Translations under genes and position numbers: made by a program
Shown here: in pieces, positions 1 to 64,000 of the stretch
Layout of the letters: every line of letters starts with the position of its first letter
Position numbering within the stretch: the first letter of the stretch is position 1
DNA from: Gemmatimonadaceae bacterium
Lineage (GTDB): Bacteria; Gemmatimonadota; Gemmatimonadetes; Gemmatimonadales; Gemmatimonadaceae
Direction: 5' to 3'
DNA length: 64,000 nt
Assembly (NCBI GenBank): GCA_045803545.1
Contig: JBJMOW010000004.1
Location: 640,001 to 704,000, forward strand
Notes under the pieces: model-generated
What the model was told of the DNA's origin: nothing
The model's database searches: none
Seen by the model: only the letters and a program-made list of their open reading frames with translations

Positions 1-8
1 ACCGTTAG

Positions 9-487
9 CTAGCGTGTGCCCGGACCCTCGCTTGGCGAAAAGTCCAAAACGTCGAACGAGAACTCGTCGTCAATAACGTTCGTTCTCCAGTCCAACTGCG
101 CCGACGCCGGGAAGTGGTACTTAGGATCATACTTTACATCCACTCTGTCGGATTTGCGATCGTATGCAGCGGAGATCCACGCGAAAAGTGAGTCAATCGT
201 TGGGCGTCGAAACTCCTCACTCTTTCGACCGTTTGGCAGCTCTGATCGAAGTATTTCCGCGTTTGAGACTGTCGAATGAACGACGGTAAGGCGCACCCAC
301 TGGAACGCTCTCCGGCGCAAAAGCAGCGGTCGCGGTAGGTGAAGGAGTAGTTCTTGATGTGTAACGCCTTCCACGCAGCAAGTTGCGAGTCGACCTCGCG
401 CGGCATACTCGGCGTGGGGATGGAGGTCGCTGGTTGACGAGCGCAGGCGGAGATTATGATGAAGCAAGCTGTTAATCGCGCTAACAT
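9..487 (-). pseudogene. Cassette: DUF6174-like lipoprotein, frameshifted
   Basis: ORF 134-487 gives signal peptide plus YSFTYRDRCFC; ORF 9-467 frame continues QWVRLTV...TIDSLF...YDPKYHFP...DDE; removing one GA at about 308-313 joins them. Confidence 0.7.
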
Positions 488-501
488 GACTATGGACGGC
501 T

Positions 502-572
502 AGCTAACGCCTTAGTTCAGCTGGAAGCACACTACCACCATTGCGGCGAAGTCGCATCCGATACCGTTAACC
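502..572 (-). repeat. attC, internally deleted
   Basis: AGCTAAC...GTTAACC; short-family core present but AAAGTGCTTGTCAGCTGCAAC arm missing. Confidence 0.75.
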
Positions 573-587
573 AGAATGGCGAGACGG

Positions 588-1223
588 TCAATCGCCGGTG
601 ACGACTTTCACGAATTCCTTTCCATTCCAGTAGTACAACACACCTGCCTCGTTGCCGTAGAGGACGTTGATCGCTGCGTATGGTAGCGTTTCCGGCGGCC
701 TCGGCTCGAGTGTTTTCTTAAACTCCGGTGGTATGTCGAGGGGTCCGGGTGGTTCTGTGTTTATGTAGACGTACACGCCACTTTGAAACGCCTCAAGCTT
801 TCGATCCTCAATGGGAACAACTCGGTAAGCGGAGTCCGGCGCAGAAAGCAAAACTAAGAGTAGCTCCCGATTCTTGTCATGTCCGTAAAGAGCGACATCG
901 GGAATGTTATCACCATTGAAGTCACCATCAGCACGATAAGTCGTGTCGACGCGTGGAGCGTACTCAGTTGAAGGAAATCTCTGGAAACCCGGTGCGTACG
1001 CTTCGAGGGCACGAGCCATGGCAGGTACGAGGTCTGGCTCGATGCGAGTGGTGGAAGATTTTGTCGTACTCGCAGTAATGCCTCTCTTGGTATGGACTAC
1101 TTGAGCGCTATCAGGTTCCTTCTCGTTGCGTGAACATGCCAGCACCACGACGAGCGTTACCACGCCTCCGCGGAGGATCCCGGAGCAGAAGGGACTCGTG
1201 CATGTTCGCAAATCGATGGTCAT
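588..1223 (-). CDS. Cassette: putative lipoprotein with GDFNGD (FG-GAP/VCBS-like) motif
   Basis: Hydrophobic stretch ending VLAC; DGDFNGDNIPD motif; bounded by attC sites. Confidence 0.7.
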   Translation of the reverse strand: MTIDLRTCTSPFCSGILRGGVVTLVVVLACSRNEKEPDSAQVVHTKRGITASTTKSSTTRIEPDLVPAMARALEAYAPGFQRFPSTEYAPRVDTTYRADGDFNGDNIPDVALYGHDKNRELLLVLLSAPDSAYRVVPIEDRKLEAFQSGVYVYINTEPPGPLDIPPEFKKTLEPRPPETLPYAAINVLYGNEAGVLYYWNGKEFVKVVTGD

Positions 1224-1227
1224 GATT

Positions 1228-1271
1228 GCCTAACGCGCATGTCGCGCCCGCCTGCTGCACGTTCGTTAGGC
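1228..1271 (-). repeat. attC, degenerate (44 bp)
   Basis: GCCTAAC...CTGCTGCAC-GTTC-GTTAGGC; one L-box arm missing. Confidence 0.7.
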
Positions 1272-1367
1272 CGAATCACAGTTCGCCGCTTCGGAAAATA
1301 TTGCGAATGGACATGATCCCACGCCGGAGGTCGATCCGAACACCCGTCAAATGGTAGCGCCAGAAAG

Positions 1368-1769
1368 TCAGTTCCTTCTCTCGCGCAGGCCGCGCAGTTT
1401 TTGCCCGGTTAGTGATCCAATTACTACTATCGCTGCCATAATCGCATAGGCCATAAATTCGAACGGCCAAAGATTGTGGCTTGTGCCGTCTTTGATCATT
1501 TCGATTACGGCAAGAATCGGAAGAAGGATGACTGACAGGCAGCCGGCAAGTCCCTCTCGTTGAAAACCGAAAAAGCCAAGCAACACACCGAGAAAGAATA
1601 AGAGAACCCCATTCGGCCAGCCGAGTGTGTAGCTGGCATCGGTGTAAGTCTGAAAAAGCACAGTGGCGTAGTGTCGCGGAAGTGGCGACACGAGTACCGG
1701 CAGAACGAACGCCAGGTAGCCGAGTGGCGGCACTATCACCCACTTAAGAGACCGGACGTTGACTCTCAT
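1368..1769 (-). CDS. Cassette: integral membrane protein
   Basis: 133 aa, about 4 hydrophobic segments, DGTSHNLWPFE motif. Confidence 0.75.
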   Translation of the reverse strand: MRVNVRSLKWVIVPPLGYLAFVLPVLVSPLPRHYATVLFQTYTDASYTLGWPNGVLLFFLGVLLGFFGFQREGLAGCLSVILLPILAVIEMIKDGTSHNLWPFEFMAYAIMAAIVVIGSLTGQKLRGLRERRN

Positions 1770-1834
1770 AGGATCAGCCTTTACTTGCCGGATAGAGTTG
1801 ACCTACCGATCAGCGTTTGTCAGCTGGCGGGTCG

Positions 1835-1853
1835 GTCTAACGCCCAGGATCAG
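1835..1853 (-). repeat. attC remnant (R' end only)
   Basis: GTCTAACGCCCAGGATCAG abuts the stop of the neighbouring cassette gene; rest absent. Confidence 0.55.
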
Positions 1854-1854
1854 A

Positions 1855-2499
1855 TCAGCGAAAACGAGCATCGTTATCGATCCTGCGGAATAGGTCCCAC
1901 ATTGCCTTTTCGTAAACGCCGCGTGCGGGTGAGCCAGGTCCGCAGAAACCGGTTGAGTCGCGACGAACCTCTGAACCGGAGCGTTCAGTGAGGGTCCAAC
2001 CCGGATAATCTGAGCAAACCAGATTGGGATCTTGAGGTGGCAGCACAGGAGGTGCCGATGCGCGAAGCGAGTCTAGAGTTCTAAGCACTCGCGCCCAATT
2101 TGGTTCAGAACGAAAGGGGACGCGACAGATTGCTTAGTCCTTCGTTCTCACAAATGATCGACAATGATATTCTGCCCGTTGTCTTGCCTCGATTTCTTCC
2201 ACCACGCTCAGCCCAGCAGAATCGTCGGCTTCCACCAAGTAGTGGGAGATGTAGGACTCACCACGAACTCCGGCCGAGTCTACTATGATGCGAACGGTCG
2301 GGCCTGGGCCAGCCAGACCGAAATCCTGATGAATGCGGATCTCACGACCAACATTGCTTGCGATCGAAGACCCGATGTCTGGCAGCGGCCACTCGAATTC
2401 TGCCGATCTCATTGGACGTCGTGGCGCGCACGTGAGAAGTGCAGATGAACAGAGCACGGCGATCATCCGCACGATTCTAAAGTCTTTCACTCGAGACAC
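1855..2499 (-). pseudogene. Cassette: exported protein interrupted by in-frame TAA
   Basis: ORFs 2134-2499 and 1855-2088 are in the same frame: RTKD*AICRVPFRSEPNWARVLRTLD. Confidence 0.7.
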
Positions 2500-2514
2500 G
2501 ACCAGTGTTTTACT

Positions 2515-2606
2515 ACCTAACGCCCTAGGTCAGCTGCACGCACGGTATCAGCATTGCGGCGTAGCGGCATCCGAAAAGTGCCTGTCAGCTGCAACGTTCG
2601 TTAGGT
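2515..2606 (-). repeat. attC (92 bp, short family)
   Basis: ACCTAAC...GTTAGGT with CAGCTGCA arms. Confidence 0.9.
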
Positions 2607-2963
2607 AGCGTCGTCGTCGACGTTGTTGACCGGTGGCGAGCGGTATCCGCCAAGAACCGCGCCCGCGCCGATCAAGAGCGTGCTCATAATTGGACCAATT
2701 GGACTGGACAATGTGTTCACGACAACGACGCACGCCATCAAGAACCCGATGACCGTTCCGAGTACCGTCGGCCAGTACTGGGATTGGGCGATCCAACGCC
2801 GCCAGAGGGCAATCCGTGCGACGAGCATCGACGCGAGGATCCCACCGAGAATCCCGCCCGCCCAGAGTCCTGTTTTGCCGAACGCATGTCCGACCATCGA
2901 TCCGAGTGCGCCGCCAGCACCACCGAGCACGCAAGCCAGAAAGAAGAGAGCAGCGCGGTTCAT
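2601..2963 (-). CDS. Cassette: Gly-rich small membrane protein
   Basis: 120 aa, 4 hydrophobic segments, GAGGAG-type RBS, stop within R'' box. Confidence 0.8.
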   Translation of the reverse strand: MNRAALFFLACVLGGAGGALGSMVGHAFGKTGLWAGGILGGILASMLVARIALWRRWIAQSQYWPTVLGTVIGFLMACVVVVNTLSSPIGPIMSTLLIGAGAVLGGYRSPPVNNVDDDAT

Positions 2964-2986
2964 GGAATCCTCCTCACGGCACCAGC

Positions 2987-3140
2987 CGCTAACGGATTAT
3001 CAAACGCTTGTCGCGCGGAGTGCATTTCGGAGGAATCACTTGTCAGTTTCGGGAGCGTGTCTGTCTCCGCGCTGAAAGATCTTGCCAGGCGACAAACCCA
3101 ACCACTATCGAGGGCTCGTCTGCAGCAACTACCGTTAGAT
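2987..3140 (-). repeat. attC, apparently chimeric (154 bp)
   Basis: Right half matches the long family; left half (CGCTAACGGATTATCAAAC) does not. Confidence 0.65.
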
Positions 3141-3554
3141 AGTGCGTGCGTCGGGTGCGAGTGATTCATTGCCTGTGATTTTCGGATCGCCGGTCCACCA
3201 AGTTCTGTTCTTTCGTCTTTGTAGTTCCTCCGGCCAAGGCTCCGTACTCAACAGGCGCATTGTGTCGCCAAGATCTGGCCGATAACTCGGCGCTCGGAGT
3301 AACCATACCCCGATCGCAATAGCGGCGGCGAAGACGCCAACCAAAACGATGACTCCGCTAGTCGGTGTCTTCTCATCAAACGCAGCTGGCCAAATCGTGG
3401 CGACTATCTCGACGAGTATCGCCAAGGTTCCGAGCGACACGAACCAGAGGCCGGCGACTCTGCGCAAAAGATTAGTAAAGCGTGCGTGGCCCAACTTCCT
3501 CAAGAGAAAGAAGAACGAACCGACGAACAAAATCCCTACGACTACGCTGCGCAT
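3135..3554 (-). CDS. Cassette: membrane protein
   Basis: 139 aa, three hydrophobic segments, stop within R'' box. Confidence 0.75.
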   Translation of the reverse strand: MRSVVVGILFVGSFFFLLRKLGHARFTNLLRRVAGLWFVSLGTLAILVEIVATIWPAAFDEKTPTSGVIVLVGVFAAAIAIGVWLLRAPSYRPDLGDTMRLLSTEPWPEELQRRKNRTWWTGDPKITGNESLAPDARTI

Positions 3555-3562
3555 TGTGTCTC

Positions 3563-3591
3563 GTGCTTGCCTGCTGCAACGTTCGTTAGAC
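3563..3591 (-). repeat. attC half site (R'' side only)
   Basis: GTGCTTGCCTGCTGCAACGTTCGTTAGAC present; no CTAAC partner before the ATG at 3554. Confidence 0.7.
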
Positions 3592-3647
3592 GGTCAGGGA
3601 GGCGGCGGCCGCTCCTTTGGAGAGCGTCGGCGTGTGTCACCATCTTC

Positions 3648-4640
3648 CTAGTACACGTCAAGGTCCCGACCGATGACAAACTGCCCGGTGTATCGCGAGC
3701 TGATTTCGTCCCGGAGCACTTCTTCCGCGGAGCCCAATGCGGCACCACCAGCTGCAGCGGACAGAAACTTCGGAGGTGCAATCCCGGGACGGAATCCTAG
3801 GGTGTGATAGATCACCAGTAATTTCGGCTTTGCCCGCATCGCGAGGGCAGCCAGCTGTTCGGTCGTCGTATGGTACTTGGTGACAAAGGAGTGGAGACGT
3901 TCGGGCATCTTCGCATACAACTCCATCGGCTGCGCCTCGTGGACCAGAACGTCACATCCGTGACAAGCCTTGATTGTCTCGTCGGTTGGACCGGTATCGC
4001 CCGAGATCACGATACTGCGGTCCGTGGTATCGAACCGAAATCCGTAACTCTCCATCGCGTGTTGGGTGACGAACGCGGTTACGGTTACCAGTGAGTCCTT
4101 GTAGACGATCCCCGGCTTGATTTCATGCGCGTTCACTTTCCAGCCATCAGCGATAGCGCGTTGGTTTCCCTGCGGGTTGGTGCGCGTCTCGATGTCGATG
4201 CGATAAGCCTGCAGAATGTGATCTGTCATCGACTTCAATCCGGTCGGGCCATAGACCTCGAGCGGAGTGCTGCGCCCCGACGTCCATCCAGTGAAGATCA
4301 GATCCGGGTAACCAGCCGTGTGATCGGAGTGCAGGTGCGTAACGAAAGCAACTTTGAGGTTGGCGGGCTCGAGTGCCGTGACACCTCGTTGGAGAACAGC
4401 GGCTTCCGCACGACGTACGACTCCGGGTCCAAAATCGACCAGATAGGCATTGTCCCCAACAATGATTGCGGTCGCAGGACCGGACCGGTCCGGATCGGGA
4501 ACAGGTGTGCCCGTTCCGAGCAGCACCACGCGCGTCCGCGGTAGATTGTCCACAGGCCGCTCTACGAGAAGTTGTCTATGAGGAGCGACGACCGTTGTTA
4601 GGAGTGCAGCAAAATGGCAGACGACCTGAGGGATAATCAT
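3648..4640 (-). CDS. Cassette: MBL-fold metallohydrolase (RNase Z/AtsA-like)
   Basis: LLGTG, THLHSDH (HxHxDH), SGDT, LVHEA, YHT motifs. Confidence 0.9.
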   Translation of the reverse strand: MIIPQVVCHFAALLTTVVAPHRQLLVERPVDNLPRTRVVLLGTGTPVPDPDRSGPATAIIVGDNAYLVDFGPGVVRRAEAAVLQRGVTALEPANLKVAFVTHLHSDHTAGYPDLIFTGWTSGRSTPLEVYGPTGLKSMTDHILQAYRIDIETRTNPQGNQRAIADGWKVNAHEIKPGIVYKDSLVTVTAFVTQHAMESYGFRFDTTDRSIVISGDTGPTDETIKACHGCDVLVHEAQPMELYAKMPERLHSFVTKYHTTTEQLAALAMRAKPKLLVIYHTLGFRPGIAPPKFLSAAAGGAALGSAEEVLRDEISSRYTGQFVIGRDLDVY

Positions 4641-4689
4641 CGGTAACCTCTGTGAATCAGCATTACGAAGCGAGCGCCTGGTGGGATCC

Positions 4690-4783
4690 GTCTAAGGCCC
4701 AAGTTCAGCTGCGGGCGAATCAAATAAAAAGCGAGCGAACCGAGCATCCAAAAATCGCCCGACTGGTGCAGCGTTCGTTAGAC
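4690..4783 (-). repeat. attC with mutated crossover core (GTT to CTT)
   Basis: GTCTAAG instead of GTCTAAC at 4690-4696; GTTAGAC at 4777-4783. Confidence 0.8.
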
Positions 4784-4996
4784 CGGCGGCGCGAACGCCT
4801 TGAGGTACCCGCACTTGGGACAGCGATAGCTGACCACCGGAAAGAGCTCCTTCCCACGCGTCTTGATTCCGGTCAACCGCCTCTCTTCCACCGGACCGCG
4901 AAGCCACGTCTGCGTACGACGGCTTTCCAAGTCGAGCGTAACTCCCTCTTCCATCGAAGCGTTGCATTCTGGACACGTCTGGGGCTTGGGCGTCAT
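4778..4996 (-). CDS. Cassette: small zinc-ribbon protein (DUF6487/PF20097-like)
   Basis: CPECNASMEEG...YRCPKCGY. Confidence 0.75.
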   Translation of the reverse strand: MTPKPQTCPECNASMEEGVTLDLESRRTQTWLRGPVEERRLTGIKTRGKELFPVVSYRCPKCGYLKAFAPPV

Positions 4997-5030
4997 TGCG
5001 AATCCTTGAACGCGAGGCAGGTCGTGCTCG

Positions 5031-5121
5031 GTCTAACCCCTAGTTCAGTTGCAAGCACACTACCAGCATTGCCGCGTAGCCGCATCCGAAACGTGCTTGT
5101 CTGCTGCAATGTTCGTTAGGT
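5031..5121 (-). repeat. attC (91 bp, short family)
   Basis: GTCTAAC...GTTAGGT. Confidence 0.9.
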
Positions 5122-5760
5122 AGCCGGCGATGCGGCAGTCTTTGATTTTTTCCTTGCATTAATCTTAGCCTTGAGCTTGGCTTGAAATCCTCTTCGCTGT
5201 TTGGTTACCTCGTAGAGCACAATTCCTGACGACGTACCAAGATTCAAGCTTTCGATAATTCCAAACATCGGAATGTTCACACACAACTCGCTTCGCTGCA
5301 GTGCGAGGTCACTAATCCCTATGCCTTCGTTTCCAAACCAAACCGCGAGTTTCTTGAACCTGGTGTAATCTGCTTCGTGCAGCACCACGTTTTTGCACCC
5401 CTTAGTGTGTGGAGACGTGACAACCGAAACGAACCTATTTCGTTCGAGATGTTCGAGACAGCTTGCGGTGTCATGGAATTTCTTGACGAAGCTCCACTTG
5501 ATTGCAGAAGCCGAGATGGCACTCAACGTTTTTCTAGTGCGCATTTCCTGCCAGTCGTCCGGCAAGAAAGTCTGGTCAGTGACGATGTAGGTCTTCTCGA
5601 CGCCGAGTGCGTTCACATTTCTAATAATCGTTCCAATATTTCTTAGATCGCTCGGGTTCTCGATCACCGCGATCAGGTTTTTGCAGCGGAACTCCTTGAT
5701 CTTATCGGCTTTCGCGCGGAGCGATGGTTTCGATTTCTTGATCTCTTCCATAAGTGCCAT
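5116..5760 (-). CDS. Cassette: SpoU/TrmH-family RNA 2'-O-methyltransferase
   Basis: RNIGTIIRN, FGNEGIGIS, IPMFGIIESLNL motifs; start trimmed to ATG outside attC. Confidence 0.9.
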   Translation of the reverse strand: MALMEEIKKSKPSLRAKADKIKEFRCKNLIAVIENPSDLRNIGTIIRNVNALGVEKTYIVTDQTFLPDDWQEMRTRKTLSAISASAIKWSFVKKFHDTASCLEHLERNRFVSVVTSPHTKGCKNVVLHEADYTRFKKLAVWFGNEGIGISDLALQRSELCVNIPMFGIIESLNLGTSSGIVLYEVTKQRRGFQAKLKAKINARKKSKTAASPAT

Positions 5761-5769
5761 CTGAGGCGT

Positions 5770-5900
5770 ACCTAACGCCCAAGTTCTGCCGCGAGCGCCC
5801 AACCGAGTGAGCGCGACAAGCTAAACGTCGTTAAGACTCGAAGGGAGATCAACCTTAATTCCTCGAAGCGAGCGCTCGTCTGCTGCAACTATCGTTAGAT
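5770..5900 (-). repeat. attC (131 bp)
   Basis: ACCTAAC...GTTAGAT. Confidence 0.9.
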
Positions 5901-5918
5901 GGCAGCGATGGAACCTTG

Positions 5919-6293
5919 CTAGCTTGCTCTGGGAAGTGGAGAGAGCTTAGCAATCCGCTCAGCGTCTTTGGAGCTGAGCGCGTGCCAAAGATCCCAGTCC
6001 AACTGCAGGCCGAGCCAGAAATCCGCGCTCATTCCTGTTACCTGGGCGAAACGGAGTGCCGTATCTGGTGTGACGCCTCGTTTCTGACGAATGATCTCAT
6101 TGAGCCGAGGGAGGGAGACGCCGAGGCGGATGGCGAAGGCAGACTGTGAGACTCCGAGTGGCTTCAGGAACTCCTCCAGAAGCATCTCACCCGGGTGTAC
6201 CGGTGGAATCGCTGTTGGCAAGCGACGGCGCACCAGCCGCGGGATGCTCGATGAGCGCTTAGTGGTAGTCCGTGACTTCGACTTCGTCGGCAT
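5919..6293 (-). CDS. higA: Cassette: HigA-family antitoxin
   Basis: PVHPGEMLLEEFLKPLG...RLNEII...TPDTALR...FWLGLQ. Confidence 0.9.
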   Translation of the reverse strand: MPTKSKSRTTTKRSSSIPRLVRRRLPTAIPPVHPGEMLLEEFLKPLGVSQSAFAIRLGVSLPRLNEIIRQKRGVTPDTALRFAQVTGMSADFWLGLQLDWDLWHALSSKDAERIAKLSPLPRAS

Positions 6294-6372
6294 AAGTCCC
6301 CTCCCAGCGGAAACAGACCCGGTACTGATTATTGATGTGGATACTGTGTTGACCGCGTCGATTTCCTTCGAA
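6259..6372 (-). pseudogene. higB: HigB toxin, C-terminal fragment only
   Basis: Manual translation FEGNRRGQHSIHINNQYRVCFRWEGTYADEVEVTDYH*; no start codon, fused to a half attC. Confidence 0.85.
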
Positions 6373-6414
6373 GCGCATCCGAAAAGTGCTTGTCTGCTGC
6401 AACGTTGGTTAGAC
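6373..6414 (-). repeat. attC half site (R'' side only)
   Basis: GCATCCGAAAAGTGCTTGTCTGCTGCAACGTTGGTTAGAC joined directly to the higB fragment. Confidence 0.8.
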
Positions 6415-6888
6415 CGCCGACGTCCCGATTTCCAACTCATAAAACAGTGTGTCGCCAAATTCCACTGCGCGATATGGTGCGATCGCTCGGAAGCCCAGGC
6501 TCGCGTAGAGGTGCTGCGCCGCGTACATCGTCGTGAGGGTGCCCAGCCTTAGGCGCTCGTACCCCATCGATCGAGCCTCGAGAATCGCGTGTTGCGCGAG
6601 GGCGCGGGCGATCCCGCGGCCACGGCTAGCCGGCCGGACGTACATGCGTTTTAGTTCGGCGATTCTGGGAGTCAGCTTGTGTAAGGCAACGCATCCCGCA
6701 GCTTCGGCTCCGTCCCACGCGAGCCATAACCCGCCCGCTGGCGCGACATACGGCGTTGGGAGTGCGGCCAGGAGAATGACCGTGGCCGCCGAATCGTGTG
6801 CCTCAGAATGGGCTTCGATATGTGCTTGAATAAGAGCTCGCGCCGCGGCGAGGGCGTGCGCGGTATCGACGCGATTGATCTCAACCAT
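6409..6888 (-). CDS. Cassette: GNAT acetyltransferase
   Basis: ELKRMYVRPASRGRGIA, LYASLGF. Confidence 0.9.
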   Translation of the reverse strand: MVEINRVDTAHALAAARALIQAHIEAHSEAHDSAATVILLAALPTPYVAPAGGLWLAWDGAEAAGCVALHKLTPRIAELKRMYVRPASRGRGIARALAQHAILEARSMGYERLRLGTLTTMYAAQHLYASLGFRAIAPYRAVEFGDTLFYELEIGTSAV

Positions 6889-6906
6889 GAGCGAAGCCCG
6901 GTGGCT

Positions 6907-7034
6907 GTCTAACGCCCAAGTTCAGCTGCAAGCGATTCTACTAAACCAGCGCGATGGATTCGCACGGACGAAATACGCGAAAGGCGCACAACCAACGACT
7001 ATCACGCGCTCGTCTGCTGCAACTATCGTTAGCC
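6907..7034 (-). repeat. attC (128 bp)
   Basis: GTCTAAC...GTTAGCC. Confidence 0.92.
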
Positions 7035-7046
7035 AGCGGTGATCCG

Positions 7047-7523
7047 TTAATCAGTTCGACCAATAGGTTGGGCAGCACTGCGCAGCAAATACGAATTATT
7101 GCTCAGATCCCTGAGCTGCACCACGCCCACAACAAAATCGCCAACCGGCCACGGGGGTCCCTGTCGTGATACGTACTCGATTTGAGTCGGCGTTGAAATC
7201 TGCGGCTGGTAGCCGGGCACGGACACCCATGCTTCGTCACCTCGTACAAGCCAGGCTTTCTCAGCTCGCAAGCCTACTGGAAAAGTCCCCGCGCTGACGA
7301 TGAGGCGAAATCCAGTTATCAGGCGAGTGTCCACTGCAGTGCCAGGCTGAAAATCACGGTAAGGATAGATGTCCAGTCGAAGAGTGGCACTCTCGACGAC
7401 AAGTTGATTTGGGGAATTCAGCAGGTCGGGGGAAACTCGTTCAATAGGGGCAAAAGGGGCGGAGTTACACGCTGCTAGCACGCCGACCAAGAACGTTATC
7501 AAAAGGTTGCCATTCCTTGCCAC
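7047..7523 (-). CDS. Cassette: putative lipoprotein
   Basis: GTG start after AGGAGG; lipobox LAAC. Confidence 0.75.
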   Translation of the reverse strand: MARNGNLLITFLVGVLAACNSAPFAPIERVSPDLLNSPNQLVVESATLRLDIYPYRDFQPGTAVDTRLITGFRLIVSAGTFPVGLRAEKAWLVRGDEAWVSVPGYQPQISTPTQIEYVSRQGPPWPVGDFVVGVVQLRDLSNNSYLLRSAAQPIGRTD

Positions 7524-7538
7524 AGTTCCTCCTCGTCT

Positions 7539-7668
7539 GGCTAACGCCCAGTTCAGCTGCGAGCGCTGTCCCATTTGAGCGAGACAAACTAAACCTCGTT
7601 AAGGGTCGAAGAGCGATCAACCCTAATTCCTTGAAGCGAGCGCTCGTCTGCTGCAACTACCGTTAGGA
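7539..7668 (-). repeat. attC (130 bp)
   Basis: GGCTAAC...GTTAGGA; interior resembles attC 5770-5900. Confidence 0.92.
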
Positions 7669-8169
7669 AGCGTGGTCACCGATGCGTCGGGGTGGCTCCC
7701 CTTTCTTGCGGAATGCCACGCCAATAATACTCCCGAAGAAAATGCTCAACGCTGCGAGGAAAACGTAATCGACTTTATCCATCGCCTGGAACAGTGCGTG
7801 CGACTTCCGGTTCGTATCGAGGTGAAAAATCACCCACAGATACGGCGCTGCCGTAACTATCCCAGCGAGGTAAGGACCGGGTGTTCCAGCTCGTTTCACG
7901 TAGCGGCCGATCAGAGTATATGACACACCGGCAAGCGCGCCGGCAGCGATGGCCGTGAGCAAAAACCCGGCGCCGTTAGTCAGGTCAGCCAGTGGCGTAC
8001 TACTCGTCAACAGGACATAGACGATCGCTATAGGAATTATGATGAGAGCGCCGCGCGCGCCCATAAAGAGGAGTATTACCGCGGCGCCGTACGCGATCGG
8101 CTGGAAAAATTCCGGCAGCGTCTTAATTCGGCGCTCGAGCGCTTCTCCGAACGAAATGATGTCAGCCAT
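7663..8169 (-). CDS. Cassette: membrane protein
   Basis: Multiple hydrophobic segments; start trimmed to MADIIS. Confidence 0.75.
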   Translation of the reverse strand: MADIISFGEALERRIKTLPEFFQPIAYGAAVILLFMGARGALIIIPIAIVYVLLTSSTPLADLTNGAGFLLTAIAAGALAGVSYTLIGRYVKRAGTPGPYLAGIVTAAPYLWVIFHLDTNRKSHALFQAMDKVDYVFLAALSIFFGSIIGVAFRKKGEPPRRIGDHAS

Positions 8170-8190
8170 ACATGAATGCCCGTTGACGCT

Positions 8191-8319
8191 ACCTAACGCC
8201 CCTGTTCTGCTGCGAGCGATCTGCTCAACATGCGCGATGGAATTTGTGCCGCGCAAGATCTCGACAGCCGCACAACCCAACGATTATCACGCGCTCGTCT
8301 GCAGCAACTACCGTTAGCC
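8191..8319 (-). repeat. attC (129 bp)
   Basis: ACCTAAC...GTTAGCC. Confidence 0.92.
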
Positions 8320-8595
8320 AGCGGCGAGAACCGCTCGACGTAGCGACTGTGGAAGTGCGATAGAAGCAAACAGCGAAGCTGGATACAGGTAATCCTCGCC
8401 GGATTCGTCGATTACTCGAAGCTGGTTGTGCGATGCAGCATCAGAATCAGGCAGCACCTCGTAGATCTTTCGCGGCTCGAGAGATACTTCGTAGCCATCG
8501 TTTCGCAGACAAAGCACAATGCTGCGAGAGCGCGTTGATGCCGACTTCTTCCGGCGACGCGGTTTAGTCGAGGTAGCGTTTGATTTTGTACTCAT
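8314..8595 (-). CDS. Cassette gene 2 of pair: small protein with RVIDESGEDYLYP motif (candidate antitoxin/immunity)
   Basis: 93 aa; start overlaps the upstream gene by 32 bp. Confidence 0.75.
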   Translation of the reverse strand: MSTKSNATSTKPRRRKKSASTRSRSIVLCLRNDGYEVSLEPRKIYEVLPDSDAASHNQLRVIDESGEDYLYPASLFASIALPQSLRRAVLAAG

Positions 8596-8797
8596 GTCTG
8601 CCGATGCCGGTGGCTTCGTACCAGTGAAGTTCTGCTCGGCGCACCGAGCCATCCTCGAGTCTTACCCTAGCAGTACCTTTGCGTTTCCGCCAGCGTCCGC
8701 GACCGTAGGCACGTTGTAAGCGCCTTAGCTCTCTGATTCGGTTGCCGACGGCGATCGTTTCTATATTTGAGAGACGATCTAGGATCTCAAAGTCCAC
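8564..8797 (-). CDS. Cassette gene 1 of pair: small basic protein with WRKRKG and ELHWYE motifs (candidate toxin)
   Basis: 77 aa, Arg-rich; shares one cassette with 8314-8595. Confidence 0.75.
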   Translation of the reverse strand: MDFEILDRLSNIETIAVGNRIRELRRLQRAYGRGRWRKRKGTARVRLEDGSVRRAELHWYEATGIGRHEYKIKRYLD

Positions 8798-8831
8798 AAC
8801 TAAAGCTATTCTGGCCGGCTCTATTTCGTCT

Positions 8832-8959
8832 GGCTAACGCCCCAGTTCTGCTGCGAGCGATCTGCCTTCAACGCGCATTAAGAGCTCCAAAGCAGCATAC
8901 TTGCTAGCCGAGAAACCCAACGACTATCAAGCGCTCGTCTGCTGCAACTACCGTTAGGT
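8832..8959 (-). repeat. attC (128 bp)
   Basis: GGCTAAC...GTTAGGT. Confidence 0.92.
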
Positions 8960-8968
8960 GGTGCGCGG

Positions 8969-9517
8969 TTAGTGGCCGATCGTATCACAGTGGGGCAACG
9001 GTTCAAGCTTAGCTATTGTTGCCTCGATGGGCTGGTTAAGAAACTCATTTTCCATTCGTGCGCGAAATGCAGATGCTGCGGGTTCGCCTGCAGCGTCCGA
9101 ACCTCCATTTCCGACAAATACGTGAACCTGCGTGATAAGCGCGCGGCGCTTCGCCCCTTGGATGGCGATCGGCGCGTATCTCACTTTTTGCAGCGACGCG
9201 CAAACGGAACGCTCGAACTCCGGCCTGTCCGTCTGAAGAAAAGATGCAGTGCCAAGTTCTACATGCCCGGTTGTGTCGACGACGAACGCTTCCACGACTG
9301 CGCCGTTGATCAAACTTCCGTCAAAGCCGCGGGGATACTTCGGAAAGGCCGGTTCTAATAAACCAGACGTGTCAGCCTTAGCTGCGACAATCGATGTGGG
9401 GTCGCGAAAACGTAGCTGCCCTGGTCCAGGCGCCGCAAATACTTCTATGCGCTGGTTCGCGCATGCGTTACTAGCAAGGAGGAATGAGAGAAGGACCCAT
9501 CGGTGAGATCTGTTCAT
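8969..9517 (-). CDS. Cassette: exported protein with TonB C-terminal-like domain
   Basis: PKYP...GAVVEAFVVDTTGHV...RYAP pattern after a signal peptide. Confidence 0.65.
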   Translation of the reverse strand: MNRSHRWVLLSFLLASNACANQRIEVFAAPGPGQLRFRDPTSIVAAKADTSGLLEPAFPKYPRGFDGSLINGAVVEAFVVDTTGHVELGTASFLQTDRPEFERSVCASLQKVRYAPIAIQGAKRRALITQVHVFVGNGGSDAAGEPAASAFRARMENEFLNQPIEATIAKLEPLPHCDTIGH

Positions 9518-9540
9518 AACGTCGATTTCCAGTTGCAACC

Positions 9541-9632
9541 ACTTAACGCCTTAGGTCAGCTGCAAGTACGTTACAACCATTGCGACGAAGTCGCATTCGA
9601 GAAGTGCTTGTCCGCTGCAACGATCGTTAGGC
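9541..9632 (-). repeat. attC (92 bp, short family)
   Basis: ACTTAAC...GTTAGGC. Confidence 0.9.
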
Positions 9633-9705
9633 GGCGTGGCACGATCACTCGCTTGTGCATTGCTAAGCCACGCAAAGTCCATATTGGCGCCTGTTGAGAG
9701 CGAAT

Positions 9706-10263
9706 CTACAGATTCACGGACTTGAACCGTCGTCGATAACTGAGGTTGCGTCCCGAGACCATGAACACTCCATCGCCGCGATAGTGGACCGTCTGGGGAT
9801 AGCGCGGTGACGTCGCGACGTGAGCCTTCACTACCTCGAAGATGAATAGGCTGTATCGGTTGATCCGACTCCCGTCAACCAATTTGCACTCGAAATTCGC
9901 GTAGCACTCAGCGATAAGCGGCGCCTTTACTTTTGATGCCTTGACGGGTGTAAGGCCAAACGCCTCAAACTTGTCGCCTTTGCCTCCGTGAATGTTACCA
10001 ACACCGATGACCGTGTCGATGAGATCAAACGTCGGAATGTTGATCACGCATTCCTTACTCCGGCGGATTAGCGAAAAGCTGTGGTTTTCGTCCCATATGA
10101 AACAACCGAAGAGCGCGGGCTCAAATCCGAGCATCATGTGCCAGCCCAGAGTCATGACGTTCCGCTCGCCTCGATGGGCGGAGCTGATGAGCACAATAGG
10201 CCCCGGCTCAATGAAGCGCCGGATCTTCGTGAGGGGCAAGCTCCTCTTTTTGTACCTTCTCAT
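9706..10263 (-). CDS. Cassette: flavin reductase-like FMN-binding protein
   Basis: EPGPIVLISS, NVMTLGWH, APLIAECYANFEC. Confidence 0.88.
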   Translation of the reverse strand: MRRYKKRSLPLTKIRRFIEPGPIVLISSAHRGERNVMTLGWHMMLGFEPALFGCFIWDENHSFSLIRRSKECVINIPTFDLIDTVIGVGNIHGGKGDKFEAFGLTPVKASKVKAPLIAECYANFECKLVDGSRINRYSLFIFEVVKAHVATSPRYPQTVHYRGDGVFMVSGRNLSYRRRFKSVNL

Positions 10264-10288
10264 TCTTCCGTCCAAGTCCGGGCAGTCC

Positions 10289-10383
10289 GCCTAACGCCTG
10301 AGTTCAGCTGCGAGCGACCGATCGAACGGCGCTCACATGTGTTCAATAGCACGCGCGCTCGTCTGCTGCAACGTTCGTTAGCT
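10289..10383 (-). repeat. attC (95 bp)
   Basis: GCCTAAC...GTTAGCT. Confidence 0.92.
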
Positions 10384-10953
10384 AGCGGTGCGATCACATC
10401 CGACAACGAGCACTCGGTCAACAACCGTCGATTTGGGCAAGCCAGCCAAGGCAGCACGATCCCATTTCTCCGGAGGTGCGTCCGATCCACTCTCAGATAA
10501 TTGAAAGCTTAAGCCACAATGCTCAGGGCTCAGCAAAAACACGGCGCCTTCACCGCCCAGCCCTGTTGGCTCTTTCAGCTGCAGAAGGCGTTCGATGGAA
10601 GTACCAACGCCAATTGAATCAGCTGTCTTGAGACTGCGCGACGCAACTTCGATCCTCCAAACGCGTGAGCTATCGATTTCGGCTTCCACAGTATCGTGGC
10701 TAAATGCCACTCTCAGTATTCGTGTTGGCATGCCTTCGCCGCCGAGTTCTGTGTCATCGCTGATAACTCGACATACGCGTTTGATTGAGTCGACGTTACG
10801 GCCAACCACCAATTCACCAATTCCGCGTCCACTCAACACCTCGTTCCCGCACGGCAACGCGAGGGAGGAGCTCGCGGGCAAATTCGCTTGCTCATTCTTC
10901 CCGCTGCACGCGGAGAGGGCCACGACAAAGAGAACGTTGAGAATTCTATTCAT
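10378..10953 (-). CDS. Cassette: putative lipoprotein
   Basis: Lipobox LSAC; stop within R'' box. Confidence 0.78.
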   Translation of the reverse strand: MNRILNVLFVVALSACSGKNEQANLPASSSLALPCGNEVLSGRGIGELVVGRNVDSIKRVCRVISDDTELGGEGMPTRILRVAFSHDTVEAEIDSSRVWRIEVASRSLKTADSIGVGTSIERLLQLKEPTGLGGEGAVFLLSPEHCGLSFQLSESGSDAPPEKWDRAALAGLPKSTVVDRVLVVGCDRTAS

Positions 10954-10974
10954 CAAGCGGAGGTCCGTCTGGCT

Positions 10975-11072
10975 AGCTAACGCCCAAGTTCAGCTGCGAG
11001 CGACTCTGATGTAGCTGCGATCATATCTAATTCCTTAAAGCGAGCGCTCGCCTGCTGCAACGTTCGTTAGAC
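10975..11072 (-). repeat. attC (98 bp)
   Basis: AGCTAAC...GTTAGAC. Confidence 0.92.
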
Positions 11073-11078
11073 GGCGAG

Positions 11079-11762
11079 TCACGACGAAGGTTGGCTAAGG
11101 AGTCGTATCTGGCCCGAAACCTCGAGCCTCACCAGGCGGCAAGGGATTCCTCTCCCGACAAGCCACCGAGACATTATCGGAACCATCTCGGGAGTTTCGA
11201 CTCCGAAAACAAGTCGACCTTCCAGAGCGTCAATAGCCCACATAGTTACATTCACTCCCTGAGCTCGGCCAGGTCGACCGAGAAATTCCATCCAATCGTA
11301 CAACTCGGCATAATCCCATCGTACCTGGTACGGCAGGACCGAGTCCGGATAGCTGGTTGGATAGCGGGACACAGAAAAAGGACCGTGTGGCGCGAGCGTA
11401 TCCAATGCCGCGAGCGCTGCTCGCTTCTGACTCGTGTCACGCATCCACAGCAGTGTCCTGTGTTGGATCGAATCCACCATTGGCCCGAACGTCCATCCTC
11501 CCGGAACTCGGCGCGCGAGCCACACACTGACTTGCTCCGAATCAGAACTATCATGAGGGGCGGCTACAGCATCTGAAGCTCTGACCTTCGGAAGAAATCT
11601 TGGCGACGTTGGACTGCAGTCAGCTGAGGGGTTTACCCAGACGGATGTGTCCTGGTAGGGAGCAGTCGCCTGCTTTGAGTGGCGCGATGCGCAACTCATT
11701 GTAGCGCAAAGCATGGTCGGTAGACCAATGACGCGCATCGCCTCATGTACGTGTCTTCGCAT
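11079..11762 (-). CDS. Cassette: hypothetical exported protein
   Basis: 227 aa ORF filling the cassette. Confidence 0.7.
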   Translation of the reverse strand: MRRHVHEAMRVIGLPTMLCATMSCASRHSKQATAPYQDTSVWVNPSADCSPTSPRFLPKVRASDAVAAPHDSSDSEQVSVWLARRVPGGWTFGPMVDSIQHRTLLWMRDTSQKRAALAALDTLAPHGPFSVSRYPTSYPDSVLPYQVRWDYAELYDWMEFLGRPGRAQGVNVTMWAIDALEGRLVFGVETPEMVPIMSRWLVGRGIPCRLVRLEVSGQIRLLSQPSS

Positions 11763-11779
11763 CAATGCTAGTTCTCGCC

Positions 11780-11907
11780 GTCTAACGCCCAAGTTCTGCT
11801 GCGAGCGACTCTACTATCATAGCGCGAAAGACTCGATCACACGAACACCCGAAGAGGATTCAACCCAACAACTATCAAGCGCTCGTCTGCAGCAACTACC
11901 GTTAGAT
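11780..11907 (-). repeat. attC (128 bp)
   Basis: GTCTAAC...GTTAGAT. Confidence 0.92.
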
Positions 11908-11925
11908 AGTGAGGCGCGAGATCTC

Positions 11926-12357
11926 TCAATAGCATTCGATGCCACCCTTGCATGGCGGAGCCATTTTCATTCTCACTACAAGAGTGTCTATCGCGCTCGC
12001 GGTCAGATTTCGTTGCTCGGTTTGCGCCATGTAACCGATCCGACGGACTAATACCCTGTAGGAGCCGGGTTCAACGCGACGGATGATGAAACTCCCGCGT
12101 TTATCTGTATAGGCAAAATAGGATCTACCGCTGCTGCTCGGTTGCAGAAGTATTTGCGTCGTTTCAAGCGGAGATCCCGCCGCAGAGTCGAGGACTGCGC
12201 CCACGAGGGCAGCAACGCGTCTTCCGGTGGAATCCCGCGCAATAGAATCCGGATCAACGTGTGGTATGAAGATGTTTGGCGCGAAGAGCGGCGTCGGTCT
12301 GTGCGCACAGGCGGCGACGACGATGAGGATGCCTACAGCTGTAGGGTGATGCCGCAT
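11926..12357 (-). CDS. Cassette: lipoprotein with carboxypeptidase-regulatory-like beta domain
   Basis: VAAC lipobox; GAVLDS...TDKRGSF...PGSYRVLVRRIGY. Confidence 0.8.
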   Translation of the reverse strand: MRHHPTAVGILIVVAACAHRPTPLFAPNIFIPHVDPDSIARDSTGRRVAALVGAVLDSAAGSPLETTQILLQPSSSGRSYFAYTDKRGSFIIRRVEPGSYRVLVRRIGYMAQTEQRNLTASAIDTLVVRMKMAPPCKGGIECY

Positions 12358-12393
12358 GAATCTTACAGTTTGTAGAAAGAGCTGCTTCTCACT

Positions 12394-12522
12394 ATCTAAC
12401 GCCCAAGTTCAGCTGCGAGCGATTCTACTATCATAGCGCGAAGACCCTGCACATATGAGCGCTCGAAGGGCGCACAACCCAACGATTTAACCCGCGCTCG
12501 TCTGCTGCAACTACCGTTAGGA
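12394..12522 (-). repeat. attC (129 bp)
   Basis: ATCTAAC...GTTAGGA. Confidence 0.92.
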
Positions 12523-12524
12523 AG

Positions 12525-13106
12525 CTACTCACGAGATGCTGACTGACTAGCAAGAAACTCCCGAAGTCCTTCAAAGTCCGCGAGCATCCTGAGCTTCCAT
12601 TGTCCATTCACTCTGCGCAGCTCCATAGCCTGCACTCCACGTATTGGTCGCTCGCTAGCTGGCAATCGCCACTGGTACACAACGTACGCTCGGTCGGGTT
12701 CGGGTTGAGCGACACCGTAGATGTTGATGCCTTGAAAGCGATCGAGTGCGGATCCCTGTGAACTTGTCGCGACGAAGAAGGAAAAGAGCCTGGCGTTGAA
12801 GTCGGCGTCTGAGAGAGTACTCAGAACGAGTTGCGTCGGCGTCCCGAGGACACGCACGGCAAGACGGTGCGTGGAATCTTTCTCGAAGATCGGCAGGAAT
12901 GCTGCCTTTGTTCTCGCCAGTTCTTCGGGGTCTGTAAGGCTTGCTGATGTTCTCCAGTCCTTGGCTAGCAGCGCATCGGAGTATCGTTGCACGACCTCCG
13001 ACGGGGTGAGACTCGCCGCTCCAGCGGCTCTGTTTTGCGCAGGTGTTTCACTCGGCGAAATCAACGCGATTGTACTTGCGAGAAGAACTAGACGGCCGCG
13101 TACCAT
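12525..13106 (-). CDS. Cassette: exported hypothetical protein (possible NTF2-like fold)
   Basis: Signal peptide; TPSEVVQRY...LRRVNGQWKL. Confidence 0.65.
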   Translation of the reverse strand: MVRGRLVLLASTIALISPSETPAQNRAAGAASLTPSEVVQRYSDALLAKDWRTSASLTDPEELARTKAAFLPIFEKDSTHRLAVRVLGTPTQLVLSTLSDADFNARLFSFFVATSSQGSALDRFQGINIYGVAQPEPDRAYVVYQWRLPASERPIRGVQAMELRRVNGQWKLRMLADFEGLREFLASQSASRE

Positions 13107-13132
13107 AGGCAAAGAGAATGTGTAGGTAGGCT

Positions 13133-13266
13133 TCCTAACGCCTTGTTCAGCTGCGAGCGACTCTAGCATCTAAGCAGAATAGTATTTCCGCGCCGCAGGC
13201 CAAACGCCTGAAGAGCGATCAACCAAACGACTTTGGCGCGCTCGTCTGCTGCAACTCTCGTTAGGT
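13133..13266 (-). repeat. attC (134 bp)
   Basis: TCCTAAC...GTTAGGT. Confidence 0.92.
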
Positions 13267-14040
13267 AGCAAAGTGCGGAAGGGTAGAATCTGGCCAATGG
13301 AAATCAATGAAGTGCGAAGGCGAGTTAATGACGACGTGATTGATTCTGTTCGGGTGGTATGACAGAGTTGCGCCTGCCCACACCTCAACGCCTCCTGGCA
13401 TTGTTGGCAGCACCTGCGGTAACGGACTGTCTACGAGATTGAAGAAAAACTTATATCCCCTCCATTCGAAGAGCCCGCCGGCAAGGCCGTGTCCCTCCCA
13501 GATTAGCGGCATGAAGACCAGCCCGCTCAATGGTTTGATCGTGTCGCCAACGCTCGCAGCGGAGTAAAGCCCCATGGGTCTTACGATGGGCGCTTGGCCA
13601 AACGCCGCGGCAACCAGCGACCGCGGCGGCCGATCTCCGTCGTTCCCAAGCGCCCATTGGATATTCCAATCATTAACTAGCGCGAGATTGATTGCCGTTT
13701 TCAGGAACCATCGCTCGAGGAGACTGGCATCAACGCCGAAGCAATGAAGAAACCATTGACGGGATCCCAAGCGACGGCGCGATTCAGTAAGCTTCTCGGC
13801 TGCTTCAAATTCCTCAAATGCGCGTGCGCCGGCTTCATCGACTGGCGACAGGGCGCTGTTGTGATCTCGACAAAGAAACTTGGAGACAATCGCTGCTGTC
13901 CCCACCTCTTTAGGCGTGGTCTTGCACCAAGGGAAGCCGACAACGGAGATCTTGTTGGTTCGCCAAAATGCTTCGGTAACCAGATGCTCTCGGGAGATTT
14001 TTCCACCACAGCCGCCTAGACGGCTCGCCCAACAATTCAT
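13261..14040 (-). CDS. Cassette: protein with N-terminal HNH-like nuclease motif
   Basis: C...C...SREH...LCRDHNSALSPVD. Confidence 0.6.
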   Translation of the reverse strand: MNCWASRLGGCGGKISREHLVTEAFWRTNKISVVGFPWCKTTPKEVGTAAIVSKFLCRDHNSALSPVDEAGARAFEEFEAAEKLTESRRRLGSRQWFLHCFGVDASLLERWFLKTAINLALVNDWNIQWALGNDGDRPPRSLVAAAFGQAPIVRPMGLYSAASVGDTIKPLSGLVFMPLIWEGHGLAGGLFEWRGYKFFFNLVDSPLPQVLPTMPGGVEVWAGATLSYHPNRINHVVINSPSHFIDFHWPDSTLPHFAT

Positions 14041-14063
14041 TTCTTAACTAATCTGTGTATGCT

Positions 14064-14192
14064 ACCTAACGCCCAAGTTCTGCTGCGAGCGACTCTACTA
14101 TAGTAGCGCGATTCACTTGCATACATGAAACGCCCGAAAGGCGTTCAACCCAATGACTATCAAGCGCTTGTCTGCCGCAACTACCGTTAGGC
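14064..14192 (-). repeat. attC (129 bp)
   Basis: ACCTAAC...GTTAGGC. Confidence 0.92.
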
Positions 14193-14528
14193 AGTGTGGG
14201 CGTCTTGCGCTTTCCATATGACACCGATCATAGAGGAGCACTGGCGTGCATATGCCACAGCATTGTCTCGCTCGACGGGACCGGCGCTATGAGCTACAGA
14301 GTTCCGGACCCGTCTGAGATCTCCGATCTCTGTTGCGATTTGAGAGCCGAGCAACCGATCGTTACCGATAACTGCTTCGGCTGATCGTCCTACTCTGCAC
14401 TCGATACCTCGTGCGGCGAGATAGTCTCGAACCGTCAGCTCCAAGCGACGGTACCAATCCAGAACGAGCGCGTGTGGCGCTTCGTCAGCCATCACCGAGA
14501 CGTAGTCATCGAAATTGGTTGCGGTCAT
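14187..14528 (-). CDS. Cassette: small HEPN-like protein
   Basis: LRRVRNSVAH (RxxxxH) in a 113-aa helical-looking protein. Confidence 0.6.
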   Translation of the reverse strand: MTATNFDDYVSVMADEAPHALVLDWYRRLELTVRDYLAARGIECRVGRSAEAVIGNDRLLGSQIATEIGDLRRVRNSVAHSAGPVERDNAVAYARQCSSMIGVIWKAQDAHTA

Positions 14529-14547
14529 ACAAACTCCGTGAACAACT

Positions 14548-14676
14548 GTCTAACGCCCAAGTTCAGCTGCGAGCGATCTACTATCAAGCCGCATTGCGAT
14601 TCGTGCTTCAGAAAAACTTGAAAGGCGAGAAACCCAACGACTATCACGCGTTCGTCTGCTGCAACTACCGTTAGGC
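14548..14676 (-). repeat. attC (129 bp)
   Basis: GTCTAAC...GTTAGGC. Confidence 0.92.
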
Positions 14677-14713
14677 CGCAGTGCGAGCGCAGTTGGTTTT
14701 CGCATGTGTGACT

Positions 14714-15148
14714 TCAATTGCGGAACAAGTTCTCCTGTTGAAATCGCTGCATTGCAGACGAAAGGTTTTGTTCGAGAGCCCAGTAGTTATCAATCGCTCG
14801 ATTCAGCATGTCCACTGCTTCTTCGCGCGCATCGAAGGACACCACACGCGGCTGCTTCTTCACATTCCAATGCTTTAATGCATTCTTGGCAAGGTTTGCC
14901 CGATGAGCGATTTCGCTGCCTTCGATAGACTCGCCTGTGAGATGTTTATGAATCTCGACAGCTGCCTTCTTGATTGTCTCGACTGAGTTCTTCACTCCAT
15001 TTGCGGTGAGAAGCTGGCCGAAAATCTCGTCAGCAGCGCCGCTAAGAGAGATTACAGAGTAATAGTCCTGCCCCTCAAAGTAGAGTCGGAGCGCAGTTTC
15101 GAGTTGAACGAGCGCCATCCCCATTCGGTCATGTTGTGCCAGCGCCAT
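14714..15148 (-). CDS. Cassette: helical protein, possible divergent HEPN
   Basis: QLETALRLYF...LSGAADEI...AKNALKH. Confidence 0.55.
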   Translation of the reverse strand: MALAQHDRMGMALVQLETALRLYFEGQDYYSVISLSGAADEIFGQLLTANGVKNSVETIKKAAVEIHKHLTGESIEGSEIAHRANLAKNALKHWNVKKQPRVVSFDAREEAVDMLNRAIDNYWALEQNLSSAMQRFQQENLFRN

Positions 15149-15160
15149 TCCTGTCTGTCG

Positions 15161-15289
15161 GCCTAACGCCCAAGTTCTGCTGCGAGCGATCGACCAGCAA
15201 CGCGCATTATCATTTCTCCACGCACTGCAATCGACAGGCGCACAACCCAACGACTATCAAGCGCTCGTCTGCAGCAACTACAGTTAGGC
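15161..15289 (-). repeat. attC (129 bp)
   Basis: GCCTAAC...GTTAGGC. Confidence 0.92.
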
Positions 15290-15733
15290 AGGCTGCGGAC
15301 GATGCTTCCTTTCCGCTGTGCCACGACGCTCGTGTAGAATCAGTCGCGTAAAAGCGCCTCCGATAACAGCCGTTGCTGGGATCGCGACAAAAGCGAATAT
15401 TGCAGAGTTGACTACTTGGATGCGGTCGAGAGCGGACAGCCCTCGAGGACTAAGCCTCGGCCAACTTTCTGGCGATATCTGACCCAGGGCGTAAAGTGTT
15501 CCCATACCTGGAAGAAAGAAAAACACTCCAGAGACAACACCCACGCCAAGCGCCAGTGCGAGTGCTGCGGGCCATTCGTGTTTCCTGCGGTCACCCAAGT
15601 AAACCGCAAGCGCTCCGCCTAATACCGGCCATACGAGTGGGTACAAATAGCTTCTTGGGTAAAGAGCGTTGAGGTAGAACAACAATCCGCTAACGGCGCC
15701 TATCAATGCGGCGTCTCTAAAGTTCGATTGCAT
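15284..15733 (-). CDS. Cassette: membrane protein
   Basis: 149 aa, about 4 hydrophobic segments, GGAGG RBS. Confidence 0.75.
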   Translation of the reverse strand: MQSNFRDAALIGAVSGLLFYLNALYPRSYLYPLVWPVLGGALAVYLGDRRKHEWPAALALALGVGVVSGVFFFLPGMGTLYALGQISPESWPRLSPRGLSALDRIQVVNSAIFAFVAIPATAVIGGAFTRLILHERRGTAERKHRPQPA

Positions 15734-15792
15734 AAAGCCTCCGCGGATCTGTATTAACGTAAAGGCGCCCCGAGAATACCTGCATATGCGCT

Positions 15793-15920
15793 GCCTAACG
15801 CCCCAGTTCTGCTGCGAGCGATCTATTCACCATGCGCGATGGACTCGCCGACGGCAAGATCTCGACAGGCGAACAACCCAACAATTGTCACGCGCTCGTC
15901 TGCAGCAACTATCGTTAGGC
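15793..15920 (-). repeat. attC (128 bp)
   Basis: GCCTAAC...GTTAGGC. Confidence 0.92.
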
Positions 15921-16178
15921 AGTGGCGCGGACTTCCATCATCGGAAGGTCATTAGGTAACGCACTCCACCGATTAAAGTCTACGTCCGTCGCTTGAGAGA
16001 TTCTCTCGTCGCTTTCGTCTCGCGAGTTCCACGCAGTATTGATGTGGTGGTAGACATGCTGCATGTCGACCCAGTACTCACCGTAGTCGTAGTCCGCAGT
16101 ACTCTCGATTGACTTAATCATTTCGTCCAGAGCTTCGCTGGCTTCCTTTAGTTGCGAAAGAACTTGATTCCGGTTCAT
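15915..16178 (-). CDS. Cassette: small acidic hypothetical protein
   Basis: 87 aa, HVYHHINTAWNSR motif, GAGG RBS. Confidence 0.75.
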   Translation of the reverse strand: MNRNQVLSQLKEASEALDEMIKSIESTADYDYGEYWVDMQHVYHHINTAWNSRDESDERISQATDVDFNRWSALPNDLPMMEVRATA

Positions 16179-16209
16179 TGGTGCCTCACACGAAATCTCG
16201 ATTTCATCT

Positions 16210-16307
16210 GCCTAACGCCCCAGTTCTGCTGCGAGCGACTCTAATGTAGCTGCGATCATAACTAATTCCTTAAAGCGAGCGCTCGTCTGCAGCAACTACC
16301 GTTAGAC
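16210..16307 (-). repeat. attC (98 bp)
   Basis: GCCTAAC...GTTAGAC; nearly identical to 10975-11072. Confidence 0.92.
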
Positions 16308-16952
16308 AGCGCGTGTGACGGGACGCTTGTATTGCGGCAGCTCCGGCGGTGCCAACAAGTAGCTGTTCCACAAAAAAGGTTCACGCATCTGTTCGGCTAA
16401 AAATTCATCTAGCACGAGCGAGTGCATTCGCACTCTGTGATCTTGCGCGCGATTGTGCCGGCGAATGAGTTCCTCGAGATATTCTTCACTCGGTAGAACG
16501 ATTGTCGCGACCGTGGGATCCAAGCGCAGGTCCTCAGTTCGGATGCGCCACTCCCGCTCCCAGCAAAAATCAATTGGCGGCTCACTTGTCGGTTCGTACC
16601 GTACGTGCCGATAGCGAAGCGATTCCGGTAACTCTGAGAACTCAGACTCTGGCTGGTAAATCACCGGCCGTCCTCCTCTCTCAAAGAGCCATTTCTTAGG
16701 AAGCAGGACTCCGAATGGCATGTAACGAAGCCGTTGGGCCGCGGTCCGCGCGAAAACGTCAGTCAGATGCGCGAGGGGCGCTTCCGTGAAACAAACGCAA
16801 GTGTAATTGCCTTTGATGAAACCCGTGCCGCCGAGGAGTCGCGAGTCACCGACGATATGCGAAAGGACCTCGAACGCTTCAGTGGGGGAATCGCCCTTAG
16901 TGAAGTGAATAACATCATTCGCTATGTCGTCGCGCCTCTGAAATGGATTCAT
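16302..16952 (-). CDS. Cassette: AbiGi/DUF2743-like protein (ADP-ribosyltransferase-type motifs)
   Basis: IHFTK, CVCFTEAPL, FGV...GGRPVIY, WEREWR. Confidence 0.7.
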   Translation of the reverse strand: MNPFQRRDDIANDVIHFTKGDSPTEAFEVLSHIVGDSRLLGGTGFIKGNYTCVCFTEAPLAHLTDVFARTAAQRLRYMPFGVLLPKKWLFERGGRPVIYQPESEFSELPESLRYRHVRYEPTSEPPIDFCWEREWRIRTEDLRLDPTVATIVLPSEEYLEELIRRHNRAQDHRVRMHSLVLDEFLAEQMREPFLWNSYLLAPPELPQYKRPVTRAV

Positions 16953-16967
16953 AGCGTGTTAGCGGCT

Positions 16968-17102
16968 GTCTAACGCCCCAGTTCTGCTGCGAGCGACTCT
17001 AACATAGTTGCACGATGGCAGTTCCGCGCCGCAGGCGATGCGCTCGAAGAGCGTTCAACCCAACGACTAACAAGCGCTCGTCTGCAGCAACTAACGTTAG
17101 GT
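16968..17102 (-). repeat. attC (135 bp)
   Basis: GTCTAAC...GTTAGGT. Confidence 0.92.
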
Positions 17103-17306
17103 GGTGCCTTTGGTAGCGCGGATTTTCTCACGCGATTCCCACCAGCGTGAAAACAACATCCAAAGACTTACTGCCAGAGATAAGAACGTAGATATCCATT
17201 CGCGTCTTTGAAAACTGTCCCATGCGAGCCAGAAGAAGACTAGAGCAAACGCGATGTCTACGAAGGCGACCACGCGATCCTTTGAAGGGAGCGGTGCTTT
17301 TATCAT
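17097..17306 (-). CDS. Cassette: small two-TM membrane protein
   Basis: 69 aa ORF filling the cassette. Confidence 0.65.
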   Translation of the reverse strand: MIKAPLPSKDRVVAFVDIAFALVFFWLAWDSFQRREWISTFLSLAVSLWMLFSRWWESREKIRATKGTT

Positions 17307-17316
17307 AGATGCATCC

Positions 17317-17451
17317 ACCTAACGCCCCAGTTCTGCTGCGAGCGATTCTAACATAGCTGCGAAAAGATTGCGACGCACCGCAGGCAAAACGCCGGAAAAG
17401 CGAGAAACCCAACGACTAACACGCGCTCGTCTGCAGCAACTACGGTTAGAT
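17317..17451 (-). repeat. attC (135 bp)
   Basis: ACCTAAC...GTTAGAT. Confidence 0.92.
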
Positions 17452-17920
17452 AGTGAGGCGCGCGAAGTTGTCGGGTCGCAGTCGATATCGATGAAAGAGT
17501 TGCGTTTGAAACAGCTATTCTCAGTATGACCGTATCGACCACACCCGCACGAAGGTCGCGGCGACCAATCGAAGGCAGGTAGCCAAGGCGACGAGCCAAT
17601 ACGTTGTAACTGCCAGGCTCAATTTTTCCGATGACGAAGCCACCGCTTTTATTGGTATAAGCAGCGCGCCGGTTTGTCCCGTCGGGAGACCTAAGAAGCA
17701 CCTGCGCGCCTTCTATGCCCGAACCTGAAGCAGAATCCAGAACGACCCCAGCCAAGGCTCCCAGCTTTCTGCCCGTCGAGTCTCGGGTGACAGAATCCTG
17801 CGGAAAACCTGGGATTCCAGTTGTGAGTACGTTGTTAGTTCGGGACGTGACGCATCCAATGGCAGCAACTAACGATGTGGCCGTGAAAACTGTTCTGCGC
17901 ATAGCAGCGAGGTTGATCAC
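17348..17920 (-). CDS. Cassette: lipoprotein with carboxypeptidase-regulatory-like domain; frame runs through attC
   Basis: Paralogue of 11926-12357 (RDSTGR, GVVLDS, EPGSY, RRLGY). Confidence 0.78.
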   Translation of the reverse strand: MINLAAMRRTVFTATSLVAAIGCVTSRTNNVLTTGIPGFPQDSVTRDSTGRKLGALAGVVLDSASGSGIEGAQVLLRSPDGTNRRAAYTNKSGGFVIGKIEPGSYNVLARRLGYLPSIGRRDLRAGVVDTVILRIAVSNATLSSISTATRQLRAPHYLTVVAADERVLVVGFLAFPAFCLRCVAIFSQLC

Positions 17921-17949
17921 CTTAAGTGCGGAAGAATGTGTGTCTCACT

Positions 17950-18041
17950 ATCTAACGCCTTAGTTCAGCTGCAAGCACACTACCACCATGGCGGCGAAGC
18001 CGCATCCGAAAAGTGCTTGTCAGCTGCAACGTTCGTTAGGC
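17950..18041 (-). repeat. attC (92 bp, short family)
   Basis: ATCTAAC...GTTAGGC. Confidence 0.92.
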
Positions 18042-18464
18042 GGTGGGTGCGTGATCTTCATCGGTCAAAATGCGGTAGGAACCGTCGGTATTACGTGCCG
18101 CGCGAAGGCCACCAATCGGCGCGACGGGCACATTGAGCCGCTCGCAAACCCAATGACGCTTGTGTACCCAAAGGGGATGCCGAGTGTGGAAAGGGCACGT
18201 CGGCCATGTGGTATCAATATGCGAATCCAAAAACTCTTGTTGGACGTACTCTGCAACGCGCTGCTCGTAGTCCTCCGCATCGACGCGTACGTGGTTAGGG
18301 CCGTTTACGGACTCTCTTTGCGAGCGCGCTTGCTGGCGAATGAATTTGGCGTAGGCGCCGCCTAGGGTTACACCGATATCGTTGTCGAGGGCGGAAATTA
18401 CGCGAGCCTCATCGTCTGATGTGATCTCGTTACGCGGTTCTAAAACGCCTGAGTGGTTTATCAT
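18036..18464 (-). CDS. Cassette: hypothetical protein with WPxCPxH-HPL-WxC putative metal site
   Basis: WPTCPFHTRHPLW...WVC...VAPIGGL. Confidence 0.7.
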   Translation of the reverse strand: MINHSGVLEPRNEITSDDEARVISALDNDIGVTLGGAYAKFIRQQARSQRESVNGPNHVRVDAEDYEQRVAEYVQQEFLDSHIDTTWPTCPFHTRHPLWVHKRHWVCERLNVPVAPIGGLRAARNTDGSYRILTDEDHAPTA

Positions 18465-18466
18465 CC

Positions 18467-18564
18467 GCCTAACGCCCCAGTTCAGCTGCGAGCGACTCTA
18501 CTCTAGATCCAATCATATGCAATTCCTTAAAGCGGGCGCTCGTCTGCTGCAACTACCGTTAGGT
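18467..18564 (-). repeat. attC (98 bp)
   Basis: GCCTAAC...GTTAGGT. Confidence 0.92.
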
Positions 18565-18614
18565 GGCGTCGCGTAAGTGCGCACCTGATACGGCAAAGGA
18601 GATTGACCACGCGT

Positions 18615-19037
18615 CTACCGGTTAGATCCGATAGGGTGGCTCGATAACCAATAGCCGCCGAAGGTGCCTAATAGCAGAGCGCAACCTGCAATCGACTCCC
18701 ACTCTGTTATGCGCCATTGCCATGGCATACCATCGGAGGCAACGGCGGCGCCAAAGAAAACAAAGACGGCTGCCGTTATGCCGACTAGAATTGCGACGAG
18801 TCTTATGTGAAGGAACGGCCGCATCGCACCTACAACGGTGCCGCTTGCTAGCCCTCCGATAACATAGGCCGCGATTACCGCCGCAAGCGTTGTGTGCAGC
18901 TTGTCGAATGGTCGGGAGCCTTCAGCCAGATACAACACGACGACATAAAGTGAGTATAGCGCGGCGAAAGCGAGTCCGAACCCTACGCCCCAAACCACAT
19001 TACTCAAGAACGAACGTTCAGATCGGTGCATGCCCAT
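18615..19037 (-). CDS. First-position cassette: four-TM membrane protein
   Basis: 140 aa, hydrophobic; cassette ends GTTAGGTGGC and GCCACCTAAC match over 10 bp. Confidence 0.78.
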   Translation of the reverse strand: MGMHRSERSFLSNVVWGVGFGLAFAALYSLYVVVLYLAEGSRPFDKLHTTLAAVIAAYVIGGLASGTVVGAMRPFLHIRLVAILVGITAAVFVFFGAAVASDGMPWQWRITEWESIAGCALLLGTFGGYWLSSHPIGSNR

Positions 19038-19117
19038 CGGTGCTCGCAGCTGTCGGGAAGAGAAATCGAACTAAGCGGTTTTGTTAGTCACGTCCACGTA
19101 TAAGGACGAGTGAAGCC

Positions 19118-19136
19118 ACCTAACGCCTTATTAGGC
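19118..19136 (-). other. attI: attI recombination site (simple site)
   Basis: Minus strand GCCTAAT-AAGGC-GTTAGGT, same 7-5-7 geometry as attI1; no attC arms; GCTGCAAA direct repeats at 19155-19162 and 19167-19174. Confidence 0.8.
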
Positions 19137-19234
19137 TCATGGAAAAAAAGAACTGCTGCAAAGAAAGCTGCAAAACATGTACTCTCGGCGCCGGGTGAAC
19201 GACCGGTAAGTCCCGAGAAGGCCCTGTCTGCGAA

Positions 19235-19240
19235 ATTGTA
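19235..19240 (-). promoter_or_regulatory. Possible -10 element of a cassette promoter
   Basis: TACAAT on minus strand between intI stop and attI; no convincing -35. Confidence 0.25.
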
Positions 19241-19306
19241 CGTCACACAGGTGATGGATGTTAGACTGCGAGGGGCGCTGTGATTCCTGCGCACGCTGTG
19301 TTTGCG

Positions 19307-20305
19307 TCAAAGGGCGTCGATCGGGCTTCTAACGCCCCGGCCACCTGTGTTCAGCACGTGGGTGTAGATCATCGTCGTCCGTACATCGGTGTGGCCGAGG
19401 AGCTCCTGAATGGTGCGGAGGTCGTAGCCATCCTCTAGCAGGTGCGTCGCGAAGGAGTGGCGGAAGGTGTGACAGGTGGCGCGCTTCATCAGACCGGCCG
19501 CGCGAACGGCGTCCGCGACGGCGCGCTGGATGACGGTCGGGTGAAGATGGTGGCGGCGGAGCTCGCGAGTCACAAGGTCGATGTGGGTCCGCGTGGCAGG
19601 GAAGACGTACTGCCAACGGAACTCCGTCGACGCTTTTGGATATTTCCGCACCAAGGCGCCGGGAATATCCACGCGACCGCCACCGCGCCTCAGATCACGC
19701 GCGTGAGTGACCCGCACTTCGTCCAAATGCTCGCGCAGCCGCGACTCGGCAGCGGTCGGGAGCATCGTGATCCGATCCTTGTTGCCCTTGCCGCCACGAA
19801 CGAGGATCTGGTGGCTGCCGAAATCGATGTCCTTTACACGCAGCTGCAGACACTCCAGGACCCGCATGCCCGCGCCGTACAAGAGGATCACCGCCAGCTG
19901 CGGTACGCCGTCCATCTCAGCGATTAGCCGCCTCGTCTCCTCGCGGGTAAGAACGACGGGCAGTCGCACCGGACGCTTGGCTCGCGCGAGGCGCTCGGCG
20001 TCTTCGAGCGGAATGTTGAGAACGTCGCGGTACAAAAAACCCACCGCAGCCAACGCCTGGTTCTGGGTCGAGGCGCTGACGTTCGACTGGATTGCCAACG
20101 ATGTCAGAAACTCTTCGACTTGGTCGCGGCCGAGATCGCGAGGATGTCGCTTACCGTGGAAGCGGATGTAACGGACCACCCAGCTTAGATAGGTGCTGAC
20201 CGTTCGGTCGCTGTAGTGGCGAAGCCGCAGCTGCTCGACCAACTGCGAGAGTAAGGGCGACCTTCCGGCAACCGCCGGCGCGGTCGCATCTGCAGTTTGA
20301 CGCAT
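19307..20305 (-). CDS. intI: Integron integrase
   Basis: [31 protein letters not shown]...TTMIYTHV, plus the IntI-specific insertion [21 protein letters not shown]. Confidence 0.98.
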
Positions 20306-20376
20306 GTCGATTTGGTAGTCTATCCGGGATTATGCGCGACATCTTTGGGATTCGCAGCCAACCAGAATTCGGAACG

Positions 20377-21468
20377 CTATCTCCCGGTTGCGAAAATCTC
20401 GGTCAGCTCCTGCGGCGGGACGACCTCGAGTTGCTCATAGGTGCAATCCTTCGGCTTCTTGTCCGATCGCCAGCGACGGAACTGCGCAGTGTGACGGAAA
20501 CGATCGCCCTGCATGTGATCGTAGGCGACCTCGAGCACGAGCTCGGGACGCACTGGCTCCCACGACAGATCCTTCCCGCCGCTCCAGCGACTCTGACCAC
20601 CAGGCATCCGATGCGGTGCGTCGTCATTTTGTGCGAAGTCGGCCCAATCGCCCCACGGATGATTCTTTAACGCGTTCTTGCGATAGGGCTCGAGCATCTC
20701 GACGAGCTCTTTGCGCTTCGCATCGGTGAAGCTCGCGCACACACCAACATGCTCGAGCTGTCCATCGTCGTTGTACAAGCCAAGTAGCAGAGACCCGACC
20801 TTGGTCTTGCCGCCCGTCTTGTGCCAGCGAAATCCGGCGACGACGCAATCGCACTCGCGCTCATGCTTCACCTTGAGCATTACACGCTTGTTGGGCTCGT
20901 AAGTACCATCAAGCGCTTTGGCGACGACACCGTCGAGGCCGGCGCCCTCGAATCGGTTGAACCAGTCCTGTGCCTCGTTCCGATCGCGCGTCGCTGGTGT
21001 GCAATGCAACGGTGCCTCGAGCTTCGCGCAAATTTTCTCCAGTCGCTCGCGCCGCTTCTCGAACGGCGTGTCGCACAGACTGCGATCGCCTTCGCAGAGC
21101 AAATCAAAGAACACGATCGACGCCGGTATCTCCGCGGCCAGCTTCTTCACCCGAGATTCGGCGGGATGCAGTCGGAGCTGCAGGGTGTCGAACTCCAGCG
21201 CGCCGTCGACGGGCATCACGATCTCGCCGTCGAGCACACACCGCTTCGGCAATTGCTTCCTGATTGGTTCGATCAGCTCGGGAAAGTAGCGATTGAACGG
21301 CCGCTCGTCGCGACTCTGTATAAAGACTTCATCGCCGTCGCGAAAGATCAGCGTGCGAAATCCGTCCCACTTGGGCTCGAAGATCCAGCCTTCGCCCGGC
21401 GGAAGCGCACTCACGCGCTTGGCGAGCATCGGCAACACCGGCGGATTTACCGGGAGGTCTATCGCCAC
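20377..21468 (-). CDS. ligC: ATP-dependent DNA ligase, LigC type
   Basis: PMLAK, EPKWDGFR, LDGEIV, DGVVAK, RFRHTAQFRRWR. Confidence 0.9.
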   Translation of the reverse strand: MAIDLPVNPPVLPMLAKRVSALPPGEGWIFEPKWDGFRTLIFRDGDEVFIQSRDERPFNRYFPELIEPIRKQLPKRCVLDGEIVMPVDGALEFDTLQLRLHPAESRVKKLAAEIPASIVFFDLLCEGDRSLCDTPFEKRRERLEKICAKLEAPLHCTPATRDRNEAQDWFNRFEGAGLDGVVAKALDGTYEPNKRVMLKVKHERECDCVVAGFRWHKTGGKTKVGSLLLGLYNDDGQLEHVGVCASFTDAKRKELVEMLEPYRKNALKNHPWGDWADFAQNDDAPHRMPGGQSRWSGGKDLSWEPVRPELVLEVAYDHMQGDRFRHTAQFRRWRSDKKPKDCTYEQLEVVPPQELTEIFATGR

Positions 21469-21469
21469 A

Positions 21470-22585
21470 CTATAACCTGCAGCTGTAGCTCGCCGCGCTG
21501 TCGCGGTTGCCGGCTCCGGCGAAGCGCGCCTGCTGCGGATACGGACAAAGTGGGCGCGTGCGCACGATGCCGCTCGCGGTGTCCCCGTCGATCCGCCACT
21601 GCGTCGCGATGATGTCGGTCGGCGCCGAGCCGGTCTCGACCCAGCGCTCGAGCGCGATCAACATGCTGTGCTCTGGATCTGCGTTCGGACGAAGCCACTG
21701 TCCAAAATCATTGGGGACGTCACCGCTGCCACAGTGGCCCATTCCCGGCACGATGTAAAGACGCGCGAAATCATCGGCGTTCTTGCGACCCATCTTCGAG
21801 ATCAGGCGATCGTAGTAATCAATCGTCGCGCCAGGTGCGTCCTTGCTGCCGTGATAGATGACGAGCTTGCCGCCGCGAGCGGCGAACGCATCGAGATTTC
21901 CCTGCAGAAAACTTTCGAATCCCCAACGGAACGCCGGCGCGCCCGCAATCACGCCGTCATAGTCCGCCGGATATCGCTCGGCTTCCATCAAGCCCTGCCG
22001 GCCGCCATTGGAGCAGCTGGCGAAATAGGAGCGAGTGGGCGCCTTGCCGTAGAACGACTCGATCGCCGCCCTCGCCATCAACGTCATCTCGTGGATCGCG
22101 CGGTAATCGAAATCGGTTTGCTTTTCAGGGTGCCCTTTTGCCCAGCCAATGTCGGTCGATTTGCCCTCGTGGCCGGTGTCGGTCGACGCGCTCGCGTAGC
22201 CGGTGTTGAGCGCTTCGCCCAGTCGCGGATACGCAATCGAGCCAGCGTAGCCGCCGTTGCCGACGCCGAGGTATTTGCCGTTCCAGCCGGTGATTGGGAG
22301 CCACACTTCGACCTGGATACGAGAGTCGCTCGACGGCGCGACCGTCGCTTGCAGCCGACAAAACGCGGGCAGCCGATCGTAGCCGTTGAAGATCTCGGGC
22401 GAAGGTCGAGTGCGAATCGGGGAACGAAATGTCCCGGCAGGTACTACGCGAGCACTCGTAATCGTTGTGTTGAGTCGATTGAGCCTGGCGAGACTGTCGC
22501 ACGGATCGGCGCGCGTCGGAGCCGGCGCGCAGGCGACGATGCCTGCGATGAGCGCGAAAGCGAATCTCGAGCTAGCGATCTTCAT
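21470..22585 (-). CDS. Tannase/feruloyl esterase-family hydrolase (unusually short)
   Basis: WNGK...GNGG, STDTGH, SCSNGGRQG, YHGSKD, PGMGHC, RPLCPYP. Confidence 0.88.
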   Translation of the reverse strand: MKIASSRFAFALIAGIVACAPAPTRADPCDSLARLNRLNTTITSARVVPAGTFRSPIRTRPSPEIFNGYDRLPAFCRLQATVAPSSDSRIQVEVWLPITGWNGKYLGVGNGGYAGSIAYPRLGEALNTGYASASTDTGHEGKSTDIGWAKGHPEKQTDFDYRAIHEMTLMARAAIESFYGKAPTRSYFASCSNGGRQGLMEAERYPADYDGVIAGAPAFRWGFESFLQGNLDAFAARGGKLVIYHGSKDAPGATIDYYDRLISKMGRKNADDFARLYIVPGMGHCGSGDVPNDFGQWLRPNADPEHSMLIALERWVETGSAPTDIIATQWRIDGDTASGIVRTRPLCPYPQQARFAGAGNRDSAASYSCRL

Positions 22586-23282
22586 CGCGTCTCCAGACCA
22601 TGGCAAAGCTCGTGGGGCGATCGCGGTATTTCTCCCACTTGGGCTTCGATGCGATCCACGCATCGTCGACAATTCGCTCGTGCATTTCGACGAGCGTGAA
22701 TCCCGCAGTCAGCGCTGCTGCAACGTGATCGCTGAAGAAATGAACGTAGCTGCGGATGGTGACAGGCTCGTCGTTGGACGCGCGATGGTAATGCGTCGGC
22801 TGGCCGCTGAGCAGAAAATACGGATGATAGCCGACGAGGACGAAGTGTCCCCGGCGGCGCAGCAATCGCGCCGTCTCGTTGTAGAGCGGAGTGATGCTTT
22901 GCAGATGCTCGTCGGCCAGCGATTGGGTCGCCAGATCGTATGACTCAGAGGGCAAGCCAGTGTCGCCAACATCGGCGATGCGCAGCGAACGATAGATATT
23001 TCGCTCCCGCGCCCGATCGAGCATCTCCGGCGTGAGGTCGACGCCGTCTATTTCCTTCACACCGTGCGCCCGCAACCAGGTGCCGATCCGACCGGTGCCG
23101 CAGGCGAGATCGGCTGCAGTGTTCACTGTAGTCCACTCCACGGTCTCGACGCGATCGAGCAGCGCGATGTCCATCTCGTCGTGAACGGTCTGCTCGTAAT
23201 GAGCGGACCAGTCACCATAGCCGTCGGTTACCGAGACAATGGGATAGCGACGTGTGTCGTAGCGCGAGAAGTCGAGCGTCAT
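22572..23282 (-). CDS. Class I SAM-dependent methyltransferase
   Basis: DLACGTG, GVDLTPEML. Confidence 0.88.
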   Translation of the reverse strand: MTLDFSRYDTRRYPIVSVTDGYGDWSAHYEQTVHDEMDIALLDRVETVEWTTVNTAADLACGTGRIGTWLRAHGVKEIDGVDLTPEMLDRARERNIYRSLRIADVGDTGLPSESYDLATQSLADEHLQSITPLYNETARLLRRRGHFVLVGYHPYFLLSGQPTHYHRASNDEPVTIRSYVHFFSDHVAAALTAGFTLVEMHERIVDDAWIASKPKWEKYRDRPTSFAMVWRRDEDR

Positions 23283-23292
23283 GTACTGAAAT

Positions 23293-23784
23293 CTACGCGA
23301 GGTGGCTCAGATCTTTCTCGTAGCGCCAGACTTCCAGAGTCATTTCGCCATTAATGGTCTGGAACCGGCCAGGCATATTCCCAACTCTGCGCCAGCCCTG
23401 CTTCTCGTAGAAGCGCGCGGCGCGGTCGTTGCCGATTGCGCAGCCGAGCCACGCCGTCCTGAAGCCGTAATCTGCCAATCGCTCTTCGGCATCGGCGATC
23501 AGCGCCGCGGCGACACCGGTTCCACGCGCGGCAGCAGCCACGAAGAGCTGATAGAGCTCGTCGTCCTTCACCAACGCAAATCCAACTGGATTGCCACTCT
23601 CACCGACGACGCGCAACTCGTCGAGCGAAGCCTCTACCCGATCGCGCAAGCTCTCGAGTGTGCGCGTAGCGGTGAGATTAGCCGGCACAATCTGCTCGTG
23701 CGCATCGCGCCAGCTGTCGAACCACACCCTGGCGATCTGATCTATCTCGTCCGCCTCGGCGTCACGAACGGTGATCCGCGTCAC
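23293..23784 (-). CDS. GNAT acetyltransferase
   Basis: LFVAAAARGTGVA, NDRAARFYEKQGW. Confidence 0.88.
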   Translation of the reverse strand: MTRITVRDAEADEIDQIARVWFDSWRDAHEQIVPANLTATRTLESLRDRVEASLDELRVVGESGNPVGFALVKDDELYQLFVAAAARGTGVAAALIADAEERLADYGFRTAWLGCAIGNDRAARFYEKQGWRRVGNMPGRFQTINGEMTLEVWRYEKDLSHLA

Positions 23785-25286
23785 GGAAGTTGGATCGACA
23801 GCGCGTGCCGGAAGATGTCGCGCGGATCCCAGCGCGCTTTGACGCGTCGCAGTCGCCGATAATTATCGTGATAGTAGAGTGTCGACCACGGCACGCCTGA
23901 CGTGTTCAGTGCCAGGTCGAGCAGATCGGTGTCGGGATGATTGATGAACGTGCCGTCGTAACGATCGTTCGGAACCGGGACACCACCTGTATCCGCGAAA
24001 AGCTCGCGATAGAACGAGCGCACCCAGCGCAGACTCTCGGTTTCCTCACTCTGATTGAGCCAGCCGGCGTTGCAAGCCATGTCGAAGATCGAGCTCCGCT
24101 GAGCGGAAGCCGTCGCATCCTCCGCGACCGTGTTCACATGTCCGCCGTAACTGGCGAAGCCGAAAGCGCCGCCCATCACGTCGTACTCGGTGCGATTCAT
24201 GTAATCGTAGACGAATTCGAACTGTCGCTCGGTGAGCGGCCTCCTTAGCATCGCGTCCTTCACCTTGGTGCTGACTCCGCCCGGCGGCATCGCGAACAGA
24301 TCCGGAAACGGATTCAGAGCAAAGTCCAGCCACGACATCTGCTTCACCTCGAGCGCGCTCGAGGGTTTGGTTCCGTCGTTCAACGCGGCCAGGTAACCAT
24401 CGATCTGTCGATCCGCGCGCGCTTCGTCGACGGTCAATCCGCGAATGAAGATTTTGCCGACCTGCCAGCGATGCACCATCAACAGCGACCACAGTGAGAT
24501 GTCGGGCGAGCTCGCGTGGCTATTGTGTTCACCCCACGCGCCGTGATTCCGCAGCAATCGCACGAACGACTGCTTATCGAGATCCGTCCAATTCCACTCG
24601 GCGCGGAATGTCGTGATCGATTCGGGGGCGCGCGGGAGAATTCTGCCCGGCTCGTTGCCGGTTGCGTCCGCTGAGCGAAACCAGTAGCGGGTGACGACTC
24701 CGAAATTGCCCGCGCCACCGCCGGTGTGCGCCCACCACAACTCGCGATTCGGATCGTCGGCTTCTCTGGTCGCCATCACGGCATTCGCTCGACCGTCGTT
24801 GTCGACGACTACTACTTCGACGCCGTAGAGATAATCGGCAGCGAGGCCAAGTGTTCGGCAGAGGAATCCGAAAGCGCCGCCGCTGACGTGACCGCCGATG
24901 CCGATGGCAGGATACTCGCCGAGTGGAACGACAACGCGCCAGTTATCGTGGAGCGAGCGAAAGGTGTCGCCGACGGTCGCGCCAGCCTCGACCGCGATCG
25001 CGCGCATTTTGTCGTCATAGTAGATGCGTTTCATCGGCGAGCAATCGATGATCACGCGCACGTCGGGATCGGAAACGAAGCCTTCGAGGCAATGGCCGCC
25101 ACTGGTGACGACGACGCGCTGGCCTTCGTCGACCGCGTCCTGCACGGCGTTGACGACGGCTTCTGTCGAATCGGCGAGACGAACATAGTCCGGCTCCGCC
25201 GTGAATCGCTTATTGAATCTTTTGTCGACGACGGTGCGATAGCGTGGATCGTCGGGCGTGATACGCTCGGTTGGGATGGTGCTCAC
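23781..25286 (-). CDS. FAD-linked oxidoreductase, berberine-bridge/AknOx-like
   Basis: SGGHCLEGF, GGGAGNFGVVT, LRRVKARWDP. Confidence 0.88.
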   Translation of the reverse strand: MSTIPTERITPDDPRYRTVVDKRFNKRFTAEPDYVRLADSTEAVVNAVQDAVDEGQRVVVTSGGHCLEGFVSDPDVRVIIDCSPMKRIYYDDKMRAIAVEAGATVGDTFRSLHDNWRVVVPLGEYPAIGIGGHVSGGAFGFLCRTLGLAADYLYGVEVVVVDNDGRANAVMATREADDPNRELWWAHTGGGAGNFGVVTRYWFRSADATGNEPGRILPRAPESITTFRAEWNWTDLDKQSFVRLLRNHGAWGEHNSHASSPDISLWSLLMVHRWQVGKIFIRGLTVDEARADRQIDGYLAALNDGTKPSSALEVKQMSWLDFALNPFPDLFAMPPGGVSTKVKDAMLRRPLTERQFEFVYDYMNRTEYDVMGGAFGFASYGGHVNTVAEDATASAQRSSIFDMACNAGWLNQSEETESLRWVRSFYRELFADTGGVPVPNDRYDGTFINHPDTDLLDLALNTSGVPWSTLYYHDNYRRLRRVKARWDPRDIFRHALSIQLP

Positions 25287-25666
25287 TTTGTCGGTGCCTT
25301 GATCGCTGCGACGCGTGATTTTACGAGACGTTTGATGAGTGAAACGGGAATGGGGTCGTCGAGCGGAAACTGCACTGTGCCCTTCGATGTCTTGAATCCC
25401 TTTTGCTCCGCGAACTTTCTGTCAGCGACGCTGAGCGGGTACATGCTGAGATGATCGGTCCAGGCGGCGTACCAGACGAGAATCTTGCCGTTGTAGCGAA
25501 ACGCCGGGATCTGGTAGCTGAAGGCATCGACCGCGCCCGGCGCCGCTTTGCGGATGGTGTCCGCTAGCTCCTTCAAGCGCCGTCGCGTCGACGGCTGAAG
25601 TTTCGCGGTGTATGCGCGTATCTGCGCGCGAGATTCTTTTTCGTTCGGTGCTTTGGTTGTCGGCAT
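25283..25666 (-). CDS. DUF1801 (YdhG-like) protein
   Basis: SYQIPAF...KGTVQFPLDDPIP. Confidence 0.82.
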   Translation of the reverse strand: MPTTKAPNEKESRAQIRAYTAKLQPSTRRRLKELADTIRKAAPGAVDAFSYQIPAFRYNGKILVWYAAWTDHLSMYPLSVADRKFAEQKGFKTSKGTVQFPLDDPIPVSLIKRLVKSRVAAIKAPTK

Positions 25667-25823
25667 ATGCGTGTTGGTCCCGGTCCGGTTGCAGATGAGT
25701 GCCCACCTGTCCGACGAACCGGGACCTGCAATATCGACATTTGAGTGGTCAGTGTGCTACCACGCGACACTGTCTGATCTCGCTCACACTTCAAAATAAG
25801 AGCTCGGCGCTATCAAACTGTCA

Positions 25824-25857
25824 AAGCTGGGAGCTCCCGGCTTTTGTATTCTGGATG
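25824..25857 (+). repeat. REP-like palindromic element, copy A
   Basis: AAGCTGGGAGCTCCCGGCTTTTGTATTCTGGATG; 31/34 identical to the reverse complement of 34747-34780. Confidence 0.65.
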
Positions 25858-25888
25858 CAAACCCCCGCTCGCGATCTCTACGCCGAGA

Positions 25889-28800
25889 CTAGAAACGCCA
25901 CTCTTTAATGAGGAATGCCCCAAACGCCGACGTCGTGTAAATGTTCTGATCCCGCTGCAAACTCGGCTCGCGCAGGATATAGCGTGTGTCGACGCCGGTC
26001 TCCAGCCGGTAACCCTGCAGCCCGCCGAAGCGATGCACGACTTGCACGCCAGGACGCTTCAGCGCTGATGGATCGAACGGAGATTTCAGCAGCACGAAGG
26101 TGTGCGATCTGATGTACTTGCCGAACTCGAACTGCGTCCCGCGCAGGAAATTCCCGACGTCGGTCTGCACATCGGCAGGTGTGATCGTAAAGACGTCGGC
26201 GCCAAGTGAGCGTGCCGCACTGCCGGCGACTTGATCCGCGACGACACCGAGCGCGATCCCGGCGAGCTGGCGGCTCGCCAGCGCTGCACCGGCGCCGACC
26301 AGATTCTGGCCGCTACCGCCGCTGCTCAGACCCGATCCCTCGAGCTGCAACAGCGAGCTCGACGACTGGCCAAACGCGAGATAACTCAGCAAGTCGCTCT
26401 GGGGTATAGGCGGCTGGGCGTCACTGGTCAACGAAATCGCCGGCGTGCGCAGCGTTCCGCCGACTATAATTTGGATGTTGAGCGCTTCGCGATTCGGCTG
26501 CTGCACGGTGTAGCCGGCGGTTCCCTGCAGCGTCGGATTGAGCTCGGTCGAATTGATGAAGGTTGCCGAACCGCGCTGGATTTTGAAGCGGCGCGTCAGG
26601 AACGCATACTCGCCGCGCTCGCTCAGCAGGACACCGTCGATCACCAGTGTCTGCTTGGCGCGATTGACGTGCACGCCCATCGGATCTTCGGTGTAGACCT
26701 CGATGTTGTATTCGCGCGAGCGCACGAAGACGTCACGATCGACACTGAGATTCACGTCCATCCGCAGCTTTGCGAACAACGGCGACTGGGCGGGGAATAT
26801 CTCACGATCTGCCATCACCGCGGTGTCCATCACATTGAACAGCGCTGGATCGCCGGCGCCAACGAGATTCTTGTTGGTCGAGGGCGGGATAGACAACACG
26901 CCGCCGCGCACTCTCACATCGCCCGTGACGTGCGCATCGTTGAACGGCCCCACCATCGCCAGGTTGGCGCGCAACACTATATTGCCACGCTCGTTGTGGA
27001 GCACCTCCGCGCCTGTGGTGACCAGGTGCAAATCGAAACTTGGCTGCGTCAGTGAGCCGAGCCCGATGCCGCCGGTGAGCAGGATCCGGCCCTTGCTGTT
27101 CGCGGCGATGGAATCGACGACGATGGTGTCGCCGAGCAGGCGCACTGACGCTTCGATCTGATTGAGATTGATTCCAGCCTGCACGACGTGCGCGTGACCC
27201 TCGTGCATCGCGAACTGCCCGGTGAGCTGCGGCTTGTTCAGAGTGCCGCTCACCTTGAAGTTGCTGGTCATCTTGCCCCGCAGATCGCTGACGAAATTGC
27301 CGAAGTACGACGGCAGCAGCTCCATCGGCAGACTGTCGGCAGTTACGTTGAGCGCGATCTGTCGATTGGTTGGGAAGCGCGATCCAGTTACGCCGGTGAG
27401 CGCGAGATTGATCGGGACCGTCCCTTCTGCAGTCAAAAATGGCTGGCCACCCGCGCGCATCGCCTCGGCGCGCCCGCTCAGCGTCTGATTCGCGTACTGC
27501 AGGGTGCCGTGCACTTCGGGCAATTCAGTGCCGTTGTAGAGAAGGTCAGTGGCGCCAAATGCGCCGCTGAATTGCGGATTCGCCAGCGTGCCTGTGCCGT
27601 GAACATTGAACGAAACCAGACCCGCGGCGTTGATGTCGCTCTGCGTCAGCGAGATGATGTCTTCGACGTTCACGTTGTCGACGGCGAGATCGAAGTTGGC
27701 GCTGCCCTGCTTGGGCAGGAATCCATTGACAAAGATCCGGCCGTTGCGTCCGTTGCGCAGCTCGAGACTGTCGACGTCGACGCCTGCCTGACCCCAGTGC
27801 AGCGCAGCAGCGTGAGTGCTGGCCCAGGTGCTGGTGTCGAACTGCAGACGAAGATCGTTGAGCTTCAGAGTGTTCCGAACCTTGTCGAGGGTGAACGCAG
27901 CATCAGCGGCATAGGTTCGCCCGTTGCTCTGGTCGACGGTCAGCGACAGCGTACCGTTCGGTTTGCCGTAGGTGAGCTTCCCGCGGACGCTGTCGAGATC
28001 GAAGCCCGCCGCGCGCACCGATAGCGCGCTCGCGTTCACTGATATCTGTGACTGTGGCGTGCGCGCGTTGATCCAGTCGTAGTCGGCCGTGAAGGACGCG
28101 ACGCTGTTGCCGCGCGCAATTACGTTGGTGCCGGACGCGGTTCCTTTCAGGCTGAAATTCTTGATGTTGCCAGTCGCGACGCCGTCGGCGCGTACCGATC
28201 CGGCGACGAGATCCTTCGGAATTCCCTGTGGTGTGTCGACCGCCGCGGTCGGATACGCGAGGCCGGTCACCGCTCTCTCAACTTCGGTCGCCTTCGCCTT
28301 GCGCGAAGAATCAGCGCGTGCCTGGGCGACTCTCGTCGACAAAATCCCTGGCCTCGGCTTCACCACGCCGGTGTCCTTTTGGCCAATCAGGCCGGCGAAG
28401 TTCTGGAGCGAGTCTACCGCGACGTGATAGCTCAAAGTGCCCGAGCGCTCGGGCGAAAGTCCGAACGTCCCTTTCGCTTCGACGATTCCCTGCGGCAGAT
28501 CGACCGCCAGCGTGTCGAACCGGGCGAGCCCGTTCGCCATCGTCACGTTGACGTTGGCGCGATCGACGCGAATGGTGTCGATCGTCGACGGAGCAACAGT
28601 CGCGATGAGCTGGGACTGCATCGTCGCTGGGTTGAAGCCGCGGCCGCGGAATGATCCAACCGCCGTCAAACGTGTTTGGGGGAATTTGGCGACGACGTAG
28701 TTCGCGTTGAATCCGCGCGTATCGAAGGTGAGGTTGTAGCCGGTCTCCCGACTGTACAGATCCATCGTGCCGCGCAGGTCGAGGTAACCGCCGTCGGCGA

Positions 28801-30472
28801 AAGTGAGCTGGGTGTTGAGCGCGAGATTGTTGGTATTCCCACGCGCTTTCAAAGGTCCGCTCGCAACGCCACGCAGGCCAACCGTCGGCATGAAGCGACC
28901 GAGCGTTGCCAGCGCCAGCGGATGCATTCGAGCGTCGATGTCCCAATAGCCGACGGCGCCGTTGCGGAATGATGCGCGACCAGTCGCACGCGTTAGAGCA
29001 CCGCGATCGACGTGGGTTACATCACCGACGGCCGTCATGATCGCCGTGCTCGACCCGTTGAGCGTCATCGTGCCGGACAGCGTTCCCTGGAGCTGTCGCG
29101 GTATCGTCGGAATGATCGCGCGCGCGAGATTGATCTCGAGCGGCTTCATCGTCACGTGGAGATTGCTGGCGGTGAACACAGTGCCGAAGAGGCCCATCAC
29201 GCCGTTGCCGACAAGGTGGCTGCGCCCCGACTGCGCGTCGTCGACCACGACATCTCCATTGATGCGCAGGGCGTGTTGCCCGCCATCAAACGCCGCTCGG
29301 CCGGTGAGAATCAGCGGCCGAGGGAAAGTCAGAGCAGGGAACATCCTGTGGAGCAGGCGGGTGTCGAGATTTGCGAAGCTGAGATTCGCATCCTTGTACG
29401 AGATCGTATCGCCGATCGTCGCCTGGATCTTACCGGCGACGTGCGATCGCTCGACGTTCATGTCCATGTTGGCAATGGTGTAGACGCTCTTCTTGCCGGT
29501 CCAATCGAGACCCAAATCGAGCTTGCCGTTGCCACTCTCCGGGAGCGTCACCATCGCCCAGCGAATATCGGCCGGGTTCACCGGATCGCCGTGCAGCTTC
29601 AGATGCAGATCGCCGTTGGTGAGCAGGTATCTGCCATCGCCGGTGAGCTTGGTCTGCGGGAACGCGGCGCGCGCACCTTTCCACCACAATGAATCGCCCG
29701 TGAATAAGAAATTGCCGGTGAGGCCGCGCACATCGGCCAACGGTGGCCGGAATGGCGCCGCGATCATCTTCAGCGCAGAGACATCGACTTCGCGATAGCT
29801 GTAGGCGGGATCCTCGAGACGAACGAGCGGGAAAATCCCGTCGATCTTGTGGAACGCGAATTCCTTCTGATAACCGCCCGGCACCGCAAAAATCTTGAGT
29901 CTGCCTTCGGGGCCGAGTGCCTTGCGAGCTTCGTCCTTCTGCTTGGCGGCGGTGATGTTCGGATCGGGCTGCCACGGCGCGCGCACAGTCAAGTCGCCCT
30001 GCTGCACCGTCACATCGCTGAATTTGATCCAGGTGCCCCAGCCGGTTTTCCTGGGACCCGTCGGCGTCGTCGTGTCGCGTGGAAAAATTCTCTCGTAATT
30101 CCATTTCGTGTCGTTGGGCCGCTTCTCGAGCACGATGATCGGATTGACGAGTTTCACCTGGCGGAAATCGATGCGCTTGCCGCGAATCGTGCTGAGCGGA
30201 CTGTAGCGCGCCCACGCTTCTCCGACCTTGATGAAGGGACGGTGCGCGCTGTCGGTGATCACCACGTCGTGCAGCGTAAATCCCTTCAGCAGATTGCCCG
30301 TCACGCTGCCGATGTGCACGAGTCCGTGACTGTTTCGCTGAATCAATCCTTCGACGTAGCGACGGACCCGCTCGCGTCCCCAGTTGGTGTTGGTGACGAG
30401 GAAAACGCCACCGACGAGCAACAACACCACCACTACCAGGGCGGTGATTGCGATCAGGATCCGCCTACGCAT
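25889..30472 (-). CDS. tamB: TamB/AsmA-like translocation and assembly module protein
   Basis: 1527 aa, N-terminal TM anchor, beta-rich repeats, C-terminal EWRF; adjacent to an Omp85 gene. Confidence 0.85.
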   Translation of the reverse strand: MRRRILIAITALVVVVLLLVGGVFLVTNTNWGRERVRRYVEGLIQRNSHGLVHIGSVTGNLLKGFTLHDVVITDSAHRPFIKVGEAWARYSPLSTIRGKRIDFRQVKLVNPIIVLEKRPNDTKWNYERIFPRDTTTPTGPRKTGWGTWIKFSDVTVQQGDLTVRAPWQPDPNITAAKQKDEARKALGPEGRLKIFAVPGGYQKEFAFHKIDGIFPLVRLEDPAYSYREVDVSALKMIAAPFRPPLADVRGLTGNFLFTGDSLWWKGARAAFPQTKLTGDGRYLLTNGDLHLKLHGDPVNPADIRWAMVTLPESGNGKLDLGLDWTGKKSVYTIANMDMNVERSHVAGKIQATIGDTISYKDANLSFANLDTRLLHRMFPALTFPRPLILTGRAAFDGGQHALRINGDVVVDDAQSGRSHLVGNGVMGLFGTVFTASNLHVTMKPLEINLARAIIPTIPRQLQGTLSGTMTLNGSSTAIMTAVGDVTHVDRGALTRATGRASFRNGAVGYWDIDARMHPLALATLGRFMPTVGLRGVASGPLKARGNTNNLALNTQLTFADGGYLDLRGTMDLYSRETGYNLTFDTRGFNANYVVAKFPQTRLTAVGSFRGRGFNPATMQSQLIATVAPSTIDTIRVDRANVNVTMANGLARFDTLAVDLPQGIVEAKGTFGLSPERSGTLSYHVAVDSLQNFAGLIGQKDTGVVKPRPGILSTRVAQARADSSRKAKATEVERAVTGLAYPTAAVDTPQGIPKDLVAGSVRADGVATGNIKNFSLKGTASGTNVIARGNSVASFTADYDWINARTPQSQISVNASALSVRAAGFDLDSVRGKLTYGKPNGTLSLTVDQSNGRTYAADAAFTLDKVRNTLKLNDLRLQFDTSTWASTHAAALHWGQAGVDVDSLELRNGRNGRIFVNGFLPKQGSANFDLAVDNVNVEDIISLTQSDINAAGLVSFNVHGTGTLANPQFSGAFGATDLLYNGTELPEVHGTLQYANQTLSGRAEAMRAGGQPFLTAEGTVPINLALTGVTGSRFPTNRQIALNVTADSLPMELLPSYFGNFVSDLRGKMTSNFKVSGTLNKPQLTGQFAMHEGHAHVVQAGINLNQIEASVRLLGDTIVVDSIAANSKGRILLTGGIGLGSLTQPSFDLHLVTTGAEVLHNERGNIVLRANLAMVGPFNDAHVTGDVRVRGGVLSIPPSTNKNLVGAGDPALFNVMDTAVMADREIFPAQSPLFAKLRMDVNLSVDRDVFVRSREYNIEVYTEDPMGVHVNRAKQTLVIDGVLLSERGEYAFLTRRFKIQRGSATFINSTELNPTLQGTAGYTVQQPNREALNIQIIVGGTLRTPAISLTSDAQPPIPQSDLLSYLAFGQSSSSLLQLEGSGLSSGGSGQNLVGAGAALASRQLAGIALGVVADQVAGSAARSLGADVFTITPADVQTDVGNFLRGTQFEFGKYIRSHTFVLLKSPFDPSALKRPGVQVVHRFGGLQGYRLETGVDTRYILREPSLQRDQNIYTTSAFGAFLIKEWRF

Positions 30473-32916
30473 TAGAACGCTTCGCCGATCGACAGGTGGA
30501 GCACCATCCGGTTGAGGATGCCGCCGCTGGTAGGCGAATAGGTGCGCCGCTGTTGTAGTCTGACGAGCGTCCTTTGGCCATTAACAATGCTTTCCGTGAT
30601 GACCGGCAGTGACTCACTGCGGCCCGGGTTGACCCCTATATCGGCACGGATTGGGCCTACCGGAGATTTGTACCTGAAGCCAAAACCCGGGGTTATGGCT
30701 GTCTTTCGGCGGGGAAGGTCGGCCGTCGTTCTTTGACTCACGATTCCAGCATCGACGAACGCAGCGCCGGCGAGATCGCGCCAAACCGGGAAGCGCGCCT
30801 CCACACTCCCTTCCACCACGAAATTTCCACCGAGTGGCCTCGGCTCGAAATCGCGATCCTTGAGATTTCCCGCCGTCGGATCGCACTGCGTCACGTCGGC
30901 GCCGCTGGTGCACGCGACGTTGAGCGAATCGTGCGCTTGCAGCGTTGCGATTGGAATGGTGAGCACGCGCGGGCCGAGCTGATTCTCGCCATACCCGCGT
31001 ACCGAGCTGGCGCCGCCGGCGTAAAAGCGTTTGCGGGGATGCAGCACGCCGTCGCCCAATCCGGCTGCGATGCCAACTGCTTGCGCGGTGCTGCCGAGTG
31101 GATGAACCCAGCCCGCGCGGATGTGTGCGGCGAACGAGCCGCGCTTCCGAATCTGAAAGTACGAAGCACCATCAGCCGTCGCGCGATTGTAGCGGAAATC
31201 GGATGCAGTGAAGCCCGACGCGTGCTCGATACTGCCGTTGGTGCGATAGCCGCGATTGGGCGAGAACGGATCGTTGCTGCGATCGAGACCGGCGGTGATC
31301 GTGATCGGTGACAGCTTCTGATTTCCGCGCAGCGCTTCGAGCGTCGGCGCATCGCAGACGCCGAAGTTGATGCAGAAGTAGACGTCGCCGGCGTCGACCT
31401 TGCTGATCTCGAATCGGTAGTTGATGCTGAGCGGCGCGCGCTCGGTCATCTCGCGCGTGAAGGTGAACGAGCTGCCGTAGCCGCGATCGATGTAGATGCC
31501 CGGAGCGCTGCGACGATGCGTGAAGATGCCCGCCGAGAGCGTGTTGTGCGGTGAGCCGAACCAGGGCTGGGTGAGGTCCGCGCTCGCGTTATAGGTCGGG
31601 ACGTAGTAGCGCGCGAGCGTTCCGGTGCTGCCGACGGTTGCGTTCCGAAAGACGCCGCGGCCGTTTAGCGATTTGGCGAACAGATTTCCGACGACTCCCA
31701 GAAGGTCGAGCCGTCGCGCCCCGCCGCGGAAATTGTAGCTGGTGAACTTCGTCTCGACCTGACCGAAATCAATGGTGTTGAAGCCCGCACTGATGCGCGC
31801 TTCGTGGAACGGCGCTTCGGTGAGATCGATCACGACGATCTTGGCCGAATCCGGGGCCGAGATGTCGATCGGCGGCCGCGGCTCGATCGATGCGCGCCGG
31901 AACAGGTTCGATTCGTAGAGCGCGCGCTGGCTGCGCAGCATCTCCGATCGTTTGAAGATGTCGCCGATGTGGAAGGTCAGCGATTTGAGAATGGTGCGCG
32001 AATCGACATCGTCGTTGCCCTTGATGACGATATCTTCGACCGTCGTCTTGTACTTCGGAATCAGGGTGAATCGCACCTGCGCCGTATGCGACGCGCTGTC
32101 GATCACCGTCGCCGTATCCACTTCGGCGTCAGCGTATCCCTTGTCGAACATCCGCGCCTGCAGATTGAAGCGCGACGAATCGAGCTTGATCAGGTTGAGC
32201 GGGCCATTCTTGCCGAGTGCGATGCGATCGTCGATCTCGCGCTGGGTGAGGACTGTGGTGTCCTGATTGACGACGATGTCGGAGACGACGGTGGCTGGAC
32301 CTTCGTTGATGGTGAAGGTGACGCCGACCTGGTTTTTGCCGCGCGGAACAACCGCGGTATCTACTTCAGTCTCGCGATATCCGCGCTTCCAGTAGTAGAC
32401 GCGCATGCGCAGCACGTCACGGTGCAGCTCCTGGTGATCGAGATACTCGCGGGTGTAGAAGTATTTCGATTTGCTGATCCAGCAGAACGGCTTGAGGATG
32501 AAGCTGTTGCAGTACGAAGCCGTGGTGTAAATGTTGTTTCGGAGGTCGTCCTGCCGGACGACTTTCACGCCCTTGAGCGTGAGGTTGACGACCTCGGGAT
32601 GAGGCGAGGGTGCGGCGGTGAGTTTTTTGGGCGGGACGGTTGGTGGCCGCGGAGTGTCGACCGCCTGGGAAGTCAGTAGAGCGGGAAGGAGTGCTGCGCC
32701 TAGAAGGAGGGAAGCGGGAAGCGGGAAGCGGGAAGAGGGGACTGCGAAACGGAAACTCCGAACGCGAGCCGCTTCCGGCTTCCGGCTTCCCGCTTCCCCC
32801 CTATAGGCCCTCGAGCAACGCGTCGTTGCTAGGAGTAGCAGCGATGCGTTTGATAAGCCATTCCATAGCCGAACTACTCGGCATCTGTTGTAAGCCGCGC
32901 CTAAGCGTGTAAACAT
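30472..32916 (-). CDS. Omp85/BamA-TamA family outer membrane protein (start uncertain)
   Basis: POTRA-like segments, FYAGGASSVRGY, SPVGPIRAD, terminal IGEAF; the only upstream in-frame ATG I found lies inside rho. Confidence 0.85.
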   Translation of the reverse strand: MFTRLGAAYNRCRVVRLWNGLSNASLLLLATTRCSRAYRGEAGSRKPEAARVRSFRFAVPSSRFPLPASLLLGAALLPALLTSQAVDTPRPPTVPPKKLTAAPSPHPEVVNLTLKGVKVVRQDDLRNNIYTTASYCNSFILKPFCWISKSKYFYTREYLDHQELHRDVLRMRVYYWKRGYRETEVDTAVVPRGKNQVGVTFTINEGPATVVSDIVVNQDTTVLTQREIDDRIALGKNGPLNLIKLDSSRFNLQARMFDKGYADAEVDTATVIDSASHTAQVRFTLIPKYKTTVEDIVIKGNDDVDSRTILKSLTFHIGDIFKRSEMLRSQRALYESNLFRRASIEPRPPIDISAPDSAKIVVIDLTEAPFHEARISAGFNTIDFGQVETKFTSYNFRGGARRLDLLGVVGNLFAKSLNGRGVFRNATVGSTGTLARYYVPTYNASADLTQPWFGSPHNTLSAGIFTHRRSAPGIYIDRGYGSSFTFTREMTERAPLSINYRFEISKVDAGDVYFCINFGVCDAPTLEALRGNQKLSPITITAGLDRSNDPFSPNRGYRTNGSIEHASGFTASDFRYNRATADGASYFQIRKRGSFAAHIRAGWVHPLGSTAQAVGIAAGLGDGVLHPRKRFYAGGASSVRGYGENQLGPRVLTIPIATLQAHDSLNVACTSGADVTQCDPTAGNLKDRDFEPRPLGGNFVVEGSVEARFPVWRDLAGAAFVDAGIVSQRTTADLPRRKTAITPGFGFRYKSPVGPIRADIGVNPGRSESLPVITESIVNGQRTLVRLQQRRTYSPTSGGILNRMVLHLSIGEAF

Positions 32917-34462
32917 GCTCTAGCTGATCAGGACGGAAGAGCTTGTCTTCACGACGCGTGCCGCTGGTCGCGACATCGATAGCGGGGAAGATGCGTTTCT
33001 CCGATAACGAGCGATCCAGCTTGATTTCGCAGTTGCCGGTACCCTTGAATTCTTCAAAAATCACGTCGTCCATGCGCGAGCCGGTCTCTACCAGCGCGGT
33101 GGCGATAATTGTGAGCGATCCACCGCCGTGTTCAGGGGCGACCGAGCGCGCCGAGCCAAAGAAGGCCTTGGGACGCGCCATCGCGGACGAATCGAGACCG
33201 CCGGACAAGGTGCGTCCGGTGCCGCGCTCGACCGTGTTATATGCACGTGCCATGCGCGTAATCGAGTCAAGAACGATTACAACGTCCTTACCAAGCTCGA
33301 CGAGGCGACGAGCGCGCTCCAGAACCATCTCGGTGACGTCGGTGTGGCGCACCGCCGGCATATCGAAACTGGAGGCGACGACCTCGCCGTAACCCCAGGT
33401 AATCATCTCGCTCACTTCCTCGGGCCGCTCGTCGACGAGGAGGATCAAGAGAACTGCCTGTGGGTGATTGATGGCGACGCCTTCGACGATTGCCTGCAGC
33501 AACATCGTCTTACCAGCGCGTGCCGGAGCGACGATGAGTGCGCGCTGGCCGTAGCCGATTGGTGCGATGAGATCGATCGCGCGGCGGGTGAGTTCGGGTC
33601 CGCCCTTGGCTGGGCGTCCTGTCTCGAGCTTGAGTTTTCTCTCGGGATACGAAGCGATCAGTGAGCCGAAATCAGGACGGCGCGCGGCCGATTCGGGATC
33701 CTCGTTGTTGATTTTCTGGACATCGACGACGACGATACGATTGCGATGGTCGTGTCCGGTTGTCGCTGCGATCTGATCGCCGCGACGAAGTGTATACTGG
33801 CGAATGAGCTGGATCGGCACGTAGGCATCGCCGGGCTCGGCGAGGTAGCTAAAACCAGCGCGGCGGATGAATCCGCCTTCGCGCTGCGGATCGAACCAAC
33901 CGATCGTCTCGCCGTCCGGAACTATGGGAGCGAGTGGCGCACGCGACTCATTTCGCTCAGCGCGTTGAGCGCCGCCCTGCTGTCCACCGCCGCCTTGACC
34001 CTGACCGCCGCCACCGCCGCCACGCTGTCTGCGTCCGCGCTGATTGCGGCCGCGACGTCCGTTGTGGCGGTTGTCGCGATTGCCTTCACGCTGATGTTGT
34101 CCCTGGCCACCGCCACCGCTCTGGTGGCGTGGATTGTATTGCGATTGCTGTTGTGATTGAGTGCCGGTGTTTTCGTCGCCGTTGCCGCTCACTGGCGGCG
34201 CACCTGAATCATCGGTGTTGTCCACGTCGGACTGCGACGATGGTGGTGTCGATGGTGTAGTGGGAATTACTGGAGAGGTCATGTTGTCGCGGGCATCAGG
34301 TAGGTCTGCCGCGTCGGAGGGAGGGGTTGAGCTGGGGTTGGATGAATCCATATCCAGATACGGGTCTGCATCGCCGGGAGATTCGGCGAAGGGAGTATGC
34401 GGTTGATGACCGGACGGACGGGACCTCCGGCCGCGACGAAAAGGACGTCGGCGTTCGCTCAT
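32801..34462 (-). CDS. rho: Transcription termination factor Rho with long low-complexity N-terminus
   Basis: APIGYGQR, GKT Walker A, DERPEEV, FEEFKGTGN. Confidence 0.96.
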   Translation of the reverse strand: MSERRRPFRRGRRSRPSGHQPHTPFAESPGDADPYLDMDSSNPSSTPPSDAADLPDARDNMTSPVIPTTPSTPPSSQSDVDNTDDSGAPPVSGNGDENTGTQSQQQSQYNPRHQSGGGGQGQHQREGNRDNRHNGRRGRNQRGRRQRGGGGGGQGQGGGGQQGGAQRAERNESRAPLAPIVPDGETIGWFDPQREGGFIRRAGFSYLAEPGDAYVPIQLIRQYTLRRGDQIAATTGHDHRNRIVVVDVQKINNEDPESAARRPDFGSLIASYPERKLKLETGRPAKGGPELTRRAIDLIAPIGYGQRALIVAPARAGKTMLLQAIVEGVAINHPQAVLLILLVDERPEEVSEMITWGYGEVVASSFDMPAVRHTDVTEMVLERARRLVELGKDVVIVLDSITRMARAYNTVERGTGRTLSGGLDSSAMARPKAFFGSARSVAPEHGGGSLTIIATALVETGSRMDDVIFEEFKGTGNCEIKLDRSLSEKRIFPAIDVATSGTRREDKLFRPDQLEHVYTLRRGLQQMPSSSAMEWLIKRIAATPSNDALLEGL

Positions 34463-34668
34463 GAATTGTGGTGTGGCTGAGACTTAGTGCTGCTCGAATG
34501 GCTCACGCGTTTCGCGGTCTGAATTCACGCGAAGATCGGAACCGAATTTTGTAAGGAATTGCGCGCTGCGAGAGCTGCGCTGTGTGCCGAATGGTACTAA
34601 CTGATGGACTGAAAGTCCAGCAATGACTAAATGCTAGGGTGTGGTGCTTGGTCTGTCCAGTGTTAATT

Positions 34669-34735
34669 GTCTCGGCGTCGAGACCTTGTGCGTCTCGGCG
34701 TAGAGACCTTGTGCGTCTCGGCGTAGAGACCTTGT
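34669..34735. repeat. 23-bp tandem repeat, about 3 copies
   Basis: GTCTCGGCGT(C/A)GAGACCTTGTGC; each unit contains GTCTC-N6-GAGAC. Confidence 0.85.
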
Positions 34736-34746
34736 CGCGATTCAGA

Positions 34747-34780
34747 CATCCACAATACAAAAGCCGGGAGCCACCAGCTT
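34747..34780 (-). repeat. REP-like palindromic element, copy B (inverted)
   Basis: Reverse complement matches 25824-25857. Confidence 0.65.
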
Positions 34781-34858
34781 AGGGAGCTCTTAGCTGCGGA
34801 GCTAAGCTTTAGATTGCGCGCTGAACCCAGACTCACCGAACCTACTTCTCCTGCTTGA

Positions 34859-35326
34859 ATGACTGTACAAGATGCGCAGAGTAACGCTCCGGATCTGATC
34901 GATCCGTTACCGGCACTGGAGAGCGCGGTTGCTGAGCGGCCAGACGATGCGAAAGCGTTGGTTGCACTCGCGAATCATTATTGGTTGATCGGTACGGGTC
35001 CGGAGCCGGTTGCTGATCTTGCGTCACGCGCGATCGCGATCGACCCCGACAACCGCGGCGCCTGGCATCTCTGGGCGCTCGCCGAGTCCGATCCGCGCCA
35101 GCGTATGGCGCGTTGGCAGCAAGTCTCGCAACGCTTCCCCGCGGATCTGCTCGCTAAGGCGAACCTCGCCGACAACGCCGCGAGTCTGGCCGGCGCGGAG
35201 CACGACTATGAAGCCGTTGATCTAGCGATCGCTACGTACAAGGAATTGCTCGCCGTGAGCGACCGCGCCGACCAGCGCGCAGCGCTCGAGAAAGCGATTA
35301 CAACTCTCGAAGGCTGGCATTTCTAG
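34859..35326 (+). CDS. TPR-like helical protein
   Basis: PDDAKALVALA, AIAIDPDN patterns. Confidence 0.7.
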   Translation: MTVQDAQSNAPDLIDPLPALESAVAERPDDAKALVALANHYWLIGTGPEPVADLASRAIAIDPDNRGAWHLWALAESDPRQRMARWQQVSQRFPADLLAKANLADNAASLAGAEHDYEAVDLAIATYKELLAVSDRADQRAALEKAITTLEGWHF

Positions 35327-35380
35327 TTCGTCGCGCACCGCCGCGGCGACACGTTTCTGCGGTGACCACGATAGTTGTGG

Positions 35381-35548
35381 AGGGAGGCTGAGAGGTCCTC
35401 TAAGCGGCCGTTACAGTGAGCGCGTGGAGGAGACCCGCGAGTGAGCAGAGCGAACGAGCGCAGTTAGGGGCTCCATGCTGCCCGCACGCGGGCGCCCGGC
35501 GAACGTGGCCGCGTGAGGAACTCCTCAGCCGACCGACGACACAGATCT
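35381..35548 (-). repeat. Long intergenic hairpin element (distant family member)
   Basis: GGCTGAG(A)GGTCCTC...GAGGAACTCCTCAGCC arms; ATCTGTG...GGTCGG leader similar to the other copies. Confidence 0.5.
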
Positions 35549-36716
35549 ATTTCTTAGCAGTCGTTGGAGAAGATGCCGGGCGAGCGACAACGGAAGGATT
35601 GCCGTCCGAGATGTACGCGTTGCCGGACTTCTCGAGCCTATCCATGTTCTGCTGAATAGCGTTCCCTATCACCTGGATGCGCGGAGTCGAGCCCGGATTG
35701 AACGCCGGGTCATAGGGGGAGCGCATTGGCCCACCGTCGACCTCGAACACCACCGGCCAGGAATAAGAAACCGTTTTACCAGTCTTCGGATTGGTCCAGG
35801 ATCCTTTGGTTGCAAGCGCCCGATTCTTCGGCCACAGTCCCTGCGGCAACGCCATCGATCTGATCCTGTAGCCCGGTACCGCGGAGTCGATCGCGAGTAC
35901 GTTGCGCGCGATCTGCTCCTGCACGAAGGGGTCGGGATACTTACTCAGCTGCGCGTGCCACAATGTGTGATCGCAGAGCTCGAATCCGTTGTCAGCGAGC
36001 CATTTCACTTTCTGGAATCGCCAGTTCGACAGCTGTCCCTGGATGCCCCGATCACCAAAGAAATTGTGGCCGGCATTGGCGCCTGAGAGGAGGCAGAACA
36101 CTCCCTTGTTCGCCCAATCGGGATGCGTCTTCTTGAAATCGAGCCAGATGCCGACGCCGCTGGTCGGATCGATCTCGAGCTTGCCGTTGTTGTTGATGTA
36201 GCGGAACTGCTCCGGCGACGCATCGTCGAACACGAACACTACCGGCGACAATCCTGCCGGCAGATTGAGGTTCTTGTCGAGCACGTCCGCCATGTTTACG
36301 GGCCTATATCCGCGGTCGTACAGCAGCTCGAGGTCCTTTCGAAACTGGCCGCGCTCCCGCGCGTAGAAGCCATTATGGTCGGTGATGAGGTGATACTCGA
36401 GCACCATGATTCGTCCCATCTCATTGGGGACGCGATTTGGATTCGGTTTTGCTCCGGGATCGGGACTAGCGTTGGAAGCGGGCACGATTACACCACTGCC
36501 AGTCGAAGTTGCCGCAGTACCGCTTCCCGCTTCCCGCTTCCCGCTTCCCACCGTTGGACCTGCAGCACTGCCAGCGGTGTCTGATGTGGTGTTGGAAGGC
36601 TGTGCCAACGAGGCTGCGCTATTACTGTTCGCGGCAGATGCCGATTTCGTCTCGCTCCCGCTGCAGGCAGTGACAGCGGTCGCGATTGCGATCGAAAAGA
36701 GGATTGAACGATTCAT
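35547..36716 (-). CDS. Polysaccharide deacetylase-family lipoprotein
   Basis: VTAC lipobox, LEYH, FVFDD, HTLWH, ALPQG. Confidence 0.8.
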   Translation of the reverse strand: MNRSILFSIAIATAVTACSGSETKSASAANSNSAASLAQPSNTTSDTAGSAAGPTVGSGKREAGSGTAATSTGSGVIVPASNASPDPGAKPNPNRVPNEMGRIMVLEYHLITDHNGFYARERGQFRKDLELLYDRGYRPVNMADVLDKNLNLPAGLSPVVFVFDDASPEQFRYINNNGKLEIDPTSGVGIWLDFKKTHPDWANKGVFCLLSGANAGHNFFGDRGIQGQLSNWRFQKVKWLADNGFELCDHTLWHAQLSKYPDPFVQEQIARNVLAIDSAVPGYRIRSMALPQGLWPKNRALATKGSWTNPKTGKTVSYSWPVVFEVDGGPMRSPYDPAFNPGSTPRIQVIGNAIQQNMDRLEKSGNAYISDGNPSVVARPASSPTTAKK

Positions 36717-36737
36717 TTTTCGCGTCTGATTTCTGGA

Positions 36738-38861
36738 ATGGGAACTAGGTCCCGGGGCTTCTTCGGCTGGTTGTCTTCACACCGTCGAGGAATTCTCCTC
36801 GGTACATTCGCAATTTGTATTCTAGCGATCTACTTCACCGATGCGTGGCTGCTGACGTGCGGTTTCGATGGCTGTCCGACACCGCGCGACATCCAGACGT
36901 TCCAGCCCGATCAGGGCGGCCGCATCCTCGATCGCTACAACCGTCTGATGGGACGGATCGAGCTGGTGCGGCGCGTCAACGTACCGCTGAGCCAGGTTCC
37001 GGTGTTCGTCCAGCAGGCGTTCGTCGCCACCGAAGACCGCCGCTTTTACGAGCACGGCGGCCTCGACTGGCGCGGCTTCTTCCGCGCACTGATCACGAAC
37101 ATCAGGGCCGGCGGCACCCGCCAAGGTTTCAGCACGATTACAATGCAGGTCGCCCGTAACACCTTCGCGGTGCGAAAGTATCCCGCGCGATCGCTGCGTC
37201 AGAAACTCACTGAGCTTCGACTGTCGCGCCTCATCGAGCACTCGCTCACCAAGCAGCAGATCCTTGAGCTGTACTTCAACGTTATCTACATGGGCAACGG
37301 CGTCTACGGCGTCGAGGCAGCCAGTAGAGATCTGTTCGGCAAGAGCGTCAACAAGATCAATCTCCCGCAGGCAGCAACGCTGGCTGCGCTGCCCAAGGCG
37401 CCGTCGGTCTACACACCACGACGCCATCCGCAGCGCGCGCTCGATCGACGCAATCTCGTTCTCACGCTGATGGTGCAGCAGGGATACGTGTCGGCCAATC
37501 GCCTGCCCGGTTTGCAGGCGGCGCCACTTGCCATGGCGAAAGACGAGTGGCGTCCGAGCGATCCCACCGATTCGTACGCGCTCGACGCGGTGCGCAGTTT
37601 AGTCGATTCGATCATCCAGGGCGGTACCGCGGACATTGTCGATCTCACCGTGCGCACGACGCTCGACCGAAACGCGCAGATCGCCGGCGATCGCGCGGTA
37701 CGACGTCGCGCGGCGGCGATCCAGTCCGAGGCGTCGAGACGCGCCCCGATCCAGGGTGCGATGGTGGCGATCGATCCGCGCAACGGCGACATCCGTGCAC
37801 TTACGGGCGGGCGGCAGTACGAGCGCGGGACGTTCAATCGCGCGCTGCTCGCCCATCGTCAGCCTGGCTCCGCGTTCAAGCCGTTCGTCTACGCCGCGGC
37901 GATGGCAGCGGGCTACACACCATCCTCAGAAGTCGACGACGATCCAATCGATGTGATTCAGGGTCGCAGCGTCTGGTCGCCGGCGAATTACAACGACGAC
38001 TACGCCGGAAGAATCACTTTCCGCAAAGCGCTGATTCGCTCGGCGAACGCTGCGACCGTACGCGTGAGTCAGGCAGTCGGAATTCAGCGCGTAATTGCGC
38101 AGGCCAAAAAGAACGGCATCGTCAGTCAGATCCCCGATCTTCCTTCCGTCGCACTCGGTACCGCCGAAGTCACCCCGATCGAATTGGTGACCGCGTATGC
38201 GCCATTCGCGAATGGTGGATTCAAAGTGCGACCGCGACTGATTCGCAGCATCTCCGCCGCGAACGACATTCCGATCTGGGAAGATCCAGAGCGCGATATG
38301 AACAATCGCCCGCAGGTAATGGATCCGCGCGATGCTTATCAGGTGACTTCGATGTTGCAGTCGGTGGTCGACTATGGTACGGGCAAAACGATTCGCGACC
38401 TTGGTGTGAAAGGCCTCGTCGCCGGAAAAACCGGCACCACCAACAGTGGCACCGACGTCTGGTTCGTGGGCTACACGCCGACCGTGATTGCAGCGTTCTG
38501 GTTTGGCTTCGACGTGCCCGCTCCGATCTCCGGCGATGCATCAGGCGGAAGACTCGCCGCGCCTGCGTGGGCGGAGTTCTATCTCAACGGTTGGCACGAG
38601 GTCGCCGCCGCAACCGCGTGGAATCCGCCGCCCGGCATGATCGAGCGCATCATCGATCCCACCACCGGCTATCTCGCGACGGAGTGGTGTCCGGTCACTC
38701 GCAACGAGTACTACAAACCCGAAGATCCTCTGCCCACAATCCCGTGCCCCGAGCATGGGCCTGACATGGATCAGAGCGCTCAGGGTGATCGCCCGCAAAA
38801 TGCGCCGGACGATCTCGGCCAGCGCATAGGTCGCGCGCTCGGCCGCATCTTCCGGTTTTAG
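36738..38861 (+). CDS. Class A penicillin-binding protein (PBP1A family)
   Basis: EDRRFYEH, GFSTITMQ, SAFK, SAN, KTG motifs. Confidence 0.93.
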   Translation: MGTRSRGFFGWLSSHRRGILLGTFAICILAIYFTDAWLLTCGFDGCPTPRDIQTFQPDQGGRILDRYNRLMGRIELVRRVNVPLSQVPVFVQQAFVATEDRRFYEHGGLDWRGFFRALITNIRAGGTRQGFSTITMQVARNTFAVRKYPARSLRQKLTELRLSRLIEHSLTKQQILELYFNVIYMGNGVYGVEAASRDLFGKSVNKINLPQAATLAALPKAPSVYTPRRHPQRALDRRNLVLTLMVQQGYVSANRLPGLQAAPLAMAKDEWRPSDPTDSYALDAVRSLVDSIIQGGTADIVDLTVRTTLDRNAQIAGDRAVRRRAAAIQSEASRRAPIQGAMVAIDPRNGDIRALTGGRQYERGTFNRALLAHRQPGSAFKPFVYAAAMAAGYTPSSEVDDDPIDVIQGRSVWSPANYNDDYAGRITFRKALIRSANAATVRVSQAVGIQRVIAQAKKNGIVSQIPDLPSVALGTAEVTPIELVTAYAPFANGGFKVRPRLIRSISAANDIPIWEDPERDMNNRPQVMDPRDAYQVTSMLQSVVDYGTGKTIRDLGVKGLVAGKTGTTNSGTDVWFVGYTPTVIAAFWFGFDVPAPISGDASGGRLAAPAWAEFYLNGWHEVAAATAWNPPPGMIERIIDPTTGYLATEWCPVTRNEYYKPEDPLPTIPCPEHGPDMDQSAQGDRPQNAPDDLGQRIGRALGRIFRF

Positions 38862-38887
38862 CTCCTCTCGCTTGTTGCGCTTCGGGG

Positions 38888-39024
38888 ATCTCTGTTTGGG
38901 TCGAGGCGAGGGGCATTCCCTGAAAAACTGCTCGACCCGCTGTCTTGCGACATCATTGTCGTTGGCGTTCGGAGCGGAGGCGGGTCTGCGCGATGTTTTT
39001 CAGGGAACGCCCCTCGCCTCTCCC
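38888..39024 (+). repeat. Long intergenic hairpin element, copy 1
   Basis: GAGGGGCATTCCCTGAAAAA...TTTTTCAGGGAACGCCCCTC; near-identical to 55384-55517. Confidence 0.85.
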
Positions 39025-39151
39025 TACCGCGATCTGTAGATGCGAGCTGCGGAAGGAGCTACACCGGGCGCGCGTCGTGGAACGCACGCATGTTGCGGGG
39101 CTTGCCGGGCCGCCGCGCGCTACGCGCGCGTGCAGTTGCGGAACTGTGTGA

Positions 39152-39284
39152 GGAGGGCAGAGAGCGTTCCTGAAAGGTCGCGCAGACCCGCGTCATCTTA
39201 GAACGCCACTCACACGGTAGCCCGGACGTAGCGGGTCGAGAAGCTTTTCAGGAATGCTCTCTCCCCGACCTAACAACAGAGATC
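39152..39284 (-). repeat. Long intergenic hairpin element, copy 2 (inverted, diverged)
   Basis: Reverse complement keeps GCATTCCTGAAAA, CTCGACCCGC, GCGGGTCTGCGCGA and TTTCAGGAACGC. Confidence 0.75.
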
Positions 39285-40541
39285 TCAAACGACGCCGACG
39301 TAGTTAGCTGGCGACGCGGCAAAACGCGGGAAGATGCGGTCGAGGGCGCGCGCGCCCATGTGATGCGACACGACTTCGGCGAACACCGATCTGAAGTCTG
39401 TGGTGAGCGCAAGGTCGCGCCCCTCGTACAGCTGCTCGGGCTCGAGGCCCGGCCACTTACCGTGCACCTTGCCGCCCCTGACGTGTCCGCCGATTACGAA
39501 CAGAGCGCCGGCGTGACCGTGATCGGTGCCGCGGTTGCCGTTCTCGCGCGCCATGCGACCGAACTCCGACATCGTCATGATCACGACGTCGTCCATTCTG
39601 TCGCCGAGGTCGGTGACGAGCGCGGCAATGGAGCGGGAGAAATCGTCGAGACGTTGCGCGAGCTGGCCAGTCGACGAGCCCTGGTTTACGTGGGTGTCCC
39701 AGCCGCCGACATCGGCGAATGCGACCTCGAGACCGACGTTCGACTTGATCAATTGTGCGATCTGCATTAAGCGCTGGCCGAACTGTGAGCGCGGATAGTC
39801 CGCGCCGTTCTGCGGCAGATATTTCTGCGGATTCGCCGAGCGAAGCATCTTGACCGCGTCAAACGTCTCGGCGCCGGTGGCGTGCACGAGATCTGCCGAT
39901 CCCGTGCGATACAGCGCTTCCAGTCTTTCCGCGCTGCTGCCAGTCGCGCGCACGCTGAATTCCTGCAGACTGTTCATCGCCACCGTCGCACTCGGTCCCT
40001 CGAGAATGCGCGGCGTCTGCGGAGTCAGCGCGACAGCGCGGAACGGAGTTTTGGCAAGATTGCATTCATCGCACGTTCCCTGAACGGCGAGATAACGATT
40101 GAGCCAGCCGTCAGTCGTGCCCTTCACGTCGGGCGTGCCTGTCTCCATGTAATCCTGCGCGTCGAAGTGCGAGCGCGTGGTGCTGGGGCTTCCGACTGCA
40201 TGAACCGGCGCCAACAATCCTCGATCGTACAGCGGCTTCAACGGCGCCAACGCCGGATGCAACCCAAAGAATCCATCGAGATCGATCGCCGAATCCGCGA
40301 CGCCCCTGGACGGCTGGGGAATGTTTATGGAGGGTCTCATCGCGTAGTACGCGCGCTCGCCGTGCGGCACGACGATGTTCAAAGCGTCCGCGGCGCCACG
40401 CTGAAAGAGGCAAATCAAAACTTTCCCCTTCGGGGCCTTCGGCAATTCCATCCCGAACGTGACTCGCCGCAGAAAACTGGGACTGAGTCCCATAGTAACC
40501 AGCGCGAGCGCACCCGATTTGACGAACACTCTACGATCCAT
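39285..40541 (-). CDS. DUF1501 family protein
   Basis: Tat-like MDRRVF, RSHFDAQ, GGWDTH, SEFGR, GTDHG. Confidence 0.9.
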   Translation of the reverse strand: MDRRVFVKSGALALVTMGLSPSFLRRVTFGMELPKAPKGKVLICLFQRGAADALNIVVPHGERAYYAMRPSINIPQPSRGVADSAIDLDGFFGLHPALAPLKPLYDRGLLAPVHAVGSPSTTRSHFDAQDYMETGTPDVKGTTDGWLNRYLAVQGTCDECNLAKTPFRAVALTPQTPRILEGPSATVAMNSLQEFSVRATGSSAERLEALYRTGSADLVHATGAETFDAVKMLRSANPQKYLPQNGADYPRSQFGQRLMQIAQLIKSNVGLEVAFADVGGWDTHVNQGSSTGQLAQRLDDFSRSIAALVTDLGDRMDDVVIMTMSEFGRMARENGNRGTDHGHAGALFVIGGHVRGGKVHGKWPGLEPEQLYEGRDLALTTDFRSVFAEVVSHHMGARALDRIFPRFAASPANYVGVV

Positions 40542-40653
40542 AGCTCCTTCCTTTTATTGCTGACTTACTGAGTACGAGCTGCAAAGCTGGTCCTCAATCC
40601 TCACTTAGTCCGCGATGATCGATGCCCTTAGTCTCAGGCCTCAGTCCTCAGTC

Positions 40654-42570
40654 CTAATGTCTTTGAAACTCCGGCGATCCCAACGCCAACCCAACGATCT
40701 GTGTAATCCCACTGACCTGCGGTACAGCGCCAAGTCCTCGACCCTGCAACGCGACTTTCTTCGCACCACCACCCTTCTTCGGCCGCGGACTGTCCGCGCC
40801 GCTCATCATCTCTTCACTGTCGGCGGTTGAATCCATCGATGGCATGGCTTGCAGCCCCGAACTGCTCAACAACGGATGCTCGCCCGACAGCAAAACTGCG
40901 CGGGTATCCGGCGACGCCATCCCGTTCAAAACCGTCGCCACCACAGCATCGACCTGTTTCTCTCTCGAAGCTCCCCGCAGAGAATCGAGCGCCGGCTGCG
41001 ATCCGACATCGACGCCCGGCAGTCGTCCCGCCGCTGCCGCCATCCCGAAATTGATGCGATTGAGAATCGCGCCTGTGTTCATCCAGGCGTCGCCCGTCTC
41101 CGGCCAACCGTTCGGCGCTTGATGCCCGAAGATCGGTTGCCCGAGGTATGCGATCATCTGCGCTGACCTCGGCGTTTCGTCCGGTGGCGCGTTCATCGCG
41201 CGCGCAGCGCTGACGACAACCTCGAACGGCGTCTTCACCTTGGTCCTGAATGCCTGCTGCGAGAAAAACTCCGGCGACGTGATGATCGCGCGCAGTGTCT
41301 CGCGAATGTCTCCGCCGGTTTTCAGAAAAACCTGCGCTGCGTGATCGACCAATACTTTCGAAGGACTGTCGGACACAAACCGGCGCGCGAGCTTGAAGGC
41401 GATGAAGTGCGCGGTCGCCGGACTCTTCGAGATGATGTCGAGCACGTCTTCCCCATCTTCGATTCCGCGACCTGCCGCCAGCTTGTGGCCAAGCACGACT
41501 TTCGATCCCGCATCATGCACCTGGGGCCGGAAGATGAATCCGCCGCCCTGCGCCGGCGGACGAATCGTCCAGCCAGTGAACGCGCGCGCGACGTCGATCA
41601 CGTCCTGCTGGGTGTATCCGCCATCCACACCGAGGGTGTGCAGCTCGAGCAGCTCGCGACCGTAATTCTCGTTGAGTCCCTGCCGCTGTTTCTGCTGTTG
41701 CGGCTGCGGCTGCCTCGGCATTGGCATTGGCGGCATCCCGAGAATTCCACCGAAGCGGCCGCGTCTCGTCGCTCTAACGCCTCCCGCCTCCCGCGCCCCG
41801 CCTCTCGTCTCCCCCCTCCCACCTCCCGCCAACGTCGGCTGAGTGCTATCCGCCATGCTGCGCGCGTTGTCGAGATAGAACAGCATCGCCGGACTCTTGG
41901 CGGTCGCGTCGAGCAGATCGCGGAATTTGCCGAGCGCGTTGGGTCGAATGACGTTCTGATCGAAATCGACGAGATAGTACGGCTCTGGCGCGCCCTTGCC
42001 GAGGAAGATGTTGAAGTGATTTTCCCAGAAGTCGGTCATCACTTCCTGCAGCTGTCGCTCGCTGCCGACCGCACGCGCAACGCGCGACGACTGCAATTGC
42101 GTGACGACCTGTCGCCGTCCGTTCTGCAACTGTCGCTGCTCCATGATCATCGCGCTGTCCTGCGCGGTGAGTCCTTTGGTCGAGTCAGCCTTATCGCGTT
42201 TGATCTCGCGACGCTCGCGTTGCTGCACCGCGTACTGCTTGAGCAAATCGTTCTGATCCTGACGGAGCGTCGCGTACTTCGTGTTCACGAAGTCGTTCAG
42301 GATGTTGTCGTTGATCTTGTCGGGGTGCAGCTGCAGATCGATCCAGTTATCGAGTCCGATCGCGCGCACTCTCGCAACGTCACCCGGCCTCGACCCAAAC
42401 GTGAGCCGGTTAAGAGCCTGAATGATCTGCTGATCAGCCGGCAGCTCACGCGTATCGGAACGCGCAATACCCGACTTCTGCGCAGAAGTACCAATCTTCT
42501 GTGCGTATAAGCCAACAGGTGCGCTACTGATTAGGAGCGCTGTCCCAAAAACGACTTTTGTGATCCGCAT
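40654..42570 (-). CDS. DUF1800 family protein
   Basis: FWENHF, SPAMLFYLDN, NENYGRELLELHTLG, SPEFQ. Confidence 0.92.
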   Translation of the reverse strand: MRITKVVFGTALLISSAPVGLYAQKIGTSAQKSGIARSDTRELPADQQIIQALNRLTFGSRPGDVARVRAIGLDNWIDLQLHPDKINDNILNDFVNTKYATLRQDQNDLLKQYAVQQRERREIKRDKADSTKGLTAQDSAMIMEQRQLQNGRRQVVTQLQSSRVARAVGSERQLQEVMTDFWENHFNIFLGKGAPEPYYLVDFDQNVIRPNALGKFRDLLDATAKSPAMLFYLDNARSMADSTQPTLAGGGRGETRGGAREAGGVRATRRGRFGGILGMPPMPMPRQPQPQQQKQRQGLNENYGRELLELHTLGVDGGYTQQDVIDVARAFTGWTIRPPAQGGGFIFRPQVHDAGSKVVLGHKLAAGRGIEDGEDVLDIISKSPATAHFIAFKLARRFVSDSPSKVLVDHAAQVFLKTGGDIRETLRAIITSPEFFSQQAFRTKVKTPFEVVVSAARAMNAPPDETPRSAQMIAYLGQPIFGHQAPNGWPETGDAWMNTGAILNRINFGMAAAAGRLPGVDVGSQPALDSLRGASREKQVDAVVATVLNGMASPDTRAVLLSGEHPLLSSSGLQAMPSMDSTADSEEMMSGADSPRPKKGGGAKKVALQGRGLGAVPQVSGITQIVGLALGSPEFQRH

Positions 42571-42784
42571 TTGCCCCCCTTCCCGCTTCCCGCTTCCCGC
42601 TCCCCGCCTCCCTCATCTGACGTCCGAGGCTCATGCCGCGTTAAGCGCCGTTCATACGTCAGAAAGTGCCGTTTATCACATTCTGGACACTTCTAACCAT
42701 CAGAACGCCAACCTTCGGACCAGTCTCGCTATCTAATAAGTATTCGCAGCTTACCACACCGTTACTCGCTTCCCGCTTCCCGCT

Positions 42785-44233
42785 ATGCCCTCGATCTCTG
42801 AACGCCTGCTCGCCGCACTCGGCGGATCCTACACCATTGAGCGTGAGCTCACTGGCGGCGGGATGGCGCTCGTCTTCATGGGCGAAGACCACGACCTGGA
42901 GCGAAAGGTCGTCATCAAGGTGCTGCCACCAGAGCTGGCGGCGTCGGTTTCGGCTGAGCGTTTCAGACGCGAGATCCTGACGGTCGCACGACTGCAGCAT
43001 CCGCACATCGTCCCGATCCTCAAGGCGGGCGAGATCGACGGACTGCCGTACTTCGTGATGCCTTACGTCGACGGTGAATCGCTCGACATCAGACTGCGTC
43101 GCACCGGACCGCTCAGCGTGCGCGAGACGATGGCGATCATGAAAGACGTCGCGCGCGCTCTCGCGTTCGCGCACGCGGGAGGCGTCGTGCACCGCGACAT
43201 CAAGCCTGGCAACATTCTGCTCGCGTCAGGATCAGCGACAGTAACTGATTTCGGCGTCGCGAAAGCGTTGTCTTCCGCGCGTCGCTCGGGCGAGAAGAAC
43301 AAGACCAGCGGTCTCACCAACACCGGCATGTCCCTCGGCACCATTCTCTATATGGCGCCCGAGCAGGCAGCGGGTGACCCCGACATTGACGGCCGCGCCG
43401 ACATCTACGCGCTCGGCATCGCCGGCTACGAGATGCTGGCCGGGTCGGCGCCGTTCGCCGACCTCGGTCCGCGCGAGATGTTAACAGCGAGACTGACGCT
43501 GCCTCCTCGCCCACTTTCGAATTATCGGAAGGACGTGCCGGCTGGACTCGAGAGATTGATCGCGAAATGTCTGGCGATCGATCCTAAGGATCGCCCACAG
43601 ACTGCGGCCGACCTCGTCGAGATGCTGGAAGATCCGGAGACGATCAGTGGATCGTTCGCGTCCGCGAATTTCGCGCAGCACGGTCGTCGCGCGAAGCGGA
43701 TGGTGATCAGCGCGCTTGCGCTGGTAGGCGCGATTGTCGTTAGCGCTGGGATCTACACACGCCTGCATCCGAGCGGCACGTCCGCGGCCGCCGAGCCAGC
43801 TGCGATGACGAAGTCCGCGCAGCCCGTGCGGCCGGGGCAGCTGGGTGTGATCGCAGTGTTGCCATTTGTCAGCCTCGGCAATGATTCAGCTAACGCCTAT
43901 CTCGCGACGGGTGTCACCAACGCCGTTGCCGGCAAGTTGACGCAGGCAGGCGGCTTCAGAGTCCTCGCGCCAGGCCTGCCGCGCTCCGTGAAGCGTCGCA
44001 CCGACAGCTCGGTGACCGCGAGCCTCGACGCGCACTTGGTGCTCGAAGGAACCGTCGAGCGCATCGGCAATCGCCTTCGCGTGACCGCGCGCTTGAGCAG
44101 CACTGCCGACGACGTGATGCAGTGGGCCGACGTCTACGATCGCGACGTCAAGGATATTTTCGCGGTCGAAGACGACATTGCCGGCGCGATCGTGACGGCA
44201 GTAACGCCGGTCACGACCCAGAAACGCGGCTAA
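42785..44233 (+). CDS. Ser/Thr protein kinase with TM segment and TolB-N-like C-terminal domain
   Basis: VIK, HRDIKPGN, DFG, YMAPE; IAVLPF. Confidence 0.92.
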   Translation: MPSISERLLAALGGSYTIERELTGGGMALVFMGEDHDLERKVVIKVLPPELAASVSAERFRREILTVARLQHPHIVPILKAGEIDGLPYFVMPYVDGESLDIRLRRTGPLSVRETMAIMKDVARALAFAHAGGVVHRDIKPGNILLASGSATVTDFGVAKALSSARRSGEKNKTSGLTNTGMSLGTILYMAPEQAAGDPDIDGRADIYALGIAGYEMLAGSAPFADLGPREMLTARLTLPPRPLSNYRKDVPAGLERLIAKCLAIDPKDRPQTAADLVEMLEDPETISGSFASANFAQHGRRAKRMVISALALVGAIVVSAGIYTRLHPSGTSAAAEPAAMTKSAQPVRPGQLGVIAVLPFVSLGNDSANAYLATGVTNAVAGKLTQAGGFRVLAPGLPRSVKRRTDSSVTASLDAHLVLEGTVERIGNRLRVTARLSSTADDVMQWADVYDRDVKDIFAVEDDIAGAIVTAVTPVTTQKRG

Positions 44234-44298
44234 GCGCGCGGCGCCCAGCTGCGATCGACGCAAAGGATCCGAGCGCACAAAGTTGACATAATCAGCCC

Positions 44299-44327
44299 TT
44301 GTTTCGGCCTTTCTTCGGGCATAGGTT
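44299..44327 (+). promoter_or_regulatory. Possible sigma70-type promoter for the 44359 operon
   Basis: TTGTTT-N17-TAGGTT; a TTGACA at 44283 has no matching -10. Confidence 0.25.
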
Positions 44328-44358
44328 GGGAATCCAATCCAGAGTTGTCGAGCGCCCG

Positions 44359-44937
44359 ATGCCGAAGACCGATTCCTTCTTCAATCCAGAACACTACGCG
44401 ACCGTCGCCGAGCGGATAGAGATGTTCTATACGCGCTATCCGCAGGGTCGTATCAATACAGAGCTGGTCTCGCACGTCGACGGCGCCATCACGTTCAAGG
44501 CGTTCATCTACCGTGATCCGGGCGATACGACTCCCGCGGCGACGGGGTGGGCGAGCGAGCGCGAGGGCGACAGCGACATCAATACGGTCGCTTGTCTCGA
44601 GAATACCGAGACGTCGGCGGTCGGCCGCGCCCTCGCCAATCTCGGATTCATCGCGAGCGCGAAGCGCCCAAGTCGCGAGGAGATGGAGAAAGTCCTGCGT
44701 ATGCGATCCACGCTCGCGTTCGGCAAACGACGCGAGTCTCCGCCATCGCTCCAGACGCGCGCCAATGCGAGAGATGATGTACTGCATCTGCTTGCGATCG
44801 CCGAGCAAAACGGCTTCTCGGTGCGGCGCGGTGAGATCTTGCGGGCGAGAGTCGTCGGCTACCCCGGACTGATTCTGCCGCGGCTGCGACAAATCGAGTC
44901 CGCACTGCGGAATTGGGTACGTCGGCATGAGCTGTAA
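44359..44937 (+). CDS. Phage-type Rad52/Sak-like single-strand annealing protein (putative)
   Basis: YATVAERI...ATGWASE...LENTETSAVGRALANLGF...PSREEM. Confidence 0.55.
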   Translation: MPKTDSFFNPEHYATVAERIEMFYTRYPQGRINTELVSHVDGAITFKAFIYRDPGDTTPAATGWASEREGDSDINTVACLENTETSAVGRALANLGFIASAKRPSREEMEKVLRMRSTLAFGKRRESPPSLQTRANARDDVLHLLAIAEQNGFSVRRGEILRARVVGYPGLILPRLRQIESALRNWVRRHEL

Positions 44938-44957
44938 CGGGTTGGGGTGCAGTCAGA

Positions 44958-45677
44958 GTGTCCGATCGCTATCCGACTTCCGCGAAGCTTCTTGCCGGTA
45001 TCCACGACGGTGACGAGCCGGCCATTCGCGAGTTCTTTCTGCTCTACGCCCCGCTGCTGCGCGATCAGGCGCGGCGAATGGGAGTCGACGGTGATGAGCG
45101 CGACGATATGGTGACGACTCTGCTCGACGATGTGGTATTGCATCTCATGGAGCATCGCCTCGCGCCGCGGGATCTCGCCCGCTATCTCGTCGCGGCGTTT
45201 CGTAACCGTGCTCGTCGTCGTCATCGCGATTCATCTCGCAGAGAGACCAGAGATGCTGGAGGCTATTCAGAGATTGGTAGCGCCCATCAATCTGTGGTTG
45301 CCGAATGTATTTCGGAGTACACGCTGTCGGTGACGGATGTGGGCGAGACTCATGTCGGTCGATCCGTCATCAGCCAGCTTGCTGAGCGCGTCGCCGGCGA
45401 GCTCGATGTCAGCGAGATGACGATGATGATTGGCATTGGTCGGCACATGCCGCTGCGCGAGATCGCCGAGCAGGTGGGGATAAGCTACGGCGCTGCGCGG
45501 GTGCGTGTGCATCGCCTGCGCGAACGCTTTCGCGGAATCGCGGGCGATTACCTGGCGACCCTCGAGCCTGAAGGGAAAAAGGAATTGTCGAGATTTTTCC
45601 GGCGCGCCGAGCTCGAGTTGCCTGCGGCGCCTGTCCATCAAAGTGCGCAGCGCGTGCTGCGGGAGCGAAGTCAATGA
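44958..45677 (+). CDS. ECF-type sigma factor
   Basis: Region 2 (GDEPAIREF...YAPLL...RYLVAAFRNR) and region 4 HTH (LREIAEQVGISYGAARVRVHRLR). Confidence 0.78.
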   Translation: MSDRYPTSAKLLAGIHDGDEPAIREFFLLYAPLLRDQARRMGVDGDERDDMVTTLLDDVVLHLMEHRLAPRDLARYLVAAFRNRARRRHRDSSRRETRDAGGYSEIGSAHQSVVAECISEYTLSVTDVGETHVGRSVISQLAERVAGELDVSEMTMMIGIGRHMPLREIAEQVGISYGAARVRVHRLRERFRGIAGDYLATLEPEGKKELSRFFRRAELELPAAPVHQSAQRVLRERSQ

Positions 45678-46366
45678 TCAGCAATGGCGATCAGTCGATT
45701 TACGAGTTCATGTCCGTTGTTGGTCGCGAGATCGAGTCGCAGGATCAGCAGCTCGCATTTCAGGATGAAAAGTTTCTGTCCTGGGTCGCCCGTGATCTTC
45801 AGGATTCACTGAATACCGAAGAGCGGACTCAGGACGAGCTCGATGCAGCCGATTTCGCACGTCGCGCGCTGACACGACTGGCCGTACGTCGCGCCGATCG
45901 CGCTCTGCCTCGGCGTCCGCTCCGTGAGCGCTCCGCGCCGGTCGCCGCGACGATCGAGCAATCAGCCGCAGTCGCCAGCGCCAACGGATGTGCGACGCTG
46001 CTCGATCTCGCGGTTGCGGCAGGGCAGGGCAGAGAGATCTGGGATGAGCCGTGCGATCGGTGGCTGGAGCTGCCGGAAGATGTTTCGGCCGGACGTTACG
46101 TGGCGCTGCGCGTTGCCGGTGACAGCATGACACCTGTGCTATGTCCACGGGAAGTGATTCTGATCCAGCTGGAGTCAACGCCGCGCGTCGACGATCTGGT
46201 GGTCGCGCGCCTGCCTGACCAGAGCCACGTCGTGAAGCGAGTCGCGTCAATCACGGACGGCAGCATCGAGCTGGCGTCGTTCAATCCGGACTATCAGCCC
46301 ATCTTCGTCGCGCGCGACCCGTCGCCGGTTGTCGGGACGGTCATCGCGAGATTCACGCGCGAGTAA
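45674..46366 (+). CDS. S24 (LexA/UmuD-type) autopeptidase with non-HTH N-terminus
   Basis: VAAG cleavage site, VAGDSM (Ser), VVKR (Lys), SFNPDY; ATGA overlap with the sigma gene. Confidence 0.85.
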   Translation: MISNGDQSIYEFMSVVGREIESQDQQLAFQDEKFLSWVARDLQDSLNTEERTQDELDAADFARRALTRLAVRRADRALPRRPLRERSAPVAATIEQSAAVASANGCATLLDLAVAAGQGREIWDEPCDRWLELPEDVSAGRYVALRVAGDSMTPVLCPREVILIQLESTPRVDDLVVARLPDQSHVVKRVASITDGSIELASFNPDYQPIFVARDPSPVVGTVIARFTRE

Positions 46367-46412
46367 CGGGGTGGTGTGCATCTGGTCGAGAACATCAACC
46401 GAGGAGCACACC

Positions 46413-46571
46413 ATGAAGCAGTATCAGAACTTTCGCAGTAGCCTTATTCGTTACGTCAGTACCGCTCTCACAGTGACCTTGCTGATCACGCTGCGGATTG
46501 AAACTCCCTGTGCATCGTCAGGCGCTGCGCCGAGTCACGAACTTCATGAAGTCGGATTGCGCCAGCCGTGA
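46413..46571 (+). CDS. Small protein (52 aa) with one hydrophobic segment
   Basis: GAGGAG RBS then ATG; MKQYQNFRSSLIRYVSTALTVTLLITL. Confidence 0.45.
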   Translation: MKQYQNFRSSLIRYVSTALTVTLLITLRIETPCASSGAAPSHELHEVGLRQP

Positions 46572-46637
46572 GAGGAATGGGGAGTGTGAAACCGTGCCTC
46601 GACTTACGCGTACGGATACTCATCGAACGGGAGCCAC

Positions 46638-47372
46638 ATGAGCTCACAGCAGTCGGCAGGGCGTAGAGCAGCAGTCATTATCGGCATTCTGATTCTCGCG
46701 CAGATGGCGGGCAGCGCCCTCGTGAACTTCTTCGCCGAAGCCCCGCTGTTCGATGGCGCAGGATACCTCGCTAATGCCGCGTCTCACTCCCAGCAAATCG
46801 CTGCTGCTGTCTTTCTCGCGATCGTCATCGAGGCGACCTGGGTGGCGATTGCGATTCTTGCGTTTCCCATCCTCGCTGAGCGTTCGCTGAGATCGGCGCT
46901 CGCGCTTTTCGCAGTCAGCATCGTCTGTCTCGTGATCGGCGTCGTCGAGAACTCCGGCGTGATGTCGATGGTCTCGCTGAGTCAGGCTTATGCATCCGCG
47001 AGTCCTGCCGACCTCACGCAGCTCGAGGCGGTGCGCGTCGCCGTAGGTTCAGCCAGGAATTGGCCGCATTATCTCGGACGCATGTTCGATGGCCTTGCGG
47101 CGCTGACTTTCTACATCGCGCTATTCAGATTCGTTCTGGTCCCGCGGGCGATCACCGGTCTCGGTATCATCGCCGTCGCGTCGATGATTACCGGACTATC
47201 GATGCCGTTCTTCGGCCACGCGGTGATTTTCCCGATGCTCGCCCCGCTCGGCCTCACTCAGCTGGCGTTGGCACTCTGGCTGATCGCAAAAGGATTTGAT
47301 GGACGAGCGGTGGCGAACGTCTCACCGGCTATTAACGTCCTTCGAAATAGCCGGGCCTCAGCAGGAGCATGA
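46638..47372 (+). CDS. DUF4386-family membrane protein
   Basis: Multi-TM; GYLANAA...IAILAFPIL...VPRAI...LALWLIAKGF. Confidence 0.75.
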   Translation: MSSQQSAGRRAAVIIGILILAQMAGSALVNFFAEAPLFDGAGYLANAASHSQQIAAAVFLAIVIEATWVAIAILAFPILAERSLRSALALFAVSIVCLVIGVVENSGVMSMVSLSQAYASASPADLTQLEAVRVAVGSARNWPHYLGRMFDGLAALTFYIALFRFVLVPRAITGLGIIAVASMITGLSMPFFGHAVIFPMLAPLGLTQLALALWLIAKGFDGRAVANVSPAINVLRNSRASAGA

Positions 47373-47757
47373 TCAGAACGGCCAACCCGGCGACCGCAAT
47401 CGCCGCTTTAGATCCGGTGTGAGAGTAGAGGGTGACGCAGAGGAGCGCGGCTCCTTCGAGCGGCGTCCACGTGACGAGTGCAGGAGAACCGGCCCTCAAC
47501 CAAAAGGCGCTCGTCGATTCTCCCTCCGCCGGGCGCGGAACGCGATTCATCAAGAGCACTGGCAATGCGCACAGCGCAAGCGCCACCGCTAACAGCATTG
47601 GAATCATCGTTGCCAGGTTGCCGGAGGTATTGGCGTTCGGCAGGACGACGAACTGCGCGACGATCGCGTACAGAATAATCCCAACAGCCAAGGCTCTATG
47701 AATGCTGCGGACGCTTTGTGGCGGGTTGGTGTTCTGGTCGCCCGAACTATTTTGCAT
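47332..47757 (-). CDS. Membrane protein (start uncertain)
   Basis: Four hydrophobic segments. Confidence 0.55.
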   Translation of the reverse strand: MQNSSGDQNTNPPQSVRSIHRALAVGIILYAIVAQFVVLPNANTSGNLATMIPMLLAVALALCALPVLLMNRVPRPAEGESTSAFWLRAGSPALVTWTPLEGAALLCVTLYSHTGSKAAIAVAGLAVLIMLLLRPGYFEGR

Positions 47758-48121
47758 AGTGACTCGCGCCGAGGAAGTGAAGCGACACATAGGGCTCGTC
47801 GCCTAGTACCCAGCTGTCGTGCGGCTCGGGAGGAACGTAGAAAATCGACCCGGGCGTAAGCTCCCAGACTTTTCCGTCGTCGAACGAAACCGTCGCCCGG
47901 CCCTCGAGCACCATGCCGAGGTGCTCCACATTACATCTTGTCACGCCGACGTTTGGTCCAACATCGGTCGACCACTTCCATCCCGGCTGATACGTCGCTC
48001 GCCCGATTGTCATCCCGCCCATGTGCACGATCTCGAAGCGGCCCCGCGTGAACTCGCGCACTTCGTCCGGATTCTCGAACCGTTTGAGAACGACTTCGAT
48101 CGGCATCGTTGGCGCTGACAT
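47747..48121 (-). CDS. Cupin-domain protein
   Basis: QPGWKWS, EHLG, PHDSWV. Confidence 0.85.
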   Translation of the reverse strand: MSAPTMPIEVVLKRFENPDEVREFTRGRFEIVHMGGMTIGRATYQPGWKWSTDVGPNVGVTRCNVEHLGMVLEGRATVSFDDGKVWELTPGSIFYVPPEPHDSWVLGDEPYVSLHFLGASHYAK

Positions 48122-48123
48122 TA

Positions 48124-48636
48124 CTATGGCCCTGAGAATCCGACGCGGACTCCACCCGGCGCCTTCACGACGGCGATTGTAATACCTTCCATTACTCTGA
48201 AGGGCGGAGTAACCGGCTCGGCGCCTTCGGTGAGCGCATTCGCAAACGCTTCATGCGCGTCTGCAACGTGGACGGTGAAATTGCTGCCCGGTAATTCGCC
48301 GGGCTCGAGGCCGCGCACTCCGCCGCCGCCTTTGTCGGAATAGGCGAAGAGATGGTACTCACCGCTCGGCGTCGGCATGCTGTGCACGAACGTCCAGCCG
48401 AGTACTTTCGCGCACCATGCCTTGGTGGCGAGCGGATCGGCGCTCTGCAACTCGGTGTGGGTGATCCAGCCGTGGAGTCCGGGCGTCGGCTGGTGCCTCA
48501 ACTGGCCCGACTTCGATCTCGTGGTCCGCCGAGGAGACCGTTTTGGCGCGCGCGTCGCTGTGCGACGACTCGCCGATGCGCGTCTGGTGGTAGCGCGCTT
48601 AGGTGTCGACTTTTTTCTCGCTGATTTTCTTGCCGT
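48124..48636 (-). CDS. VOC/glyoxalase-family protein with probable Lys/Arg-rich N-terminal extension
   Basis: ITHTEL...DP...GWTF; frame stays open upstream to an AGGAG-N6-ACG; the ORF track start is TTG at 48501. Confidence 0.7.
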   Translation of the reverse strand, partial: TARKSARKKSTPKRATTRRASASRRTATRAPKRSPRRTTRSKSGQLRHQPTPGLHGWITHTELQSADPLATKAWCAKVLGWTFVHSMPTPSGEYHLFAYSDKGGGGVRGLEPGELPGSNFTVHVADAHEAFANALTEGAEPVTPPFRVMEGITIAVVKAPGGVRVGFSGP

Positions 48637-48666
48637 AACCCGCTCCTGTTATGGCGCCAACTTGTC

Positions 48667-49251
48667 TCAGGCGCTCGAGACTGGCAAGGAGTGCTCGACC
48701 TCGGCGACGACATCGCGTGACTCGCGAATCGTCGCGAACTCACGATTGAGATTCGCGAGCTCGACGTTATGCACCTGGTCAGCGGTGAAGTGGGTGCCGT
48801 CGTAACCCTTGTGCTCGAACGCAGCGGTGGCGTCGGCAACGATAGTGACGTTGAAGCCGAGGTTGGCGGCCATCCGCGCGCTGGTCGAGACGCAGTGCTC
48901 GGTGGTGAGACCGACCATCACCAGGTTGTCGATCCCGCGCTCGCGCAAATAGCTCTCGAGATTGGTGCCGATAAACGCGCTGTTGACGTTCTTGCGGAAC
49001 ACCGGCTCGCCTTCGATTGGCTTTCCTTCCGGCTTCACCGTGTTGCCGGGGCGGTCAGGGCGCAGCTCCGATTGCGGCTCGACCGAATCGTGCTGCACGT
49101 GAATCACCGGCTTGCCCGCCGCGCGCCACGCCGCCAGGACATCGGCGATCCGCTTCTCTGCGTCGGGATTGTTGCGCTCGCCGAGTCGCGGATTGTCCAT
49201 CCCCTGTTGAACGTCGATGACGAGCAGCGCGGATTCCGAAGACGTACTCAC
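48667..49251 (-). CDS. Isochorismatase-family cysteine hydrolase
   Basis: ALLVIDVQ, KNVNSAF, TEHCVSTSAR. Confidence 0.9.
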   Translation of the reverse strand: MSTSSESALLVIDVQQGMDNPRLGERNNPDAEKRIADVLAAWRAAGKPVIHVQHDSVEPQSELRPDRPGNTVKPEGKPIEGEPVFRKNVNSAFIGTNLESYLRERGIDNLVMVGLTTEHCVSTSARMAANLGFNVTIVADATAAFEHKGYDGTHFTADQVHNVELANLNREFATIRESRDVVAEVEHSLPVSSA

Positions 49252-49270
49252 GAGACCCTCTCAGATACAG

Positions 49271-49321
49271 AAAAATGGCGGCAATGCACTAACGACTTGT
49301 CGTTAGACACTACCACCATTT
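49271..49321 (-). terminator. Putative intrinsic terminator
   Basis: About 23-bp imperfect stem followed by a T run on the minus strand, downstream of 49348-49845. Confidence 0.55.
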
Positions 49322-49347
49322 GACTGTGCCTGCCAACCAAGGGTTGC

Positions 49348-49845
49348 CTAGAAGGTCGCCGACTCCAGCTGTAACGCCGCCTTGATCTTCGCCAGGTGAT
49401 GGAAACTATGTCGCACGGCGTGATCTTCGAGCACGAACTGGGTGGTCAGCGGAGCATCGCCGTTGAGCGAGACTGGCACCGCTATGTCGAGCTGATCGTC
49501 TTCGAGCGCGCGAATCGCCGCGGCGGCGGCAGCGCTATTGCGGCGCACGAAAGCGATTGCTTCGTCCTTGCTCACATCCTCGAACTCCTGAGCGTGCTTG
49601 GCGTTGATGTCGGCAACGACATCCCAGGTGACGCCCACGATCGGCTCGCCGCGCGCGGCCTGCAGCGCGATCTGGATCTCGATCGGGTACATGTTGCCGA
49701 CGTGGTGAACCATGACGCCGACCTTGCGGCCGTCGTGTGGAACCGGAGTCTGCCACTCCTCGGTGGTCAATCCGCGGGTGAAATCTTCGAGCGCGCTTGC
49801 GCCTTGCTCGAGCCGTTTGGCGAGCGCTTCAGTGCGTTTCTTCAT
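49348..49845 (-). CDS. DinB/YfiT-like protein
   Basis: LTTEEW...MVHH...HSFHHL. Confidence 0.75.
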   Translation of the reverse strand: MKKRTEALAKRLEQGASALEDFTRGLTTEEWQTPVPHDGRKVGVMVHHVGNMYPIEIQIALQAARGEPIVGVTWDVVADINAKHAQEFEDVSKDEAIAFVRRNSAAAAAAIRALEDDQLDIAVPVSLNGDAPLTTQFVLEDHAVRHSFHHLAKIKAALQLESATF

Positions 49846-50002
49846 TTTCCTTCCCTTCGTCAAAAACGGTTGAAGCCGGCGCGGAACTCGATGCGCCGAC
49901 TGAAGGGAGAGATTTAGGGCTCAATGGAGAAGTGAGCCATGACTTGCCGTCCACCTTTCTTGCTCGCGCGTGCGGACACTAGAGTTTCCCGGCGTCTCGA
50001 AG

Positions 50003-50902
50003 TCAGCTCTTTTTCGGCGCAAAAACTCGCACGTAATCCACCATCATCGTCGCCGGGAAAATCGAGTCTGACAGCGGATCGCCATCGAAGTGGCCGCCGA
50101 TGGCGAGATTCAGAATCACGATGAATGTCTTGTCGAGTACCGAAGGTCCATACGCTACCAGGTCGCTGATTGCGACCGAGTAATGCAAGACGCCGTCGAC
50201 GAGCCATGCCACATAGGTCGTGTCCCACTCGACCGTATAAATGTGGAAGTCCGACGTGGTGCCACTTACGAAAGTCTGTGCGTGCGCAAATGGTGTCGCG
50301 CCGGAATAACCCGGTCCGTGGAGCGCCGAGCTCGTCGTCGTTGGCTGACTGCCCTTGTTCTCCATGATGTCGATCTCGCCGCATGCAGGCCACGGTGTCT
50401 CGGGGCAAGTGCTGCCGAGCATCCAGAAGGCGGGCCACAATCCCTGGCCGGCTGGCAGTTTAATGCGCGCTTCGACTTTGCCCGCGGGCGAGACGATGAG
50501 TTTGCCCTTGGTCGTGATCTTCGCGGATGTGTAGCGGCACGGGCCGTAATAGCAGGTGAGTCCATCCGCTGTTTTTCCGACAATGACCAACTGCCCTTGT
50601 CCATTCAGCGAAATGTTCGACGGGTCGGTCGAATAGTACTCGAGCTCGTTGTTGCCGTAGCCACACAGCCGCTGCGCGCAGCCGTCGCCGACATCATTGG
50701 CCCATTTCGTCGCATCGACCGCGGCGCCGGCCGGTCCATCGAATTCGTCGCTCCAGATCTGAGTCCACTCCAGCGGCGTAGAAGGCTGAGTGGATCCAGT
50801 GCCGCCCGAGTTCGAGGGAGCGCTATCGGCGCAGCCGGCCGCAACAAGAGCGGCAAGGAGAAGCCCGAAATTGTAATTGGTGCGGCAATTCATCAGGTAC
50901 AA
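50003..50902 (-). CDS. Glycoside hydrolase family 16 lipoprotein (beta-1,3-glucanase-like)
   Basis: WSDEFDG, WPAFWMLG, GEIDIME. Confidence 0.92.
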   Translation of the reverse strand: MYLMNCRTNYNFGLLLAALVAAGCADSAPSNSGGTGSTQPSTPLEWTQIWSDEFDGPAGAAVDATKWANDVGDGCAQRLCGYGNNELEYYSTDPSNISLNGQGQLVIVGKTADGLTCYYGPCRYTSAKITTKGKLIVSPAGKVEARIKLPAGQGLWPAFWMLGSTCPETPWPACGEIDIMENKGSQPTTTSSALHGPGYSGATPFAHAQTFVSGTTSDFHIYTVEWDTTYVAWLVDGVLHYSVAISDLVAYGPSVLDKTFIVILNLAIGGHFDGDPLSDSIFPATMMVDYVRVFAPKKS

Positions 50903-50904
50903 TT

Positions 50905-51312
50905 CTAGTCGCCTCCGAACACGAGGATATACCCATTCGGGTCGCGGACCTCGAACTCCAGGTCGCCGTAAGCCTGTTTGGTCAGTCGCGTTTTCACGAA
51001 TGCCTTGCCCTTGACTCTTTCGTACAAAGACTCGACGCCACTCGTACGGAAGTATGCGTCCCAGAGCCCCGTCGGTCGGCGCGATGATAGATCAGGCTTC
51101 TGATAGTCGGCGAGGTTGAGCAGCATCAGCTCCGCGTTATCGCGCTGCAAACTCGCAAAGACGTACGGCGCCTGGGCCGGAAACTGACCGGCGACTGTGA
51201 ACCCGAGCTCGGTCTCATACCAGTGCGCTGTTGCCGCGATGTCGGGAACCAGAAACGTCGGCACCGCTGATCGAATTCGGATCCCCGTTTGCTCTTTCAC
51301 CGATGTCGTCAT
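50905..51312 (-). CDS. VOC/bleomycin-resistance-family protein
   Basis: YETELGF, EFEVRDPNGY. Confidence 0.85.
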   Translation of the reverse strand: MTTSVKEQTGIRIRSAVPTFLVPDIAATAHWYETELGFTVAGQFPAQAPYVFASLQRDNAELMLLNLADYQKPDLSSRRPTGLWDAYFRTSGVESLYERVKGKAFVKTRLTKQAYGDLEFEVRDPNGYILVFGGD

Positions 51313-51485
51313 GGTGATCTCTCCGTGAAGTACGGCGCCACGTTGCGGGCAATCTCCGCGAACTCTGCTTCAGTCAGAGGTATTCGCCTGAAAGCCGCCC
51401 ACAACTGCTTCGGCTTCGGATTGCCCGCGACCGCCGCGTCGGAACCATATAGTATGCGGCGGACTCCGACCTGGCGAATGCGCCG
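51309..51485 (-). pseudogene. C-terminal remnant of an amidohydrolase-like gene
   Basis: Manual translation RRIRQVGVRRILYGSD...PLTEAEFAEIARNVAPYF; ATGA overlap with the next gene; no start before an upstream stop. Confidence 0.6.
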
Positions 51486-51572
51486 CAGGGAAAACCGGTC
51501 TGGCGAGCAATCGAAAAATCGGCATCATACCTTGTGGACCTGGCCTGAGTGGAAAAAGTTGGGTGCTATCCC

Positions 51573-53107
51573 ATGAGACGTGCAACTATCGTAGCACTCG
51601 CCTTCGTTTCAGCAGCATCTTTCACGCAAGCTCAGGACGCTGCCCACCCGCATACGACGAGCCCAGAACGACTCGGCACCGTTCACTTCGCGACGTCGTG
51701 CAAGCCTGATGTCACACCGCAATTCGATCGCGCCGTCGCGCTGCTGCACTCGTTCGAGTTCGGCGCATCGATCCGCGGGTTCAATGATGTGCTGGCCGCG
51801 GATTCCACTTGCGTGATGGCTTATTGGGGATTGGCTTTGAGTCGGTGGGGCAATCCAACGGCCGCCGGCAATCGACCCGCGTCGTTGCTGCAGCAAGGCG
51901 GACAGTGGGCGTTCACCGGTGCGCGTCTGGCAGCCGCAGCCACCGACCGCGAGCGCGGTTACCTCGGCGCGGTCAGTCAACTGTACGACGACTTTCAACA
52001 GCGGGATCAGCACACCCGTGTCGAGGCTTATTCGCACGCGATGGAATCCCTCGTCATGCAACAGCCGGCCGACACTGAAGCAAAAATATTCTACGCGATC
52101 TCCCTCGTCGCTGCGGCGTCACCGACCGACAAGACTTACGGCAATCAGCTGAAGGCGGGCGCAATTCTCGAAGCGCTCTGGGCGAAGCAGCCTGATCATC
52201 CAGGACTCGCTCATTACATCATCCACACCTACGACTATCCCGCGCTCGCGGACAAAGCGCGCGCAGCGGCTGCCCGTTATGCCCTCATCGCTCCTTCGGC
52301 CGCGCACGCGCTGCACATGCCGTCGCACACTTTCACTCGGCTTGGCATGTGGAAGGAGTCAGTCGACGCGAACGAGCGCTCGAGCGAGGCCGCGCTGAAC
52401 ACCGGCTCGATTGCAGAGGCGCTTCACGCCGCTGACTATGAGATGTACGCCTATCTTCAGCTTGGCGAATACGGGAAAGCGAAGTCGATTCTGGAACAGC
52501 TTCCCACCATCGCGGCGCGGTTCGATCCGAATGCAATCGGGGGAGCGGCACCGCCCGCTGCTGCCTACTTCGCGATGGCGGCAATTCCTGCGCGCTGGGC
52601 GCTCGAGCGCGGCGCGTGGGCCGAAGCGGCTGCGCTCGAGCCGAAGACCACTGACTATCCGTACGCCGACGCCATCACTCACTTCGCCCGCGCAATCGGC
52701 GCGTCGCGCACCCGCGATTTCCTCAAAGCGCAGCGGTCGATTGATTCACTCGCGGCCATCCAGCAGCGACTCACCGCGCAAAAGGAGTCCTACTGGGCGG
52801 AGCAGGTCGCCATTCAACTGCTGGGCGCCCAGGCATGGCTCGCGCTGGCAGAAGGTAAGAAAGGGGATGCGCTCAAACTGATGCGGGAAGCGGCAACACG
52901 TGAGGATGCAACCGAGAAAAGCGCTGTCACCCCTGGTCCGGTGGCCCCCGCACACGAGCTCCTCGGGGACATGCTGATGCAAATGGGTCGACCCGCGCAG
53001 GCTCGCGCCGAGTTTCAGCTCACTTTGAAGAAGGAGCCGAATCGCCGCCATTCATTGGTTCAGCTCGCGCCCGCTACCGCTTCCCGCCTCGCGCCTCCCG
53101 CCTCCCA

Positions 53108-53111
<4 letters not shown>
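51573..53111 (+). CDS. Exported TPR-repeat protein
   Basis: Signal peptide; [23 protein letters not shown]. Confidence 0.8.
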
Positions 53112-54591
<1,480 letters not shown>

Positions 54592-54595
<4 letters not shown>

Positions 54596-55320
54596 TGCCA
54601 CACTGCGTGATAGAAGAGGCCGGCGGCGACTCCGCCGATTGTCGGCGCTACAATAGGAATCCAGGCGTAGCCCCAGTCGGAGCTGCCTTTACCCGGAATC
54701 GGAAGAACCGCGTGTGCGATGCGCGGACCAAGATCACGCGCCGGATTGATCGCGTAGCCGGTCGGTCCGCCGAGTGAGAGGCCGATCGCCATCACGATCG
54801 CGCCGACGAGTAGCGGACCGAATCCCTTAGCGAGATCGGAGCCGGGAACGAGATTGCCGGGCGACAATACCGCCAGCAGAAAGAGCACCAGCGCGAAGCC
54901 GCCGATGAACTCTGAGATGAAATTGTCGAGCGGGCGGCGAATCGCCGGAGTAGTGGAGAACACAGCGAGCTTGCTCACGGGATCCGGTGTCGCACTCCAG
55001 TGCGGCAGATACGAGAGCCAAACGATGACTCCACCGAGAAAGCCGCCCACGATCTGCGCCAGTACGTAGCCGGGCACCTTTGCCCAATCGAACGCGCCGG
55101 TCGTAGCTAGCGCGATGGTCACTGCCGGATTGAGGTGGGCGCCGCTGATGTGATTCACGCAGTAAACAGCAATGGTGACCGCCAGCGCCCAGCCCGAGGT
55201 GATCACGATCCAGCCGGAGTTGTTTCCTTTCGTCCGCTGCAATACCACGTTCGCTACCACTCCATCGCCCAGCACGATCAGAATCGCGGTACCAAACACC
55301 TCGGCGAGAATCGGGGACAT
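54592..55320 (-). CDS. glpF: Glycerol uptake facilitator (MIP)
   Basis: Two NPA motifs (HLNPAVT, AINPARD); overlaps the glpK start. Confidence 0.95.
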
Positions 55321-55383
55321 GTCCGTCGGGTTAAAGGTCGCCTGATTATGTCGTCGGTCCCTTGGTGAGCGTAAGAGCTTTAT

Positions 55384-55517
55384 ATCTCTGCGGAGGGTCG
55401 GTGAGGGGCATTCCCTGAAAAACTGCTCGACCCGCTGTCTTGCGACCTCATTGTCGGTGGCGCTCTGAGTGTAGGCGGGTCTGCGCGATGTTTTTCAGGG
55501 AACGCCCCTCGCCTCCC
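55384..55517 (+). repeat. Long intergenic hairpin element, copy 3
   Basis: Near-identical to 38888-39024. Confidence 0.85.
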
Positions 55518-55552
55518 ACTGGATCGGTGCGCCTTGGCTCACAGGGCTGGCA

Positions 55553-56041
55553 TCAGAACCAGCGGCCGTACACTCGCTTCCACTGCTCGTGTGGGAAGGC
55601 GAGACCGATCAGCGCGCCGATTCCAGCGCCCCATTCGGCCCCGACGCCGGCTGCGCGCCAGTCACGCTTGTAGTGCGGGCCGCCAGTTCGACGAGGATCG
55701 TTCATCAGGGCGAACGTTACGGCGCCGCCGAGCGCGCCAGCGGCTGCTCGCTCGATCATGCTGGCACCGCGATTGACGCCGCGACTCACATCGAGTCGCA
55801 CGATGGACGCGCGCGGGATCGCGAGGGCTCCGCCGGTTCCAGGTACACCGAGGCGAAGAACACCACCGTCGATCGATTCAACGGTGCCGCGCACCAGCAG
55901 CCGGCGTTCCGGCGGCGGATTCTGGCGACGAACTTCGGGCAGCCACACGCGCACGCGCATTCCCGGTTTGATTTCCTCGGGGAACTGCGCGGATGCCACG
56001 CTCGGCAATGCGAGCAGCAAAAGGAAAAAGAATTTACGCAT
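55553..56041 (-). CDS. Exported hypothetical protein
   Basis: Signal peptide ASA-Q; Gly-rich C-terminal hydrophobic segments. Confidence 0.7.
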   Translation of the reverse strand: MRKFFFLLLLALPSVASAQFPEEIKPGMRVRVWLPEVRRQNPPPERRLLVRGTVESIDGGVLRLGVPGTGGALAIPRASIVRLDVSRGVNRGASMIERAAAGALGGAVTFALMNDPRRTGGPHYKRDWRAAGVGAEWGAGIGALIGLAFPHEQWKRVYGRWF

Positions 56042-56082
56042 TGCGATGAGCTCCTTTGAGGCGGTTACAAAAAACTACGTTT

Positions 56083-56772
56083 TCAGTCGTGCAGGCGTTT
56101 CACGATTGCGCTGACGTGAAGCTCCGTCGTGTCGAGAGCAGGCACACCGCCGATCGACGGCGCGGAAAGCAGGATTGTCAGCTCGGTGCCGCCCAGTATC
56201 ACGCCGTCGATTCGCTCTTCATTGCCGAGCCGGAGTACGACGCCGATCACGCCGTCGCGGGTCTCCTCACGAAAATCGCCGCGCAACATTTGCCCGATGT
56301 ATCTCTCGTGAATCCACGTGATCTCTCGATCATCGGGCGTGACGCACTCGATTCCGTATCTCGCCAGCACGTTCGGGTAGAAGGACCCTTCCATCGTAAA
56401 TCGCGTGCCGAGCAGTCCGACGCGTTTCATACCTCGTCGTTTCGCTTCCTCGGCGGCGGCTTCGACGATGCTGATGAGTGGAATGGGTGATCGAGCGATC
56501 AGGTCGTCGAACACGACGTGCGGTGTGTTGGCAGCCATTGCGCCGAAGTCGCAATCAGCGGCCGCCAGGCGTCGTACCGAATCAAGCAGGTATTCAACCA
56601 GCTTCGGGCGATCATGTTCGACGAGGCTGAGACCATAATCCACGTCCAGGCTATCTATGACGATATGTGGTGCCGATCCCGGATCGATGCGCTCCCATTC
56701 TTCCAGGATGCGTCGATAGTAGTCGATGGTCGATTCGGGGCCGAGGCCCCCGATCAATCCGAGTGACGCCAC
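56083..56772 (-). CDS. Aspartate/glutamate racemase-family protein
   Basis: GLIGGLGPESTIDYY, ANTPH, GLLGTRFTM, LGGTEL. Confidence 0.85.
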   Translation of the reverse strand: MASLGLIGGLGPESTIDYYRRILEEWERIDPGSAPHIVIDSLDVDYGLSLVEHDRPKLVEYLLDSVRRLAAADCDFGAMAANTPHVVFDDLIARSPIPLISIVEAAAEEAKRRGMKRVGLLGTRFTMEGSFYPNVLARYGIECVTPDDREITWIHERYIGQMLRGDFREETRDGVIGVVLRLGNEERIDGVILGGTELTILLSAPSIGGVPALDTTELHVSAIVKRLHD

Positions 56773-56780
56773 GCTGGGCT

Positions 56781-57194
56781 TTAGGGCGAGGAGGATTTGC
56801 CGGGCAAATCGCGCACTGCATAGGTTTGCATGCGCACTATTCTCCACGCTCCCGGTCCTATTGGGTCATGTGAAAGCACCGTCACACTATCGAGCGGTCC
56901 ACCGCTATAGTGTCTAATGACGAGACCGGCGATCTGACGGGATCGCGCGGCGAAAGCAGAGTCGGCCATGTTGGCGAACGCGACCGTGTCGAACTCCACC
57001 TGCAAATGCCCGTAACTTTGTGGCCCCACCTTCAGCTCCATTACGAAACTGATCTTTGGATCACCCGCTTTACCAACGCTGTCGTTTACAATCGCCTTGA
57101 GCTGTTCGCGCGCGACGTCGCGTGGATTGGGCTTCCTGCAGCCAGCCACGGCAACTCCCACAGCAAAAGCGCAAACTGCGATCCGACACGTCAT
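56781..57194 (-). CDS. Putative lipoprotein
   Basis: AGGAG RBS; VAGC lipobox. Confidence 0.6.
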   Translation of the reverse strand: MTCRIAVCAFAVGVAVAGCRKPNPRDVAREQLKAIVNDSVGKAGDPKISFVMELKVGPQSYGHLQVEFDTVAFANMADSAFAARSRQIAGLVIRHYSGGPLDSVTVLSHDPIGPGAWRIVRMQTYAVRDLPGKSSSP

Positions 57195-57225
57195 GAGTGG
57201 GCTCCTTCTGCCCGCACTGTCAGCC

Positions 57226-57768
57226 TCAAAGCGGGTGAAGTCCGCGCACCACGACGACACTCCAGCTATCCGGATAAGCCATCGAGGTGCGCAGAAATCG
57301 GGGATAGTGCCACTCCTCATCAAAGGCCACCTGCACCTGAGTGAGCGGATCCCGGACGCGGGCAAGATTGTCGAACAAGGCGTCGATGTTCAGGCTTCCG
57401 GCAGTAGTCTCGACGCGCCGCCCGCTCGCATCCCAGACTCGAACGGCTTGATCGTGCCGGACCTCTAACAGGAGCCATCGCGTTGGTCCGGGGCAGAAGC
57501 ACTCGCTCCTTGCGAGAAACCGATAGTCACGCGGCTTCCCCGCATCCCATAACGCGCGTTCCCTCGCCAGTGTAGCCTGAAGCGCCTTACGCTCAGCCGG
57601 ATTCTGCACGTTGTAGTTTCGACCCTCGGCGGAATACCGCGTCGATGGGAGGGTGTCCCTGAACAGTGCGGCGACTGCCGGATCTCTACCATCGTTATGA
57701 GCGGGTCGCTGATGGTGACAAGCGGCGACCAGCGCGATTACGGAGATCAGGCTGATGCGCGGCTTCAT
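57226..57768 (-). CDS. DUF6174-like lipoprotein
   Basis: VAAC; DYRF...CFC...IDALF...FDEEWHYP. Confidence 0.65.
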   Translation of the reverse strand: MKPRISLISVIALVAACHHQRPAHNDGRDPAVAALFRDTLPSTRYSAEGRNYNVQNPAERKALQATLARERALWDAGKPRDYRFLARSECFCPGPTRWLLLEVRHDQAVRVWDASGRRVETTAGSLNIDALFDNLARVRDPLTQVQVAFDEEWHYPRFLRTSMAYPDSWSVVVVRGLHPL

Positions 57769-57778
57769 TGGCTGGTCA

Positions 57779-58504
57779 TTACGTCAGCGACGGATCGGTG
57801 ATAGCTCGCATTGCGAGCACGCGTGCATTCCATTTCTGGACGTCGACACCCTTCCACAGAAACCATACAGTCAGCACCAGAACCGTGAGCGGGGCCGGCA
57901 GCAACAGCAGGTCCCAGGAATATGCGGGCGCCAGCACCAAGGTGAAGTTCTTCACGATGAATGCAACACCGACAATCATGAGCAGGATGCCGACGAACCG
58001 TGGTATATAGGTCGATCTGTAGATCAGGTACCCGCGAATGATTGACGCCAGGCCGTAGAACACCATGAACAGCCCGGCACCGGCCGAATAAACGTAGACA
58101 AAGAAATAAACCAGCGCGTTGAGCTGGGCAGGGGAGAAAGAGCCCGCATACGCCGGGCTGCGGAGCAGCACTGGTCCGACGAAGAAGAACAACTCGCACA
58201 CCGCGAAAATCGCTGTCGAAACCAGGCCAAGGAATGCGGCGAACAGTGCCCAGTTCCGGTGCACCGGTTTGAGCAGGATGTAGAAGACCAGGGCAATGGC
58301 GACATCGCACACCGCCTCCAGCAGGTATCCGGCGAAACCGAATCGGAACAGCGATTCGTGGGCGAGGATTCTGCTCGCCGTCTCTGCCGCGTTCTGCGGT
58401 GCGATCAACGTTGTTGGGACGATCAGCTCGCCAAACGTGCCGCCGATCAGCGAAATGAGGAAGAGAACGCCAGCGATGCGCGCGTAGGTTTGGACGTGAG
58501 TCAT
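57779..58504 (-). CDS. DUF4386-family membrane protein
   Basis: ARIAGVLFL, LLKPV, YIPRFVG, WFLWKGV. Confidence 0.82.
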   Translation of the reverse strand: MTHVQTYARIAGVLFLISLIGGTFGELIVPTTLIAPQNAAETASRILAHESLFRFGFAGYLLEAVCDVAIALVFYILLKPVHRNWALFAAFLGLVSTAIFAVCELFFFVGPVLLRSPAYAGSFSPAQLNALVYFFVYVYSAGAGLFMVFYGLASIIRGYLIYRSTYIPRFVGILLMIVGVAFIVKNFTLVLAPAYSWDLLLLPAPLTVLVLTVWFLWKGVDVQKWNARVLAMRAITDPSLT

Positions 58505-58590
58505 CTCGATCTCGGAAGGGATGCCGAGCACGGGCTCGGGGGAATAACTAAGGTTTCAGTTATGCCCTACGAAGGATCGGGTGAGTGGTT

Positions 58591-59085
58591 TCAGCCTCTC
58601 GACCAGAGCCGCTCTCTCGCCCGTGCAATGATCACTGCCAGCGCCAGCAGGAAGACGTGGTCCTGCTCCTTGTCGTCGATGTCGATGCCCCAGGTGTCGC
58701 TGAGGTGGAACCACTGCTTGGTAAATCGGGCGATCTGGTGGCCATTCCGCTTGATGAAGTACTCGAGGTCGAGAAAATCGCCGACTGCCTCGAGCGCGGT
58801 GGTGCCGTCTGTCTCGACGGTAAAGCCGTGCCTTGGAAAGATCGCGAATAGCTTTCGGCGGACGTCGGCGATCAGCCGGCCAGCACGGTGGATCTCATAG
58901 ACTCCTCTCCAGCGGTCGATCGTCAGGTCGATGTGGACGAGCTCGTTACCATCCGCGTCCTCGATGGAAATCTTGTCGAGAATCGTGATCGGCTCACCCT
59001 TGACCTCATACTTAGAGCCGTCCTCGCCTTCGATCGTAAAGTTGGTGCCGAAGGAGACCAATTTTTGTTTGAGTGCGTAATGCAT
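58591..59085 (-). CDS. LURP-one/Tubby C-like (YxjI) protein
   Basis: KQKLVSFG.NFTI, GDFLDLEY, KQWF..SDTWGI. Confidence 0.8.
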   Translation of the reverse strand: MHYALKQKLVSFGTNFTIEGEDGSKYEVKGEPITILDKISIEDADGNELVHIDLTIDRWRGVYEIHRAGRLIADVRRKLFAIFPRHGFTVETDGTTALEAVGDFLDLEYFIKRNGHQIARFTKQWFHLSDTWGIDIDDKEQDHVFLLALAVIIARARERLWSRG

Positions 59086-59092
59086 TAGACGC

Positions 59093-60049
59093 TCATTCGC
59101 CGAATCGCACCCGACGGGTCGTCTTCTCGTTGCCGGTAGGGCGAGTGAGATGATCGTACAGCTCCGGCCGTCGTGCGCGTAGCCAGCGTCGTCCCGACGA
59201 CGTCTCGATCAATGAAGCATCGAGGTCTGCAACCACCATGTCGTCTTTCGCCGCTCGCGTTTCCGTGATGATGCGACCGTAGGGGTCGAGTATCATCGCG
59301 TTTCCGGTGCGGATTTCGTCGTCGTCTGGTCCGATGCCGTTACTGAAAATGAGAAACAGCCCGTTGTCGTGCGCTCTGCTCGGCAGCCACCGCATCAGCC
59401 AGCCGCGGCCCTTTGGTCCACACAGCTCCGCCTCGCAGGCTGCTGGATCCTCCTCGCGGCGCGCCCAGATCTCCTGGTCGATTGGCTTCATCGCATGTGG
59501 GCTCACCGAATCGCAGCCACCGGTTTGATGCGGGGATAACAGAATCTCCGCGCCCATCAATGCCGTCGCCCGCGCGTTTTCGATGATGTTGTTGTCGTAG
59601 CAAATGAGTACGCCCACCCGACATCCATGCGGAGTATCAAAGACGGTGAACTGATGGCCGTCGGAGATGAACTCACTTACGAACTCGTGCATTTTGCGAT
59701 GCCGAGCCCAGCGGCCGTCGGGCATCGCGACGACCGAGGCGTTGTAGAATTTCCCATCATCGCCACGCTCGATGATTCCGGCGCAAATGGTCATTCCATG
59801 CTCGCGCGACAGACGCATCAACTCCTGTGTCGACGGACCATCTGGAACCGGCTCGGCGAGCGCCGCGACCTGGTCGCGCGAAAGTTTGCGGACGTGCCAG
59901 TAGCCGCTGAGGCACATCTCGGGAAAGACGATGATCTCGACGCCGGACTTCGCGGCCTCGCCAACGAAGTAGCGGACGCGATCGAGATTGTATTCCTTGT
60001 CGCCGGATTTATGCTCGAATTGGATGGCGGCTACACGGACGTCGCGCAT
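59093..60049 (-). CDS. Nitrilase/carbon-nitrogen hydrolase
   Basis: FPE, HRK, ICYD triad motifs; RRPELY. Confidence 0.92.
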   Translation of the reverse strand: MRDVRVAAIQFEHKSGDKEYNLDRVRYFVGEAAKSGVEIIVFPEMCLSGYWHVRKLSRDQVAALAEPVPDGPSTQELMRLSREHGMTICAGIIERGDDGKFYNASVVAMPDGRWARHRKMHEFVSEFISDGHQFTVFDTPHGCRVGVLICYDNNIIENARATALMGAEILLSPHQTGGCDSVSPHAMKPIDQEIWARREEDPAACEAELCGPKGRGWLMRWLPSRAHDNGLFLIFSNGIGPDDDEIRTGNAMILDPYGRIITETRAAKDDMVVADLDASLIETSSGRRWLRARRPELYDHLTRPTGNEKTTRRVRFGE

Positions 60050-60062
60050 TAGGCAGAATATT

Positions 60063-60689
60063 TCATCGACGTCTACTGCCTTTGCGCTTAGCCGCAGCGC
60101 GCTTGCCGCTCTTTTTCTTCGCCGGCTTTGCTTTCTTTTTGACGAACCTGACCTTCGGTGGCTCGCTACGCACTCCCTTCACCGAATACGCGAGCACCAT
60201 TATCCCACTCGGAAGCCGGTGGGTGTCGGAGAGCACGAGATTCGTCGACGCGCCCGGCGGCAAAACAGGAATTCCCGATCCCAGCAACACCGGCATCACC
60301 GCCAGCTCAACGGTGTCGACCAGTCCGCCGTCGAGCAGATAGCGAAAGAGCTCGCCGCCACCGAACAGCCAGATGTCACGCCCCGATTTCTTCTTGAGCT
60401 CAGCGACGACTTTGCGCGGATCGTCGTTAACGACCCGCACGCCGCGCGACGTCGATGCGGGAAGCGTCCGCGAGAAGACGACGACATCCATGCCCGGAAT
60501 CGAGCCGTCCACTCCGGCCGCCAGACCAACTTCGTAGGTCTTGCGACCCATCACCGCGGCGTCGAACTCCTTGTACAGCGCGCCGAAATCGATGCTCGGA
60601 TCCGAAACGAGCCAGTCGTAACTCCCATCCGGTCGAGCGATAAATCCGTCAAGACTCACCGCCACCTGATAACGCAGCCGCTTTGCCAT
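60063..60689 (-). CDS. Dihydrofolate reductase-like (RibD C-terminal) protein with basic tail
   Basis: SLDGFIA, MGRKTY, GGGEL, PVLLGSG. Confidence 0.88.
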   Translation of the reverse strand: MAKRLRYQVAVSLDGFIARPDGSYDWLVSDPSIDFGALYKEFDAAVMGRKTYEVGLAAGVDGSIPGMDVVVFSRTLPASTSRGVRVVNDDPRKVVAELKKKSGRDIWLFGGGELFRYLLDGGLVDTVELAVMPVLLGSGIPVLPPGASTNLVLSDTHRLPSGIMVLAYSVKGVRSEPPKVRFVKKKAKPAKKKSGKRAAAKRKGSRRR

Positions 60690-60744
60690 CCGCTGACTCT
60701 ACATCGTCATTGGACGCGTCGCCACTCCTCGGTGGCGAACGTCT

Positions 60745-63021
60745 CTAAGGAATCGCATCGAGTCCGAGCCTCCTGATTAATGCGTCATATCGCGGGTCCT
60801 TCCTGATCGGATCAAGCCGCGGATGCGCGCGCAGCATGATTATGCCCGGCGCCTGCTCGTCGACGGCGATGTCCAGCCAGTGAAAGGCATCGTCGACATC
60901 ACCCAGCGACGTGTAGAGCACTGCAATTCCCCACGCCGACACGATGCGGGTCTTCCTCGCCTCTATCAGCTCCACCAGCATCCGTCTGGCTTCCTGCTCA
61001 TGCCCCATCGTCACTTCGAGATGCGCGAGGCCGAACATCGGACCGGCGACTCCCGCGGAAACCCGAATCGCCTCTTCACACTCTTTGCGCGCTTCGTCAA
61101 AACGACCAAGCGCCTCCAGTGAGCGCGCCAGTCCGGTGTGCGCTCCATCGAATCGCGGATCCAGTCCGATCGCCAATCGATAGTGCACCACCGATTTCTC
61201 GTAGTCGCGCGCGAAGTAGTACGCGTCGCCGACACCGACGTAGATCATCATCGACTGCGGGTCGAGCGTCATCGACTTGTGCATCGCTGCCAGTGCCTCG
61301 GCGTGCCGCTCGTACGAGTAGAGGGCGCGGCCAAGCAGGTTCTGGGCGTGCGCCAGCCCTGGGTTCAGCTCGACCGCCTTTCGCAGATGCTTCAATCCAC
61401 CGGCGACGTCGCCCGAGTGAGACATCGTCACCCCTATCGAGACGTGTGCGTCGGGCAGATTCGGATCGAGCTTGAGTGCAATTCGTGCGGCGTTCAATGC
61501 CTCGCGAACCGACTCGCCAGGCGACGTCATCCCGCGAATCGCGCGGAAGATGTTATGATCGGCAATTGCGGTCCACGCCAGCGCCGAAGTCGGATCGAGC
61601 TCGACCGCGCGCCTGGCATGACGCAGCCCGACGTCGAGCGCTTGCGGCGTGGCGTCCGAGAATGAGTGTCGGCTCTTCAGAAACTCGAGGTACGCCTCGG
61701 GATTCACCGCGACGTGAGCTCCGAGTTTCTTCTCCTCAGCCGGCGTCAGCTGCACCGCCACCTCTTTCACGATCGTACCCGCCAGCTCGCTTTGCATATC
61801 CAGCACGTCCTTGAGCTCGCGATCATAACGCTCGGCCCACAGCGTTTCGTCGGTGCGCGCGGAGACGAGCTGCACGCTCAGGCGGACGCGATTGTTGACA
61901 AGGAGCACCGACCCCTCGAGCACTGCATCGACGTTGAGCTCGTGCGCAATCTCGGGCAGCGATAGGCTCGCGGTTTTGTACTTTGCGACTGAGGTGTGCG
62001 AGATCACTCGCAACGCTTTCACCCGCGCCAGATCGGAGATCAGCGACTCCGTCATTCCGTCCGCGAAATACTCCTGCGACGCGTCACGCGAAGTGTTGCG
62101 CAGCGGAAGGACTGCGATCGAGCGCACGACATTCCTTGCCTGAAGAGGGAGCTCGCCCGACGGCAGCCCCTGCGCGATACCACGCAGTGTCTGCGCGACA
62201 ATCGCCGCTGATGCGGGCCGCTCATCCGGCTCCTTTCGCAGGCACTCGGCCACGATGCGATCGAGCGCGTCCGGTGCGTCGGGCCGGTGCCACACTACAC
62301 GCGCCGGAGCAGTGTTGATGATCGCGAACATCAGAGCTTCAGTGCGATCGCGCACGAACGGGCGCTGGCCCGTCGCCATCTCGAACAGCATCGCACCGAG
62401 CGCGTAAGTATCGGTCCGCGCATCGGCTTCGCCGAAGAGTTGTTCAGGTGCCATGTAGGACAGCGAGCCCATGATCATGCCGGGCTGCGTCACTCTGCCG
62501 ATCGAGCTGGCATCGGAGAGGAGAAGCGCCAAGCCGAAGTCGAGTATTTTCGGTTGACCGTCGGCGGTGAAGACGACGTTGCCTGGCTTCAGGTCGCGGT
62601 GAAAGATCCCGTTCCGATGTGCGTGATCGATCGCGTCAGCGAGCGCTGCGCCAATCGACAGAATGTTGTCGATCGGCAGCCGGCCACCGACGATGCGCGA
62701 TTCGAGTGTGCCACCGGCAACGTACTCCATGACCAGGTATTCCTGGTCCAGATGGACGTTGAAGTCGAAGACAGTGGCGACCCCCGGGTGCGACAGACGC
62801 GAGAGCGCGAGTGCTTCGCGACGGAAGCGCTCGTTGCGGCCGTCGTAGTCCGACTCGCGCAGGAGAAATTTGATCGCGACGTCGCGGTCGAGGTTATCGT
62901 CGTGCGCCTTCCACACTTCGCCCATTCCGCCGGCGCCGATGCGCTCGACGAGCCGGTAGCGCCCGATGGTTCCCCCGGGCGCAATTGTCAGCGCGTGGCT
63001 GCCAGTGACGGTGTCAGGCAT
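60745..63021 (-). CDS. Ser/Thr protein kinase with TolB-N-like and TPR domains
   Basis: GAGGMGEV, VAIK, HRDLKPGN, DFG, YMAPE; SIAVLP; TPR repeats. Confidence 0.92.
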   Translation of the reverse strand: MPDTVTGSHALTIAPGGTIGRYRLVERIGAGGMGEVWKAHDDNLDRDVAIKFLLRESDYDGRNERFRREALALSRLSHPGVATVFDFNVHLDQEYLVMEYVAGGTLESRIVGGRLPIDNILSIGAALADAIDHAHRNGIFHRDLKPGNVVFTADGQPKILDFGLALLLSDASSIGRVTQPGMIMGSLSYMAPEQLFGEADARTDTYALGAMLFEMATGQRPFVRDRTEALMFAIINTAPARVVWHRPDAPDALDRIVAECLRKEPDERPASAAIVAQTLRGIAQGLPSGELPLQARNVVRSIAVLPLRNTSRDASQEYFADGMTESLISDLARVKALRVISHTSVAKYKTASLSLPEIAHELNVDAVLEGSVLLVNNRVRLSVQLVSARTDETLWAERYDRELKDVLDMQSELAGTIVKEVAVQLTPAEEKKLGAHVAVNPEAYLEFLKSRHSFSDATPQALDVGLRHARRAVELDPTSALAWTAIADHNIFRAIRGMTSPGESVREALNAARIALKLDPNLPDAHVSIGVTMSHSGDVAGGLKHLRKAVELNPGLAHAQNLLGRALYSYERHAEALAAMHKSMTLDPQSMMIYVGVGDAYYFARDYEKSVVHYRLAIGLDPRFDGAHTGLARSLEALGRFDEARKECEEAIRVSAGVAGPMFGLAHLEVTMGHEQEARRMLVELIEARKTRIVSAWGIAVLYTSLGDVDDAFHWLDIAVDEQAPGIIMLRAHPRLDPIRKDPRYDALIRRLGLDAIP

Positions 63022-63088
63022 GCTTATGAATTTGCGTTTCGGCTGCCCGTTGCGCGACTGACTGCGGAGGCCGCAATCTTGTCGGGCG

Positions 63089-63535
63089 ATGCCTAAATCA
63101 CTGGCGAACCCGACCGTCCGCGACGAAATGCTTGACAGACTGGAACGTCTCTCGCCCGACGCCAAACCGCGCTGGGGTCGAATGAACCCGACTCAAATGC
63201 TCGCTCACCTCGCCGACTGAATGGCGATGGCGGCCGGAAGCCTCGGTGTAACCCCAATCCGGATGATCGTCCGGTACCCGCCGCTCAAATGGCTGGCGAT
63301 ATACTGGCTGCCGTTTCCCAGGAACGTGATGACCGCGCCGGAGCTAAGGAGTCGCAAGCCTCGCGATTGGTCGATCGAAATGGAAACGGTGCGTCAACGC
63401 CTTGAGGGATTCGACACGATCGCCAGGCGGAATGACTGGCCACATCACCCTGCCTTCGGAAAGATGACGAAGCGCGCGTGGTGCGTCTTCGCCTATCGTC
63501 ACATGGACCATCACTTCCGGCAGTTCGGGATTTAG
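63089..63535 (+). pseudogene. DUF1569/DinB-like gene with in-frame TGA
   Basis: MPKSL...PRWGRMNPTQMLAHLAD*MAM...HPAFG...HMDHHFRQFG; stop at 63218-63220. Confidence 0.75.
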
Positions 63536-64000
63536 CGCGGGCGATACACCATCGACACCGCCCCGCGAGTCAGTGGGTGAGCGTCGACCAACTCGAGCTG
63601 CTTCGCTGTTTTATCCGGAAACAAGCGCCGACCGCCGCCGAGTACGACGGGGCAGACGATGATGTGATACTCGTCGACCAGGTTAGCCTCGCTCAGTTGC
63701 TGTCCGATCGAGATGCTGCCCGAGATCAGCATGCTCTTTCCCGGTTGTTTCTTCAGCTTCGGGATTTCGTCAGTCGGATTCGCTTTGACGACGCGACCCG
63801 CCGGCCAATTGCCCCACGGCGCCAGGTTAAGCGTTTTCGAGAAGACGACTTTCGGTATTCCGTTGAACAAATCGGCGAACGCTTTTTCCTCGCCCTCCGT
63901 CCGTGTGGGCCATATCTGCGAGAAGATCTCGTAAGTGACTCGACCGAGAACTAGCGTGTCGACTGAATCGAACAGGCGCATCTGCTCCGCGCCCCAGCGC
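63532..64000 (-). CDS. Dihydrofolate reductase-like (RibD C-terminal) protein, 5' end beyond window
   Basis: LGRVTY, PKVVFS, LVDEY, PVVLGGG. Confidence 0.85.
   Translation of the reverse strand, partial: RWGAEQMRLFDSVDTLVLGRVTYEIFSQIWPTRTEGEEKAFADLFNGIPKVVFSKTLNLAPWGNWPAGRVVKANPTDEIPKLKKQPGKSMLISGSISIGQQLSEANLVDEYHIIVCPVVLGGGRRLFPDKTAKQLELVDAHPLTRGAVSMVYRPR

Follow-up and report, generated by a model that had tools for sequence, protein, structure and literature searches.

A candidate DNA-damage sigma switch in Gemmatimonadota: a divergent ECF-type sigma factor paired with a LexA-type autopeptidase behind a predicted LexA operator

Gene organization and the SSAP-like protein

The locus described here belongs to a Gemmatimonadaceae bacterium (GCA_045803545.1, contig JBJMOW010000004.1) and lies within a 64,000-nt stretch, positions 640,001-704,000 of the forward strand, that was analysed as a whole and is referred to below as the window. 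The ORF listing of the window contains three plus-strand reading frames (44299-44937, 44958-45677 and 45674-46366), which agree with the trio named in a preliminary description of this DNA: a phage-like recombination gene (the SSAP-like gene below), a gene for an ECF-type sigma factor and a gene for an S24 protein. The ATGA overlap reported there is also present, with the start codon of the S24 gene placed over the stop codon of the sigma gene (45674-45677, 4 nt). The last part of the interval originally described (46367-46571) falls outside the module; it holds a 52-aa ORF that is kept in two close relatives only. The features considered in this work are as follows.

44299-44327, + strand: predicted sigma-70-type operon promoter (-35 TTGTTT at 44299-44304, 17-nt spacer, -10 TAGGTT at 44322-44327)
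44303-44318, + strand: probable LexA (SOS) operator TTCGGCCTTTCTTCGG, a direct repeat TTCGG-N6-TTCGG within the promoter spacer
44359-44937, + strand: SSAP-like gene, 192 aa, with its ATG at 44359 inside ORF 44299-44937
44932-44957, + strand: conserved junction element TGTAAC-N5-GGGGTG..., which runs across the stop codon of the SSAP-like gene and the 20 nt that precede the sigma start
44958-45677, + strand: ECF-type sigma gene (predicted), 239 aa, GTG start
45674-46366, + strand: S24 autopeptidase gene, 230 aa
45674-45904, + strand: N-terminal helical domain of the S24 protein (residues 1-77), proposed sigma-binding part
46019-46024, + strand: predicted self-cleavage site Ala116-Gly117 (LAVAA/GQG)
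46124-46126, + strand: codon of catalytic Ser151 (GDSM)
46235-46237, + strand: codon of catalytic Lys188 (VKR)

An Rfam search of positions 43500-47500 gave no match at E ≤ 1, and PADLOC assigned none of the three proteins to any of its families. Two contigs from RNA libraries cover parts of the operon, specifically 44350-44500 (X14, identical) and 45116-45315 (X16, 4 differences), coverage that does not amount to proof of transcription; elsewhere the operon has no reads from RNA libraries, which is equally uninformative.

With respect to the first gene, its earlier label as a phage-like recombination gene holds up, as the product matches phrog_11717 (E 2.6e-30) and is predicted to adopt a Rad52/Sak-like fold. 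The model (pLDDT 80) comprises an N-terminal alpha-beta-beta-beta-alpha domain (helix 16-26, strands 31-40, 43-51 and 61-68, helix 76-94) and a C-terminal three-helix domain. It matches phage proteins in BFVD (E 5.8e-13), and in the PDB the lists are headed, though weakly, by Sak, RAD52 and Mgm101. Foldseek aligned the N-terminal domain with Sak (8qe9) at E 6e-3, and a fold comparison of this domain (VIA) gave Z 7.8 for Mgm101, 7.2 for Sak and 6.7 for Rad52, which are middling scores that dsRNA-binding domains reach as well. The beta-beta-beta-alpha core of the predicted model is accompanied by a phage recombination-module context: among nine phage loci that were fetched, five were annotated, and in four of these the relative of the SSAP-like gene adjoins an exonuclease, SSB or resolvase gene. 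The precomputed family of the protein is PF27148. Judged by this modelled fold, the SSAP-like gene belongs to the Rad52/Sak-type phage annealing-protein family, sharing both the N-terminal fold and the phage context of members such as phage Sak/Sak3, RAD52 and Mgm101. Unlike the Rad52-family modules of phages, the Gemmatimonadota operon contains no exonuclease partner gene. A damage-induced member of the Rad52 family is known from bacteria in DdrA of Deinococcus, and the simplest view of the SSAP-like protein is that it serves repair and is induced together with the proposed switch. The gene is present in 52 of 55 loci. Four loci lack it, and in three of these the operator-bearing promoter stands directly before the sigma gene; the idea of an obligatory triplet therefore had to be given up.

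Conservation of the sigma-S24 pair and the predicted LexA operator

Conservation of the sigma-S24 pair had been set as a test beforehand. In all 65 Gemmatimonadota loci that have 750 nt or more of upstream room (62 counted first, the remaining three found positive on inspection), the sigma gene lies directly upstream of the S24 gene, so that the latter occupies the position expected of an anti-sigma gene. The junction is a 4-nt overlap in 36 of 66 loci, and in 61 of 66 no more than 30 nt separate the S24 start from the sigma stop, overlaps included. Viewed from the sigma side, 22 strong family matches were recovered from 301 genomes of the phylum, of which 18 adjoin an S24 gene, two are cut by contig ends and two are orphans. 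Mirror-tree distance correlations for 44 triplets were 0.82 for sigma and the S24 N-terminus, 0.81 for sigma and the S24 C-terminus, and 0.76 for SSAP and sigma; being high for every pair, they are uninformative and do not single out sigma and the S24 N-terminus.

The S24 family itself was found in 18 of the 301 phylum genomes, in 14 of 69 genomes of the family Gemmatimonadaceae and in one of four other genomes of the genus, a patchy distribution that marks the module as dispensable. A contig search of a one-genome-per-species collection yielded 76 loci, all from Gemmatimonadota MAGs, with the frames intact in most; some of these loci are shared with a set of 17 collected before. Flanking genes vary between loci, and no conserved neighbour emerged as a candidate for the sigma regulon.

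Patchiness, the phage relatives of all three proteins and a few copies with a truncated or frame-shifted sigma could together be read as signs of a decaying prophage early region that has no function of its own. Specifically, the sigma match in G052 covers profile positions 97-217 only, and in L032/L117 and L088 the sigma gene is broken up over different frames. We nonetheless regard a functionless remnant as highly improbable, given the number of loci with intact frames, the invariance of the catalytic residues and cleavage site, the retention of a host-type operator and promoter in 51 of 52 loci, and the finding that none of 107 neighbouring ORFs is a phage, integrase or transposase gene.

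The operator in question is the direct repeat TTCGG-N6-TTCGG, which is found upstream of 51 of 52 operons in other genomes. When 56 loci were anchored on this box, it was always located inside a TTG-17-TAnnnT promoter, with the consensus CTTGnnTTCGGnnTTTnTTCGGnnTAnnnT. The copy of this promoter in the window is weak, since a scan of 44150-46750 with consensus patterns returned no promoters (and no terminators), for which reason the promoter was called from its conservation across loci. In the source genome the motif has 25 exact copies, including ones just upstream of lexA (two), dnaE2, uvrA, ruvB, an rSAM gene and imuA/imuB-like genes, and a copy with one mismatch precedes recA. A matrix trained without the operon ranked the operon site 16th in the genome, with a score of 16.0 as compared with 14.2 for the recA site. 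The genome also encodes RecA and two full-length LexA proteins (TIGR00498 scores of 206 and 166 bits).

Since lexA, recA and repair genes have this motif upstream in common, TTCGG-N6-TTCGG is probably the LexA operator, and its presence on the operon promoter suggests that the operon is part of the SOS (LexA) regulon. This revises the activator-type, SOS-like circuit proposed in the preliminary description, as the predicted operator would place the circuit under LexA control instead of making it an alternative to LexA. No SOS box for Gemmatimonadota was found in the literature. The LexA box of alphaproteobacteria is GTTC-N7-GTTC, and the motif described here resembles it in being a direct repeat of 11-bp period that sits on the promoters of SOS genes. 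It differs in its word, TTCGG-N6-TTCGG, and in filling the spacer of a TTG-17-TAnnnT promoter.

The sigma factor and the S24 protein

As a single sequence, the product of 44958-45677 scored 43.2 bits against NCBIfam TIGR02937, barely over the cut-off of 42.9, and all Pfam sigma models remained below their cut-offs. A profile built from 15 members of the family aligned with both domains of CnrH (E 1.7e-7; positions 10-198 of the profile) and also matched SigH and RpoE, and among the same 15 members Pfam region 2 was detected in four and region 4_2 in five. The protein consists of sigma-2 and sigma-4 only, the architecture of ECF (group 4) sigma-70 factors, an assignment that is marginal on the single sequence. 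Taken together, these comparisons identify it as a predicted, divergent ECF-type sigma factor, in which the linker joining sigma-2 to sigma-4 is unusually long and carries a conserved CSE..R motif.

The length of this linker and its conserved motif might be taken to mean that the S24 domain acts in trans, processing the sigma factor (for instance within the linker) or another protein rather than itself, and trans-acting signal peptidases do appear among the S24/S26 relatives recovered as fold matches. Such trans cleavage seems very doubtful. The linker contains no conserved Ala-Gly, whereas the S24 protein keeps an invariant Ala-Gly site of its own at the LexA position.

Assignment of the S24 protein to the peptidase family is supported by both sequence and fold. 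With the full-length protein as query, Pfam gave a single family at E ≤ 1, PF00717, which scored 66.7 bits (cut-off 23.3) over residues 113-224. The VAAG, GDSM and VKR motifs reported earlier correspond to the Ala116-Gly117 site, Ser151 and Lys188, respectively, and an alignment of 25 sequences showed A115, A116, G117, G149, S151, M152 and K188 to be invariant. A Ser-Lys dyad is therefore preceded by an Ala-Gly site ahead of the catalytic core, as in Peptidase S24 proteins. In fold comparisons the C-terminal part (model residues 96-230) matched LexA of T. maritima (Z 14.6, 123 aligned residues, rmsd 2.6), a fragment of E. coli LexA (Z 13.8, 120 aligned, rmsd 2.7) and a fragment of lambda CI (Z 13.0), and the predicted cleavage site aligned with the cleavage-site region of the LexA and CI fragments. 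Foldseek likewise returned a LexA-like fold (E 3.6e-7). The protein is not itself a LexA, as its TIGR00498 score of 24.8 bits lies below the cut-off (110.95) and the match is confined to residues 114-225. Pfam gave no known anti-sigma domain signature (e.g. zf-HC2/RsrA-like or RskA) at E ≤ 1. Longer fused forms were sought among 7646 candidates and none was found at E ≤ 0.001. A 203-aa metagenome fragment (P0362) runs from a sigma C-terminus into an S24 N-terminus in one frame; as a single fragment it was considered too weak to indicate a sigma-S24 fusion.

UmuD' is also among the fold matches (Z 9.9), and the protein has a weak match to the NCBIfam UmuD model NF007621 (25.5 bits, cut-off 110). 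Moreover, the same predicted box is found on the operon, on the imuA/imuB-like genes and on dnaE2, which points to co-regulation. These observations would fit a UmuD-like role, in which the cleaved C-terminal domain is active with the SSAP-like protein or with an ImuA/ImuB/DnaE2 mutasome and the sigma factor is regulated independently. We judge this role to be quite unlikely. The source genome, which is 93% complete, yielded no IMS-domain (UmuC-type) polymerase, and two-gene variants of the operon dispense with the SSAP-like gene. In place of the short tail of UmuD, the protein always has a conserved helical domain of about 77 residues, and a UmuD-like function does not account for why the gene so strictly adjoins and overlaps that of the sigma factor.

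It is this N-terminal domain that is proposed to bind the sigma factor. In the model of the whole S24 protein it forms helices at residues 4-22, 27-44 and 48-77 with pLDDT values of 42-82, the first 30 residues being of low confidence (pLDDT 42-51). For residues 1-112, neither Pfam nor NCBIfam offered a family at E ≤ 1, no PDB sequence matched (best E 0.56), and the ESM Atlas gave no usable match. Alignment of the N-terminal profile with the DNA-binding domain of the lineage's own LexA by hhalign gave a probability of 0.1%. At the level of sequences and profiles (Pfam, NCBIfam, PDB and hhalign against the LexA N-terminal domain), the absence of a recognisable HTH noted from the sequence alone is thus confirmed. 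The domain appears to be rare and closely tied to the peptidase: its profile retrieved only 156 representatives among 1.84 billion proteins, it occurs almost only ahead of an S24 domain, and 94 of the 98 representatives of at least 200 aa carry xAAGxG. Trp37 is its only invariant residue, and mean column identity is 29%. Net charge and pI scatter across the family (pI 4.3 to 11.6) and show nothing.

The helical N-terminus could instead be a new DNA-binding domain, which would make the S24 protein a CI/PrtR-like repressor, perhaps acting at the element in the SSAP/sigma junction; S24 cleavage would then derepress a promoter, and the sigma factor would be only a downstream activator. Layouts of this kind are familiar from phage and pyocin switches such as PrtR/PrtN and Xre/Xpf. 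The protein does match the phage repressor families phrog_4 (E 1.3e-17) and phrog_6201, all three genes have phage relatives, and the junction element, TGTAAC-N5-GGGGTG, recurs by eye in many of 56 SSAP/sigma intergenic stretches. In addition, the whole-protein fold searches were filled by matches to residues 96-230 and thus lie outside the N-terminal domain. We consider a repressor unlikely, however, since neither the family searches nor the PDB sequences nor the comparison with the lineage's LexA revealed an HTH, and a domain with a single invariant residue and 29% mean column identity is a poor candidate for reading a conserved operator. The junction element also leaves just 20 nt before the sigma start in the window, which is too short for a repressible promoter. 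With respect to a sigma-dependent promoter between the SSAP-like and sigma genes, the spacing of the element does not fit a -35/-10 pair.

Proposed mechanism and relation to known systems

The model starts from four observations: the order of the genes, the conserved pairing of sigma and S24, the residues for catalysis and cleavage, and the operator motif as it is distributed. From these we infer that the S24 protein, with no HTH recognisable from its sequence, may be a soluble anti-sigma factor whose RecA-stimulated self-cleavage releases the sigma factor, encoded in an operon behind a predicted LexA operator. We give this reading a probability of about 0.5. In the absence of damage, LexA bound to TTCGG-N6-TTCGG in the promoter spacer would keep the operon off. 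Upon damage, RecA filaments would stimulate self-cleavage of LexA, and the operon would be transcribed. The sigma factor and the S24 protein would be made together, with the helical N-terminal domain of the latter holding the former. Should RecA filaments persist, the S24 protein would cut itself at Ala116-Gly117, leaving an N-terminal fragment that ends in ...LAVAA. The fragments of LexA and RseA that are degraded by ClpXP also end in VAA, and RseA(1-108), which the predicted S24 fragment resembles in this respect, is a ClpXP substrate. Loss of the N-terminal fragment would then free the sigma factor to direct transcription of its regulon. The expected outcome is a delayed, two-key branch of the SOS response with quick shut-off once damage has been repaired.

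Because the operon would also be repressed by LexA, release of the sigma factor would require two successive RecA-dependent cleavages, that of LexA and that of the S24 anti-sigma. The two together could act as a delay and an AND gate ahead of a late, sigma-driven branch, forming a second SOS tier, an extension that we put forward with slightly less than even confidence. A bolder possibility, in which the operon's own annealing protein, bound to single-stranded DNA, takes the place of RecA as the trigger, is less likely, since some forms of the operon consist of two genes only. Self-cleavage of S24 proteins need not depend on RecA, an exception being described for IrvR (PMC7101444).

In terms of known systems, the S24 protein shares its C-terminal fold, Ser-Lys dyad and Ala-Gly site with LexA, lambda CI and UmuD. 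It differs from them in that it has no recognisable winged-HTH or HTH, its head of about 77 residues is family-specific, and the coupling of its gene to that of a sigma factor is constant. Among ECF sigma/anti-sigma pairs, release by proteolysis is known for RseA-sigmaE and RsiW-sigmaW, and the operon is similar to such pairs in its sigma-then-partner order, in its translational coupling and in the proposed release by destruction of the partner. Unlike known ECF anti-sigmas, the S24 protein has no known anti-sigma domain detectable with Pfam, and its anti-sigma role is predicted. Known anti-sigmas are cut by separate proteases. In RsgI, an anti-sigma reported to undergo autoproteolysis (PMC10328401), the self-cutting domain is periplasmic. 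Here a soluble partner would carry a LexA-type self-cleaving domain that is predicted to be cytoplasmic.

A related system is SigN (ZpdN) of the Bacillus subtilis plasmid pBS32, for which a SigA-type, LexA-repressed promoter and a sigma-dependent programme that follows DNA damage are described (bioRxiv 10.1101/624585). The Gemmatimonadota operon is similar in placing an alternative sigma factor behind a sigma-70-type promoter that is predicted to be LexA-repressed. SigN shows positive autoregulation and has no S24 partner, whereas the operon described here is chromosomal, has a predicted second, post-translational key in the S24 protein and yielded no autoregulatory promoter. A literature search returned no description of a sigma switch of this type.

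Sigma factors can be freed by regulated proteolysis of their anti-sigmas, and LexA-type proteins are self-cleaving repressors. A protein that joined both roles would link DNA damage to the activation of transcription instead of to derepression and, if the proposed mechanism is correct, would provide the first example of an anti-sigma factor that senses through a self-cleaving domain of the LexA type. It would also offer synthetic biology a compact, orthogonal sigma switch triggered by damage. For Gemmatimonadota, a major and little-studied soil phylum, the SOS response would gain a second, timed tier.

Gene order and conservation of the three-gene module

Three closely packed genes lie at 44299-46366 on the + strand of the window, encoding a predicted phage-type single-strand annealing protein (SSAP-like), a sigma factor and a LexA-type autopeptidase (the S24 protein).

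Features of the module in the window
44359 (ATG), + strand: SSAP-like gene, 192 aa
44932-44957: short conserved element at the SSAP-like stop codon, before the sigma start; also in loci L047-L121 of other genomes
44958-45677, + strand: sigma gene, 239 aa, GTG start
45674-46366, + strand: S24 gene, 230 aa, its ATG overlapping the sigma stop codon in ATGA, as in the preliminary description

By profile comparison, the second gene product is a divergent ECF-type sigma factor. As a single sequence it falls under the cut-off of every Pfam model and barely exceeds that of TIGR02937 (43.2 bits against 42.9). A profile from 15 members of its family matches the ECF sigma factor CnrH over both domains (E 1.7e-7), along with SigH and RpoE, which upholds the original assignment. 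Strong matches to this sigma family number 22 in 301 genomes of the phylum; 18 are located beside an S24 gene, two are cut by a contig end and two are orphans. The sigma gene is frame-shifted or truncated in a few loci. In one genome (G098; loci L026, L127 and L128) the module is present at least twice, on contigs C154 and C112 (the latter copy cut by the contig end), and a third sigma of this family is an orphan, with neither an S24 nor an SSAP-like gene. In P0362, a 203-aa metagenome fragment, the C-terminal part of the sigma runs into the S24 N-terminal domain in a single frame, which is due to a natural fusion or to a sequencing error; long fused forms were not found.

The distribution of the S24 protein is patchy. 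Near-full-length relatives number in the hundreds in soil metagenomes, those named being Gemmatimonadaceae or Gemmatimonadetes, and the protein occurs in 18 of 301 sampled phylum genomes (14 of the 69 family genomes, 3 of 125 from a second family, and one of four other genomes of the genus). The sigma gene is directly upstream in all 17 other genomes (16 by tblastn, one by eye), in which none of the genes that flank the operon in the window is conserved. A one-genome-per-species scan, overlapping this set, gave 76 loci, all in Gemmatimonadota MAGs. With respect to the proposed triplet, the sigma–S24 pair held in every locus with room (65/65); the SSAP-like gene, present in 52 of 55 loci, is also absent from a fourth, and so is missing in four. 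The sigma/S24 junction is a 4-nt overlap in 36 of 66 loci, and the S24 start lies within 30 nt of the sigma stop in 61.

The surroundings of the operon vary. A Ser/Thr protein kinase gene with a C-terminal TolB_N-like region (42785-44233, same strand), directly upstream in the window, is syntenic in close relatives and not in distant ones. Directly past the S24 gene, a 52-aa ORF containing a hydrophobic segment (46413-46571) has counterparts in no relatives but the two closest (L046 and L047), and the DUF4386 gene at 46638-47372 is conserved downstream in none of the 76 loci. Repair genes adjoin the operon inconsistently: L020 and L021 have LigD primase-polymerase and phosphoesterase domains there, and L032 has a divergently transcribed PolX-like gene and HhH-GPD glycosylase. 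The first ~18 kb of the window (1-18000) has a G+C content of 0.53-0.58, below the 0.59-0.63 of 18001-64000, and may be a horizontally acquired region.

The SSAP-like protein matches phrog_11717 (E 2.6e-30) and no family in our local Pfam copy, and carries the protein database tag PF27148. Its model (pLDDT 80) combines an alpha-beta-beta-beta-alpha domain with a three-helix C-terminal domain. Among solved structures, its fold is closest to those of the phage annealing protein Sak, RAD52 and Mgm101, with middling scores that dsRNA-binding domains equal; predicted phage proteins, some named ERF, SAK3 or Rad52, are much better matches (E down to 5.8e-13). Nine viral loci with a homologue were retrieved, five of them annotated. 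In four of these five, the genes 3′ of the homologue encode an exonuclease and SSB, an SSB, a RusA-like resolvase, and an endonuclease/resolvase, respectively; in the fifth, a replication initiator follows. Phage genes for single-strand annealing proteins sit in this position, and the earlier label of phage-like recombination gene is therefore correct.

A probable LexA operator

In the 15 loci examined first, the first gene is without exception preceded by a TTG-17-TAnnnT promoter with TTCGG-N6-TTCGG in its spacer (consensus of 56 loci: CTTGnnTTCGGnnTTTnTTCGGnnTAnnnT); the window's own promoter is weak and was missed by a simple consensus scan. This genome contains 25 exact copies of the box, several of them, together with a near-exact one, before the following genes.

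Boxes at other genes of this genome
lexA (TIGR00498, 206.5 bits): two copies directly upstream
Error-prone polymerase gene dnaE2 (NF004225, 1041 bits): directly upstream
uvrA: directly upstream
ruvB: directly upstream
Rv2578c-like radical-SAM gene: directly upstream
imuA-like and Y-family-like genes: directly upstream
recA: one mismatch, 50 nt before the start

In a weight matrix built from eight of these boxes, that of the operon left out, the operon site ranks 16th genome-wide, and the box precedes 51 of 52 operons in other genomes. Three loci without the SSAP-like gene have this promoter and box immediately ahead of the sigma gene, which leaves operator, sigma and S24 as the constant core. 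Following the usual comparative reasoning, TTCGG-N6-TTCGG is probably the LexA operator, which adds to the preliminary description that the operon is probably under LexA control. Our literature search found no published SOS box for this phylum. A LexA-repressed sigma factor, as predicted here, is described for SigN of pBS32 (bioRxiv 10.1101/624585).

Two full-length LexA genes (TIGR00498) are present in this genome, on contigs C4 (165461-166066, 206 bits) and C6 (218777-219373, 166 bits), as in 8 of 12 other searched genomes of the genus. Only the C4 gene has the boxes upstream; none was seen near the C6 gene in the exact-copy and weight-matrix scans, and this second LexA may recognize another operator. 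On contig C2 (1015376-1032126), the imuA-like, Y-family-like (imuB-like) and dnaE2 genes are spaced ~6 kb apart, each with its own box, such that the mutasome is dispersed rather than a single operon.

The S24 autopeptidase and its N-terminal head

The S24 domain (PF00717, 66.7 bits) spans residues 113-224. In the predicted model (mean pLDDT 80), residues 96-230 align structurally with LexA (Z 14.6 and 13.8) and with a cleavable lambda CI fragment (Z 13.0). The cleavage site, catalytic Ser and Lys initially read from VAAG, GDSM and VKR are invariant across 25 aligned relatives, as Ala-Ala-Gly (115-117), Gly149-x-Ser151-Met152 and Lys188. That the module is a decaying prophage remnant is very unlikely, given these invariant residues, the conservation of the host operator and the absence of phage, integrase or transposase genes among 107 neighbouring ORFs.

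The head (residues 1-77) is predicted to form three helices. Neither Pfam nor NCBIfam has a family that matches it at E<=1; there was likewise no match among PDB sequences (best E 0.56) and no look-alike in the ESM Atlas, and hhalign gave 0.1% probability against the DNA-binding domain of its own lineage's LexA. The observation that no helix-turn-helix is recognizable therefore stands. A head profile retrieved only 156 representatives from 1.84 billion proteins, and 94 of the 98 of at least 200 aa carry the cleavage motif; this domain thus appears essentially confined to the front of this S24 protein.

Were the head a novel DNA-binding domain, the protein could be the repressor of a phage-like repressor/activator pair. 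At the SSAP/sigma junction, the short element has the form TGTAAC-N5/6-GG(T/C)GT(G/C) at many loci and (A/G)TGTC-N6-8-GGTGTC at others; its spacing is not that of a promoter, and it may be an operator or RNA element. Its presence speaks for such a repressor; the poor conservation of the head (29% column identity, Trp37 the sole invariant residue) speaks against one, and we regard the repressor reading as doubtful. Less probable still is a UmuD-like accessory factor, given the strict coupling of S24 to sigma and the failure to find an IMS-domain polymerase in this genome. Cleavage of the sigma in trans by the S24 domain seems remote.

A candidate self-removing anti-sigma factor

We give about even odds (roughly 0.5) to the S24 protein being a soluble, self-removing anti-sigma factor, because of the sigma–partner gene order, the conserved overlap, the helical, family-specific head without a DNA-binding signature and the intact LexA-type self-cleavage module. 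Against this stand the lack of a detected known anti-sigma domain in the S24 protein, the marginal single-sequence scores of the sigma, an uninformative mirror-tree comparison, the damaged sigma genes of a few loci and the dispensability of the module in most relatives. Two metatranscriptome libraries hold short contigs identical to 44350-44500 and 98% identical to 45116-45315 of the window, which is not proof of transcription.

Each part belongs to a known kind, namely S24 autopeptidase, ECF sigma, Rad52-type annealing protein and LexA box. An anti-sigma factor that cuts itself, as proposed here, is described for RsgI (PMC10328401). In the full-text literature searched we found neither a sigma partner that uses a self-cleaving domain of the LexA type nor a paper pairing "extracytoplasmic function" with an S24 term, in keeping with the first impression that the system is undescribed. 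S24 cleavage is reported to be possible independently of RecA, for IrvR (PMC7101444), a further point against our reading.

Beyond the presence of the motif and residues, we infer every step of the following scheme. DNA damage would lead to LexA cleavage and transcription of the operon, upon which an inactive sigma/S24 complex would form. Persisting RecA filaments would then trigger self-cleavage of the S24 protein at Ala116-Gly117, and loss of the head fragment would leave the sigma active. With ...LAVAA at its C-terminus, this fragment would share the VAA end of the LexA and RseA fragments that ClpXP degrades. A two-step design of this kind would hold the sigma programme back to persistent damage, with a fast shut-off, a delay akin to that which UmuD processing imposes on mutagenesis.
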